A stretch of DNA of 57,112 bases from Basidiobolus ranarum (taxonomy: Eukaryota), in contig JASJQH010000011.1 in assembly GCA_040143965.1 (NCBI GenBank), forward strand, positions 1 to 57,112, in the 5' to 3' direction. The notes beneath the pieces were generated by a model. That model searched no databases. It was not told where the DNA came from and saw only the letters and a program-made list of their open reading frames with translations. Numbering within the stretch: position 1 is the first letter of the stretch; every line of letters starts with the position of its first letter. A program made the translations under genes and the position numbers. This document shows positions 1 to 57,112 of this stretch, piece by piece.

Positions 1-73
1 ATTCGGGCGGTTTGGTGGTTGGGGATCCGGTTGGAGCGATGACTGTGGTGGAGATGATTGTGGGGATTGTTGA
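1..73 (+). CDS. 3' end of secreted Gly/Arg/Phe-rich precursor, copy 1 (runs off the window start)
   Basis: Frame from base 2 reads FGRFGGWGSGWSDDCGGDDCGDC* (TGA 71-73), almost identical to the C-terminus of the 779-1474 gene. Confidence 0.85.
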   Translation, partial: FGRFGGWGSGWSDDCGGDDCGDC

Positions 74-778
74 TCAATATGCTTCGAAAATTTGAAATTC
101 TCCAATATCTCTCACAAATCTGTTTATACCAACTTTCACATCCTCATTACCCTCTTCCTAATGACTAGTCCAATAAAAAGATTATGTATAGAAGGTAATA
201 CTGCACTATTACGAAATCTTAGTACCAATAAATGTTTTGTTTCACAAGCAGAACCAAAAAAAATGAACAATAATAGTGCATTCTAAACTTATTGAATGTA
301 ACATGAAGCATGAAGGATGCAACCGGAATAAACCTATGATAGGTGCTAAAAGAACAAGAATGTTAGAAGGTTAGCAATACTACCGCTCACATAACATAGC
401 AACGCTATCATAATATTTACTTTGCTTTTAGAATTTGGCGATGTTACTGCGCAACACTGACAATTGCTTACTTATAAATGAGAAGATTATGATAGTATCT
501 ATTATTATTTGTAGCATATATATGAGCAAAATTACCCTCTACTCTGAATATATGAATATAATAGGCTACTAACATAAATGTATCTGGTTCCTAATAACAT
601 ATCTCATTTTTTAGACTCATATACATATATCAAGAGCAAATCTTTAATCTCCAGCAACGCTATTTTAAAACAACTACGTCATTCTTATGGCGAATTTACC
701 TGTATAAAACCACCAATTAAGATCCTATTTTTTGACAGTTTCGATTTGCCTTCCAACAAACCATTTACCATTACAAAG

Positions 779-1474
779 ATGTATCTCCAGATTGCTCTTA
801 TCAATACCTTGATATTTGCTTCCCTAACTAATGCATCTGATGCTCAACTAAATACACCTATTGCGAATGTTGCTTTAGCTACAGCTACTACTTTCCCGGC
901 AAGTGAGAACATGATGTTTGGAACTGACACTGATTTCTTCATTCCTGATCCCATATTGGATGAGGAGGTTGAGCTCACTCCCGAAGAATCCCAGTTGCAC
1001 CGTGTGAACCTTGGAAAAATACTTACTCGCCTGTCCGAGTCCACCCCTGGTAAGATAAAGAAACTCGATTCAACCAAGTTACATAAGCCTGGTAAACATG
1101 TAACTACAATGCATTCGGAATATGGTGAACAAAATGCAAATACTCCGGTCACTTCTGACAGCGTTGCCGTACCTAATGTTGCCTTCAGTGCAGATGATGA
1201 AGAAAATGCGGACTTAGATTCTTCTCCAGAAGAAACCGAGTTGCGACATGGAGGGCGTGGTGGCCGCGGAGGTCGAGGTAGACGTGGAGGTCGTAGAGAT
1301 CGTGGTCGGGGTCGCTTTGGAAGAGGGCGAGGACGCTTTGGTCGTGGCCGATTTGGAAGAGGTGGAAGGTTTGGTCGTTTTGGTGGTCGCAGATTTGGCA
1401 GATTCGGGCGGTTTGGTAGCTGGGGATCCGGATGGAACGATGATTGTGGTGGTGATGATTGCGGAGATTGCTAG
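779..1474 (+). CDS. Secreted precursor, copy 2 (231 aa): signal peptide, acidic pro-region, (GRF/RGG)n cationic domain, Trp/Asp/Cys tail
   Basis: ATG 779 (MYLQIALINTLIFASLTNA, hydrophobic signal-like) is the start conserved in the paralogues and follows a TATAAAA at ~702; intronless; ...SSPEETELR-HGGRGGRGG...GRFGRFGSWGSGWNDDCGGDDCGDC*. Confidence 0.9.
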   Translation: MYLQIALINTLIFASLTNASDAQLNTPIANVALATATTFPASENMMFGTDTDFFIPDPILDEEVELTPEESQLHRVNLGKILTRLSESTPGKIKKLDSTKLHKPGKHVTTMHSEYGEQNANTPVTSDSVAVPNVAFSADDEENADLDSSPEETELRHGGRGGRGGRGRRGGRRDRGRGRFGRGRGRFGRGRFGRGGRFGRFGGRRFGRFGRFGSWGSGWNDDCGGDDCGDC

Positions 1475-2206
1475 TCAACTAGCATCTGAAATGTTAAAAC
1501 TCTTAATGATTCCGGTAAATTTGTTTATACCAACTTTCACATTTTCATTACCTTCTTCCTATTGACCAACTCAATAAAAAAGCTCTATACAAGATGTATT
1601 ACTACACTATAGTGATTGTTGAATTTAAATATCAATACGTGTCTAGGAACAAAAACATTTACAACAGCAACTAATATTTAGTGAACCTGCAATAAGAACT
1701 AAAAAAGCAAAACGATTAGTAATATAACTACTTATTTACTAAAGTAATGCAGAGTTAATAAAGCTATAATGATATTTCATTGCCAAGAAACTTTTTTAGT
1801 GTTTGTAAGTATTCGCAGGTAATATATTCAGGGGTTTCAATAAATCATTCTTGACCATAGATTGTTGCAGCATGGCGATTTGCTAAATGAACCAACACTG
1901 GCAACTGTTTATATAAATCAATGTGATATTTATTCTCCTTGGTTGAATGTGTTGAAATCCCCTACTTTAACCACATTAATGTAACGGCCGCCAGACATGA
2001 ATTTACCGGCTCTATAATATCATACTTCATACGTTAAACTCACACCCCAGTATCAGCATCTAATGTTTAATTCTCTGAAAGGTTATTACAAAGCGGCTGG
2101 GTGCTTGATGTAACAAAATTAAATCTTGCCCATATAAAATGACCAAGTATGGCCTTATTCTCTGACATATTCGATTTATTTTTCAACAATTTTTCTCATT
2201 CCAAGC

Positions 2207-2894
2207 ATGTATCTACAAATTGCGCTTATCAACGCTATTCTGTTTGCCTCTCTAACTAACCCGGCTGATACTAAATCAAGCACACTCACTGAGCATGTTG
2301 CTCTAACCACTGCTGCGACCTTCCCAACAAGTGACGGCATGATGTTTGAGACAGATACCGACTTCCTCATTCCCAATTCCCTGTTGGATGAAGAGATCAA
2401 GCTCACTCTCGACGAATCCCAGTTACGTCGTGTTAACCTTGGAAAAATCTTAGCTCGCTTGTCTAAGTCTTCTCCAAATATGATAGAGAAATTCAGCTCA
2501 TAATTCTATAAAATTGGTAAACCTGTTGCTATGATGATTCTCGAAACTAGTGATCAAGATCCAAATGCTCCAGTCACTTCTAACAGCATTACTACGCCTG
2601 ATTCAGAAAAAGTTGAGGACACTGATGTTGACTACAGTGTGGATGACGCAAGAAATACGGATTTAGATACTTCTCCTGAAGAAACTGAGTTGCGACGTGG
2701 AGGGCGCAGTGGCCGCGGAGGTCAAGGACGTGGTCGCTTTGGTCGTGGCCGGAAGAGGTGAAAGGTTTGGTCGCTTCGGCGGTCGCAGATTGGGTAGGTT
2801 TGGCAGATTCGGGCGGTTTGGTGGTTGGGGATCTGGATGGAACGACGACTGTGGTGGAAATGATTGTGCTAATCAATACGCTTCCAAAATTTGA
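2207..2894 (+). pseudogene. Precursor copy 3, disrupted
   Basis: Same MYLQIALIN start and pro-region; in-frame TAA at 2501-2503; a 5-bp deletion near 2750 relative to copies 2/4 (GGCC[GATTT]GGAAGA) shifts the GRF repeat frame; the tail has lost the last Cys and the normal stop. Confidence 0.85.
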
Positions 2895-3261
2895 AATCCT
2901 TCAATATCTCTCACAAATCTGTTTATACCAACTTTCACAACCTCATTACCCTCTTCCTAATGACTATTCCAATAAAAAGATTATGTATAAGAGGTAATAC
3001 TACACTATTACGAAATCTTAGTATCAATATTTGTTTTGTTTCGCAAACAGAACCAAGAAAATTAACAATGATAGTGCATTCTAAACATACTGAATATAAC
3101 CGAAAGTATGAAGGATGTAACTTAAGATTATAAACCTATGACAAGCACTAACGGGACTATATAATCCAACACCTCTAAGAACCGTGCATGCTGAGATTCA
3201 TATCCTAACATACCAAGCTTTTGCAAATCTTCAAGAAAATGCTCCATAACTTTCCCACCCA

Positions 3262-3582
3262 TCATAGTATGCCAATGAGCTCGCACGGACGGCCTCGCGC
3301 AACAACCTGGCATCCTTTCTGCAGATATAATTCTTGTAAAAGACTGAGAAGTCTGCCATTGTCAAGAGCGACACCGGCTATGCCTTTTAGTGACAGCCAT
3401 TCAAGCAGTCTATGTCGTGGAGCTACATAATTTAATAACGTTTCACTTTCCTCGGCCTCCCTTGTGGCGGATAGGGTGCTCAGCTGCGCAGAGTTGGCCT
3501 TGGTGGTGCTTGTCTTGCGCGTGTTGGTCTTGGACGTGCTTTGTTCTGCTGCGCGTGCGGCCGATCGAGTGACAGGAGGCAT
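3262..3582 (-). pseudogene. Truncated gene fragment (MPPVTRSAARAAEQ...) at the left edge of the insertion
   Basis: GC-richer ORF with a basic, low-complexity N-terminus; runs into stops and the insertion junction; no family recognised. Confidence 0.35.
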
Positions 3583-3696
3583 GCCAGCGCTACTGTGCGG
3601 CTTGTAATTAGCCCCTTTCATAAATTACCATTTATTATGGACCGGACCACCTGACTTCCCGCCCCCTACCTTTTTCCTTACCTACCACCACCCAAT

Positions 3697-4230
3697 ATGC
3701 CCAAAAATACCAACAATAAAGAAGCCAATATCTAGAGGGCCCTAGATACACTCTGAGACCAAATAACCCCTAATATTTCCAGAACTGTGCGTGAATTCGC
3801 GGTTCCAAAGTCTACCCTTCTTCGCTGATAGAATGGTGGAAAATCGCTATTTAATCGATAACTAAACAATCAAAAGCTAGATATAGAGCAAGAGCAAGCT
3901 CTCTGTGCCTATATTGATCAGCTTGATACAGCTGGTATTCATATCAAACCAGCTCAAATTCAGAAATCTGCCAATTTTATTCTTTCTCTTGCATATATAG
4001 ACCCTACAAAACCACTACCTAAAATTGGTAAACACTAGGTTAAACGCTTCCTTTATTGATATCCTGAATATTAGCGGAGATAAAGAAGAGTTCTGGATAT
4101 TGAACGAAAACAAGCCCTGGACAAACGGACTATAGAAAAATGGTTTAATAAGTACAAAACTATAGTTATAGAGCAAGAAATTGATCTATGTGATATTTAC
4201 AATTTTGATGAGACTGGTTTTCGAATTGGT
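3697..4230 (+). mobile_element. Fot1/Pot2-type (pogo, Tc1/mariner superfamily) DDE transposase relic, N-terminal part only
   Basis: One frame from ATG 3697: HTH-like NISRTVREFAVPKSTL, CENP-B-like EQEQALCAYIDQLD...IGKH*VKRFL, ending in the family motif DIYNFDETGFRIG; nine in-frame stops, no frameshift. Confidence 0.9.
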
Positions 4231-4554
4231 CACGAAATTTGACAAAACACATTCAAACTTTTAATAATCAGATTTAGTTAGTAATTAATAGCTAATTAAT
4301 CATTAATTAATTATAGATAAGCTTTCTCAATATTATGCATATAAACTGGTTCGTGGAGTCGACCGTCTGGATCTCTCGAAATTAACTGGACATTTCGGTA
4401 TTGTTGCTCGTGTTTCGAAAGTGAGTCTGGTAGAAAACAAGAGAAAAATGAAAAGAACTAGCTCGATGTAGGTAATGAATAGCATTTGACAGAGAGAGGG
4501 AGGGGTGATATTTGGGATAAATTTACCAAATAAAAACGATCATCTGTTTGCGAT

Positions 4555-4720
4555 AACTGTTCGGGGGATCTGGGTCCGATTGACCGACCCCGACCGAATT
4601 CCCCTAATGCCTCAAATTCCCCGAATGCCCCGAATCTTCGGATAACATTTCCATATTGTTGAGATCGTCGGGGTCTGCTATAACGGGGTACAATGATACT
4701 CTACGTCCGAATACGTCCAG
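4555..4720 (+). promoter_or_regulatory. CCG/CGG-dense upstream region of the enoyl reductase (possible Zn(II)2Cys6 binding sites)
   Basis: Repeated CCGA/CCCCGA/TCGG/CGGA (e.g. GTCCGATTGACCGACCCCGACCGAATT, CCCCGAATGCCCCGAATCTTCGGATA), unlike the CpG-poor intergenic DNA elsewhere in the window. Confidence 0.45.
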
Positions 4721-4982
4721 ATTACCATGGAAAATCAGTGGAGAAATGAGTAGTCGCTAAATAAGCCTATAGTATTAACTAGCCATTGTATTTTTTTCGT
4801 AATATAATAGGCTAGGGCTGAGGGAACGATCTCGGCCTCTTTTGGACGCGAGGCCGTATTGCTGCTTACAAGTCTTCGTCTGCGGTGGGTAGCGTTACAC
4901 CGCAATTTATATATTTAGCTGTTCGGGTAACCCACTTCATCCATATCCAAAACATTCAACTTCTTTGAAAGATACCATCACT

Positions 4983-6035
4983 ATGCAAACAGCCACTCGT
5001 GCGATTTTCACCAACCAGAACGGCGAGCCGTATATTGGCACAGTCGACGAAACCTATGAGCCCCTTCCGACCGAGGTTCTTGTCAAGGTTGAGTTCTCCG
5101 GAATCAACCCCGCCGATCTCGGCCACGCCAGGATTGGATTCAACAACACTGTCGCCGGGTACGACTTCTCTGGAACCGTCATCAAAGCAGGCAGCGCCAA
5201 AAGTGGGCAGTTCAAACCCAATGATCGCGTTCTTGGATTTGCTGCGCCTCTTTTGGACAAGCCGAAGCAGTATGGCGCGCACCAAGAATTCCATTGCGCC
5301 AGGCATTTTGTCTACCACGTTCCCCCTTCTATGCCCATGGAAGATGCTGGTTGCCTCTTGGTTGTAACCCATACCGCTGCTGATGCTCTCTTCAATCGAC
5401 TCCAACTTTCCTTTGAAGACGAGTCCGAGCCTCTTTTGGTATGGGGTGGCTCAGGTGCTGTTGGAAGTGCCGCCATCCAACTCGCCAAAAAGGCAGGATG
5501 TTACCCAATCCTTGCCACCGCATCGCCTAAGAATCATGCAAAACTCTTAGAGATTGGTGCAACAGAGTGTTTTGATTACAATGACTGCGAGGTTGTGCAA
5601 AAAATTCAATCTGCTCTCAAGAAATACACCACTAAGCCGTTGAAGCGAGTATTGGATGCGGTCGTATCTCGCGGACAACCTTCTTCAACTAGCCTTTGCG
5701 AGTCTTGTGTCGAAGACTCAAGTGATGCTTTGTTCACTTCTCCAATCCCTGCTACGAGTGATGCAAAGAACCACTGGAGTCGTACCTTTGCCTGCAGAAA
5801 TGTTGACGTCGACTTCAGACTTCAGAACGGAACGCTATTCAGACACGCCCCTGATCAATCTATGCAAGCCAAAATCGATCAAGCTGCCAGCTGGGCTATT
5901 TCGAACTACGGGAATGGTTACTGCATGCCAAAAGTCGTGGTGGTGAAAGGTGGAGAGGATGGAGTGCGTGCCATACTTGATGTTTCTGCCGGAAAGGCCA
6001 GCATGCAGAAGTTTGTAATTGAGCATCCTATCTAA
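4983..6035 (+). CDS. MDR-superfamily NAD(P)H oxidoreductase, LovC-like trans-enoyl reductase (350 aa)
   Basis: EVLVKVEFSGINPAD, GYDFSGTV, GroES-like N-domain, Rossmann motif LLVWGGSGAVGSAAIQLAKKAG, ATASPKNH, FDYND; intronless, GC-richer than neighbouring genes; ATG 4983 preferred over the upstream TTG. Confidence 0.9.
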   Translation: MQTATRAIFTNQNGEPYIGTVDETYEPLPTEVLVKVEFSGINPADLGHARIGFNNTVAGYDFSGTVIKAGSAKSGQFKPNDRVLGFAAPLLDKPKQYGAHQEFHCARHFVYHVPPSMPMEDAGCLLVVTHTAADALFNRLQLSFEDESEPLLVWGGSGAVGSAAIQLAKKAGCYPILATASPKNHAKLLEIGATECFDYNDCEVVQKIQSALKKYTTKPLKRVLDAVVSRGQPSSTSLCESCVEDSSDALFTSPIPATSDAKNHWSRTFACRNVDVDFRLQNGTLFRHAPDQSMQAKIDQAASWAISNYGNGYCMPKVVVVKGGEDGVRAILDVSAGKASMQKFVIEHPI

Positions 6036-6510
6036 GAGCCTTTACATCACTAAGGTGCCCAGGTGGTGGATTTCTGAAAATTTATGTTCCTACCTCTGAC
6101 TATGCTTCCATGATTCTAAGGTTCTGTGCTTGTATTGTGTGTAAAGGTATATCTATCCGCACTCTTCGGAATGTTTCTTCTCTGCTTTGTTTAATCTACA
6201 TCATCTCGATTATGATTCCCAGCGGGAACTAGCATCATCCAATGATTTCTCCATAGTTCATACAGTTAATAGTATAGTTGTTATTAAATAAACTTTTGCC
6301 TTTTAACGCTCGAAATCATCAGCTTCGTTTGACTAAACTCCTGTAGTCCCCCAAAGGGCATTGTTTCGACCCCATCCACTCCCTTTAAAGTCTCTGTAAG
6401 GGCGCAGAGTTAGTGAAGAATGGATGATAGAGGGGTACAAATGACTGCCTCCTTACGTTCATCATGGGGCGGCATATTCCTGATATGAACTTGATCAAAA
6501 TCGAGATCTT

Positions 6511-7286
6511 TTGGTCCTTAATAACATTTATGACTACCTTCTTTGCCTATTCTTAGTAATCGGTAAGGAAAATCTAATAAGCATTCTAGCCACTACCTTA
6601 ACAAAACTATCACTAGAATATATTCCTAGAAGTATAAATAGATCTATAATTATAACAAGCCAGACCAAAGAGGTAGCATTAAAAATAGTTCACTATAATA
6701 ATTTTGTTAAGGTTAAGCATATGAAAAGCTATAAGGCGCTAGATCTTTTTTAAAAAAAACTTAATTAACCAGGGACCTTCCTTAACACATTCTACACGTA
6801 GTTTGTTTACATCTTGACAAAAGTATAAATGTCAATTTTCTACTCAATAAATCAATAAGTGAAAACCACCAATTTCTCTAATTCTCCAAACCACTTCCAA
6901 CAGGCTCCCAAATACTTTAACAGTTATTCAGTATTACAATATCTAAAAGACTTTCTAGGGGCAGAGCTTCTAAATAACTCTCGTGGTAGGGAAATGTCTG
7001 AATCTGATTCAGGCTCAGAGTTCAAAGATGATATTGTAATGCTAAGAGATTTTTCATTGATATCTATCAGTAAAAACAGTGCTTCATTTACAATGCATCA
7101 GGTAGTGCAACTGACTATGCGCGCATGGTTGAAATCGCATGGACAAATGAATACATGGCGGGAGAGATTCATTAGTACCCTGTATAACAAGCTCCCCACT
7201 GGTGAATTCCAAGGCGGAGACTCCAAACAAATTATTGATAGCACCTGGATGCTGGCAATAGCATATTCCCTGGAGGGCCGATGGAA
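6511..7286 (+). pseudogene. NB-ARC/TPR (fungal NLR, 'kinesin light chain'-type) relic interrupted by an LTR fragment
   Basis: LVLNNIYD (degenerate Walker B LILDNxDD), YIPRSINRSIIITSQTKEVALKIV (cf. YLPxSxxGSIIITTR), EFKDDIVMLRDFSLIS...FTMHQVVQLTMRAWLKSHG (MHxLVQ motif), and a TPR start MLAIAYSLEGRW; internal deletions. Confidence 0.75.
6769..6922 (+). mobile_element. Partial (3' ~154 bp) copy of the solo-LTR family
   Basis: Near-identical to ~17010-17164; ends CCCAAATACTTTAACA. Confidence 0.85.
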
Positions 7287-7645
7287 AGATGGTTAGCAAT
7301 ACTACCCATTCACATAGCATATTGAGGCAGAACTATTAACGCTATAATAACATTTACTTTACTTTAAGAGTTTGTTTGCATTAGTGCGCAACACTGACAA
7401 TTGCTTACTTATAATTGAGAATACTATGTAACAGTCTATTAAAAGAAATTTATTTGGTTCATATTACTATATCTCATGTGTTAGACTCATCCATATATCA
7501 AGAGCAAAAGTTTAATCTTCAGTAACGCTATTTTAAATTGACTGCGTCATTATTCTATCAAATTACCTGTATAAAACTACCAGTAATGCTCCTATTTTTT
7601 GACAGTTTCGATTTGCCTTCTAACAAACCATCTACCATTACAAAG

Positions 7646-8344
7646 ATGTATCTTCAAATTGCTCTTATCAATGCCTTGTTGCTTGCTTCTCTAACGAATG
7701 CATCTGACGTTCTAAATTCGCCTGTTGCCAATGTTGCTTTAGCTACAGCTACTACCTTCCCCGCAAGTGAGAGCATAATGCTTGGAACTGACACTGAATT
7801 CTTCATTCCCAATTCCATGTTGGATGAAGATGTCGAACTCACTCCCGAAGAATCGCAGATGCATCGTGTCAACCTTGGAAAGATACTTGCTCGCTTGTCT
7901 AAATCCTCTCCAGGCAATATAGGGAAATTTAGTTCAGTTGAGCTCCTTAAAACTGATAAACCTGTGACTAAGATGATTTCTGAAACTGGTGCCCAAGATA
8001 CAAATATTCCAGTCACCTCTGATAGCAACTTCGCACCTGCCTCAGGCAAAATTGAAAATGACGATATAGCCTACAGTGATGCTGATGAAACAAACACTAA
8101 TTTAGATGCTTCACCTGAAGAAACCGAGTTGCGACGTGGAGGGCGCGGTGGCCGCGGAGGTCGTGGAGTTCGGGGTCGTTTTGGACGAGGACGAAGACGC
8201 TTTGGTCGTGGCCGATTTGGAAGAGGTGGAAGGTTTGGTCGCTTCGGCGGTCGCAGATTTGGTAGGTTTGGCAGATTCGGACGGTTTGGTGGTTGGGGAT
8301 CCAGATGGAACGATAACTGTGTCGATGATTGTGAAAGTTGTTAA
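7646..8344 (+). CDS. Secreted precursor, copy 4 (232 aa)
   Basis: MYLQIALINALLLASLTNA...SPEETELRR-GGRGGRGGRGVRGRFGRGRRRFGRGRFGRGGRFGRFGGRRFGRFGRFGRFGGWGSRWNDNCVDDCESC*; upstream 7287-7645 is paralogous to 365-778. Confidence 0.9.
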   Translation: MYLQIALINALLLASLTNASDVLNSPVANVALATATTFPASESIMLGTDTEFFIPNSMLDEDVELTPEESQMHRVNLGKILARLSKSSPGNIGKFSSVELLKTDKPVTKMISETGAQDTNIPVTSDSNFAPASGKIENDDIAYSDADETNTNLDASPEETELRRGGRGGRGGRGVRGRFGRGRRRFGRGRFGRGGRFGRFGGRRFGRFGRFGRFGGWGSRWNDNCVDDCESC

Positions 8345-9572
8345 TCAGTTTGTACCACAAGTCTTGAATGCCTTGAATATTCCTGTGAAACCTTTTTATA
8401 GCAAGCATTTACATCTTTAGCACCTGCTTCCCTTTACTACTCCAATAAAGTCATTTTAAATGGAACTACAATGCGTGCGATCAGAATGCTTTAATACTTA
8501 TGATGCATTATGTACTTATGAAAATAAGCCTCCGTACCTGCTAGTAGTTATGTTGTCAATAAGCAGATCTTCTAACGGTGACCCTTGTCACTCTCTGATG
8601 GGAGAACTTGGCGGGGAGTATATATATATATATATTCTACATGAACCCCTGATCTAGCAGTGCAGCTTAGTATACTGAAATTAATGTCAATATATTAATC
8701 ATGGTAGTGATGGAAAGCCTCAAAACTGAAACAATACTGATAAAAATTTGAACTATTAAATGCAGAATTTACTTCACATTTTTAGTGCCAAATGATACGT
8801 AGTAGTAAGTAGCGAAAGAAACAAGAAATGTTTTAGAGGGTAGTGAGTACGGATCATTTAGGGTAATTAACAGAATTTTATAATTTGACACAATTTAAAT
8901 TCTGAATACCTGATATTAGTGAGACAGTTTCTAAAATGTCAGGCAATTGTGAGCACTAATACTTACCTTTGCCGGGTAATATATCTAAGAATAGTGGAAT
9001 TTGCATAATATAAATCCTAATGAACTCAATTCTAACAAATACTTACGTTTATATTGTGTAGAATAGAATCGTAGTAATTGAGGACAAAAAATCCAATTGA
9101 AAAATGACCTACAAGTATGTAGGGTATCTCTTCCTGTATTTCAATTCAAATGATCATTTTGGCATGGCTTAGTTGGTATTACTCAATAATTGTAGGCAGT
9201 CACTGTCAGTGATGTGTCAAGTCGCCATCAATATAGGTTTATTTTCATTTAATAAAATAGGCGGGGTGTTCATGTGTAAATTTTTATTAATATAAGATGT
9301 AGTCTACGAATCATGATGTTCAGAACCGTCAACATATAACAATATATTTAATGATTGCTTTATTATAGTAGATCGGCTTAATATACTGATTTCTCATTTC
9401 AAGAAGTTATAGATGCTATAATTTCTTTCAGCAAGATTAAAATAAAGTCAATGGTGATGCTAATTCTTGTGAGAAAACGGGCAGTTCAAGCTTTGAAGTA
9501 CACTTGATTTGTGAAGAACATGTAGTTAATGAAGTTTGTAAGCAACTATGTAATAATCTCATGTCTCTCCGG

Positions 9573-10634
9573 TTAATAAATCAATTTTGCAAGTTCTGCT
9601 GGTTGTAGTAAGATGATTAGTGGTCCTGCAAGTACAGATGCCTCTGTAGGAGCTCCTGATACATCAGATATGACCGCTAGAATGACTCCTTTGTTCTCAA
9701 AGTCTTTGGGAATCATCGAAGAATTGGTTTTTGTATCAAATGGCATGGAGATATTTAGTAGTCCGTGGAAGAATACTGCGTAATAATCCTTTCCCTCTTG
9801 AAAGTTGGGTACAAGGGATGGATTACGATACGAAAAGGTGATTGGCAGCTCTGGTGCTAATAACGTAGAGTTGGAGACGTATGAGAGCTGGGGTAGATGC
9901 TGGGATGGCTCGGGATATGTAGGATTCTCCTTAGGACAAGAACCAGGGACAATAAATTCATTGGTAACATCGAGAACTTGATTTGCATAGGGAAAGACAG
10001 TATCAGATGGTCCACCAAATGGATCAGCTTTCCAAATATCGATGAGGCCCCAAGTTTCGTGACGGGATTCAGTTTCCGCTATTGCTACTAGGACAGCCTT
10101 TGTAGTATTTGTTTGTGCTTGTAAAATGAGTCCAGTCAGAAATGCCATACTGGAGATCTCAATTATGGTACTCAACGCCAGAAATGAAGCTGCTGAAGTA
10201 AAGCCATAGTTATATTTGCACGCTCCAGGTTTCACTGAGTTACTAGAAATTTGATTTTGAAAAATACGTAAGTGACCTGCTTCATTGTTACGGATCTCTT
10301 GGATGCGAGAGTAGGTGGTGTTTGGCCATTCAGTAAAATTGGCAGCGGTGAATACCTCAACGCCTTGTTGATAGAAGGAGAATATGGCCCATTCTGCACT
10401 TAACAAGTTTTGGAATAGTAGATCGTCAGGTCCAGGGTTACCTTGACTTGTCGAAAGTATAGGAGCAGTATGGTTACCGGGGAAGGGAGGGGCTCTACCG
10501 TTGTAGCTGTTGTAAGATGAGCTTTCGCCTGGAATAGGACCGTAGCTAGGATCGCTGATATTTGTGGTGGGAAAGGCTTGCGAAGTAGAAAGCGTGAAGG
10601 CTAATGCAACGGCAATAGATATGGATGAGAACAT
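9573..10634 (-). CDS. Secreted ferritin-like domain protein (Rds1/Ferritin_2-like), 353 aa
   Basis: Signal peptide; LSAEWAIFSFYQQG, IRNNEAGH and IAETESRH give the E...ExxH...E...ExxH four-helix di-metal pattern; intronless. Confidence 0.8.
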   Translation of the reverse strand: MFSSISIAVALAFTLSTSQAFPTTNISDPSYGPIPGESSSYNSYNGRAPPFPGNHTAPILSTSQGNPGPDDLLFQNLLSAEWAIFSFYQQGVEVFTAANFTEWPNTTYSRIQEIRNNEAGHLRIFQNQISSNSVKPGACKYNYGFTSAASFLALSTIIEISSMAFLTGLILQAQTNTTKAVLVAIAETESRHETWGLIDIWKADPFGGPSDTVFPYANQVLDVTNEFIVPGSCPKENPTYPEPSQHLPQLSYVSNSTLLAPELPITFSYRNPSLVPNFQEGKDYYAVFFHGLLNISMPFDTKTNSSMIPKDFENKGVILAVISDVSGAPTEASVLAGPLIILLQPAELAKLIY

Positions 10635-11149
10635 TTTGGATATAGCTCAGAATCTTGACAACAAGACTTACTTATAGTGCACTTAACACCAGTGAAATAC
10701 CCAAGTAGATGCATGACAAGACTTGCTTAGAGATTGTAATGTTGAATTCTTGGCATCATCTACTATTAACCCAGGTGGATGAAATGTTTACCCGTGAGCG
10801 GAATGACTGTTTGTGAGCTAACTTGGATATGCCAGATTAGTGGATATCTGAATATTGGCATATTTCCACGCTGGCAACTATCCTAATTTCTAATGATCGC
10901 TCTCTTGCATAACATCACAATCACTAATTTGACTAAATAAGGTGTATGGAGTTTAATTTTACCTTCAGCATGCAAAAAAGGCACGTGTCCCAGAGGTCAC
11001 ACTGATCACTAATCCGATGGGCTAAGCACAAATGAGCAAGAGTCACCAATTAGATGACTATTTTTCCATGTAAATAATACACACCAACTAAATCGATAGG
11101 TTGAATAAGTGGCACCTTTAAGCATAAAGCAGTGGTGAAGAAAGCGCAT

Positions 11150-11990
11150 TTAGCTATAGCTACTTTCCTAACACGTGTAGGCTTCCAGAATCCACTATGT
11201 GACAAGAATTCTACTACTATAGTGATAGTCCATATAGTGGATGTATTTTCATTGTTTCTTTTAACTAGATCTACAGAGAAAATTAGATCAAATGATGGGT
11301 CTTATTTGTGTTAAAGTATTTGGAAGCCTGTTGGAAGTGGTTTGGAGAATGAGAGAAATTGGTGGTTTTCACTTATTGATTTATTGAGTATTCAGTTGAC
11401 ATTTATAGTTTTGTCAAGATGTAAGCAAACTTACTTGTAGAATGTGTTAAGGAAGGTCCCAGGAACATGTGTGCAAAGTTTGGGGCTCCTAGCACAAGTT
11501 TGAAAAATCTATATAGCTGAGAACTTCTAAGTTGGCATCAATATTCGAAGTAAATTCCTTATGAGAATAATGGGTAATATCTTAGTTCTATATAAGATAA
11601 CTAAGTACTAAGCTATATATGACTATATAGATGTTTAGGCAATGCTAATTTCAACAATTTGAAAGTAGCTATCATTTCCACGAACTAACAAACAGGCTTT
11701 ATGTGCAATTACTAAAAATAGTAGACAACTCTAATTAGTATTAAAAAGATAAGGCAGATCATCTATCTAAATCCTGATCTCAGGTGGGTTTGACATGCAC
11801 AATGAATTCAGGAAGGTAAGTATATCTATTCATTGGGAGTCAGCACTGGAACTGATAGCGGAATATATTTGTAATATTGATCCTAAAGCAACCATGATCC
11901 TAGAAAAAGCATTTGATTACACTGGAAGAAAATTCCCTTCAAATATACATGAAATGCTGTAAACTACCAAACATCCTTTTTACTTATGGA
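11150..11990 (+). pseudogene. Decayed paralogue of the downstream DJ-1/PfpI gene, split by a solo LTR
   Basis: 11150-11240 encodes LAIATFLTRVGFQNPLCDKNSTTIVIV vs LAMITLVTCVVGHNNPLGHNNSTTIGIV; ~11760-11875 (CCTGATCTCAGGTGGGTT...GGAGTCAGCACTGGAACTGATA) matches exon 2 at 13151-13250 with stops. Confidence 0.75.
11309..11656 (-). mobile_element. Solo LTR (348 bp), copia-like termini
   Basis: TGTTAAAG...TTTCAACA termini flanked by a perfect 5-bp duplication ATTTG (11304-11308 / 11657-11661). Confidence 0.9.
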
Positions 11991-12617
11991 GCAAACTTTG
12001 GTTCGCAGTTTTACATCGTAAGCTGAATAATAGACTATGGTCTATAATATGCTTTACTTATCAATTATGTATGTAGCTCAAATATGCAATGTAATAAAGC
12101 AATCCTAACAATGTAAAACCTAATCTAGTGTACCGAACATAGAAAATGGCCAATTCTGGGCCTAAAAATAGCAAAAGGAGTCATATATGCAATAGGATGC
12201 ATGTGCGAACTATTTACTCACACAGGCAATAATGTGACTTCTACTCTGCGGATGATAGTTAAAAATTAGTAATGGTAGGGAGCATAGTGTAGGGGGCATA
12301 TATTGATAGACATTACTGCTTATTTCATCAGCGGCCCATCGTGATGGAAGGACAACCTTAATAAAGGGTAAGAATGTAATTAGATAATTTGCTGATAATA
12401 ATAATAATAGTGATAATGAGCCAAAAAGGAAAGTATATAGTCACACGTTTTGCAAGTTGTTTACTTGGTAGAAGTCAAGATAGAAACTAATTGCATTAGT
12501 ATACAGTAATTAGCCCACTTGGACGCCTATGTCTCAACTGTCACTAGAAGATACTTATAAATCTTATAAGAACAACTGCACCAAAAGGAGGCCATACTAT
12601 ACTTTGAACACAACGCA

Positions 12618-13392
12618 ATGCTTTTGAAAATCACTCTAGCAATGATCACCTTGGTAACTTGTGTAGTGGGTCACAACAATCCACTGGGCCATAATAATTC
12701 TACTACCATTGGGATAGTTCTATATCCAGGATTTGAGGAACTGGATGTATTTGGACCTCGAGCTATTCTTTCTTTTAACAAAACTTACTTGATTACCGAG
12801 AAACCTGGTATCGTTGAATCACGTACTGGAGCACAATTGAAGGTGGACTATCATTTCCAAAATCATCCTCAGTTTGACGTCCTCATGATACCCGGCGGTA
12901 TCGTAAAGCAACAACTTACGAATCCGGTCATAATACAGTTCATTGAAGAACAGGCAAAAAAGGCCCAGATAGTTTTAACTGTATGTACTGGAAGTGCTCT
13001 CCTAGCGAAAACTGGACTACTTGATGGGTTGAAAGCAACCACTAACAAAATGGTTTGGTCTTCAGTTACCTCGAGATGTATGTTAATTAGTAAATATGTT
13101 AAGATATAGAATGCAAGCCATAGAAATAATCATGAATTTTATTTATCTAGTTCCTGAAGTCAAGTGGGTTAGGCATGCAAGATGGGCTCAAGATGGGAAA
13201 TATATCTCATCATCTGGAGTCAGTGCTGGAACTGATATGGCGACATATTTCGTCCAAAAGTATCTCGGTGAAGAAATACTTCATATAAGACTTAACTTTA
13301 CAGAATACATCTGGAACAGTGACTCCAACAATGACCCATATACTTTTGCTGAAATGGATTTTCCACCCGATACCCTTTCATACATTATTTAA
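12618..13392 (+). CDS. DJ-1/PfpI (ThiJ/InhA-like) protein with signal peptide; 2 exons, intron 13078-13150
   Basis: GIVLYPGFEELDVFGP, DVLMIPGG, nucleophile elbow VCTGSALLAKTGLLDG, ATTNK; GT..AG splice restores SRFPEVKWVRHARWAQDGKYISSSGVSAGTDM. Confidence 0.9.
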
Positions 13393-13589
13393 TTTATTTC
13401 AATAAACACTGCCTTTCGCTACATTGTACCACCTTCTCTGACGAAAATCTCGTTAATAAAGAAAGAAGCAATGCTAGCCAGTAAAGAGGAAGCTCTTTAT
13501 ATATAAATTTTTTATAGATGGATACATGTATACGAGATTATCAACACTATATGAAGATATAGTTTTCATAGTATCGATCTATTGCACAA

Positions 13590-15266
13590 TTAGCTTGTTG
13601 GTTGATAACCGTGTTCGGCAGCAATCTCGTCCATAGAACGACCCTTGGTTTCGGGAACAAGGAAGTAAATAAAAGTAAGAGCAACTCCGTTGGTTACTGC
13701 AAATATAATGAAAGATCTAGCTCCAAGGGAAGTGATTAACGTTGGGAATACCAGCACTATAATCGAGTAACAGCTTAAACAAATGGCATCAATACAAACT
13801 CTAACTTCAATAAGAATCGATCACATTATACTAACGCCCAATTTACGGCCGTTGCGGCCGAGACCACGATACCTGCCGCCCAAGTCGGAACTAGCTCGGC
13901 GATGATCATAAATGGAATGGTTGCCGACCCAATACTGAAGCTGGATGTGTAGAGGAAGACTATAAAATAATGTTAACGCGTGTCCTAGAAAGGTAAAGTA
14001 ATAAATCTCACCAGCTATTGTATTTAAAATCACGTTATTAATAACATCTCCCACTATAAGTAGAATACATGATACTAGCATTCCTCCAGTACTAAGTAAT
14101 AGTAAAGGACGACGTCCACTTCTATCAATTAACATTGAAGAGCATAGATTAAGCAGGACATTGAGTGCCGCAATGCAGATAGTCATATAAGGTGCAAGCT
14201 GGGAACCTAAGGTTTGTCTGAACATCGTCGTGGAATAGAGAGTTACTCCGTTAACTCCTGATAGTTGTTGGGAGACGTGCAGTCCTATTCCAACAAAAAG
14301 CATTTTTCGAACATATCTATCGCTCATTACCGCTTTGATCTGATCCCCTAAAGATGCACCCTTAAGCCTACCCGATGAATGTACATCATCACATTTAGTG
14401 CTTGTAAGCATATCCTTGAATTCATGCTCGATATAGCACCCTCTTCGGAGTTTCTGTAGGGATTCTCTAGCGTCAGATACTTTTTCTTTCGATAAGAGAT
14501 ATCTAGGTGTTTCGGGGCAGAGAGTAAGAAGCGATACCTGAAGAATGGCAAACCCAATTGTCATAGCAAATAAGACCCTCCATAACGGCACTGTAGCAAG
14601 ACCAAGTCCAGTAAGCTGGGAAATTAAAATTCCTAAAGCGATGGAAACTTGTAGTAACGTTCCCATGGCCCCACGATACCTAATAGTTGAAGTTTCAGCA
14701 ATATAGATGGGCCCAACTACGGTGGATGTACCACTACCAAGACCAATAAGAAATCGGCCTATTGCAAACATGGCAGTATGAGCTGACAACCCAATCAAGA
14801 GCCCACCAAAGATGAAATTTAGATTGTTGTACACAAGCGTTGTCTTTCTGCCCAATCGATCGGCTATAGGACCAGCAATGAGCCCACCTATCAATCCCCC
14901 AATTTGCATGATTGCAACGTTGAAGCCCCTTGATCCGTTTGTGGATGACATTAATAAGTAGGAATATATATATTAACGAATTGAGACCCTTTACCAGAGT
15001 AAGTCACCCATAGGTAGACAGGCTGGAAATGGCCCTGAGCGAATGTCTGTACATTCTCGAACCACCTTTTCTGCGATATTCGGAGATCCAGTATTCCACC
15101 CTTTGTTGAATGAAGCCATGGTGACTACCAAAACAGATAGAAAAACCACAGGAGTCATGCCCTTCTCTCGTGAATCGAGGATGCTATCACTTGTACTCGA
15201 AATCTCCAAGTCTCGCTTGGAGACATCGGAAGAGGTTTTTTCGTTCTGGATGGACTGGGAAGACAT
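13590..15266 (-). CDS. MFS sugar porter (GLUT-like), multi-exon
   Basis: GWNTG, ADRLGRK, GRFLIGLG, PIYIAE, PETPRYL, QQLSGVN, DRSGRR, VPETKG motifs; first intron 14994-14929, two more short introns near the 3' end; stop TAA 13592-13590. Confidence 0.92.
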
Positions 15267-16815
15267 TGGTTGTACTTTACAATTGCTGGGTAGCTCTTAT
15301 ATAGTTCTTCTCTACAATGACATAATGTGTTACCCTCATAATACAGCGTTTATCTGAATCAGTTAACAACGGTTATAGGGAAGAGTTCTCGAAGAAAGTT
15401 AATCCTGTGCGAACAAGAGGCTTGTCCATATGAACGGGGGTACAGAGCCAATTGCTTGTACAATAATCAACTGTTGACTTAATGCGTTGTAATATTAAGT
15501 ATGAATTCCCCACGCTAATAACTGCTATCTACGGCACATGATAATCCATTTGGATGTATTGCTAATGAAACCACTCTGACTCCAACCACACCCTTTATGG
15601 AAGAATTGTACTGTCTGTATTTGTCTTCGATGTAACTAGCAGTAGCATCTATAAGTCGGAAAATCAGTTTTAGATAGTTCTCTACGTCAGAAGGCGGTGA
15701 TATCTTATGGGTTCGGGAGAATGTTGTACCGAGTTCTAAATACCTATGAGTTGTAGCGATCGTTCTTGAAGAATCTAAACATAGTATCTTGTCATCTGAC
15801 ATATAATAGGATCTATTAGCAATGGTATCGGAGTATCACATTTGAGCCAACAACTTGCTTTAGTCAGCGAAGGAAAACAAATCTGAACAAAAGGATTACT
15901 ATATACTAACGATTGGATGCAGCTGACAGAGAAGCTAAATTTGACTTAATCAGAATCTAAATAATAACCTTTGATATTACGAATCTACTACTCTTTGTCA
16001 CGTACATTTGTATTCATTACATTTAGTGAATTCGCTTTGAGCTCAATATTTTTTTGCGCTGAAGTTGTTGATTCTCCGATATCTTTCTAAACATTATATT
16101 CAGAAAATTCAAACTTATGATACTATGCCTTTGCCATTTTTGTTGCGTGTTTTATGTAAATATTCTTTGCCTACACTAAGCATGGAATATTGATGAGTAT
16201 GCCAGAATTTCTGATTAGTAGATTTATCTGTATAGACAACTATTACATACTTCTTAAATATAATAATAATGATGTTTGTCAGTATCCCAGCCATCCAAAG
16301 TGCTTCCTGGATTCATTCACATGGTTTACTCTATGTGCATGAAAAACATGACAGGATTTGAGATAAAAATGGTAACAAACCTGTGGTGTTTCCCTTATGT
16401 TTCCCTTAGGTTATGTTAATTTCAACCATAACCATGTTTTGGTTGAAATATCAGAATTAAGCACTTAACTACTCAAGCATCTTATTTAGCATAGTCCATA
16501 TTTCAAAAGTGAAAGTTATCATATATATTTAGGATTTAATAAAATTATCTTAAACACTTCCGATTCATCTCAAATACTGGCAACAGTTTGGAGGTTATAT
16601 TCTACCACCTGTAATGACAAAGAAAGCCAAAAAATCATTACTTGCAAAAAATTATTTACAAAAATGTGAGGCCAAAATTGATTCACTGTACTATGAATAC
16701 AAATATATATATCATAAGTGTTAAAGTATTTGGAGTAGTGGGATCCCTATCTCAGCATCAAAAACTGTTATTTGGTCTTTGATGGTAGGCTATGTGACAA
16801 ATATCAAGTTGGATC

Positions 16816-17164
16816 TGTTGAAATTAGCATTGCCTAAACACCTATATAGTCATATATAGCTTAGTACTTAGTTATCTTATAGCTTACTAAGATATTATCA
16901 ATTATTCTCAATTGGAATTTACTTGGAATATTTTTACCAACTTAGAAGTTCTCAGATATATGAATTTTTTCAAACTTGTGCTAGAAGCCCCAAACTTTGC
17001 ACACATGTTCCTGGGACCTTCCTTAACACATTCTACATGTTAGCTTGTTTACATTTTGACAAGACTATAAATGTCAACTTTCTACTCAATAAATCAATAA
17101 GTGAAAACCACCAATTCCTCTAATTCTCCAAATCACTTCCAACAGGTTCCCAAATACTTTAACA
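16816..17164 (+). mobile_element. Solo LTR (349 bp)
   Basis: TGTTGAAA...TTTAACA; flanks GGATC / GAATC (5-bp TSD, one mismatch); internal TATATA and AATAAA suggest this is the sense orientation. Confidence 0.88.
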
Positions 17165-17283
17165 GAATCATGAAGCCAATGTAGAGATATTGTGACTTGA
17201 AAAATATATGCAAAAAGATGAATTAGTTATGAGCGCTAGTGAATTTGAAGGCAGTAAATTAGACAATACCTGAGCACTGGATG

Positions 17284-17612
17284 TGTTAAAGTACTTGGGA
17301 GCCTGTTGGAAGTGGTTTGGAGAATTAGAGAAACTGGTGGTTTTCACTTATTGATTTATTGAGTATTCAGTTGACATTCATACTTTTGTTAAGATGTAAA
17401 CAAACTAACGTGTAGAATGTGCTAAGAAAGGTCACAGGAACATGTGTGCAAAGTTTGGGGCTTCTAGCACAAGTTATCAAAATCTATATATCTTCAAACT
17501 TCGAAGTAAATTCCTCATGAGAATGATGGATAATATCTTAGTTCATTATAAGATAACTAAGTACTAAGCTATATATGACTATATAGGTGTTTAGGCAATG
17601 CTAATTTCAACA
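17284..17612 (-). mobile_element. Solo LTR (329 bp, small internal deletion)
   Basis: TGTTAAAG...TTTCAACA with perfect TSD GGATG (17279-17283 / 17613-17617). Confidence 0.9.
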
Positions 17613-18285
17613 GGATGTTCTTTGAACGGGACTTGACTCACTAGATTGGGTTGTCATTGAGATTATCTAACTATTATCAAAATATGCAACTAGGCATGAT
17701 ATGTAGTAGGTATATATTGTACTCAACATTGTTTTGGGGTGATAGTTTCAAACTTCTGAAATAGAAAGAATATAAAGTGAACTACTACCTTTTGCTACAC
17801 TTGTGGACTTCACTACTGATGTCTTCTGTGAGCACTAGTTAAACGTAGAGAACGAAAATATTACTTCTAACACCTGGATAGAAAGGCACAATAACACTGT
17901 TATTAGTGTTAGTACTTTTATCACTATTGGTATTCCATTGACTATCGCTATCCGGTGTGAAATCCAAATCACATCACTCCGACGACCCTTATTCTACAAC
18001 GACTATGATAAGCATTGCTTTAATCACCACTTGAGGGTAAATAGGACTTTGCTAGCCGATAGTGTTTCACTTTCTCACTATTCCCACTGTTTGTCACAAC
18101 GTATTTGTAGCACCTTAAAACAATGAATTAAATGTGAATTCTTTCCATTACTAGAAAGTATACAGTTAAATGGAAAGTCAAATTGTGTAGCCATTAGGAT
18201 GTTATTTTTTCCATTTTTGATCTTTGAACAAATGAAGGATGGTGAACCAATAATAGGCATTTTATTTTATTATCATTAAACGGGT

Positions 18286-19746
18286 CTAGTGAGTGAAAGA
18301 TTTCTTATTCACCCAAGTGTTCAACATATCTAACGAAGCTTCTGGTTGATCATATGGCACCATATGTCCAGCTCCAAATATGCGAAGGAATGTCAACTTG
18401 CCATGGGTTCGAACCTCACCTGCCTTGGTTCCATTGACGGTCCAGAGAGTATCTTTTGCGGCATTAAAACCACGCTTACCAGGCCAGTTAACATCCAAAG
18501 CAACAGCTTTGTTACCTAACCAGTTACAAATAAAATCGGCATCTCCAGCATACACTAAGACACGAATTCCCTCCTGAAGTAATTTGGGGATACGATCAGC
18601 ATAGTTAGTCATACTATCGGGAGTCTTGGAGAAATTCTCCCCCACGGTATTGCTACAAGAAGAAAATTTCCCAACTTCCTTGGCAACGCCCAGTTCAGCT
18701 CTAATCTCTGGACGATTCAACCAGATATCAATCCCTGCTTCAATAGCATAACAAAGATCACTTCCAGGGTCACAAGGCTTGCGAATATCGTATGGATTGA
18801 GTCCAGTATTATAATAAACATTCTCAATATTTTCTTCACAGAAATCAGTAGCTGCCTTACAGTTTTCAAATGTATGTTCGCGATAGCATTTGGTAGCCAA
18901 ACTATAGCACCTGGGGTAGGCAGCATTCATCTTGGCACAATCTTCTTTACTTAAAATCGCACCATATGGACCACCCTCACATACCTGTGGAGCGTAATAT
19001 TTCTCTTGAAGACGAGGATCGATCCAACCATTTCCAATACCAATACTCTTGAGATGAATCTTTTTCGAGTTAGGAACTCTCTTGTTATTATGTACAATAT
19101 CCTTGGCAATTTCGGGAATATAATGACCAGCATAAGATTCACCAAATACATGGAAATCTTGCTTGGAATATTGTGGATATGTCTTGAAGAATTTACGAAG
19201 GAATGTGTCAACATCAATTCCACTTTGTGCGGTGGTGGATACGTTAGCTCCCCATGAGTAACCTACTCCTGCAGGTTGGTCCAAGAAGATGACATTAGCA
19301 TTCTTGTTCCATGAGTGAGGGTTGAAATCCACTCCTGAACCGTCTGGTTTAACTCTACATGGACCCAACTCCATCAGAAGACCAGTGAATGAGCTGCAAC
19401 CAGGGCCACCGTTCAACCAAAGGATCACTGGATCAGTGGAAGGTTTATGACGTGACTCAAAGAACCAATAATAGAGATGCTTTCCGGAAGTGACATCTAT
19501 GTATCCAGAATACTACAAGAAATTGTTTAGTCTTACACATGAGATATTTAACGAACCAAATCTTACCTGCTTGACAGAAGCATCACAAAGTTTGGGCTGT
19601 TTAACTGAAAGCTGATTATGGCGGGCCACAAGACTACGCGAAGATACCTCAGTTGTATCCAGAGATCTCTTGAATGCCGGAATGGCTTGGAAGTTGTAAC
19701 CCAAAGCCACGGGAAGTAAGGCAGCTATCAACAAAGAAGTCTTCAT
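18286..19746 (-). CDS. Serine carboxypeptidase S10 (carboxypeptidase Y-like), signal peptide, one intron (~19568-19513)
   Basis: MKTSLLIAALLPVALG; LCDASVKQ|YSGYIDV; WLNGGPGCSS; FLDQPAGVGYS; catalytic GESYAG, GDADFICN, AGHMVPYDQP. Confidence 0.93.
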
Positions 19747-20708
19747 GATTTCAATAGATGAAAGAGTACTCACGATAGAATTTATAGCTCTCATTGATAC
19801 ACAACTAGGTAATATCCATTTGCTCGGCATGTGTTATAATTTCCTTTACCCTAGCTATTTGTGTTAAACCGTGATTGTGGAATTGCTGTCCAACCAAGGT
19901 GAAGGTGTATAGATGATTTCGTTCCATTTAGTGCTACTCCACAGTACTATATTGGACTTATCACGCAATTTTGTAGAATATTGTTCAAGGAAGATTCTGG
20001 TTTGTCAGTTGTACACTTATCGCTTGTAACCTATTGCTAGTTTCATTCATAGTAAAGGCAAAGGAAGTGGATCTTTTTCTTAATGCTTTTCTCGTTTATG
20101 CCTCGATACCATACAGTAGCATCTATTATTTGTTGTATAAACAAACGCTATTTTCTCACCATATGTCATCCTAATATATTGCAACCTGAAGCATTATGCT
20201 ATCGTATATTACCTCTTATACTACTACCACACGTGCACCTCATCTTGGAAGGTAAATCCATGAGGGGAAACACTGGGAACTTAACAGTTGAATCAACCAT
20301 GTATAGATCATTTGCATTCCATAATAGGTTGGCCAGTATCTCCAGTTACATTGCTATCATAATAAGATGGCAGTCATTTCCAGATACACTTGGCATCTAT
20401 ACACATACATATAATCGGAAATATTCTAAATGAATTGGATCATCTATTTACAGATATTTCTTAATTAAATTAATATATTACATGAAAGTATGGTCTTTTC
20501 AACTGGGTAGGGGGTAAAGGGAGGGAGAAAGGAAAGTAGACCAAAGATAAGATAAACATTGGGAAAAAGAAAGAAAATCTGTCAACTTGACTCTATTTCA
20601 GTTAATTGGGGAGGATGAGAGGGAGAAGGAGATGGAGAGAGAGGAGGGGAGGGGGTTTACTTCAAATGAGCAAAATTCCAATGATCCGTGTTTGTGAAAG
20701 AAATCCAT

Positions 20709-23700
20709 TTATGAGCCAAATTGACTAGGCCCTTGATTGGGCAATTGATTTTGTGGTGTACCTCGACCACTCCCTCTCATTAAAGGTAACATTCCTCTAC
20801 CTTGTGATAGAGCTAAATTTGGGTTTCGAACTTGCATAGGAATGGAAGTACCACTAGGGTTTCCATGATTCATACCCATATTGTGGGCTGCCATTTGCTG
20901 TTGGAGTAACTGCTGTTGCCATAGAAGTTGGTTCCGTTGATTTAAGGCGAACATTTGAGGGGTCACTAGTAGAGTTAAAGCATTAGTCATACATAAGAAA
21001 TCCTGCCGTTTACTTGGCATCTTTACTTACTTCCATTAGGTAAATTAACTGGCTGTCCGTTCGGACTCGTCATCTGGTGCGGAACGTTACCTGTAGGCTA
21101 AAATTCACGTTGAAATGGGTGGAATTTAATAAAGTCAGTGGTGTTTGTCAATGGATTGTGCTTTACTTACCCGTACTTGTAGCATTTGTTGTGGTGGTGG
21201 GGGCTGTAAAGGCGAAGTGCGGAATTGCAAAGAGGCCTGCGCTACTGAAAGTGAAGGCTGAGGGGGTGATTGTTGATGTTGCTGTGGAGATATTGACATT
21301 TGTTGATTAGATATGGACGGTGATTGGCCCATCTCCTGTCTTTGCAACATTGGCGATGAATTCTGGCTAAACTGTATAGGTGAAGATAATTGAGAGTGCT
21401 GCTGGTGGGGCGACTGTAGCTGCTGCTGTGATGGAGAAAATTGCTGTTGTTGATTTTGCGGAGAAGGTACTGACAGGAGGGGACTTTGCTGCTGCGTCTG
21501 CTGTGCTTGTTGTCGCTGCTGCTGTTGTTGCTGTAGAGCCCGTTGCATCATCAACTGCTTCTTTCTAATAAGCTGTTGTTTGAGTTGATTTAACTGTTGA
21601 GGAGTTAAATTTTTCATTCCTTTACTCTGAGCAAATTGCTGTAGACTCAAAGACAGCGCATCCTGCGGAGTAGCACTACTTGTAGAGGTAGACGGTATTC
21701 CGTTTGTGTTGGCAGGGGTAATATTCCCAGGCAAAATCGCTGGCGTTTGGAGATTTCCACCGACTGGAGGAGAAGCACTGGCCTGTTGCGCCTGAAAAAG
21801 GTGTGCTTGTAAAGGAGAATGCTGTGGTTGAGATGATGAGGAATCCAAATGTGATGGTAGCTGGGTAGGTAGTTGAGCCGGCAAACTCGGTGTGGTTTGA
21901 GGTTGAGTTGGTGATATTTGAATTGGAGGTTGTGGTAATGGTGCCGGCTGGGGAGGTTGTTGTACTGAAGGAATAGCTTGCGGCAGAGTTCGAGCAATCG
22001 GTTGAGTTTGGGCGAGCATAAGCAAAGGATTTTGAACATGCGATAGAAGATGTGGGCTTTGAGAAGATGTCGGCTCTGGCTGTTGATCTTGTGTAGAAGC
22101 TTGCAGTGAAGGCGATGGTGCTGGAGAAGAGAATGCGATCAAAGAGTCGTCAGATATCAATTTGTGATCAATTTCAAAGATTCTTTTAGCATTCTCAATA
22201 TACATTTGAAGCGTACTCTTCGAGCCAATATGGAACCTACAGGCAAAAAGGACGGATTAATCATATGGACATCAACTAGTTTATCATTAAGTACGTACTT
22301 CATCGTATTCCCATTAATGCTAGTGTTCGGAGCAGCTCCTATGCGCAACAACCCATCAAATTCCGATGTATTACCGTCCAGATATATATTGATTATGGTA
22401 TACAATGTATCTGATAGCAAGGCAAGTTAGACAATCAACTGACAATAAGTAGCAGCTATAAAGCACTTACGTCCCCCTGCCTCTTTGGCGAACCTCAGAG
22501 TTCTAACTATCTGCTTGTTGTCGTGGGTAGGTGGCAATGGCTCGATGATTTGACGATCTAGAGGCGAAAAGAGTGTTAGTAAGCTCGAAATTTAGTGCAT
22601 GCAATGTATCAGAAACATACTCTTCAATTTTTTGGTAACCAAGCCTTGCGATGGCTCAGCATCAGCCATGGTTTTCCTTTTCCGCCAATCCTGTACAAAA
22701 GATAACCGGCCAAATCTGTTGGAAGATACTGGTGAGTGAAGAAGTTCAAAAGTGAAGGTGCAATAAGAAATGCATACGTAGGTTGGAATTCTCTTTGATA
22801 ACGCTACAAGACAAACGGTTAGAACTAGAAGTCAGGCAATTGCTAGGCTGAATAACATATACCTCATCCATCATCATCATGGTTTTCTCCTTCTCAGCCT
22901 TTTCAGCAGATTCCGTCTCTTTCTCCACGGATATTCTCTTCTTCCGCTTCTTGACCTTTCGAATATTTCCATAGTTACACATGGTGTTACTAATTCGAGT
23001 GACTTGGAACGACGGATCCAAGCATAAGGGCTCTTCGGTGGCAAGCTTTGGGGATATGTTAGCAGTCAATCTCAGGGATACAGGCTGTAAGCATAAATTT
23101 ACGAACCAGTATCTTCGACTCCACCTCTAGGGTGAAATCTTCGGACCAGAAACTGTCACATTTTTCATTAAGCAAGCACAGATCAGACCATAGCGTTTCT
23201 GCGTTCGGGGTAAGTAGCACTCTGTGAGTATTGGCGTTAGACGCATGAATATCGGCCAAGTGGATTTCACGGTAGTCATGAATCTCTGCTATGATACATC
23301 CTTCAAGAAGCACATATTATGTCAGCTACCATACCCACGATCAAAATTACATCAACAAAACTCATTACCTTCGTAGTATTGGCACTGCGCTTCGTCGAAA
23401 ACATCCACTAAATCGGGTGGAATTCGTTGCTTGTTTAGGTAATCCAAAAAATTCTAGTGAAGAAATTTGTGTTTAGCAACGAAGTAGACGGTAAAGTGAT
23501 ATGGACCATGGATGTTTAGATGCTATAAGATATCTAAAGATACATACTTTCATTGAGCTACTGAACAGAAACACTCCATCCTATTTTCAAAATGTTTTAA
23601 AACTGTTAGTCATCAAGTTTTCTTCAGCCTGCCTGAAGCGGGACAGAAATGAAAAAGGACAAGTACCTGTTTCTCGAACTTGAAATGAGTTGGAAATATG

Positions 23701-24106
23701 TGCAAGACAAAAGAAGGAGGCGAGTCTTTATGGCGCTCCAAAATCTCTGTGATTCATTAATGTTAAGAACATAACGTGTCAAAAAGGAAAAGGTTAGCGA
23801 ATGGTGAGGGAACGCGCAATAAGAAACCCGATAAAAACCTTTTTGTTTTTTCTAATTATTAAACACGTCCAAAGAAAGTTCGTGTTCAAAAGAGAATAAT
23901 AAATCGATAGAAAGTTTGACAGTTAGTATGTTATTGCCTCGAACCTCTCTTCACGAAAACAACCTTACCACATCTAGTGACACGGGAGGGTCAGCAGGCT
24001 TTTCAGCGTTAAGGGAGGTCCACTGCTTCACTCCGTTCAATTCCCATTTTTCGGGTTCTGTTTGAGCCAATGTCGTGGATCCAGAATCCACTTGGTCAAC
24101 GCGCAT
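20709..24106 (-). CDS. SPT20: SAGA subunit Spt20-like protein with Q/P-rich C-terminus, many exons
   Basis: ILERHKDSPPSFVLHIFPTHFKFEKQ, EGCIIAEIHDYR, RVLLTPNAETLWSDL, LEVESKIL|LATEEPLCLDPSFQV are Spt20-domain hallmarks; start at 24106 tentative. Confidence 0.8.
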
Positions 24107-24963
24107 ACTTCAAATAGAATAGATGAGCTTTCTTAATCTTTGCCTTCTTAGGTAGCTTCAAAGTATGTTTGTCAGAGTAGTATAAAACAGCTTTAACCAA
24201 GTTTCTTATTTTAGATTTAGTGGGTTGCTGTGCTTTCTCTTTACTCCTTTATAACTATGGGTTTCCTTTTGTTTCAATAAATACTTCCACAGACAAAACT
24301 GGAAAAGGATATCTTCAAGATCAAGAATAATAGCGTAAGTTTAGTGAAGGTGATAAGGTTTCTATTTTGGAAATACGATCAGGATTTCCTGAGGATGTCT
24401 TTCTTCACTCACGTACCTTAAGAAACTAAAAACAATCAAGTGTGAATAGTTGATTGTAGGACAACGAGATAGGAGAGACGAACAAATAATTTACCAATAT
24501 AAAATGGCGACCGTTGTTAACTGGCCAAGAATTGAGAGACAGAAGGTTAAAAGTTGTGTTTACTTAACAAATATCAATAGCTATTCAGAGCAAGTATGAT
24601 TGTGATGGGTAATGCTAGAAGGAAGGGGGGACATCATAACCCAATGATTTTACGGAAGTATGAAATTCATGGTCAAAAATTCCTTATTCATCTGGTCCAC
24701 TCCATCATGGTTATTTTATATATTTTTGCAGAAATTATCCCGTTCCTAATTCCCCTATATTAAACGATTGATGAAATTGTGGTAAAATGGAATGAATTTG
24801 AAATGGGATATATATTACGAGGATTCTAGTGATTAAGTGAATTTTATTGCATGATAACTGTAAGCAAATTAAATAATTCGGGGTTTATCTGCGGATCGTT
24901 GTTTATACATTTAAATTAAGGGTATTAAGACAATAAGACAACCGATATACCGTGCATACAAGC

Positions 24964-25485
24964 TCAACTCTTGAGAGAGATCACTCGTCGAATTTCCTTG
25001 GAGGCGTGCAAGAAGGAGATACTTCTTAGACTATGGAGTTTAGTGGAGGATTTCTCTACGCTACCAGACATTCTTTTTGCAACCCTTAGTTCAGTTTCCC
25101 TAACTGGAGCTGAATCGGTGCTAGTTTTGTTGGTACGTTGTTGCCACAAAAGAAATAGACTCTTGCGGAATTGTTTGAGCTTGATCATTGTACGATTTCC
25201 CTCTAATTGTCGGGTGTTGCCAGTAGGCTCGGTGTCCTTATTGACAGTGTCCTTGTCCGCAAGTGCTTCCTGTCCAGGATTTCCCAATGTACCGTCAAGC
25301 TATGATTGATTGTTGGTTAGTATGATACCGGTAAATAGGACAGAGACAAAACTAACCAGAGCTTGACGTTGTGCTTCGATCTCTTTGCGCATCTTTTGGT
25401 GCTGACTATCGAACTCAGCTATCAACTCCAAAGTAAAGTCTGTGGAATGCTGAAGCAGCTCTTTATCGAGGGGTAAATTACTCAT
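24964..25485 (-). CDS. Hypothetical two-exon protein, N-terminal coiled coil
   Basis: Exon 1 MSNLPLDKELL...EIEAQRQAL|GTTAG intron ...CATAG|LDGTLGNPG... joins two ORFs in frame; no family recognised. Confidence 0.55.
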
Positions 25486-25843
25486 TATGTGTTAAACGAA
25501 AGTGTATCTATGATTGTATGAGGACTTGACGATGGACAGGAGATGTATTTAACTAGAAATAAGATGCAAGCGAACAGTCAATGTGTGCTGCTATGTAACC
25601 CTTAAAGGATGATTGTGGGCTGTAGGGAACATATGTTAATAGGCGATCTTAAATGCCACTCATCATCGCTGGTTAGATCGCCGGTTATGTATAGAAGTGG
25701 TATCAACAGCCCCTGTGCAATGATCAGAAAACGGATGGATTAAATTTCGCCTTTATTTTGTACATTAGTTTCTATGTGTAAATGGGAGGTGCTTAGGTGG
25801 GAAAATCACAAATATCGATGTGCAAACAATCCAATTTCATCAA

Positions 25844-27212
25844 TTACTTTTGGGCTGGTTTTCTGCCAGTTTTCTTCCATGCCTGGGTACGAGTGCGTAC
25901 ACGAGCCTTTTTGTTCTTTACGGAACGTTCTCCTTCCAGCATTGTCTTGGGCTTCATCTGAAAAAAGAATTAGAATTCCAAATTGGGAGGTTGCCGATGG
26001 TTTTATGGACTTACAGTTTTTCCTCGGGGCTTCTTGACGTCATTCTTGGATTTGTCCGAGTTCTTAACAGGATTCTTCCCTTTAACCATATCTGTTTCAG
26101 AGCATCGGAAAACACGAAGTTTACGGGTACCCATTTTGCTTTCGTGAAGCTGCAGGGCTAAGCCGACAGCTGGTCTCTCCTAAAATGATGTTAACAAAGC
26201 GGAGACAACGAATTTGCTACAAAAGTATGTACCTTGAACTGTACGTAACCGAAGCCTTTGCCCACGTTAGTGGTTTTATCACGAATGATTCGGACATTTA
26301 CCACCTCTCCGCATTGAGTGAAATGCTGCCATAAATCCTCTTCATCCACATCGAATGCTAAATTACCGACAAATACTGAAGTCTTACGATCTTGACTCTA
26401 ATTGCCAACGAGTTAGAATGAGAGCAAAAATAAATGAGTCTTTCATGCAAATTACCCCGGTGTTATCAGATTTGTCTACACGTAAATGTCTTTCCAAGAA
26501 CATAGTTCCATTAGTCTTCAGAGCTGCCTGAGCACCAGCCTTCTCCTTGTAAACAATGTATGCGTTCACCGAGTTTCTCTCGGGGTGAAGATTCTTGTTA
26601 ATGAATGCAGCTTTACGAGGCATTAATTCAGCAAAGGCCTAGCGACATGTTATTAGAGAAAATTCAACTTGAATCACAACTCTGTAGAAACTTACAACTG
26701 AACGGAAACGAATGCTCTCGATCTCACCGAATTCTGCAAATCTAGCCTTTAACTGCTTATATTCAGTTTTGTTGATGACTGATACTGACAAATTTCCAAC
26801 AAATATTGTGCGAGCAATTTTTTCTGGTTCATCCTCTTTAACTTTGGTTTCCTTCTCACCGATTTTGCCTGAGGCTTCTGTTTTACCCATTCTAGAGACA
26901 TTTCTTTCACTAGCAGGCTTTGCGTTGACTCTTTGCTTCTTTACTGGTTGTCCATCACTATCCTCATCCTCAGCCTCGGCTTCTTTTCTCTTCTCAATCT
27001 CTTTTTTAGCTGGTTTTACTGCTCTAGTAGTAAGGACCGGAGGAGGAAGGCTTGAGGCACCAGCCTAATAATGATAAAAGTTTAATAACATCCTAGGAGT
27101 TAAATATACAGGAGGAACTCACGCTATTCTTAAAGAGATCGTCAAGTTTTGAATCGACTTTCGCACCACCTAAAAGTGATTGCGCTAATTGACCTGGCAC
27201 GTAATTTGACAT
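25844..27212 (-). CDS. NOP12: Nucleolar two-RRM protein (Nop12/RBM34-like), multi-exon
   Basis: [64 protein letters not shown], Lys-rich tail ending [11 protein letters not shown]. Confidence 0.85.
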
Positions 27213-27534
27213 AATATCTTTAGATATTTGATAAAGGGGAGAGGACTACAGGTAAGAATGAATTAACACGACAATAATCTTCTCACAAAAAATGGATTTT
27301 TTTCTCATGAAAGTATTCTCCAAGTTTTTTTTATTTTTTTTTATGAATCGAACAAGTCTAAGTTAATCATGCTTAGTGATTTTGGTTAGACGCCTCAGTC
27401 TAGATGTGATATTTAGTCCAGTTTAATTACTGAGACGCCTTAGTGAGGCACCCTTCACTTACCCATTAAATATGACCGCATATTATTACCTTAATCCTAA
27501 CATGAATCATCTGCTTACATATCAAATGCTTGCA

Positions 27535-27619
27535 TAACCCTAACCCTAGCAGCATCAAAGTCAAAATGGGCCAGTGCTGATCTATGCCATTCTATACTCT
27601 GTATAAACCCTAACCCTAA
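27535..27619 (+). promoter_or_regulatory. Two interstitial telomere-like (TAACCC)2 boxes in the NOP12 / PTP divergent intergenic region
   Basis: TAACCCTAACCCTA 27535-27548 and AAACCCTAACCCTAA 27605-27619. Confidence 0.5.
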
Positions 27620-28438
27620 GATCGATCTGAGCAAGTTGCTGCTTCGGCTTATAATCCCACATTACTATGATGTCAATTTGGGGAACACATGATTTGCCCT
27701 CAGAGCCGATATATCCTTCAGTGTCCCAGATAAGGGTAATCATGTCGTATTTATGACGTATTATTTGACCATCTTAGGCCTTTCCCAACAGTTTCGCAGT
27801 ATTAGTAATTTTTACGTGTTGGTAGCTGCACTGTGACTTTTCCTTGGCTGCAACAATCATCTGCTTGCTTGGAATACCAAGGAAAAAAGGAGGAAATGGT
27901 GTAGGAAATGATGTAGGAAATGGCAGCAATCGTGATGGTCTAGGAGATAATGGTAGCAACCCTATGTCCACACTGCTGGAGTCAAATCTATATGACAAAT
28001 GGTAAACTAAAAGTATATCCATAAGCGTATTAATATCTTCCTAAATCCACCAATAGAGTTGAGAGGCACTACAACATTAGATCATTAGTCTGAGAGACCA
28101 GAAATCACAAAAGTCATGTCCATCAGTCATCTGCCCGTTTATAGGCTATATCGATGCCCGTCGCTCACCTGGGGTTTTCAATAAATAATCCGATGTTTGA
28201 GTAGACCCCCGATTATTTAGTGTAGCAACCATCGCCATCATCGCCATCTTCCTTTTCATTTACATTCCCTTTTATCCCATTTTGTTATATTTCAATACAC
28301 GCTCTACCGCGAACTTTAAAAACACTTCTCTATATATCCATAGCAATCGTTGTTTCTTCTATAACACAAGCGGTAGCACTTTCCTGCGATATATACTTCT
28401 AGATACATACATATTAGAAACAAGCCCAAAAGTGCAAA

Positions 28439-30523
28439 ATGACAATAGGTCTTTCGTACAAACCGAGTCACATTTCACTTCCGGATACTTCACCATACTT
28501 TCCACGAAATGGTAAATCCCCAAGTAAAATGTATACGACGAACCCCCTGGATTCTCCAATTATCTCCCCTCGGGTTTCTTCTCCCCGCTCACCATGTGGT
28601 TCTGGAATGAAGAACTACTTTTCTCCGAGTGAAGCACAATCGCCACAAACCAATGAGTCATTGTCGCGTTTCAACTTCCTTAGCATGCAAGCCACTAAGA
28701 ACAGGCAGTCAGATAATTCTCCCAAAAGACAAATACCCAATAACTCCGACTCAAGTTTGAGTAATTTCAGAACAGTCACTCCCGAGTTGTTGGCAGAGCT
28801 TATGCAAAGCAACAACCCTAGTCAAGTGCTGATTATTGATATGCGCTCTTTTGTTCACTACTCTCAATCACACATTAATGACGCCGTGAACCTCTGTATT
28901 CCCAATACATTACTCAAAAGACCCTCTTTTGGTGTGGAGAAGCTTGCCGAAACCTTGATCACAGAAAACGATCGAAAAATACTAAATAATTGGATGAATT
29001 ACGCTAGTATTGTAATGTATGATGCCTCCTCCGAGTTTATTGCTGATAATACCCCAATCATTCATCTCGCCAAGAAGTTTATGGGAAAAGCTAGTTCCGT
29101 CTCCATAGGTTGGCTGAAGGGTGGATTTGATAACTTCCAATCGAAGTTTTCAAATTTATGCAAAGTTAACAGTATCATACCAGCCAAAGTATCAGCCAGT
29201 AAGCCTCTACCATCACCTTCTACTTTTTTGGCGGGCCCTCTTACTTGTCCTACACCTACTCTTGGTGGTATGACTACACCTTTCTTCAATAATATCAGAC
29301 CACACCATGATGTTACATGCGAACTTGGGGAAATTGTAGCAGTTCGTACACCAGTCAAGTCGCAGAACCCTGTTTCTGGACTCCCACCTTTTCTTGCCGA
29401 TGTTGCCTACAACGCGCAAGGAAAGTACAAATTATCACAAACATTCAAACGTATCGATAAGGTTGAACAAAAACGTTTGCAGTCTTTACTTATTGCGCAA
29501 GCACATCACGTTTGTCAGTCCAATCCATATAGCATAGCTGCCGGCATTGAGCGTGGTTCAAAGAATCGTTATAATAACATATGGCCCTATGAGCACTCCA
29601 GAGTGAAACTCGAACATTCTGGCAGATCTGACTCGGACTACATCAACGCCAGTTTCATCCATAGTAAAGGTATCTCAAGTCAATATATAGCTACACAGGC
29701 GCCTCTACCATCTACCTTCTCCGATTTCTGGGAAATGATATGGGAGCAAAACTCGCGAGTCATTGTAATGCTTACTAAAGAAGAGGAAGCCGGAAGAATC
29801 AAGTGCCACAGATATTGGCCAGACACCATTACTTCACCACCGATCACATATGAGGAAAATGTTCAAGTAAAGCTGGTATCCGAATCCCTACCACTAGAGA
29901 ATGATACTACTGTGACACTTCGGAACCTCATTTTAACCAATCTCCATACTGGTGAGGAGCGCAGTATACATCAACTTCATTTTATTGGATGGCCTGACTT
30001 TGGGATTCCTACTGATCCTACTGGCGTCTTGGGTCTGCGTGATATCGCACATGACATTCAACAATCGCAAGAGTCAGGGCCGATGATTGTTCATTGTAGC
30101 GCTGGATGTGGTAGAACCGGAGCATTTTGTACTATTGACACAGTGCTTGAAACCCTAGCATCCAAGCAACAATCGATAAATACCCTCCAGGAAGATATGA
30201 TTGCCGAAGTAGTTGATCAATTTCGGGATCAGCGTCTATCTATGGTCCAAACCCTACGACAGTTTGTCTTCTGTTATGAAGCAGTTCTATGGAGATTAGT
30301 AGGGGCACCAGGTTGTCAAAGGAAGAGTACTGGCGTTTCCAAGCCCATCAAACCAGTTAGTATGCCACATGTAGCTCAGCACAACGCTGACCCTGTCCCT
30401 AAATCTTCTCAGACTGAGCTCATCCTGAACCCTCCGTCTGGTGCAGATTTCTTTTCCTTTTCACCTAGTCATAATACTTCACTTTCGTTTAACGATCCAC
30501 GACGCACATCGTATTTTGGTTAA
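28439..30523 (+). CDS. Rhodanese-domain tyrosine-specific protein phosphatase (Pyp1/Ptp2/3-like), 694 aa
   Basis: LIIDMRSF...SHINDAVNLCIPNTLLKR rhodanese domain; KNRYNNIWPY, DYINAS, YIATQAP, WPDFG, VHCSAGCGRTG, MVQTLRQF. Confidence 0.95.
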   Translation: MTIGLSYKPSHISLPDTSPYFPRNGKSPSKMYTTNPLDSPIISPRVSSPRSPCGSGMKNYFSPSEAQSPQTNESLSRFNFLSMQATKNRQSDNSPKRQIPNNSDSSLSNFRTVTPELLAELMQSNNPSQVLIIDMRSFVHYSQSHINDAVNLCIPNTLLKRPSFGVEKLAETLITENDRKILNNWMNYASIVMYDASSEFIADNTPIIHLAKKFMGKASSVSIGWLKGGFDNFQSKFSNLCKVNSIIPAKVSASKPLPSPSTFLAGPLTCPTPTLGGMTTPFFNNIRPHHDVTCELGEIVAVRTPVKSQNPVSGLPPFLADVAYNAQGKYKLSQTFKRIDKVEQKRLQSLLIAQAHHVCQSNPYSIAAGIERGSKNRYNNIWPYEHSRVKLEHSGRSDSDYINASFIHSKGISSQYIATQAPLPSTFSDFWEMIWEQNSRVIVMLTKEEEAGRIKCHRYWPDTITSPPITYEENVQVKLVSESLPLENDTTVTLRNLILTNLHTGEERSIHQLHFIGWPDFGIPTDPTGVLGLRDIAHDIQQSQESGPMIVHCSAGCGRTGAFCTIDTVLETLASKQQSINTLQEDMIAEVVDQFRDQRLSMVQTLRQFVFCYEAVLWRLVGAPGCQRKSTGVSKPIKPVSMPHVAQHNADPVPKSSQTELILNPPSGADFFSFSPSHNTSLSFNDPRRTSYFG

Positions 30524-30887
30524 ACAGCGCTTGATAAAAGAGCATCTAGTATTGTAAATATTCGCTGTATCATTAGTATTAATTACTAGCAATCACCAAT
30601 TATCATCCTAATCATGTATTGCATTGAAAAGAGCCATTTACATTTAATTTGTGTGGTTGTTAAAATCAAAATAAATCCAACAAAAAGGCAATTATCGAAT
30701 GGAAACTGGCAAAGAAAATTAGTTCTCCCTTTATGTAGATTCAGATACACTCAATAATCATAGGAATTCTGTATATATAGGTTAAGTGTAATTTAACTTG
30801 ACTCTAAGTGAATATATAAAAAGTACCGAAATCAATGAAGGGAAAATATATAGTGTATTTGTCATGCAGGAAGGATCAGGTGATTCT

Positions 30888-32910
30888 TTATTCTTCATCG
30901 GAAGTATCATCTCCAGCGGGTCCTCCACCTTTTTGCTGAGCACGGAGCTGGGCCATTTGTCCAGCAATAGAATCCTCCTCGGGTTCGGAAATATCATCTT
31001 CGATTTCTTCTTCAACGGGAAGAACTGAGGTATCTTGGACACAAAGCTCGATATCAGCTCTCAAGTCAGTGCCAACTTGAGAATCACTCTTTACAAAAAC
31101 AGTGAAGGGATAGTTTCCGGCACGTGGGGGTGCTTGGAACTGGAATTTCACTGTCTCCTTGTGGTCAAATGACAAGTTGCGCACCTTAGTGAAAGGAAGG
31201 ATTATGCGGTTGCCCTTAGCATCGCAAATGATGACCCACCAAAAAGGTCTCTTATCTAATGGGAAATAAGGAGAATGAATTCGAATGGGTTTCAGGTTTT
31301 CAGTCTCCTTGTCATGGTGATGATGGTGGTGTTCATCCTCGTCATCTGACTCGTCCGCTTCCTTTTCTTCACTAGATTTGTGTTCAGCCTGATAACGGGC
31401 CGATGTCAAACTCAACTTGACTACACAAGTAACAATGGCACCAGTAGTGATGACTTCGTCACCAATAACCTTGAAATATGCCTTATCAATTTGAACAGTA
31501 GGATAATCCATTGCAACATTCATCAGGTTCTCGTACTTCTCAGTGGAAAGATCACGGAGAACTAACTTTCTTTCTTCATTGGGGAGCTCGATAAAGTGTT
31601 TGACAGAGCGAACCTTCTTGTTAGCGAAAGCTCTTGCAAGTTCCTGATCAATGTAAGGAAGCTGGAGGAGGGCTGATTTGTGAACTTCAAGGCCTTGAAC
31701 CAACATCTGTGATAATTCCATACAACGAAGACTAGTATCCAACCAACTGTGCGCGCAGGAAATCTGGAGCATACCAAGAGTCAAATGGATTGACTTGGTA
31801 ATAATCTCCTTCTGATCAGAAGCTAAGCTTGGATCTTGAACGGGAACACGTTTGATGTAAGCAGTGATTAATGCGTGGGCCTTAACGCAATAAGGTGCGG
31901 TATACTTCTTGGATTTCATATATATCTCACCACGCTCTTCAAGAGTTTGCTCAAGTAATTTTATCAATTTGGGGATTTCCACTGCATCAGTAGGCTTGAA
32001 TGTAACTTCTTCCTTAAATTCAGCGCTAGTAGAGAGAAGACCGACCAATTCCTGGAGAGAAATACTGGGCTTCAACTGCTTGTAATAAGTAGCCATAGTT
32101 TGGTTCAGAATCTTATCTTTGGTATAACGAAGTGATTGGTACCACCAGCGTCCAACGTATAGAGGTAAAAAGAAGCCAAATAAGACACCATAAATGGCGA
32201 GAACGAAAAAGGAGTTACCCGACTCTACGAGCCATGAGGGAAGGGCAATACCAAGAGACATCGATTGACGGCCATCAGGATGGCCAAACTCCTCGTAATT
32301 CTTTCTAATTTCGTCATCTGTAAGAACTTTGTAGGCTTTAGTGAGCTCGACAAATTTGCTTTCCGCCTCTTCAGCCATATCGGAGCTAACCTTGTCAGGA
32401 TGCCATTTCAAACTAAGTTTTTTGTAATGTTTTTTAACTTCCTTGGTGGTGGCACCGGTTTCGATACCAAGAATCTCATATGGATCCCAAATGTTCGTCT
32501 CAATAACAGTAGTAGAGGCTTTATATGCGAGAAAACCAAACAATATCCAACCAAGAATAATGAGTATGAGCCTGAAGCAAGAAGGGTTAAATAAAGCTAC
32601 AAATATTCATCTCATAAAGAATATAGTTACTTTTTGCTCACGACATTGGTCTTCTTTTGAGCGCTCAAAGCTGCTTCTTTTTTAAGACAAAGATCACAAC
32701 GACAAGCGCGTGGATCCTTTCCAGCGACTGAATAATTATTAAAAGTTAGTAAACAAAGAATTATTTTCTTTTGAAATATAAAGAAAGACATAACTAGTTA
32801 CCTTTAGTTTTTCTAAAAAGAGAGATAGTAGTAGGAACAAGGGCCATTCCTACTACTGACAAAAGAAAGTAATTAAAGGTTGCACCCGACTCATCATATT
32901 CGTACTTCAT
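30888..32910 (-). CDS. SEC63: ER translocation component Sec63 (J domain + Sec63/Brl domain); one intron near the 5' end
   Basis: MKYEYDESGATFNYFLLS N-terminus, WDPYEILG, WHPDK, YEEFGHPDG, GIALPSWLV, acidic EDDISEPEEDSIAGQM tail. Confidence 0.95.
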
Positions 32911-33368
32911 TTTAAATGAATATGGTATGTAAACTGTTTAACCAAGTAGGAAGGACGATAAATTCCCAAGCCTACAATTGTTAAGCGAAGAATATGAGCT
33001 AAAGGTTGACTTCAAATTACAACTTCCTATTGTAAACTTTTTAAAGGGTACAATAGTTGGCGAATTGATAGGTAAAAAATGATTGAAATCCGGAAATACT
33101 ATCGATTTGATGAATCTATGCGTGCCACTACAACAATATCAATGCCCACAACTTGCTAGCATTCATATGACATTCCCAATCATAAATCTCAATCACAGGT
33201 CATTTTGGCCAATCAATTATTGGCAACGAAGCAAAGTAATCCGAGAATGCTTATTAAAATCGATGATTTATACTCAATCAAAAGTAGCCATGGCAGCAAC
33301 GTAGCTAATCCAACAATGCTGCTTAAGATATTGACTAAATTGAGCATCCAAAGGAATGAAGTTTAAGA

Positions 33369-33409
33369 GTCACGTGGTTCTTGTGACGGTTATTTAGGGT
33401 TAGGGTTAA
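33369..33409. promoter_or_regulatory. GTCACGTG (Cbf1-type E-box) next to TTTAGGGTTAGGGTTAA (Tbf1-type/telomere-like)
   Basis: Motifs read directly at 33369-33376 and 33393-33409; function inferred. Confidence 0.4.
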
Positions 33410-35560
33410 GTAAAATCTATTGTGTGACAGTAGGTTTTGCATTCGCCAGTCCGGCAATATAGTCAAGATTTTGAACTTTCTCTAACGGAAATGTTGTTAA
33501 TACGAAAATAGCCAAATGTCCTATTACGAACTAGCCATTTCCAAACTTGATCATTTTTTTATATTCAACCAACAACGATCAAGATCATTCGACATTGACT
33601 TTTCCATTTTACTACTTTCGGCATGCTCTTGTTCTTTTTCTAGTATTGATCCCTTTTCAGAGAAATATTTTTGCGTTGCTAAAAGACAAGTCTAGTAGTG
33701 ATTTTCATTCATCGAACCTCCCAAAACTATAAGCACAAAGTCGGACAGAACTCCATTCTATTTAGTGATGTGGCCCAACCCTAGGTTGCAATTTGTACTT
33801 CGAGTAATGTAGAATAAGTTAAGGTGTTGTGCCTGCTGGCTCTTATGTCGCTGAAATTGATCCATGTAGCTAAATCAACCCTAACCCAAACCCATCAGGA
33901 AATCATTTACAATATGAAGGAACTGCTCGTTTCAGTTTGCTAAGTCCGCTTTTATTCTAATACGAATACCACTTTGTAGCCATAGACGACTTCATATTTG
34001 TATTGGCTTTAAAATAAGATCTGATTTAACTTCGATTAACTCTTTTTATTTTAGAATTCAATACAAATATATGCAAAAAAAGAAAAACTACTAATATATA
34101 GAATACAAAAGCTTTCGTTTCAAGTGTATCTTTCTTTATCTCTCTTCGCTACACACATACCTGTCGCAATATTGCTGCTGTATGTATATGAAAAAGATAC
34201 ATTTGTTCACATATAGGAGCAACCAGTTACATTTTGTACCTTAGAGCCAACTTTTTATGTACTTGGTATAACCAACTATTTCCTCGTGTTCAATATTGTC
34301 ATAGGGACACTATCCCAAGGACGGCTTGGTCTCCTAAGGTCGTTCAGCATGTTAGCGTATAATTTCAGGTAGAGTATCCTCACGTCACTTATCTAATATG
34401 TAACTTCTAGCTTCTGAGGCGGCCTTTCTTTATTACTTGTGTTGTATATTTACCTTAATCAAATAGCACTGACTCAACTAACTGTCGTATATTTTGTAGT
34501 TGAGAAGTTTTCAAACGCAGCCTCCTAACAAGATGGGTTTATTTTATGGATAGAAGAGTTATACGCATGCAGGTAAGTTATTTTACTAATGAGTAAGGGG
34601 ACTCGAACTTTGTTTCTGGCTTGTAATTCTATTGAGCTCTAAGCTTTTACTTTAGTTGTTATCGTAGAACTAAGCGTTTAGTATGTGAAGATGGCCTTAC
34701 CGTTTGTGTTCACGATTCTGATGTACGTCTGAGAATAGCCGAACAAGAAACTCAAAGACTCCGGTTTAATCCGATATATCTTTCAGTAAAAAAAAACCAG
34801 GTGGTCTGTCAAAAAGGTACATTGGTCGCAATCCAAGCCAGTGTCTTTATTACTTCAACTTTAAGAGCTACTAAAGCATGGAAATTGAACGACCAGTTGC
34901 ACTAAAGATTAATACTTACTCCTCGTGTAGACAGTCACGAATTGATATGTATCTCCGTTAAAGCAGCCAAAGACAAATCTATCAATATATCTGGTACGTT
35001 TCAAATTGTAAATATACTGAAGAAATCGAGTCTAATTGATATATATATATGTATGTTTAGAATCTGCGTTGATTGATGAAGCCATTATTGTTGTGGAAAG
35101 TGGATTATTTTTGGAATTTATTCTTTATGATAATTGTACAATTCAGATGGACGGAGGTGAAGTGAGGGTGAGTAATAGAAAATAGTTTTTTTGATTGTGT
35201 AGGTGTACAAAAAGACCAGAAATAATAAGTTCTTGAATAACGTTCAGAACTATGTAGTGTACAGGGAAAGGTCGAAACTAAAATAGTGCATTTAGATTTC
35301 AAAGTAGTCGAATAATTTGATGTGCGTCAGGGCGAGAATGATGTAAGAAAGGTAAGCGCTTGAAGAGGTCCCGAGTTTTCATGTAGGATGTATACTAATA
35401 CTAATCGATGGGTAATTTCAAGCAGATATGGTTAAACTTCACAAGTTTGACACACTGGTTTAAGGCTCGATGCCATGTTGAACAATCTTTACAACTCGAG
35501 CTTTTAAGTTCTTTTGGAAAGATACGAAAAAACCATGGTAGCATAACTAAACACGGCCTT

Positions 35561-38061
35561 TTAAGTCACTGAGTCCATATCCATCTTAAGTCGTGATGAT
35601 GATGATGAGGATGTAGACTCGATCTGATGCCCTATGCCATTCAGCTCATTTGATGTCCTCCCATTACACATGAGACTGTTACCGCTGCTGTTACCATTAA
35701 TTCCCATCTTTGAGTTGTGACCGTTCATCCCATTTCCATGCACACTCGTGTTTGACAACTCAGCAGACTTGATACCCTTGGAAGAAATGGTTTTTCTTAC
35801 AACATTGATATTACTGGTTTTAAGATTCGATGGATTGAGCTTTAGACCATTAACACGCCTTATTTGATTACTATTTAGCGAGGATGGAACTGATGGTGTA
35901 GTGCCAAGTGGAATAGGTGTTGCGGAAAAGTTGGCAACCGACTCGGCGTACAACCCCGCACGGAAATTCAATAACCTGGATTACAAACGACAAGTGGTGA
36001 GCTCGTATGCTTATGCTTGTGATGAAGAGGTATTATAAGAACCCTACCTGTCATAAATATCATCGTAGTTGGTATACTCCTGATCACTGTTGTCATCGTC
36101 GTATTTGAACTTCTGTAGGACCTGATCATTTTCTCTGTGGGCAGTGGGTGATCTTCTGCGATCAATGAACATACGACCACCACGACCAACACGACATCGA
36201 AATCGTCCATTGTGATGATTTGAAACTGATCTGAAGTAACTAGATGGTTGAACAGCTTGCGGTGGCTGAATTGGGTTCTATGTAGTTGATATTTGTGAGT
36301 TCGAATTTGTTTGACATAGCTAGAAAATATACGATTGTTCTTTACCTCTGTGATATCAACCCAAGTGCTCGCAGCCTCTTTCCGCTTCAATAACTCGCCA
36401 ACCAGCTTGATATTCTTGCCGATCTGATTAGAGAAACTTCTGGGTTTAGGACTGGGGCTGTTTGAGCTCTCATTACCCTCGATAACCTTGATCTTACGAA
36501 GAGGAATGGTAATGGTTGCACTGTAATGAATGGATTTTGATATTAACGATCTAAACTTAAATATAAATGATGGATCCAGTGGAGCACAACCGTCGACAAA
36601 ATGTGTAGAGCGAAATTCAATACATACCGAGGATCACTTGAAGGTGAAGCTTTCTCCTTGTTCTTTTTCTGAAGGAAAAAAGTAAGTATCTAAGCTTGTC
36701 AGGCGCTTGATGGAGATGATAACAGAACCCAAAATACCTTATGTACCAAGTAATTTTCGTCCACTTCATTCGTGAAACCAGCCAATCTCCTATGTTCACG
36801 GACAAGACACTTCTGATCGAATATCAGTCGTTCCAAAACCAACGACTCTTTCCGCATTTTTTCTCTGGAACAAACTTCGTGTAGCAACTCTTTCACCATG
36901 TATAATTCATGGCGAAGATTAGACAGTTTTTCATGAGATTGCGCATCAGTTCTACGGGTTTTGCGAGTGGATTTTATCTCTCTCCTTCTAAAGCAAACAT
37001 AAGGATCTGACTCATTCAAAATGTCGTTGACCTGTAAGAGATGGAATGGAATGAGTAAATGTTCGAAGAGGTAAACAACTTATTGACAAACACTTCACCT
37101 TCAAAATTGGGGTAATTGACTGGCCATTACTAGCTACTCTCCGTTCTTTCCAGTGTTCGTAAATTGATGAGGCGGCTGGGTGCAAAGGCTGATCAACAGA
37201 GTTTGAATAAGCTAACGGACAGTTGGTTGAAAATACCACCATATCTTCGTAGGGCGGAATAGCTGAATTGTACTTGAAATGGGTTTAGAAAAGAAATTCA
37301 ACACATAAGGTATTTATTTACATGATCCCCTGATAAAATAAATGGCCATTTACTTTGTCGTTAGCTGCGCTTTCAAATATGTACATAACATTCTCAAATT
37401 GATCCTCCGTAAGCTTCTTGTCCTCTGTAGCTTTCTTATTAAAATCTTCTAGCCACTCTTCATCGATCTCGTCTAAGTTGTATGGACATCCAGTGGAATC
37501 TTCAACACTAGCTGAGAACCGAATGAAAGTACTAGGTTGGTGAAAAACCTTCTTGTATAAATGTTCGTAGCCTTCAATCTGCTTCGAAGCATCGGGTGTT
37601 GGAATGTATAAAGGTGCGGCATCACCAGTTCGGGCCGCTTGTGAGGCAGAGATGGCCGCTTGTAGATGGTGTTCCTAGATGGAGCCAATAAAGAGGTAAG
37701 TCGATGGCAATATGGTAGGAATAATATCTAAACCCGTTCAAATATGTGGTAAAAAAGTGAACGACCAAGATGTAAAAAAAAACATGTTCAGTCAAAAATG
37801 GACAGAGACTCAACCCATCTAAACAAAGAGTATATAGATCATGGTTGTCAAAAGTCCCAAGATCCAAAAACTAGAAAAAATAAAATATTTAAAAAAACTG
37901 CGGCTTACCTCTTCCTCCTCTTTCTCTACGCCAGTTTCTACTTGTGGTACACTTCGTTGAGTATTTGCTACTTCATCGAAGTCAGGGATCTCAGATGCAC
38001 GGTAGACAGGAAGAGGACGCTTATCATCAATCTTTCGAGATCGAAACTTAGCTTTAGGCAT
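35561..38061 (-). CDS. EPL1: Enhancer of polycomb-like NuA4 subunit, multi-exon
   Basis: FRSRKIDDKRPLPVY, VETGVEKEEE, YIPTPDA, IRFSASVED, YEHWKERR, DPYVCFRRREIKSTRKTRRTD, RCRVGRGGRMFIDR. Confidence 0.93.
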
Positions 38062-38635
38062 TGAGAAATTAAGCTTAAAGTAAAAAAAAACGCTCTTAAC
38101 AAAGGAAAACTAAGATCCAGATGAAGATGAAAAGATCCTTTAACGCATGACGTCAAGGCGTTTATTAATACCAGATGTTGGCAGTGACCAGGATCTACTG
38201 TAATAGTCTCGATCTCAGTGTTTGCAATACTATCTTCCTTTCGCTTTACTTCGAGGGGGGGTTCTCGTTTCGCCGGGCGGCCGTATAATTTTTTTCCTTT
38301 CTCCCTTTCTTTTTTCGTTAATACCTCCCCGTTTGGAGACGCAAAAACTCGATGGTGGTTGGGGCGATTACGCAAATATGAAAAAGGCCCCTGGATCAAA
38401 AATTTTCACTATGTTTCCCAGTGATAGGTGCGATAGATCACTTCACCTGATTTTCCATTAGAATAGATGAATTTATGGTCACGAAGTAACCATCTATAGG
38501 TATTATTGAGTATCTAGCCCTATGGCAGGGTGAGTTCCTACCAAAAGAGTCACACTCTGATGATGCATCCCTCATAAATTATAGATTACTTTGTTCATTG
38601 GTGGTTAGTCTTTCGCCTAACCCTGCTCATTAATT

Positions 38636-38770
38636 CCATTTGATTAGTGTCATCAAGTGTGTGTAAATGAATCCATTTGATTAGAGCCATTGAATTCTGT
38701 AGATTGCATTTGATTAGAGCCATTGAATTGTGTAGATTCCATTTGATTAGAGCCATGGAATGTGTGTAAA
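38636..38770. repeat. Minisatellite, 4 copies of ~33 bp
   Basis: CCATTTGATTAGAGCCATTGAATTGTGTAGATT-like units starting at 38636, 38673, 38706, 38739. Confidence 0.85.
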
Positions 38771-39046
38771 CGTTCTACCTCAGCTCATGCCAAATCAATC
38801 CATATGACTCATCGGTGACTGGGCACTCATTGCTAAATTATTAAGCAGAATGGATTGCGATTGAATGGTTCATTTACTCAACCTTGCACAGATTCAATGA
38901 ACTTGCTAAATACTGATATATTTGTTATTCATAAAATTTGCCCTCTGAAATTGATGCAAGAGTGTTCTTTAATAATGAGTGTACTACAGTTTGGTTAAGG
39001 TACAGGTAGAGGTAAAGGTAAACGTAGAGAGGGATCCAAAGGAAAA

Positions 39047-39326
39047 TTAAGACTCTTGAACGAACTTGTGTTTAACATCTTCCCATTGTTTCTACAAAAG
39101 AAGAAAGGTTATTGAACTGAATGGTATATACATTGGTGAAGGAAAAGCTTACCCCTTTGTTCAAATTATCCCAAAGTCTATCGAAGCCAATATCGTAAGC
39201 AGCTTGGAGACCGAATGCTGCTACAAAAATCCCCGAAATAAACACAGAGTTTCTACGGAATAAGGTATTGTAAAATACACGACCAACACGGTTGGCAGTG
39301 GTGTTGTTACCAGCGGCAGAAGGCAT
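39047..39326 (-). CDS. QCR9: Cytochrome bc1 complex subunit 9; 2 exons
   Basis: FYNTLFRRNSVFISGIFVAAF...WDNLNKG|KQWEDVKHKFVQES*. Confidence 0.93.
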
Positions 39327-39846
39327 TTTGGTAGGTGTAGATTTTACGAAAACAAGAATACACTGGACAATTTCATTTCTCTGGAGTCATTAGAACCATC
39401 CTCTCTCCCCATTCCATTTTCTTGCATTGGGGAGATCTTTAATTGATTGGGGTAATCTATCTCATGCCATCCGTACATCACCGCATGTCACTGGCTTATT
39501 TAAGTTTTAATAAATAATCAATAATCGTTATCAGATAATGTATACTAACAATGATAATTATATAACTAATTGCTTTGATTTAATAATCTCGTTTACATTC
39601 ACGAAATGGTTCCTTTGTATTGTTTAGAAGATCATGATAGGTCACAAATGAACACAATCCATACTCTAAAATAGAATCCGCACATATGCTCACAACGGTC
39701 TCAGTATAAGAGTAAAGAAAGGGTTTGTAATGTAAACACTTGGGGTTAAGAGCGAGGTAAATCAAGAACAACTAAAAATGGCCATAGAGTGTTTCTACAT
39801 ATTATTGGATAGAGATACATATATGATAACTTCTAGTCTACACTAA

Positions 39847-40582
39847 TTAATCCTCAAGTCGAGTAAAGCTTCTACCACCAGTATGTCGCTCATTAAGCTT
39901 GGGGTTATTTTTGGCCAAAATGGTTCTATCTTGACCAACGAAATCAAAGTCACAATCATGTTTATCAGCGTAACGATGAGAATCACAATAAACATAATCT
40001 AAAGAGAACATGAAACTATATTAGCTATATTGTTCACATATGTTGAATATTTTGCATGGATAGAGTTACATACCACATCTACATTTGTTGATGGTTTGCT
40101 TGGCGAGTGGGATCTAAGAAAATATTCATGTAAATTAATAAGGAAAGGGTGGACTAACATAATTAATACTACAATACCTTAGCTTTGCATTGGAAACATC
40201 TACCCTTGTTGGTTTGGATCTTTTTAGGAATGATTACTTCTGCTTCAACTGGGGCTTCTTGTACTACTTCACTTGAAACTTCAGCGATCTTGGGGGCTTC
40301 CGTCGTAACTTCTACGTTAGCTACGGCGGGGATGATAGATTCCACTGAGGGGGTGTAACTAGGAGTGATAGGTTTTGAGAGGGCTAGAGGGGTGGTGGGT
40401 TTCGAATCTTCGTTCAATTGCTTAAAGCACTTTGAGCACATCTGATTGTATATAGGACTCCTATGTATCAGATATGTTGATTAGTATGTAATAACAATTG
40501 GGCTGATTCACACTTGTAATTACCCGTAAAAACCACAGTTGTTGACACAGAATTCAGGCATACTAGAGTTGTTTTGCTCCAT
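39847..40582 (-). CDS. A20/AN1 zinc-finger protein, 4 exons
   Basis: CVNNCGFY|G...MCSKCFK (A20); RCFQCKAK...INKCRC|..YCDSHRYADKHDCDFDF...ILAKNNPKL (AN1). Confidence 0.88.
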
Positions 40583-41397
40583 TTTAGGGGATTGTTTAGT
40601 TGTTGGAATAGAGTTGTGTGCGGTGAGTAAAGGTAAGATTAATTTATCTTGCGGTGGTTAGAGTTCTAGATAGTCACAGGTGCTTGCGAAACCAGAAGGA
40701 AATAAAAGAGATAACAATAAATGAAAATAGACACAGCCAAGGGAAGAGGGAAATCAATCGAATTATCTAAAGTAAGGGAGAAAATGAGGCGCAGAACATG
40801 TGGAAAAAAGAAATGAACTCGGAACCCGTGGGTGATCAGATGATAGGTAAGACCAAGCACGCATGGAATAATTCCTCTAATGTAATTAAAGCACAGCACT
40901 TTATTGCGATAACATCATAATGATAACAAATGCTTTAATCGAGATCAATGTATCCCCATGTCACCTCGCCATATTAGCCTGAATCAAGGCGCAGAGTGAC
41001 GCTAATTCTCGATCATTCTTCATTACTACCTGCTCTGCCCCGATCTGCATATCATCACGTAAAGAGTTAGCTTCCACCCTGGATTGTGTCAACCACCACA
41101 TCACGTGACCCACTCTCGAGTTAGAGTTTGCTTGTTCTACCAAACCTAATTCTGTAATAATCACCAAAAGCGATTTAATCAAAATTCGAGAAAAAAGGAA
41201 CTTTTATTCACAACTATGATATTGCCTCGATAACACAAAAATTTCGACTATTCAAAAATTAGAAAAAAAAAAAGAAAAAAATTCTAACAACGCAGAATCA
41301 TGTAGTAAACTCGCCAAGCATATATTCACGCTTACAACCCTTTCTTGTGAACATTTGAGAATTGACTATCCCCAATTCCTTACCGAAAGTCAACAAG

Positions 41398-44300
41398 ATG
41401 GTTAAGAAAGTAGTGGACTCACGTATCAATACCCTTATCAAAAATGGTGTTCAAACCAAGCACAGATCTTTCTTTGTTGTGGTTGGTGACAAGGGTAAAG
41501 ATCAAATCGTGAACCTTCATTGGATGTTATCCCAAGCCCAGGTCTCCTCCAGACCTTCTGTACTCTGGTGTTACAAGAAAGAGCTCGGCTTCAGTAGTCA
41601 TCGTAAAAAGCGCGAGACAAAGATCAAGAGAGAAATTAAAAGAGGTATTAGAGAGCCTAACTCTGAGGATCCTTTCGAACTCTTTATTTCTGTGACAAAT
41701 ATTAGATATACATACTACAAGGAGACTCAAAAGATTCTCGGTAACACTTATGGAATGTGTGTACTTCAAGATTTTGAGGCCCTTACTCCCAATCTTCTCG
41801 CCAGAACCATCGAAACCGTCGAGGGTGGTGGTATTGTTGTATTGCTGTTGCGTACTATGAAGTCACTTAAACAGCTTTACACAATGACCATGGACGTCCA
41901 TTCTAGATATCGTACGGAAGCTCATGATGATGTCGTCGCGCGTTTCAACGAACGTTTTATCCTCTCCCTTGGTGGTTGTCAAAACTGCCTCGTTATTGAT
42001 GACGAACTTAACGTACTCCCAATCTCCATGGGTAAAAATGTCAAGCCTTTAGCCCCTAAAGCCAACACCGAAGATTCCGAGAGAGAGTCCGAATTAAAGG
42101 ACCTCAAGGAATCTCTTGCTGATACCCAACCTGTTGGTGCCTTGATCTCTGGTGCCAAGACTTTGGATCAAGCCAAGGCTATTTTGACATTTGTTGAGGC
42201 AATTTCTGAGAAAACTCTTCGTAGTACCGTAGCATTAACTGCTTCCCGTGGTCGTGGTAAATCCGCAGCACTAGGTACCTCAGTAGCCGCTGCTGTGGCT
42301 TATGGATACTCCAATATTTTCATTACATCACCTAGTCCTGAGAATTTGAAGACTCTCTTTGAATTCATCTTCAAGGGCTTTGACGCATTGGGCTATGAGG
42401 AGCATTTGGATTATGATATTGTTCAATCTACCAACCCAGACTTTAACAAGGCAATTGTCAGAGTCAATATTTTCCGTCAGCATAGACAAACCATTCAGTA
42501 TATTCAACCCCAAGACGCTCATACTCTCGGCCAAGCCGAACTTCTTGTCATTGATGAAGCAGCTGCCATTCCTCTTCCTTTAGTTAAGAAGCTTATGGGT
42601 CCATTCCTTGTATTCATGGCTTCCACAATTAACGGTTACGAAGGTACCGGAAGATCCCTTTCTCTCAAGCTTATCCAACAACTTAGAGATCAAAGCCGTG
42701 GCTTGACCAGCAAGAGTTCTGACGAAGGTGCCGCAGTTGCTAGAGATGGTAAGCCAAAGAAAGAATCCGAAGCTGGTGCTAGTACTGGTGCTCGTGTACT
42801 TCGTGAGATCAAGCTTGAAGAGCCTATTCGTTATGCTCCTAATGATCCCATCGAAAAATGGATGAACAAACTTTTATGCTTGGACGCAACCACCGTTACC
42901 AAGAACATTCAGGGTTGTCCTCATCCTTCTGAATGCGAGCTTTACTACATCAACCGTGATACTCTATTTTCTTATCACCCAGTTTCCGAAACATTCCTTC
43001 AAAGAATGATGGCTCTCTACGTCGCCTCACATTATAAAAATTCCCCCAACGATCTTCAACTGATGTCCGATGCACCTGCTCATCATTTATTCGTCTTGCT
43101 TCCTCCAGTCAAGGAAGGTGACAACACTCTTCCTGACCCACTCTGTGTTATTCAAGTTTGCCTTGAAGGTGAGATCTCGAAGCAAACCATTTTGAACAGC
43201 TTAAGTCGAGGCCATCGTGCTGGTGGTGATTTAATCCCTTGGCTTGTCTCTCAACAATTCCAAGATGATGATTTCGGCAGTTTGTCTGGTGCTAGAGTTG
43301 TTCGTATTGCTACTCATCCCGATTACGCTAAGATGGGATATGGCTCTCGTGCTCTTGAACAACTCGTTTCATTCTACCAAGGCGAATGCTACAGTTTGAC
43401 TGAAGATGATAATACTCCCGATTGGGAGAATATTACCCGTGTTTCCAAGGTAGAGTTAGAGAAGGGCGATCTTCACAGCGACGAGATCAAGGTCCGTGAC
43501 CCTCGCAAGATGCCACCTCTTTTGTTGAAGCTCTCTGAAAAGCGCCCTCAAAGGCTACACTACCTTGGTGTCTCTTACGGTCTTACTCAAAACTTGCACC
43601 GATTCTGGAAGCGTGCCAACTTTGTACCAGTTTATCTTAGACAAACTCCAAACGATCTTACTGGTGAACATACCAATGTTATGTTGAGAGCACTCAAGAC
43701 CGACGACTTGACCACTTCCTGCTCCCCTGAATGGCTTGACGCCTTCTCCAGAGATTTCCATAAGCGATTCTTGTCTTTATTATCCTACCAATTCAGGGTA
43801 TTCTCTGGTGTTCTTGCCCTCAGTATCATGGAAGCTAGTAATGCCGGTACTGATAAAGAAAACGATACCAAGAAACTCACTTTCCAAGAGTTTTCTTCCC
43901 TGTTCAGCCCATATGATATCAAGCGCTTGGAGTCCTATGCTAACAACATGTTGGATTATCATGTTATCCTTGATATGTTGCCCTCCATTGCTGGTTTATA
44001 CTTCGCCAATAAGCTTGGCGAAGATGTTAAACTTTCTGGAGTTCAAAGTGCCATCCTCTTATCGATTGGTTTGCAAAGAAAGTCCGTGGAGGATGTTGAA
44101 AAGGAGATGAACTTGCCCTCCAGCCAAATTCTTGCTCTTTTCACCAAGATTATTCGTAAGATTACTGGATACTTCCGTGAACTTAAGACACAAGAGATTG
44201 AATATGAGACCAAGGCCATTCCAACCAAGAAATTACTCAAGGTCAAATCAGCCAACAAGTCATCCAAGAATGTGGATGATGAAGAGGCTTGGGATCCTGT

Positions 44301-44671
44301 TCAAGAAACTTTGGATGAAGATATTGGTAAAGCCGGTAACGATGTGATCAATCAACTACGGGAGAAGCAGAAGGATTTGATCGGTGCCCTTGATCTTGAA
44401 AAGTAAGTAAGCGTGAATTGCAATTTATTCCAACCGAGTCTAATCAGCTTTGTACTTTCCTAGATACGCTATTGAAGGTGATGAAGCCGATTGGGAGTCC
44501 GCAAATGGTCAGATATCCAAGAAGAAGGGTTCTACCGTTGTTAGCGTCAAGAGTAAGGATGGCAAGAAGCGTAAGACAACCACAGGTATCGCCAGTCAAA
44601 TAGCACAAGAGGAAGCAGCCGCCGTCAGTGGTGGTAAGAAGAAGACCAGTAAAAAGACCAGAAGATCTTAA
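41398..44671 (+). CDS. KRE33: RNA cytidine acetyltransferase (NAT10/Kre33); intron ~44403-44463
   Basis: MVKKVVDSRI, RSFFVVVGD, SVLWCYKKELGFSSHRKKR, TASRGRGKSAALG, IDEAAAIP, STINGYEGTGRSL, RIATHPDY..MGYGSR; TCACGTGAC at 41101 upstream. Confidence 0.97.
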
Positions 44672-45277
44672 ATGGATCCCTTCATCATCATCACGATAGA
44701 CGATAGAAAATGTAGCCAACCTTTCAATGTCCTTTCCCTTCCCTTCCCTTGCCCCATGTCATCACTTGCCACTCGAAATACTATATCATTAATATTCCAG
44801 GATATTTCATCTTATCGTTCTCTTATTCTAGGATATATTCAACTTATTTTTCACCTTGATATTTTTCCACGCAGGCATCTAATAAATTAGGGCCTCACGT
44901 TTATGCTTTTCTTTTTGTACAGCTAGAAACTACAATAGAAAGTGATTTCGTTCGCATATATTTCATTCATCACCATACAAAACTTGTATTGTTGAAGAGA
45001 GTATTTCATTAGGAATATTTCTTGTTCACCTTCGGATTACCAAAAACAGAGGTTGGAGGAGCAAGTGAGGGTTGGGCTGGGTTGGGTGACTACGGGAAAT
45101 AAGGAACGTATCAGGTGTTATGATTGGAGCTTTTAATGTGTGGTAGAGTATATATATGGTAAAATAAGGGATAGAAAAAGAAATAAAGTGGATGAAAGGG
45201 ACTGTCAGATAAACCATTATTTTATGAGTTGAAGGTGAGGAATTGATGTGAGATACATGAAGAAAATAGGTTCTCCT

Positions 45278-48200
45278 TTAGGATTCTAGTAGATTTTGTA
45301 AGATGGTACGAAGTTGTTCGGTTACCGAGTCGTTCGTGGTACGGATAGTCAATCGATACATCTAAACGTACATATGAGATTAGTAACCATACACACATAC
45401 ATACAAACACACGCATATAGAAATCTATATTGAAATGTAGCTTTACCTGTTGCTCAAGACTAGGTTCCAAACGCAAGAGACACCCAACTTTTCCTGCCTC
45501 GGAAGTATTGAAGACGCTTACACCAACTAAATTGTTGACGTTTGGATCAACCCCCTCTAATAGTCCGAATTGACAACCTTGTGCTATCTTCTGAACTTTC
45601 TCTACTTCAATAGGGTCTTTGGAGCCGAAGACTACTTGTGATTCTTTGGGTGGACCACCAATTTGCTTCCATCTAACAAAGAAGTCAGGTCCGTTCATTT
45701 GGACCGGTTCAAGGAATTTGGTAATGACTATAGGAAGCTTGAGATCCAATGTACGCATGGTACTTCCTTGGTAAGATAACTTGATTCCTACGGATTCACG
45801 GAAGAGATTTTGACATTCAATACTTAACAGATGCTGGCTCTGTGCGAGTGAAGCAAGGGTCTCGGGTGCCTGTTGCGTAGTCTCCACACTGAGTCCAACA
45901 ATCGATTCCACGTTGACATTTAGTTGGGTGAAGTTACTCTGGGTTTTATTGCCCAAAAAGATAGCTATACGTCCCAAATGACCGTGATATTCGGATTTGA
46001 TGCCAATCTGTAGTTCAGCATCTTCATACAAAACCCCTTCCGAAGCATAAATCAAATCACGATATCTACTCTCATAGTCTTCATCGGTTGCAGTTTCCTC
46101 TCCAGGTGCTGAGGAGGTGGGCTTTTGTACACTATCAAACAAATTCAGTAGATCTGATTGCCCATTGGAACTTCCATTGAGCTCACTAAGTTTTTTCTCC
46201 CGAACAGTGTCTTTACCAGCAATACTCCAAGTGCGCTTATCTTCGGTTTCTCCCACTTTCTTTTGAAGTCTTGATACTAGCGCTGATTCACGCTCCAGGA
46301 AAGGTGGCATCTCCTCACAAACTGTTTGAATCAACTCTTCATCTGGGAAGTTGGCCAATACCAAATATTCACATGCACGTTGTTGAAGCTCTACATCGAG
46401 TACATGTCGATATTGATAGAACACTGCCATGATGTCTTCTTTAATCTCGGGGAAGAGATTAGCGAATTTCAAGTAAGTGGAGAGTAACAAAGCTCTAGTA
46501 GAAGCGGAGCACATGTTGAACTTGGAATGGAGTGTACGGAATTGCTCAATGGGACTACAACCCTCTTCATTGGCTACTAAATGTCCAAATTCCCCAAGAA
46601 CATAACCACCGATCCTCAATGCGTTCTCGTGGCAGTTGGTCAAGCTTAAAGTGTGAAGAATACTTCTAACGGCGTATTCTTGCAGATTCTCATTATTGGT
46701 GATGATTTGTACCACACGATACCAAACTTCATCACTGATGTGATCTCCAGCGGAGCTAATGAGTTGAAGCATGGTATCAACATACCATTCATAATCTGCT
46801 GCGAATTTCTCGGTGAGAATGGCGATTTTGAGAACCATCTCTTCTCTTAGGGTATAGTCGGCAACCTGCAGATATCTGAGAAGTTCGCCTACTATGGCCT
46901 TGGCGTTGGTCACGTCACACATAGCGTACAAAAGATCCAAAGCACGTCTTCGTACACTGATGTCTTTATCTCTGAGAGAAAGGATGATGATCTCTTGATG
47001 CTTCTTGATCGCGTCGAGTGAATCTGAATAAGAGGCTAAATGAGCCATCGTCTCTAATCCTAAATAGCGGGTGTTGGTCTCCTTTGAGGAGATAAATCGA
47101 CACAAGAGCGAGGCGGCCTGGGTAACAATGTCGGATTCAATGTCCAAGTTGATGGCGAGATTGATCGCTTCGAATAAAATGGCATTTTGTGCGTTGGCAT
47201 GTTGGATGTTCTTGGGTACATCGTTGGCGTTGTTAATGATGGACTGGAGGATGCCACTCAAGTGGTTACGAAGAGTAGGTTGTTCTGTCAATAGAAAGAG
47301 TACATCAGTGAATTGATTGCTATTGCTACTATATAAATAAGCATTAACCTGGTGGTGGATAATACTGAAGAAGTCGCAACAGTTTAACTTGAAGCCAAGG
47401 AATCGGAACTTTGTAGTAAACGTAATCCAGGCTATATTCTCTTTTAACAACAATCTAGAGGAATTTGATTTCAGTAGAGTTCAGAATGAATCCATAATCA
47501 AGCAAAAATACCTTATAGAGTATATTGATGGCTTTCTCAACACATCCTTGATAGGCCTCGGGGTATTGTTGCGCTAACACTGTAATCAAGCTGGCTAAAG
47601 AAAGAGTAACGCCCTAAAGGAGGATCGAGCAAAGCTCAAGTTAATATCACTATCACACTGAGTGACCCTCCATATACTCACCAAATCAGGATAGTCCATG
47701 ATACTCAAGATATGTTCTGCCCAGTCGGTGGCTGGTAAAACATCTGGGTGTTTACGAAGCAAACGTAGCAAGCAAAGTGCTGCCTTTTTCTTGACAAAGC
47801 TTTTGGTGTTTCTAAATTCAACTATCAATAATATGTACTAAAGAAATAAACGAAGGTGTACTTCATATTACCTGGATACCAACAAACGCTGTACATCACC
47901 AGCCAAAGATTCTGCCATTTCTCGACCACCGATATTGGCAATAGCATGTAAACCCAAGCAGTTATGGATTTCATTTAGATCCTCAAGATCTTTCCTTAAA
48001 GTGTTTACCACTAATCTTGCCAGATCACTATTCTCCGTTAACAACAAAGTGATGGCCAAATACCCCTAAAAAAAGAACGGATTGTTCATTTAGTCACAAG
48101 ATGACTAAAGTAAAAAGCAAGACGAATTAACTTACAATTTGCTTCTCACTGTATTTACTACTACACATCAAATTCACCGCTTCTGTATGTCCAAAATCGA

Positions 48201-48554
48201 TATCCCATCCGAGAATGTACATGTAGAGTAATTTGCAAACGTATTTTTTCTTTTGATATCCATTCAAGTTTCCATCTATCAAGGGGAATTAAAATACACC
48301 AAGAGTTTAACTGGCCGAGACCTTAACAACTAATAAACCCCAGGCCCATAAAGAAACCGACCAAAACTTACCTCGAAATTTGGTACGGATGTTGGCCATC
48401 TCCTTATTAATTCTTTTTTCTTCTAGTTCTCTCGCACGACCTAGAAGAAAGAGAAAACCAACGGTCTAAATAAAGAATAAAGCGTCAAAGAGAAATAAAT
48501 GTAGTTACATTTTCGAAGGTCAGCGATGAACACCGTAAGTCCACGCATAGACAT
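45278..48554 (-). CDS. APL3: AP-2 complex alpha adaptin, multi-exon
   Basis: [96 protein letters not shown], appendage [17 protein letters not shown]. Confidence 0.95.
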
Positions 48555-48983
48555 ATTTGAGAATTAAAGGTTGCTTAAAGTCTAATGTATATGCTGTTTC
48601 AACTCTTTTTAAGTAGTAAAAGGAAAGTAACCGAAATTTCCTCAAACAAAGATTGCCACTTCAGAAGAGAAGACTTCTCGAAGCTTTACACTGGTATATT
48701 TCGTATTACCTTCAGCTCATAACCTCAAGTATATTTCCACCCAATCAATCGATCAAATCGGGATTGACACCATGACTTAAATAGCAATTTAACATTGTTT
48801 ATGAATATTGCTAACTTACTAACTCTAAGCCGATATGATCTTACTGACGGATGAAAATCTGATGTGGTCGAAATATTCATAAAATTCCCAACAGGGCATT
48901 GAAAAAATTTCTTCTTTCGTGTTGGATAAAGCTCTAAGTTTATTCTTTCTACTTTAGCTTTAAGAAAGTCTTTTTATTTCAAA

Positions 48984-49427
48984 ATGTCTATTGCACGCTT
49001 CACAAGCCCAGCTATATCTACCATCAGACGTGGTGTACTTTTACGTGCTGCACCCCCTGCCGTTGCCCCCGGAGGTAAGAAGGATACCTCTATTGGTGGA
49101 GATTCCAGAAATGAGTTGATTAAAAGAGTCCTCTTCGACTCTAATCCTCGTAGAACAACTGAACTTAGTGAGGACGAAAAGAAACGTCAAGAGATCATAG
49201 ATATGGCTTGGAACTTAGTACAGAAGAAACAGCACGAAAAGCGTCTCTCGGAGTTGGAGGCCAAATACAAGTCCATGAGAGCTGCTAACGTGGAACTTGA
49301 GAATACCAACGAACGTCTATTCAAACAAGCACAATTAAAAGATAAACATATTACCTTCCCAAAGAAGCTCAGAACTCTCACTGATACTCCACCTCTTACC
49401 GGTTGGAATTACAACGCATCTGCTTAA
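48984..49427 (+). CDS. MRPL28: Mitochondrial ribosomal protein mL40 (yeast MrpL28-like)
   Basis: Arg-rich presequence; IIDMAWNL...KYKSMRAANVELE...LFKQA...FPKKLRTLTDTPP..GWNY. Confidence 0.8.
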   Translation: MSIARFTSPAISTIRRGVLLRAAPPAVAPGGKKDTSIGGDSRNELIKRVLFDSNPRRTTELSEDEKKRQEIIDMAWNLVQKKQHEKRLSELEAKYKSMRAANVELENTNERLFKQAQLKDKHITFPKKLRTLTDTPPLTGWNYNASA

Positions 49428-50234
49428 TTCTTTTCAGTTATTCTATCAATAACTCTCATTCACACTCAAGCACAAATCCACACTACAACGGTTCATCGAA
49501 ATAAATAGTTCAACTATTAGAGGCTATATATTTCCTGTCTCCTTCAAAATAAATTCATCCAATCCCTTGTGGACTCTCCATTTTAGATGCAGCTGATGCG
49601 CCTCTTCTCTTTTGCCTATGCCCCATGGAAGAGCCACTTATTAGTAACCTATTTCTGTAGCATTAGTGGATTTGCCCCGGAAATGTGGGAAAGTATGATT
49701 TAATTAACATTCAACTAGTGTTTCAATTTTATCATTGCTTACTACTAGGTAATCTATAGTTCACAAACTACCAAGGTTTATAATAGCATCATCGATGTAG
49801 CATAGTCGAGGATTCTAATATCGTTAAGGCAAATTTGACAGTCTCTATTTTTGTCTAAGAGCTTTATTATAGGGTGCATTGTTTGTAGGGTGCATTGTTT
49901 GTATCAATATGGTTGATTGCCATTCATACATTGTATGACCTCTTTAGTCTGAACTCTTGATATAACTGTAGTTGGCTAATACTTGATATAACCTTGACTA
50001 CCTTACACTGCCACTTTAAAAGCTGACTTCTAATGCATTGTAATGACAAAATAGGTATATTCAAATATCCAGAATTGATCAAGTATTTATGTCTTCATAC
50101 AAACAGAGAATTGGTAAAGTATTTATTTCTTCATACAAACGCCAGATGAAAAGGTAAGCTAATGAACAGTAATTTACACTCATAAACGAAGCGTATTATA
50201 TTATGTTATTACACCAGAATACATGAAGTAAAAC

Positions 50235-50498
50235 CTAACTCTCCTGTTGACTACCTCTTCTGGAGAGTTGACCAGGTTGACTCTTGTGAGAGTAGTTGGC
50301 TCCATAGTGGCGCTTCCATTTGTGCTCGGCGTATGGATCAGGCTTACCTCCATTTGATAGAATGGAAAAGAATTGGTATGAGCCAAGACTAGGGCGTCGA
50401 TTATTATTTGGGCTGTTTTGGTTTTGAGTGAAGTATAAACCAACTCCCAGAGCAGCGGCACCGGTAGCAGCAGCAGTAGCAGCAGTAGAGGAGAACAT
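50235..50498 (-). CDS. Small hypothetical protein (87 aa) with N-terminal Ala-rich/hydrophobic segment
   Basis: MFSSTAATAAATGAAALGVGLYF...RRPSL...YAEHKWKRHYGANYSH...; TATATAAA upstream at ~50579-50572. Confidence 0.55.
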   Translation of the reverse strand: MFSSTAATAAATGAAALGVGLYFTQNQNSPNNNRRPSLGSYQFFSILSNGGKPDPYAEHKWKRHYGANYSHKSQPGQLSRRGSQQES

Positions 50499-51452
50499 GT
50501 TAAATGTATTTGGTTTCTTGTTGTGAGTAGAGCAGAATAGATATAACAACTATGGAGAGTACTCGAGTTGTTTATATAGACTCTAATCTTATCGATAAGT
50601 ATCAATGAACGGAAGGGCTTTCTAACCAAGGTGGAAGGCTATCTGCACGTGATTTTGTTCATCTAGCTTTTGGAAATCCCAAAACTCGTCATAAATTCAG
50701 TTTCTTGTGTTATTAGTCCTTTGGATGGCTTTTACATTGGCTTAAAGCTCCTCCGTTGATACTATCTAATCAGGATACCTATCGGTGGCCATTGTCCTAT
50801 CTACTTTAACTAAAGCTGAGACCAAGATAACTTCATAGAGATACGTGGTTAGTTCATGCAATGATAAGGGGTAGGAAATTGGACCGCAACATACAGACAA
50901 GCAGGTGAAAATGAAGAATGGAGCTTCAAGACAGTCACATAATCAACGATCTCACTGTCACACAAATAGTGTGAAAAAGCAAATCTACTTTTGGGAATTG
51001 TACCACACACTGTTTAGATTTTCGGAGCTGAAAGGAATATCGCAACGGTGTTCACAGAAAGACAACTCTGGATGAGATAAAGGCTTTGGTGCTAGCTGAT
51101 GTTTTGGAAATGGTAGCAATGGTGCGGTTAGGGGGTAAGAGAGTAGCTTGAAGGCCATGAGGTTGTTAACATGACAGAACAGCTTTAGATAGGAATGGAG
51201 GACCGGATGAGAGGCCAGAATGAGAGGAAGCTCTATCATTGCATTATCTCAGTCTGGAGCTCAATTATCGTTACTAGCATTCATTGTCACATCATTGCCA
51301 TGTACGTCAACCATAAAGCCGATCTTACAACATTTCTCTAATTGATGAGTATTCTTAAATTCACTCACGATTGCCCTAAATAATACTATGCTAGACACAG
51401 AGTTCATTCTTTTTTATTACTAGACATACAATGCTTATTCCTGTCACATGAC

Positions 51453-52109
51453 TTAATAGGTGCTTAGATCTGTCCACTTCCAAATAGCAGAAGACTCATT
51501 AGGACTGCTATTATGGACAAAGGCAGAGTCAGGATAGGCACCACCAGTGACACAGCCGTTGCATCGACTGAGGTAGTTCCCAGTGTCACCTTTAAGAGTA
51601 ATCTTATTACCACCAACACATCCGAGTTCCCAATGGGCCCATGGGCTGCTGCGCAGATCCTTTTCCATGACATGAATAGATGCTGAATCATAGTGGGATT
51701 CCATTTTGTAGCATTTGCTACAGCGTCCTAGGTACAATCCGGAATCAGCGCGGAGGGCTATTTTCCCATTCCCCAACTCCACAACATCCCACTGAAGATA
51801 GTTCAACTCTTTTGGATTCCCAACTCCATGAACAAAGGCGTTATTAAGGTTAGTAGAGTACGGAACGCAACCTTCACATCTACCTAGGTACTTATCATTG
51901 TCCGAAAGTAAAGAGATTTTTTTAGCTAGTTTACATTGGTTTCCGTACCCGTTACTTTCCACCTGTTCGGTGTTCTCTCCATATCCCGGAATCGCCGATG
52001 AAGTTGTCAATCCATCACCATAACCACCATCAGCCATACCATATTGACCATGCACTCCAGCTAAAGCACTAGCAATCACCGTGAAAAATAGGAATGATTT
52101 GTACTGCAT
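51453..52109 (-). CDS. Secreted protein with three fascin-like/beta-trefoil-type repeats (218 aa)
   Basis: Signal MQYKSFLFFTVIASALAGVHG; three repeats KI(S/A/T)LxxDxxxYL(G/S)RCxxC...(N/S)A(F/S)(V/I)H...W; intronless. Confidence 0.8.
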   Translation of the reverse strand: MQYKSFLFFTVIASALAGVHGQYGMADGGYGDGLTTSSAIPGYGENTEQVESNGYGNQCKLAKKISLLSDNDKYLGRCEGCVPYSTNLNNAFVHGVGNPKELNYLQWDVVELGNGKIALRADSGLYLGRCSKCYKMESHYDSASIHVMEKDLRSSPWAHWELGCVGGNKITLKGDTGNYLSRCNGCVTGGAYPDSAFVHNSSPNESSAIWKWTDLSTY

Positions 52110-53029
52110 GGTGAATATGGTAAACAGCCCGACTGAATATCTGTATGTCAGTATTCTCTGGCTTTTTATATAGTCCGTAGATGCAACAATTTGATGGAAT
52201 TTTTCTACAGTTAAATGCATATCCATGAGTTTCAAACCGTTTCAAATGCTGTGGCAATAATGCATGCAGCTATGAACTCTTTGTGCTTCATATGGTTCAG
52301 AAAGATATGGTGATACGCTGCAACATCAGTTGATACGATTGTATAATCTGTTATAATGTTCCATGGTACTTCGTATAACTCTTCGGAACTTGCCATCTCT
52401 TCATAACTCTTCAGGATTTGACATCAGTGATTGTTAGCTCTAACTCGGACAATCGCTCATTGAGAGTATTGGTAACATGCCTGAAATAAATGGAAAGGGA
52501 AACATGACAGCTGTAGTAATACCACGGAACTTACTAATCAATATGTTTAAAGTACAGCAGTAGCTCATACCATAATGAGAAGCAAAGTTTGCAAGTTCTT
52601 TGAAAATATAGTCTGTATACACTTGGGTTAAAGTCAACCACCCAATCCTTGGATATCTTGTTTAGCATCTTGAATAATGATTTATCAAAAGTAAAAATTG
52701 TTCTAGAGGAGCTTTGTAGTTCTGGTAAAAGGAGAGATAAAGAAGCTTTGCAGTTCTGGTAAAAGGAGAGAAATGCTGGAGACATATTGATCAAAAGACT
52801 TGCACTTCATTCGTGATTTCATATATCGAATTAGTGGTTCCTAAACTCAAATGCATTTATTATAATAGCACTGCATGGGCACATCTAATTGCTTAAGTTT
52901 TGTCAGGTATAACAACTGTATGGTAAAGTGTGTTTTAACTAATCAGTATACTTATACAATACCGTATATCTCGTAGACTTGAGGCCAACTGCAAGTAATA
53001 AAAGTAGGGGGAATTAATGATGGGTAATG

Positions 53030-53850
53030 ACAACCTTGAGGATACGAAAAGTGGGTTGTGCTGTGGTTAGTTACAGGTGAATTTTCAATTTACCACCAAA
53101 GAAGATGCGAACAAGTAAGATATGGATTTTATGGTTATCAAACCTTTTTCAAATAGATGCTTAGGTAACCCTATATAACAGAAGTAGATCTCTTCTAAGG
53201 TATCTGGATCGAGTGATCTTGGCTGAAGAAATCCTCACTAATAATCCCTCCGGAAATTGACATCCTACCAGTATATTCCCTGAGATTGGTTCCCCTACCT
53301 CGCCACTTTCATCTTCATCAGATGCAACCCTTGACTCTCCATCTACCAAGTCACCAACTGCTGGATGAACTACCTCATGTACTACCCTAAGAAACAAAGG
53401 AATAGGTAGGCCCCGTAAGAGTGGCCTAGGAGCAAGTAAGCTAGGGGGTGGTACACTAGGAGCTAAACAAAGCGAGATAGATTTTGAGGAGGCAGAACGT
53501 AAAGCTAGAAAGGAGGGAAAAGAGACTAGCATAGACTAAGTATATTTGACAATGTGGAAATCTCATTAGGTACGACTTCTGAGTTCTCCCAATCCAGGAA
53601 ATGATCTTCAGAAGTTACAAGCTACATTCAATAAGAAAGTACCCACAATATTGAAAGACTAGGAATGGAAGTTAGAAGGTTGGAATTTGGTGCTACCGGA
53701 GCCGAAGAAACTTAGTTTCCCAAGTAACACAACTACCGGAAATGGTATTTTGTTTTCATAAACTTGTTTACTTGGAGCTGTACATTAATATCTGTTTATA
53801 TCCAAGAACAAAAAGTCTGCAAATCAAAGGGCAACTTTAGCAGATGATCC
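53030..53850 (+). pseudogene. Decayed GLO3-like ArfGAP
   Basis: + strand fragments KLGGGTLGAKQSEIDFEEAERKARKE, IERLGMEVRRLEFGA and KSANQRATLADD resemble, in order, fungal Glo3 motifs LGAKK..IDFEEAEKKAKEE, ERLGMGxxRLGFG and KFGxQKAISSD; stops and frameshifts between them. Confidence 0.6.
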
Positions 53851-54362
53851 AGAGCACCTAAACCAACAACATGGCATATTAAAGTGTTTAGCTTCATGCC
53901 AGTAATTCAATAACTTGTATTCTATCGCTTAGGGTTGAAGTGTTTGAACGTACTTCCTGCCGTTTCGTTGACGTTGCTGGTTGACTAGAGAGAGAGCATC
54001 TTCTGAAGGTTACCATTTCTAGAATTGCTGCCTCGGTAACAGTGAATTTTACTTTCTTAAGGTGTTTGTCACATACTTGACATCTGGAGAGCCAGCAATA
54101 GCCAGTATTAATTCGTACCATGATAGATTGGGTAACTCAATAGAAACTAATTAATCAGTGCCACACTTCTATAGATGCGGCAAGTAGCAGTGGATAAATG
54201 TAATCAATAATGGGGGCCTTTAGTATATATAAAACCAATGGAGCTGCATATCATGTTGAAGGTAAAATACATATACTAAAATACAATAGAGGGTTCATGA
54301 ATATGCTGCGATATTAAAATGTCGCTCTCCGTCTGATGCCGTCGTTATTTGCATGTCGATAA

Positions 54363-55265
54363 CTATCGTGATTCTACAAGAAGATAAAATGGCTCTTTGG
54401 ATCTATCGGCTTGCTTTTGTTCCCTACGCCTTTGTCTTCTTTCGCGTTTCTCTTGTCTCCTTGAATCTCTTCGTATTTGACGCTCCTCTCTTCTGTTAGA
54501 TCTCGAATTCAAGTGCTGACCAGCATATCTAGAATCTTCTTCGGAAGATGAATTACTAGACGATGATTGGTCGCTACTTTTTAATATTGCTTTTTCGCCA
54601 CTTAACACCCTTAATCCCTGATATAACGTAACACTGACACCACGAGGGTTGAAAAAACAGTAATTCCAAATCTCAATTTTCGCTGACAATTTGCCTATAT
54701 TTCCTCTCAACATATTTCTCTGTATCGCGCGAGAGATGAAAAATCCTGCTGCACCAACATGCATCGTCATTGGTAGGACACCAGCGGTTACTCTTTGAGT
54801 TATAGTTAAACGGCCTTCACCGGATATGTCGTTAATAAATTGAGTCCAATCCATCTCAAGGATATCTCGAGCCAGCATGTGTTGTGGTATCGGGTAGTGC
54901 AGGGGGAAACCATCCTCAAGATTTTTACCCTTACAAGGAACTTGCAGAGGTGGGAAAGGCCCTGGAGCGTATCCTGGTATCTGTGGTGGTTGTCGAGAAA
55001 AGCAGGGGGGTGGTTGATCTGAAGAGGATTGGTTGGTAAAGAAATTTTGAATGCTACTAAAAAGATTTTGCGTGGTGTTAGTATTTGTGGTGACTTGCTG
55101 TTGACCTGGTTGATGTCTGCTAGATGATGACGAGCTATATTGATCTGTTATTCCACTTGATCCATAAGGAGGGATGGGGGCGGATGGCTCCTCCATAGAA
55201 GTATATGGAGGTGGTGGAGGAAGCTGTGATGGATCGTAATACTTCTCTTGTGATACTTTAGACAT
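54363..55265 (-). CDS. Hypothetical fungal protein (300 aa): PPxY-containing N-terminus, PPPCFSR...WTQF...WNxxFFNPRG core, Arg/Glu-rich tail
   Basis: Long intronless ORF with TATA-like (TA)n ~60 bp upstream; PPPPY and IPPY motifs. Confidence 0.75.
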   Translation of the reverse strand: MSKVSQEKYYDPSQLPPPPPYTSMEEPSAPIPPYGSSGITDQYSSSSSSRHQPGQQQVTTNTNTTQNLFSSIQNFFTNQSSSDQPPPCFSRQPPQIPGYAPGPFPPLQVPCKGKNLEDGFPLHYPIPQHMLARDILEMDWTQFINDISGEGRLTITQRVTAGVLPMTMHVGAAGFFISRAIQRNMLRGNIGKLSAKIEIWNYCFFNPRGVSVTLYQGLRVLSGEKAILKSSDQSSSSNSSSEEDSRYAGQHLNSRSNRREERQIRRDSRRQEKRERRQRRREQKQADRSKEPFYLLVESR

Positions 55266-57112
55266 GGTTTGGCGAAGAGATTGCCGAGTTGGATGAGTAG
55301 TGTAGAGAAAATGACCATGTATATATATACCTTATGGCTTATGGGTGAGCGTGATGCCGGTAAGTGTGTGCCAAAATACTTGGCAGTGCCTGGCTTGGAG
55401 TGCATAGGAAATATGATCACATGGTGAGAATGCTTGGCAAAGTCGTAGTTGGGATATTACCTGGAGACTTGGATCAACATAATACTATATATAGTAATTA
55501 AGGCATTCTCCAGCCAGTGTATATGGCTAGTTTAGTTGCTGTGTTGATTAAAGAGAATTCTGTTTGAAACATGTGATGTAAGTGATCCGTCAAATCATGT
55601 GATATGCGTCATCGTTCGAAACAAAAATCAGCAATATTATAAACTAGTTATCGCTCTGTTTGTATACATCGATGGGACAAAGCATTCGTGTATTCATTGA
55701 TATACAGTAAATTGGTCTTAGACTTCGTTGGCCAGTTATTAGAGAAATACTTCTAGGATGTTAGTTCTGGCTCTAATGAACAACATCCTTGGTTTTACAT
55801 TCTATTAATCAGTTCTATATCTTAACACGCGGGACTATAATATGATGGGAATACAACAACGCTACTTAGAAATATTCTGAATTTTTTAAGCTTTGAGAGG
55901 CTCGAAAGGATTCGGTATTACCAATGAATAATCCAAGGTACACCTGTAAATAGGTTAGTGTGCCAAAGGGGCTGCCACTAGGCAAGAATGGGTGGGCCAA
56001 TTTAAATAGACTAATATTAACAAAAATATCTGCATTTTCCCTGACAACAATCTAACAGGTGTAGCGCATTATATAATCCTACAATAAGTGGTTCATCAGA
56101 CATGGGTAGCTAATATTTATGGCTGTTAAAATCAATATTTATGTGTACATTAGATGAAGCATTGCCAACTAGAGAAGATGAAACAACACATGCAGATATT
56201 CCTTTAACATAGTCATCTATCTATTTATATACCACCAAGAAACAAATTCATATCCGCAGGGCTATTCAAGAATAGTACACTTGGTCTTGTTCAGATACTT
56301 GGACAGTACGAAGTTAATTAAACATGAACAAATACATGGATAGTATGCAGTAAATAAAATGTTAACTTCAAGTCAAATGAGCACTTCGTTTTATCTACTG
56401 TTCAATCTACCTACTCTGCATTCTATCTACTCTTGATTCGTTGTATTCGACCAGTTCTCCCTTGAAACCTGAAAGTTACGCGTATCGTCATGTTAAGCCA
56501 CCATAAAGCATAGTTCATCAGAGTATTTCTCCCCATTTTCCTAATGTTCTTTATAATTCATCAATTCTCGTTGTATTCTTCACTTTGTAACTTATGAGCG
56601 ACATGTTGATACAATAAGTAATGTTTTCAAATTCCTCGCCTGTCTCTCACTCTCACTCTTAGCCCTATGTTTGCATTGGAGTAGTAACGGCTTCATCAAC
56701 AGTAGCTTTCATTTATTGCTTTCCCTAATTTATGCTATTTTCATGATTGCCCATTAACTAGGACGAGTTTGGTGGTTGTGTCTAAGGAATACTTCAATTA
56801 TTTTATTCACAATACTTGACATCGCAGTTGCGGCACAGTTTTATCCATAACATATAGTATTGTCAATAACATTGACTCACAGTATTTGTTCAAATCATCA
56901 AAATACTAAAAACTATGAATTTCCTATGTCGGTTACTGAATTGAATAACTTGGGACGATTGAGTCTACCTGAACATATCTACGATTAGAGGATTGATATA
57001 TAAATATATATAATTGATCATACAATACCTAAGCAAGCGTGTGAATCTATTGTTAGTGCTGACCGTTGAAATATACGTGCTATACTTATTGATGTGATCA
57101 GCAATCTACACC

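Follow-up and report, generated by a model that had tools for sequence, protein, structure and literature searches.

Defensins and fungal plectasin-type peptides are made as near-neutral precursors in which a signal is followed by an acidic pro-piece and a cationic mature part. An acidic pro-piece joined to a cationic mature part is typical of antimicrobial peptides, as is the combination of Arg with aromatic residues. Glycine-rich linear antimicrobial peptides (the nematode NLP/caenacin type, spider acanthoscurrin, plant shepherins) are mostly Gly/Tyr or Gly/His and carry a modest charge. RGG/RG repeats typically belong to RNA-binding proteins of the nucleus, and RGG/RG domains of the FUS, LAF-1 and DDX4 type occur inside the cell, joined to RNA-binding or helicase domains. 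The diatom silaffin precursor and marine bioadhesives such as sandcastle-worm cement have Lys/Ser or Gly/Lys/Tyr chemistry and are heavily modified. To our knowledge, very few linear ribosomal cationic peptides have been described from fungi, and the early-diverging lineages have scarcely been explored in this respect.

KEPs are defined, in the methods of PMC7329392, by at least three tandem repeats, each of at least 8 aa, between KR, KK, RK or RR sites. That report gives Basidiobolus meristosporus 43 KEPs, the most of any fungus, including a Tyr/Asp-rich type with seven members. Here we describe a family from a 57-kb stretch of DNA of Basidiobolus ranarum (the window) whose sequences suggest that its members are precursors of a new type of polycationic peptide in fungi.

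Results

The window contains a tandem cluster of two intact genes (779–1474 and 7646–8344), a pseudogene and the 3' end of a fourth copy (Table 1). An earlier sequence-only reading had placed four copies here, and translation and tblastn recovered all of them at those positions. A tblastn search of the window with three family proteins returned the three long copies and no further ones; the body of copy 1 lies off the left end of the window. Copy 2 encodes an unbroken protein of 231 aa and copy 4 one of 232 aa, and these two intact paralogues match each other at E 8e-65, a similarity that chance does not explain. Copy 3 has an in-frame TAA at 2501–2503. Compared with the other copies it lacks 5 bases of the repeat near 2750, which shifts the frame into a TGA at 2759–2761, and 7 bases of the Cys tail near 2866, which removes the last Cys codons.

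The genes are tandemly duplicated and single-exon. A TATA box stands at −76 in copies 2 and 4 and at −74 in copy 3, an AATAAA is kept 77–100 bases past the stop in every copy, and the stretch from TATA box to ATG is 90–97% identical between copies 2 and 4. Birth-and-death evolution is common in defence and effector families, and tandem duplication together with one dead copy fits it.

Table 1 Features of the gene cluster, in positions of the window.
Feature	Position	Strand	Description
Copy 1, 3' end	2..73	+	Last 23 codons and stop; end of RFG repeat and Trp/Asp/Cys tail; frame-2 translation of bases 2–70 is FGRFGGWGSGWSDDCGGDDCGDC; stop at 71–73
Copy 1 AATAAA	172		99 bases past stop
Copy 2 TATAAAA box	703..709	+	76 bases 5' of ATG
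Copy 2 signal-peptide-like segment	779..835	+	aa 1–19; predicted cut between TNA and SD; heuristic basis
Copy 2 acidic pro-region/leader	836..1246	+	Ends SPEETELR; net charge −15
Copy 2 cationic C-terminal unit	1247..1474	+	75 aa, net +16; GGR repeats, RFG repeats, tail SWGSGWNDDCGGDDCGDC, stop
Copy 2 AATAAA	1573..1578	+	99 bases past stop
Copy 3 pseudogene	2207..2894	+	Nonsense codon, frameshift, 7-base gap
Copy 4 TATAAAA box	7570..7576	+	76 bases 5' of ATG
Copy 4 signal-peptide-like segment	7646..7702	+	aa 1–19; hydrophobicity check, AF2 helix
Copy 4 acidic pro-region/leader	7703..8134	+	Ends SPEETELR; holds predicted helix aa 67–86
Copy 4 cationic C-terminal unit	8135..8344	+	69 aa, net +17; tail GWGSRWNDNCVDDCESC, stop
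Copy 4 AATAAA	8444..8449	+	100 bases past stop

The encoded proteins consist of a signal-peptide-like segment, an acidic region of ~140 aa, a PEETELR junction, a Gly/Arg/Phe core of 50–67 aa and an acidic Trp/Cys tail. All 11 N-termini examined have an n/h/c layout with small residues at −3 and −1, judged by hydrophobicity and the (−3,−1) rule only, and a hydrophobicity scan found no second hydrophobic segment in these proteins. In copy 2 the best 10-aa Kyte-Doolittle mean is 2.33 and the (−3,−1) site falls at residue 19. The signal peptide proposed by the sequence-only reading is consistent with these two measures, and the proteins are probably secreted. The pro-region, which had been described as acidic, has a net charge of −11 to −19 and nearly offsets the basic C-terminal unit (+13 to +25). 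The predicted arrangement of signal peptide, anionic pro-piece and cationic mature part is that of cationic antimicrobial precursors.

Copies 2, 3 and 4 all carry the junction SPEETELR(R/H), and its PEETELR is unchanged across eight proteins, in agreement with the invariance noted before. A dibasic Kex2 site at this point had also been proposed. That claim is weakened: the junction is dibasic in six of the eight proteins, copy 2 having RH and one B. ranarum protein R-GG. Past the junction, GGR repeats give way to RFG repeats and these to a WGS(G/R)W(N/S)D(D/N)C...DC..C tail, the layout already described for this unit. The core carries a charge of +18 to +26, is ~40% Arg, has Phe as its aromatic residue and lacks Tyr in 7/8 RFG-type proteins; the predicted mature part as a whole is 68–79 aa long and 40–45% Gly. 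The three-Cys tail of the sequence-only reading holds for six of the eight full-length family proteins and fails for two, which have two and four Cys, and all of the 2–4 Cys fall within the last 9 (P0009) to 15 (P0006) residues. At least one RR lies inside the RFG block in six of the eight RFG-type proteins. The C-terminal units carry 0–3 dibasic sites in non-equivalent places, so that cleavage would give unequal fragments and not repeat units. An internal GGRRFG site occupies the same column in only five of the eight proteins, and the suggestion that internal RR sites release shorter FGR-rich peptides is thus not backed by conservation.

The basic unit is under stronger purifying selection than the acidic region, and no other part of the protein is as constrained. 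When copies 2 and 4 are compared, dN/dS is 0.21 in the signal segment, 0.35 in the pro-region (dS 0.57) and 0.18 in the C-terminal unit (dS 0.40). Across eight proteins, 35 of 75 columns are invariant in the C-terminal unit versus 14 of 136 in the pro-region, and seven of those 14 are PEETELR. All six Arg codons are used in the repeat in copies 2 and 4, which argues against plain DNA slippage as its origin. The AF2 model of copy 4 has a mean pLDDT of 47 and no fold, with helices at residues 2–19 and 67–86 only; the latter (block-mean pLDDT 61–66) is the sole one besides the signal peptide. The protein is thus predicted to be disordered except for the signal peptide and one leader helix.

Database searches returned six matching hypothetical proteins (E 2e-93 to 4e-22), and all relatives found were hypothetical proteins of B. 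ranarum. Pfam gave no family at E≤1 for the two window proteins and no significant family for any of 12 members (three insignificant matches, best E 0.038); the profiles of GRP, the plant glycine-rich protein family, and of other curated Gly-rich families were not matched by these 12. PDB held no sequence match, the ESM Atlas no neighbour, and a literature search with the repeat motifs found no relevant paper, in line with the first impression of an unrecognised family. No sequence or fold similarity to known antimicrobial peptides was seen in Pfam or PDB. By these comparisons, the family is a clean, conserved, genus-restricted orphan.

One further B. ranarum protein, P0012, matches the leader profile at E 4e-7 in a search of 1.84 billion proteins, and its alignment with copy 2 runs from the signal peptide through ETEL (32% identity, E 3e-18). 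Past the leader it carries Tyr/Asp/Arg units such as HDYDRY with RR every eight residues between them, and so comes near the KEP repeat rule. This putative leader with a different cargo in B. ranarum is a new observation here. One leader fused to two different cargos behaves as a modular secretion or pro-piece cassette.

Finally, we scanned 19 ORFs of at least 119 aa in the window against Pfam, 18 of them drawn from 39 stop-to-stop frames of at least 120 aa. Families were found for 12 of the 19. None was a DUF3328/UstYa protein, oxidase, methyltransferase, radical SAM enzyme or kexin, although short or intron-split genes could escape such a scan.

Discussion

What do these proteins do? The family may have antimicrobial, nucleic-acid-binding or adhesive activity. 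Our leading explanation, to which we give a probability of roughly 0.4, is a prepro-polycation that is freed at the junction to act on polyanionic targets, with an antimicrobial role the most likely. The protein would enter the secretory pathway with its acidic leader masking the polycation, and a kexin-type or other basic-residue-specific protease would cleave it at the junction arginine(s) or beside them. The freed polycation would then bind polyanionic targets; the period-3 repeat would set its Arg apart from its Phe/Trp side chains, and both could act on microbial envelopes or membranes or on nucleic acids. Its most likely role would be host-defence-like, directed at organisms that compete with the fungus in gut, dung or soil. 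We count in favour of the prepro-polycation that these are real coding genes under purifying selection, with balanced charges, signal-peptide-like N-termini, conserved TATA and AATAAA signals and a modular leader. Against it count the incompletely dibasic junction and the conserved acidic Cys tail, for which the model does not account. The antimicrobial part of the proposal, also made by the sequence-only reading, draws support from the layout and charge balance, but the mature part is long and Gly-rich for such a peptide, and the basic unit is conserved and not diversifying, unlike that of many antimicrobial peptide families engaged in an arms race.

That same conservation of the repeat would suit assembly better than an arms race, and the RFG repeat can be likened to phase-separating RGG domains and marine bioadhesives. 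The acidic and Arg/Phe/Gly blocks might form a block polyampholyte, whole or cleaved, that charge and cation-pi contacts condense into a glue or coacervate, with cross-links between the tail Cys, serving as an adhesive, for example on capilliconidia, or as a wall or matrix component. The predicted disorder, the interspersion of Arg and Phe with Gly, the nearly equal opposite charge blocks and the odd Cys number of most tails, which would favour intermolecular disulfides, all agree with this, and Basidiobolaceae capilliconidia have an apical beak coated with adhesive material (PMC13370150). We nevertheless consider such a material somewhat unlikely: nothing connects the family genes with conidia, each protein is short and has just one repeat block, the basic residues beside the invariant junction give it the look of a processing site, and the short-repeat cargo of P0012 on the same leader fits a peptide-precursor cassette better. 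P0012 in turn shows that the leader can serve KEP-like cargo, and with RR sites inside most RFG blocks and B. meristosporus reported in PMC7329392 as the fungus richest in KEPs, the C-terminal unit could be a KEP or RiPP precursor cut at RR into several short FGR-rich peptides, possibly further modified, as signals or toxins.

We regard this as distinctly improbable. The RFG proteins do not conform to the KEP repeat rule as the methods of PMC7329392 give it, their few dibasic sites are poorly conserved and would yield unequal fragments, Tyr is nearly absent from the cores, and no tailoring gene occurred among the 19 ORFs scanned in 57 kb, which leaves the earlier RiPP proposal without support. 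For a ustiloxin-type RiPP (dikaritin) precursor in particular, no DUF3328/UstYa neighbour appeared among those ORFs, and 7/8 RFG-type proteins lack the Tyr cores expected between Kex2 sites. The RGG/RG repeats suggest another reading, in which the protein would stay in the cell as an ordinary RNA-binding or nucleolar protein of the RGG type and its hydrophobic N-terminus would not be a signal peptide. This is highly improbable: Pfam found no RRM, KH or other domain in the 12 members, all 11 N-termini look like signal peptides, and this segment is conserved under purifying selection. Also against it, an upstream in-frame ATG in copy 4 (7586) lies ~10 bases past the TATA box (start 7570) and is missing from copy 2. 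A cysteine-stabilised defensin-like peptide, with at least six Cys and a compact fold, was likewise rejected, given 2–4 Cys and a disordered AF2 model.

A bolder and doubtful proposal is that Basidiobolus has a modular peptide-export cassette of its own (signal peptide, acidic leader with one amphipathic helix, PEETEL-R junction) fused to unrelated repeat cargos. The RFG cargo would then be a new class of fungal extracellular polycation, perhaps the first peptide of the host-defence type in a fungus to be linear and built of Arg, Gly and Phe, or else a secreted, phase-separating "RGG domain" acting as glue or nucleic-acid trap. The predicted mature product is short enough to synthesise, making it a candidate for a new antimicrobial or polyanion-binding scaffold, and one leader with different cargos would give a sequence by which more secreted peptides could be mined from Basidiobolus genomes. 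Should the product turn out to be an adhesive or to form condensates, RGG-type phase-separation chemistry would be at work outside the cell, which is rarely seen.

Compared with known systems, the family has the predicted order and the near charge neutrality of defensin and plectasin-type precursors, but differs from both in having all its Cys in an acidic tail, predicted disorder and a Gly/Arg/Phe repeat, with no sequence similarity. Like glycine-rich linear antimicrobial peptides, it is apparently secreted, Gly-rich and of low complexity, with short-period aromatics and clustered paralogues; its high Arg content, Phe, long acidic leader and Cys tail set it apart, and no homology was detected. 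With the RGG domains of FUS, LAF-1 and DDX4 it shares Arg-Gly repeats with Phe, predicted disorder and a sticker-and-spacer composition of the kind that drives phase separation and nucleic-acid binding; what separates it from them is a putative signal peptide, an acidic pro-region, a Cys tail and the lack of any further domain. The silaffin precursor and sandcastle-worm cement are secreted, as the family probably is, and share with it an acidic N-terminal part, a polybasic repeat and oppositely charged condensing partners, but their chemistry and organisms are different and there is no homology; we know of no mineral or cement in this fungus beyond the conidial adhesive. Relative to KEPs (yeast alpha-factor precursor, Ustilago Rep1, ustiloxin-type), as described in PMC7329392, the RFG cargo is not divided into equal units by its few, unconserved dibasic sites, and the family has a long conserved leader with an invariant junction and no DUF3328 neighbour among the scanned ORFs. 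What it has in common with them is a putative signal peptide, a pro-region, a repeat cargo with Arg-Arg sites and a tandem, lineage-specific gene expansion, and P0012, with the same leader, carries RR-delimited short repeats.

Gene copies and their predicted transcription units

Translation of the cluster yielded two intact open reading frames (copies 2 and 4, read in the standard code and encoding the proteins P0002 and P0003), one broken copy and the 3' end of another, which bears out the four copies that the sequence-only reading had counted. Searching the 57-kb window in full by tblastn, with three family proteins as queries, recovered three long copies and no more. Copy 3 carries three lesions: an in-frame stop codon, a small gap that shifts the frame within the repeat, and a second gap through which the last Cys codons are lost. 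The coordinates of these and other features are listed in the table.

Coordinates of family copies, associated features and selected neighbouring genes
Feature	Position	Strand	Remarks
Copy 1, 3' end	2–70, stop 71–73	+	last 23 codons
Copy 2	779–1474	+	intact ORF, 231 aa
Copy 3	2207–2894	+	broken
Copy 3, lesion	2501–2503		in-frame TAA
Copy 3, lesion	near 2750		5-base gap, frameshift
Copy 3, lesion	near 2866		7-base gap
Copy 4	7646–8344	+	intact ORF, 232 aa
Copy 4, TATA box start	7570
Copy 4, upstream in-frame ATG	7586
TATA-box-to-ATG stretch, copy 2	690–778
TATA-box-to-ATG stretch, copy 4	7557–7645
Long ORF over repeat	844–1470	−
Long ORF over repeat	1248–1565	+
Long ORF over repeat	8097–8420	both
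Zinc-type alcohol dehydrogenase/MDR ORF	4893–6035	+	ADH_N, ADH_zinc_N
Short ORF	6859–7296	+	weak DUF7779 match
Ferritin-like ORF	9573–10646	−	Ferritin_2, E 7.6e-16
S10 carboxypeptidase	18286–19512	−
ORF without Pfam family	21135–22256	−	373 aa, stop to stop
ORF without Pfam family	35968–36633	−	221 aa, stop to stop
ORF without Pfam family	51453–52241	−	262 aa, stop to stop
Housekeeping genes	28418–47480

Copies 2, 3 and 4 each have a TATAAAA motif upstream of the ATG, at −76, −74 and −76, respectively, and in all four copies AATAAA follows 77–100 bases past the stop; going by these signals, what was duplicated is a small transcription unit in full. Copy 4 has a further in-frame ATG upstream, ~10 bases past the TATA box start, that has no ATG counterpart in copy 2, so the likely start codon is the one that begins MYLQ... 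This is also the start in the database entry for this contig's 231-aa protein and in all seven of the full-length B. ranarum models. Between the TATA box and the ATG, copies 2 and 4 share 90–97% identity, versus 62–92% in the coding pro-region, pointing to conservation of a promoter or 5'UTR element. The long ORFs that overlie the repeat in other frames or on the opposite strand result from the Gly/Arg codon repeat and do not represent separate genes. Elsewhere in B. ranarum, two family members are adjacent on one 7912-base contig, with consecutive locus tags.

The genes are under purifying constraint

Nei-Gojobori estimates between copies 2 and 4 gave dN/dS values of 0.21 for the predicted signal peptide (20 codons, dS 0.38), 0.35 for the pro-region (135 codons, dS 0.57) and 0.18 for the C-terminal unit (66 codons, dS 0.40). 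The family consists of real, selected genes. Within the repeat, synonymous changes are abundant and all six Arg codons are in use, so its conservation acts at the protein level and not through slippage. The 16 synonymous differences in the 66 codons lend no support to recent gene conversion as an explanation of this conservation. Across eight full-length proteins of the Arg-Gly-Phe type, including P0002 and P0003, 35 of 75 columns are invariant in the C-terminal unit and 14 of 136 in the pro-region (seven of those 14 being the junction), a contrast that is somewhat inflated by low-complexity alignment. The cargo is thus the most constrained part of the protein and the junction comes next.

Architecture of the predicted precursor

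The order of parts is fixed in every full-length member: a signal-peptide-like N-terminus, an acidic region, a junction, a basic core and a tail. We checked 11 N-termini by hydrophobicity and the (−3,−1) rule. All 11 fit a signal peptide of ~19 residues with a hydrophobic core (best 10-aa Kyte-Doolittle mean 1.74–2.82) and a small-residue (−3,−1) site near residue 19; no second hydrophobic segment was found by the hydrophobicity check. The acidic region spans 105–144 aa with a net charge of −11 to −19, and the core 50–67 aa, nearly all Gly, Arg and Phe, with a net charge of +18 to +26. The core blocks follow one another in constant order, from GGR repeats through GRGRF units to dense RFG. In seven of the eight proteins the tail (net −3 to −6) consists of an aromatic-Gly-x-Gly-aromatic motif, NDDC and an acidic CxxC-like end; that of P0009, a database relative, has only eight residues, a net charge of −1 and no NDDC. 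The precursor as a whole is near neutral (−3 to +8).

One detail of the sequence-only reading needed amendment: the tail with three Cys residues holds for six of the eight proteins, the others having two and four. At the junction, PEETELR is invariant in all eight, but the site is dibasic in only six: copy 2 has RH, and in P0009 the R is followed by GG.

AlphaFold2, run with a 12-sequence family alignment, predicted no fold (mean pLDDT 47, pTM 0.19). The only helices were residues 2–19, the predicted signal peptide, and 67–86, a conserved leader stretch (PEESQMHRVNLGKILARLSK) whose covering 10-residue blocks average pLDDT 61–66. In an extended three-fold conformation the period-3 repeat would place Arg and Phe on separate faces, which is a consequence of the repeat and not independent evidence. 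A collagen-like or polyglycine-II triple helix was rejected for the RFG repeat because Gly does not occupy every third position beyond about three triplets.

A genus-level family with a modular leader

When the whole protein was submitted to a word-indexed search, six hypothetical B. ranarum proteins were recovered besides the query itself (E 2e-93 to 4e-22). RGG words saturated this search, in which only 8000 candidates were scored, so we repeated it with the leader only, which gave three proteins among 270 candidates. An exhaustive search of 1.84 billion representatives with a profile built from both leaders of the window gave ten matches at E ≤ 0.001. Five were B. ranarum family proteins; the other five, of 1153–7839 aa with 5–12 weak stretches and neither TPEE nor PEETEL motifs, were judged unrelated. 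The sequence-only reading had not recognised the family, and our searches agree: no Pfam family was found for its members, PDB sequences gave nothing at E ≤ 1 with either leader or C-terminal unit, and the ESM Atlas yielded no neighbour of use, whether the query was the whole protein or the leader. Pattern matches in JGI metagenome contigs numbered at least 597, and the one among those listed that passed tblastn was spurious, lying on a low-complexity contig rich in GC and lacking any related ORF. A literature search by repeat motif and topic found no account of the family, and the available portions of PMC7329392, bioRxiv 10.1101/2025.03.31.646025 and PMC9391592 are silent on it. It is a real orphan family and, within the libraries searched, restricted to the genus Basidiobolus.

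Most informative among the relatives is P0012 (204 aa), which shares 32% identity with copy 2 over a stretch running from the putative signal peptide up to ...PEETEL (E 3e-18; tblastn against the window, E 9e-17). Past the junction its cargo differs, being built of Tyr/Asp/Arg units such as HDYDRY with an RR spacer every eight residues, laid out as in a Kex2-processed repeat protein (KEP). Leader and junction therefore act as a cassette that has been fused with at least two unrelated cargos. No other evidence argues as strongly, indirect though it is, for processing at the junction and for release of the C-terminal part as a product. In three further relatives (P0010, P0011 and P0018), whose models are short or incomplete, the leader is all that is present. 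P0011 (106 aa) and P0018 (128 aa) lie on the same 11.5-kb contig, and the end of P0011 is amphipathic and rich in Lys and Leu; these two may be truncated models, pseudogenes or carriers of a third cargo type. Umemura reported more KEPs from B. meristosporus than from any other fungus: 43 in all, seven of which form a Tyr- and Asp-rich type (S-3) (PMC7329392).

Genomic neighbourhood

Twelve of the 19 ORFs scanned against Pfam had families: an MDR-type dehydrogenase, DUF7779 (weak), a ferritin-like domain, DJ-1, a sugar transporter, carboxypeptidase Y, tyrosine phosphatase, Sec63, NAT10, alpha-adaptin, DUF4646 and mitochondrial L28. Ordinary eukaryotic housekeeping genes (the tyrosine phosphatase with a rhodanese domain, Sec63, NAT10 and AP-2 alpha-adaptin) place the cluster in normal nuclear chromosomal DNA. 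The S10 carboxypeptidase was considered as a Kex1-type trimming enzyme and rejected, its PDB match being better to carboxypeptidase Y (E 2.5e-107) than to Kex1 (4.6e-42); it is probably a vacuolar enzyme with no relation to the cluster. The dehydrogenase ORF, between copies 3 and 4, lies in a stretch richer in G+C (0.42–0.45 versus 0.37–0.38), and no connection to the family was found for it. Just upstream of copy 4, the short ORF, whose DUF7779 match (E 4.8e-4) does not reach the Pfam cut-off, resembles an NLR-type gene fragment. The ferritin-like ORF is directly downstream of the cluster. Three long ORFs had no Pfam family; the longest sits in a stretch of strong GC skew (0.229).

Discussion

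We place first, at a probability of about 0.4, a prepro-polycation with an antimicrobial role. The precursor would enter the ER, and the acidic leader would mask the polycation; cleavage at the junction would then free it to act on polyanionic targets. This reading leads because of the prepro cationic layout, the pairing of Arg with Phe and Trp, the tandem birth and death of copies and a bacteria-dense habitat. Arg together with Phe or Trp is the chemistry of membrane-active peptides. The habitat of the fungus is shared with dense bacterial communities; Basidiobolus is described as comprising herptile gut fungi (PMC9391592). Against it stand the inconstant dibasic junction, the length and high Gly content of the predicted product, a cargo that is conserved and not diversifying, and an acidic Cys tail for which the model has no explanation.

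Several features would suit an adhesive, matrix or coacervate role: predicted disorder, sticker-and-spacer composition, oppositely charged blocks, an odd Cys count and strong conservation. Capilliconidia of Basidiobolaceae, moreover, carry adhesive material (PMC13370150). That the leader cassette also serves a second, unrelated cargo in P0012 speaks against such a role, which we regard as the foremost alternative and still unlikely. It is distinctly improbable that the proteins are KEP or RiPP precursors yielding short FGR peptides. They fail the KEP repeat rule as given in PMC7329392, and the internal RR, suggested from sequence as a possible source of shorter FGR peptides, falls in a common column in only five of the eight proteins; the RiPP system proposed from sequence gained no support, no tailoring enzyme being present among the 19 ORFs scanned in the window. 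An intracellular RGG protein would hardly carry a conserved, signal-peptide-like N-terminus, and no RNA-binding domain was found; we consider this very improbable. The RFGR strings prompted us to consider an RFamide-type precursor, since animals use Arg-Phe-Gly plus a following basic residue as a cleavage and amidation signal. Cuts at every site would leave tri- to pentapeptides, no amidating enzyme is known from fungi, and we set this aside as scarcely credible.

In its mode of working, the putative prepro-polycation comes closest to prepro cationic peptides. Through its leader it is kin to KEP-like precursors, yet it is a member of no defined family tested. What is new is a predicted secreted RGG/RFG polycation of an unusual kind, together with the modular leader that it shares with another cargo.

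Follow-up and report, generated by a model that had tools for sequence, protein, structure and literature searches.

Insertion site and host context

The window analyzed here is a contig of 57,112 bp in which, at the assembly level, about 4.13 kb of DNA (3158-7286) splits a spacer in a tandem array of genes for secreted peptides. Judging from the ORF list and repeat families D1 to D10, array gene A (779-1474, plus strand) encodes a secreted Arg/Gly/Phe-rich peptide precursor, for which no Pfam family was found; the ORF list and repeat families also delimit unit B (2138-2900, plus strand), a decayed copy in three frames, and gene C (7646-8344, plus strand). The interrupted spacer is AT-rich and lies between two genes of this array. 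The NAT10 protein encoded on this contig shows 100% identity to a protein named Basidiobolus ranarum and 91% identity to that of Basidiobolus meristosporus, but only 67% identity to that of Penicillium manginii. By NAT10 identity the host is B. ranarum (Zoopagomycota), and the preliminary description was correct in assigning the DNA around the insertion to an early-diverging fungus. The inserted block is tied to native genes in the assembly, sharing a contig with B. ranarum NAT10 and having two halves of one spacer as its flanks.

The paralogous spacer A (65-577) provides an empty site, with the insertion point at about 340-364. In local alignments, spacer A 65-339 matches 2862-3141 on the left and spacer A 365-504 matches 7287-7441 on the right; in the repeat search, identity was 91% for the left flank (195 nt) and 81% for the right flank (104 nt). 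The two parts of the interrupted spacer, as aligned to spacer A, are thus 2862-3157 and 7287-7525. Homology of the left flank is solid to 3141 and then weak (10 of 16 bases) up to 3157, so the left edge of the block, which was drawn from local alignments and content, is uncertain within 3142-3158. Depending on that edge, the spacer lost 9 to 25 bp (spacer A 356-364 or 340-364, respectively) and gained 4129 to 4145 bp. The block had been placed at 3152-7286, with about 15 bp (about 350-364) replaced, which is right within a few bases. A third spacer (1469-2137), more diverged, is likewise uninterrupted at the insertion point, so that the claimed paralogous empty site is represented twice.

No direct or inverted word of at least 7 nt is common to 3130-3229 and 7220-7319 (shuffled sequences gave a mean of 1.25 7-mers), and there is therefore neither a target site duplication nor a terminal inverted repeat, as had been noted at first inspection. 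Both ends of the block fall within genes, and the fragments at the left and right junctions are cut off, also as described previously. The small target deletion and the lack of a target duplication fit the earlier suggestion of capture at a break.

Left fragment, transposase relic, and upstream region

The left junction cuts a GC-rich gene fragment (3158-3624, minus strand; 49% GC), recognized from ORFs and composition as two overlapping frames, 3262-3624 and 3128-3361. Its codon usage (GC3, 0.50) has an RSCU correlation with the host of -0.12. No Pfam match was found for it even at an E value of 5, and the Atlas row to which it leads (score, 0.90), in which 13% of members carry Phage_int_SAM_1, is a lead only. 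This fragment and a 155-nt host repeat fragment farther right (6769-6923) had been overlooked in the preliminary description.

The next feature is a pogo/Fot1-type transposase relic (3697-4230, plus strand), which confirms the previous identification of a Fot1-type relic. Its translation contains a CENP-B/Tc5-type HTH domain (HTH_Tnp_Tc5; E value, 2.5e-8; 34.2 bits against a cutoff of 22.2). Of the transposase gene, just the first 178 codons are left, interrupted by 9 in-frame stops; a tenth stop (4240-4242) closes the translated stretch 3697-4242. Its best relatives are 50% identical and carry DDE_1 at about residues 200 to 370. By tblastn, no transposase homology was found past 4230 (codon 178), and the DDE domain is absent after the DETGF motif. 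Because DDE_1 is absent and the block ends lack terminal inverted repeats, this copy is a relic.

The presence of the transposase relic raises the question of whether the block arrived as cargo of a pogo/Fot1 element or of part of a Pezizomycotina giant element of the Starship type. Starships typically carry patchy accessory genes and NLR genes, and the block holds one of each, namely, the reductase, a patchy accessory gene in Penicillium and Aspergillus, and the receptor relic described below. However, the transposase is a stop-ridden stump without a catalytic domain, the block has no terminal inverted repeats or target duplication, and the truncated genes at its ends suggest that these do not match an element boundary. 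Transposon-borne arrival is, on these grounds, highly improbable. A Starship element as such was rejected because no Pfam match to a tyrosine-recombinase captain (DUF3435) was found in the block ORFs and both block ends lie inside genes.

Between the relic and the reductase gene, composition distinguishes an AT-rich filler and, after it, a stretch rich in CGG/CCG (together 4231-4982), the latter being the presumed donor promoter. The combined density of CGG and CCG is 29.5 per kb in 4441-4982 and rises to 49.8 per kb in 4500-4720, compared with 10.1 in 8400-57112, and the CGG-rich stretch reported upstream of the reductase is thus borne out.

An intact reductase gene of Aspergillaceae affinity

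An intact, intronless gene (4983-6035, plus strand) encodes an enoyl/quinone reductase of the MDR superfamily of 350 amino acids, as established by Pfam, homology, and trees. Both of its domains pass the Pfam cutoffs (ADH_N, 32.9 bits against 23.5; ADH_zinc_N, 38.2 bits against 31.8). It is 86% identical to its homologue in Penicillium odoratum over 100% of its length, the 350-amino-acid orthologues being fully covered, and across four Penicillium species the identities are 86, 83, 81, and 76%. In both the quick tree (59 rows) and the careful tree (33 rows), the reductase falls in an eight-row clade made up of the window sequence, four Penicillium rows, and three Aspergillus rows, with an SH-aLRT support of 100 in the former and UFBoot and SH-aLRT supports of 100 each in the latter. 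Its end branch is 0.09, compared with 0.065 to 0.33 for the seven other rows of the clade, and it departs from only 2 of 94 columns that are invariant in 11 orthologues. No Basidiobolus name occurs in the best 120 of 123 matches, although the collection does include B. meristosporus proteins; the only early-diverging fungus named among these 120 matches is Bifiguratus, at 29% identity. A metagenome scan with peptides of the reductase gave no match. Its GC3 of 0.51, against 0.32 to 0.42 in eleven host ORFs, agrees with its earlier characterization as GC richer. We also observed that the reductase is patchily distributed among Penicillium and Aspergillus.

Vertical inheritance would mean that an old region survived in Basidiobolus and Aspergillaceae but disappeared from other lineages. 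All that can be said for this reading is that the reductase family is patchy in general. It is already contradicted by the identity of the reductase to its Penicillium homologue across phyla (86%), which exceeds that of the far more conserved NAT10 (67%), by the fully supported position inside a Penicillium/Aspergillus clade (100/100), and by the paralogous spacers that lack the block, and we give it hardly any chance. The phylogeny thus favors the foreign-DNA reading, for which nesting of the reductase inside Pezizomycotina had been proposed as a check.

The reductase had also been called LovC-like. This holds at the level of the MDR superfamily only, the fold family that it has in common with LovC, CcsC, FsdC, and ToxD-like reductases, but the first two PDB matches are quinone oxidoreductases, with LovC third and fourth (E values, 3.4e-13 and 5e-13). 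The relatives named fsdC, ccsC, and toxD are 34 to 35% identical among the matches listed. Unlike LovC, CcsC, and FsdC, the block reductase has no polyketide synthase partner in the block or its flanks: no PKS or PKS-NRPS gene was found beside it, every other gene in the block is broken, and the flanks consist of peptide-array genes. The assignment as a LovC-type trans-acting enoyl reductase was rejected because neither a partner highly reducing PKS nor a PKS-NRPS is adjacent. The only intact cargo is a putative NAD(P)H-dependent MDR reductase gene together with the region upstream of it, and the rest of the block appears to be dead passenger DNA. Either the reductase gene would have arrived very recently or selection would have maintained it.

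Receptor relic and embedded host repeat

A relic of a fungal NLR-type receptor gene (NB-ARC/DUF7779/TPR) spans 6490-7299. Its NB-ARC part (6490-6768, plus strand; 28% GC), which contains stops, aligns by tblastn at 47 to 49% identity to about residues 150 to 255 of NB-ARC-bearing Penicillium homologues only. No Pfam family was found in 6484-6750, and an NB-ARC domain with a P-loop was not recognized there; the receptor's N-terminal 170 residues gave a single 16-residue match (E value, 4.4). The DUF7779 and first TPR part (6925-7286, plus strand), assigned by homology, scores 20.8 bits for DUF7779, below the cutoff of 27, and yet is 59 to 64% identical to the same region of Penicillium proteins that have the NB-ARC/DUF7779/TPR arrangement. 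It has lost 65 internal residues at 7212/7213, keeps only 29 residues of the TPR region, and is cut by the right junction at about residue 536 of 945. Fourteen of the 17 receptor matches are from Penicillium and one is from Aspergillus, with identities up to 64%. These alignments uphold the NB-ARC/TPR relic proposed earlier and, as the second homology check of that proposal, give the receptor the same affinity as the reductase. Aspergillaceae affinity is therefore found in two separate parts of the block, the reductase and the receptor relic, and an origin given before as ascomycete-like is placed more narrowly in Aspergillaceae by the reductase clade and the receptor matches.

The two parts of the receptor relic are separated by the 5'-truncated host repeat fragment of 155 nt (6769-6923, plus strand), which is about 93% identical to three host copies at 17010-17165 (plus strand), 11463-11309 (minus strand), and 17433-17284 (minus strand). 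It stands in place of about 36 codons and is bordered on both sides by one and the same relic, with order and frame kept. In the host, the repeat forms the two arms, of about 196 nt each, of a foldback element (16973-17475; 80% self-complementary over 519 nt) and a solo arm (11306-11507, minus strand; 92% over 202 nt). Because the host copies have 45 further common bases that are missing from the block copy, the repeat moved from the host to the block. A metagenome scan with the repeat core gave no match, so that the evidence for a host origin of the repeat is its three copies in this window.

This host repeat inside the block argues against contamination or chimeric assembly. Such an artefact, in which contaminating DNA of a Penicillium-like mould was stitched into a Basidiobolus contig, has to be considered, since the block is highly identical to a common laboratory and environmental mould genus and lies in a repeat array, 3 kb from a contig end that itself breaks inside the repeated array. 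However, an assembler would have had to exit and re-enter within 9 to 25 bp of one spacer, and there was nothing to mislead the assembly graph, because by blastn the block shares only the repeat with the rest of the window. A diverged and truncated host repeat copy flanked by the receptor relic is not expected in a contaminant genome. We consider an assembly artefact quite improbable.

The embedded repeat also bears on the possibility that an older Aspergillaceae insert resided elsewhere in the genome, where it acquired the host repeat and its deletions, and that a 4.1-kb segment of it was later copied here by templated break repair, in which case the junctions would be secondary. The mosaic nature of the block (65 residues missing at 7212/7213, no receptor N terminus, and a transposase that ends at codon 178), the host repeat fragment within it, and its two truncated ends without mobile-element ends would all suit such a history. 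Against this, no second copy was found in this window, the deletions could equally have been made in the donor, and the reductase bears no trace of long neutral residence, departing from two of the 94 invariant columns and having an end branch in the range of its orthologues. We regard an older insert as unlikely.

Directional decay of the relics

Decay was scored in columns where one residue clearly predominates among the homologues, and GC-to-AT and AT-to-GC transitions were counted. The NB-ARC relic has 18 GC-to-AT against 3 AT-to-GC transitions, the DUF7779 relic 10 against 3, and the transposase relic 12 against 0. The reductase, with 3 against 7, has no GC-to-AT bias, unlike the relics. 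Six of the nine aligned stops in the transposase relic are a single C-to-T or G-to-A change away from Q, R, or W, and 30 of 40 inferred changes are in a CpA or CpG context (CpA, 20; CpG, 10; CpT, 7; CpC, 3). Directional C:G-to-T:A transitions are thus confined to the relics, with the reductase spared, as expected of repeat-induced point mutation (RIP). At the usual thresholds, the dinucleotide indices are positive in only one relic, that of NB-ARC, which is short (TpA/ApT, 1.28; substrate index, 0.90), and negative in the transposase relic (TpA/ApT, 0.91; substrate index, 1.30). Decay is patchy as in RIP rather than uniform, since the left fragment remains at 49% GC. This repeat-specific pattern is that expected of RIP in an ascomycete donor, which we infer to be its cause. 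Some of the GC-to-AT decay may postdate the transfer, because the host genome is also AT rich.

Origin of the block

The reading that we prefer, at a probability of roughly three in four, is a transfer of raw genomic DNA from a member of the Aspergillaceae to Basidiobolus with integration by end-joining repair. The donor would have been a Penicillium-like member of the Aspergillaceae, and the DNA a contiguous chromosomal piece in which a single-copy reductase gene stood in an accessory region, flanked by a pogo/Fot1 copy on one side and an NLR-type receptor paralogue on the other, these two having been wrecked beforehand by RIP and deletions. Basidiobolus would have taken up at least 4.1 kb of this DNA, with its two ends broken at arbitrary positions, each within a gene. 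Reptile and amphibian guts are among the habitats common to both fungi. Penicillium is named among the genera that dominate herptile gut mycobiomes with Basidiobolus in the part of PMC10964425 considered here. Non-homologous or microhomology-mediated end joining would then have placed the fragment in a double-strand break, with 9 to 25 bp lost and no duplication, and at or after integration about 108 nt of the receptor relic would have given way to a fragment of the host foldback repeat. How the DNA was taken up, how the break was repaired, and any role of the reductase in the host are inferences.

Comparison with known transfers

HGT between fungi of the Dikarya is known from ToxA, secondary-metabolite clusters, and Starship-mediated transfers in Penicillium and Aspergillus. 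As in those cases, the gene is nested in the donor clade, has an identity beyond the distance between the species, and is a patchy accessory gene in the donor group. In contrast to them, the recipient here belongs to another phylum, being a zygomycete-grade member of the Zoopagomycota; the fragment is short, with broken genes instead of element ends at its limits; RIP-like-scarred dead donor DNA is included; and a paralogous empty site shows the preinsertion state. Filler DNA captured at double-strand breaks by end joining, as in NUMTs and T-DNA-like insertions, offers a parallel for the lack of target duplication, the small target deletion, the arbitrary break points, and the mosaic content. 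The filler here, however, is the DNA of another species, neither organellar nor from the own genome.

Basidiobolus has acquired bacterial secondary-metabolite genes by HGT (Tabima et al. 2020, PMC7466969). The recipient genus and the proposed gut setting are those considered here, and the acquired genes, in the portion of that study drawn on here, are intron poor with a GC content unlike that of native genes, as is the block reductase; the donor there is bacterial, unlike here. In the scheme as set out in that portion, a fungal donor would go unscored, because "fungal origin" is the native class.

It is possible, and we offer this tentatively, that Basidiobolus takes up and fixes raw DNA of ascomycete moulds with which it has a gut and dung habitat in common, that the reductase is expressed and selected, and that the RIP scars are a donor fingerprint in a lineage without RIP. 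If so, the block would be a transfer caught in the act, RIP-scarred passenger DNA could serve as a general forensic marker of transfer from Dikarya to early-diverging fungi, and the known bacterial HGT in Basidiobolus would be just one aspect of a wider receptiveness of the genus to foreign DNA.

A peptide gene array and its interrupted spacer

The window consists of one complete contig (57,112 bp). An array of tandem units, repeating about every 1.4 kb, fills its first 8.4 kb and encodes secreted Arg/Gly/Phe-rich peptide precursors. It includes the end of one unit (1-70), gene A (779-1474), a decayed unit B (2138-2900), and gene C (7646-8344); because the contig start falls inside a unit, the array probably extends past it. 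In each product, a signal peptide leads into an acidic central region, an extended RGG/RFG repeat tail follows, and the end is rich in Cys and Asp (e.g., ...GRFGRFGSWGSGWNDDCGGDDCGDC). The proteins look like cationic-peptide precursors, and none of those in 1-8344 matched a Pfam family.

One spacer of this array is interrupted by the block. Its alignment to the paralogous, uninterrupted spacer A (65-577) runs through 2862-3141 and is taken up again at 7287-7441, with identities in a repeat search of 91% over 195 nt on the left and 81% over 104 nt on the right. Past 3141, weaker spacer similarity continues up to 3157 (10 of 16 bases). The spacer has lost 9 to 25 bp (340 or 356 to 364 in spacer A) and carries approximately 4.13 kb in their place, best written as 3158-7286. 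A further spacer, 1469-2137, is more diverged and also runs through the insertion point without a break. These alignments locate the block and both junctions within a few bases of where the preliminary description had placed them. That description had also noted no obvious TSD or terminal repeat, and no word of at least 7 nt was common to the 100 nt around each junction, in direct or inverted orientation (shuffle mean, 1.25).

The surrounding DNA, with a GC content of 37 to 40%, had been attributed to an early-diverging fungus. This agrees with the intron-free NAT10/Kre33 ORF (41398-44403), the product of which is 100% identical to a Basidiobolus ranarum protein, 91% to that of B. meristosporus, 72 to 75% to those of Glomeromycotina and Mucoromycota, and 67% to that of Penicillium manginii. 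Elsewhere in the host part, a 262-amino-acid ORF (51453-52241, minus strand) begins like a signal peptide, carries a Cys-containing motif (...YLGRCxxC...) in three internal copies, and matches no Pfam family. A 373-amino-acid ORF very rich in Gln, Pro, and Ser (21135-22256, minus strand) shows little correlation in codon usage with the rest of the host genes (RSCU r = 0.27), for which its low-complexity composition is probably responsible.

Gene remnants within the block

The left junction cuts a GC-rich (49%) gene fragment with two overlapping frames (3158-3624, minus strand). Neither frame matched a Pfam family even at an E value of 5. The first gave only weak Atlas leads (score, 0.89 to 0.91), with Phage_int_SAM_1 in 13% of the members of one row and QRICH1 in 60% of those of another, and its Atlas model was poor (pLDDT, 0.41); for the second frame, Atlas relatives were absent.

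The next feature, described beforehand as a Fot1-type transposase relic, indeed derives from a pogo/Fot1-type transposase, of which it retains the first 178 codons, interrupted by nine in-frame stops (3697-4230, plus strand), a tenth stop ending the translated stretch 3697-4242. It matched HTH_Tnp_Tc5 (E value, 2.5e-8) and had 1,284 matches at an E value of 0.001 or better among 1.84 billion representatives, the best at 50% identity. Three full-length relatives contain both HTH_Tnp_Tc5 and DDE_1; in the relic, no homology to the transposase was found beyond the DETGF motif or after 4230. A weak tblastn match to the helix-turn-helix region of one pogo-like transposase representative (27% identity over 82 residues; E value, 2.8e-4) was also seen far outside the block at 52543-52776 (minus strand), possibly the remains of an old host transposon or else a CENP-B-like gene.

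AT-rich filler and then a CGG/CCG-rich stretch occupy 4231-4982. In the latter, CGG and CCG together reach 29.5 per kb, with a peak of 49.8 per kb in 4500-4720, versus 10.1 per kb in the host part, so the enrichment reported for a "CGG-rich promoter" is real, and its role as a promoter is putative.

At the right end, the anticipated NB-ARC/TPR relic proved to be a single NB-ARC/DUF7779/TPR receptor broken into three pieces that keep their order and reading frame (6490-6768, 6925-7212, and 7213-7299) and correspond to about residues 150 to 255, 355 to 443, and 508 to 536 of Penicillium homologues. A deletion at 7212/7213 removed 65 residues, and the remainder was lost at the right junction; the N terminus is considered absent because 5900-6600 gave only one 16-residue match, at an E value of 4.4. 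The genes at both ends, the left fragment and the receptor relic, are therefore each cut by a junction, as had been proposed. Searches for Rfam families in 2800-7600 and a tRNA scan of 1-20000 returned nothing.

The reductase and the donor lineage

The reductase gene (4983-6035) is the block's only intact cargo. This uninterrupted 350-codon ORF matches ADH_N and ADH_zinc_N above the Pfam cutoffs and fits its earlier description as intact, intronless, and GC richer, with a GC content of 50% and a GC3 of 0.51 compared with 0.32 to 0.42 in eleven host ORFs. The GC3 above the host range suggests little amelioration. Among solved structures, its best relatives are quinone oxidoreductases, and LovC matched at an E value of 5e-13; fsdC, ccsC, and toxD are among the named proteins related to it at about 35% identity. 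The label "LovC-like" is valid at the superfamily level and no closer, since the block lacks a synthase partner.

A protein search returned 123 matches at an E value of 0.001 or better. Identities were 86% to Penicillium odoratum, 83% to P. vulpinum, 81% to P. lagena, 77% to Aspergillus saccharolyticus, 76% to P. longicatenatum, and 72% to A. unguis. Among the best 120 of the 123 matches, which were inspected, none was named Basidiobolus, and the only early-diverging fungus was Bifiguratus (29%). A metagenome scan with the reductase gave 71 pattern matches and no relatives. A value of 86% to Penicillium across two phyla, against 67% for NAT10, rules out vertical descent of the reductase.

In a quick IQ-TREE analysis of 59 rows, the reductase fell in an eight-row clade (SH-aLRT, 100) that was recovered in a careful tree of 33 rows (UFBoot, 100; SH-aLRT, 100). 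The other seven members are four Penicillium and three Aspergillus sequences. Stepping out to the next starred clades, of 12 and 18 rows, brings in no sequences besides those of Penicillium and Aspergillus and some without an organism name; the Pezizomycotina-like character ascribed to the block is thus upheld by phylogenetic nesting. The terminal branch of the reductase is 0.09, with 0.065 to 0.33 for the other seven, and it differs at 2 of the 94 columns invariant in 11 orthologues, where P. odoratum, P. vulpinum, P. lagena, and P. longicatenatum each differ at 1 to 3. By branch length and invariant columns, it behaves like any other orthologue from the Aspergillaceae and gives no hint of relaxed constraint. 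The family is patchy within the Aspergillaceae, and Aspergillus and Penicillium rows are intermixed in the tree, A. saccharolyticus sitting among Penicillium at 82 to 85% identity; this is a pattern that may reflect movement of the gene between species within the family as well.

The receptor relic provides evidence of origin independent of the reductase. Its fragment 6925-7293 had 17 matches at up to 64% identity: 14 Penicillium, 1 Aspergillus, and 2 without an organism name. Together, the two genes support a donor within the Aspergillaceae and, at the level of sequence, the interpretation of the block as foreign DNA in B. ranarum.

Directional decay of the relics

The direction of change was scored by comparing each codon of the window with the majority residue of the homologues and keeping differences that a single base change explains. 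We adopted these counts because classical indices of repeat-induced point mutation (RIP) were not decisive, being passed by the 285-nt NB-ARC relic only. GC-to-AT versus AT-to-GC transitions numbered 18 and 3 in the NB-ARC relic, 10 and 3 in the DUF7779 relic, and 12 and 0 in the transposase relic, versus 3 and 7 in the reductase. In the transposase relic, a single C-to-T or G-to-A change from a Q, R, or W codon accounts for six of the nine aligned stops, and the context of the inferred changes was CpA in 20 of 40 and CpG in 10 of 40. The left fragment and the reductase are still at 49% and 50% GC. Strongly directional decay, limited to sequences that are multicopy in ascomycetes (a transposon and an NLR paralogue) and sparing adjacent unique DNA, is the pattern of RIP. 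Since RIP is known from the Dikarya, we infer that the relics were damaged in the donor, before transfer; the AT bias of the host could account for some of the GC-to-AT change.

Evidence for integration

Within the receptor relic, 6769-6923 stands in for about 36 codons, the relic continuing on both sides, and is approximately 93% identical to 17010-17165, 11463-11309, and 17433-17284. These three host copies lie in intergenic DNA. Two are arms of a foldback element (16973-17475), which is 80% self-complementary over 519 nt and whose arms measure about 196 nt each, and the third belongs to a solo arm (11306-11507) of 92% identity; together they make up a small host repeat family. The three share 45 further bases missing from the block copy, so the fragment in the block derives from this family of the host. 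The 31-nt invariant core of the repeat had no exact match in a metagenome collection.

A contaminant joined to host sequence during assembly would also bring Aspergillaceae-like genes into the contig; its genome would not contain this repeat fragment. Host sequence resumes 9 to 25 bp from where it stopped, in the same spacer, and in blastn the block had no sequence in common with the rest of the window except the host repeat, leaving nothing to mislead the assembly graph. On this sequence structure, we put the probability that the block is truly integrated in the host genome at roughly 90%, and the spacer is likely the primary integration site.

Mechanism and implications

The small target loss, the lack of a duplication, and break points within genes would fit end-joining repair of a double-strand break, with a piece of broken donor chromosome ligated in. 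The host repeat would have entered the block later than, or concurrently with, integration. Penicillium and Basidiobolus are listed in one study among the genera dominating herptile gut mycobiomes (PMC10964425), a co-dominance that would offer opportunity for transfer.

Inter-fungal HGT is well known, and claims of it mostly rest on gene trees alone. The block adds the site, untouched paralogues, and both junctions, as well as noncoding and dead donor DNA beyond any selection argument and a donor-type mutational scar, which together make the case unusually checkable. Its unusual feature is how much of the event is legible: empty site, junctions, scarred passenger DNA, and host repeat.

HGT from bacteria to Basidiobolus has been reported (PMC7466969; preprint 10.1101/2025.03.31.646025); in contrast to those bacterial donors, that of the block would be an ascomycete. 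In passages on HGT, the 2020 Basidiobolus study (PMC7466969) set its candidates against "genes of fungal origin," which served as the native reference, so that fungal donors would have been overlooked. Among the papers listed by full-text literature searching, no title or start of an abstract described an ascomycete-to-Basidiobolus transfer; the supplementary HGT candidate tables of Tabima et al. might list the reductase gene. If the interpretation is true, the list of donors to Basidiobolus would grow from bacteria to ascomycete fungi, and the block would be a concrete case of an early-diverging fungus capturing foreign eukaryotic DNA through end joining.
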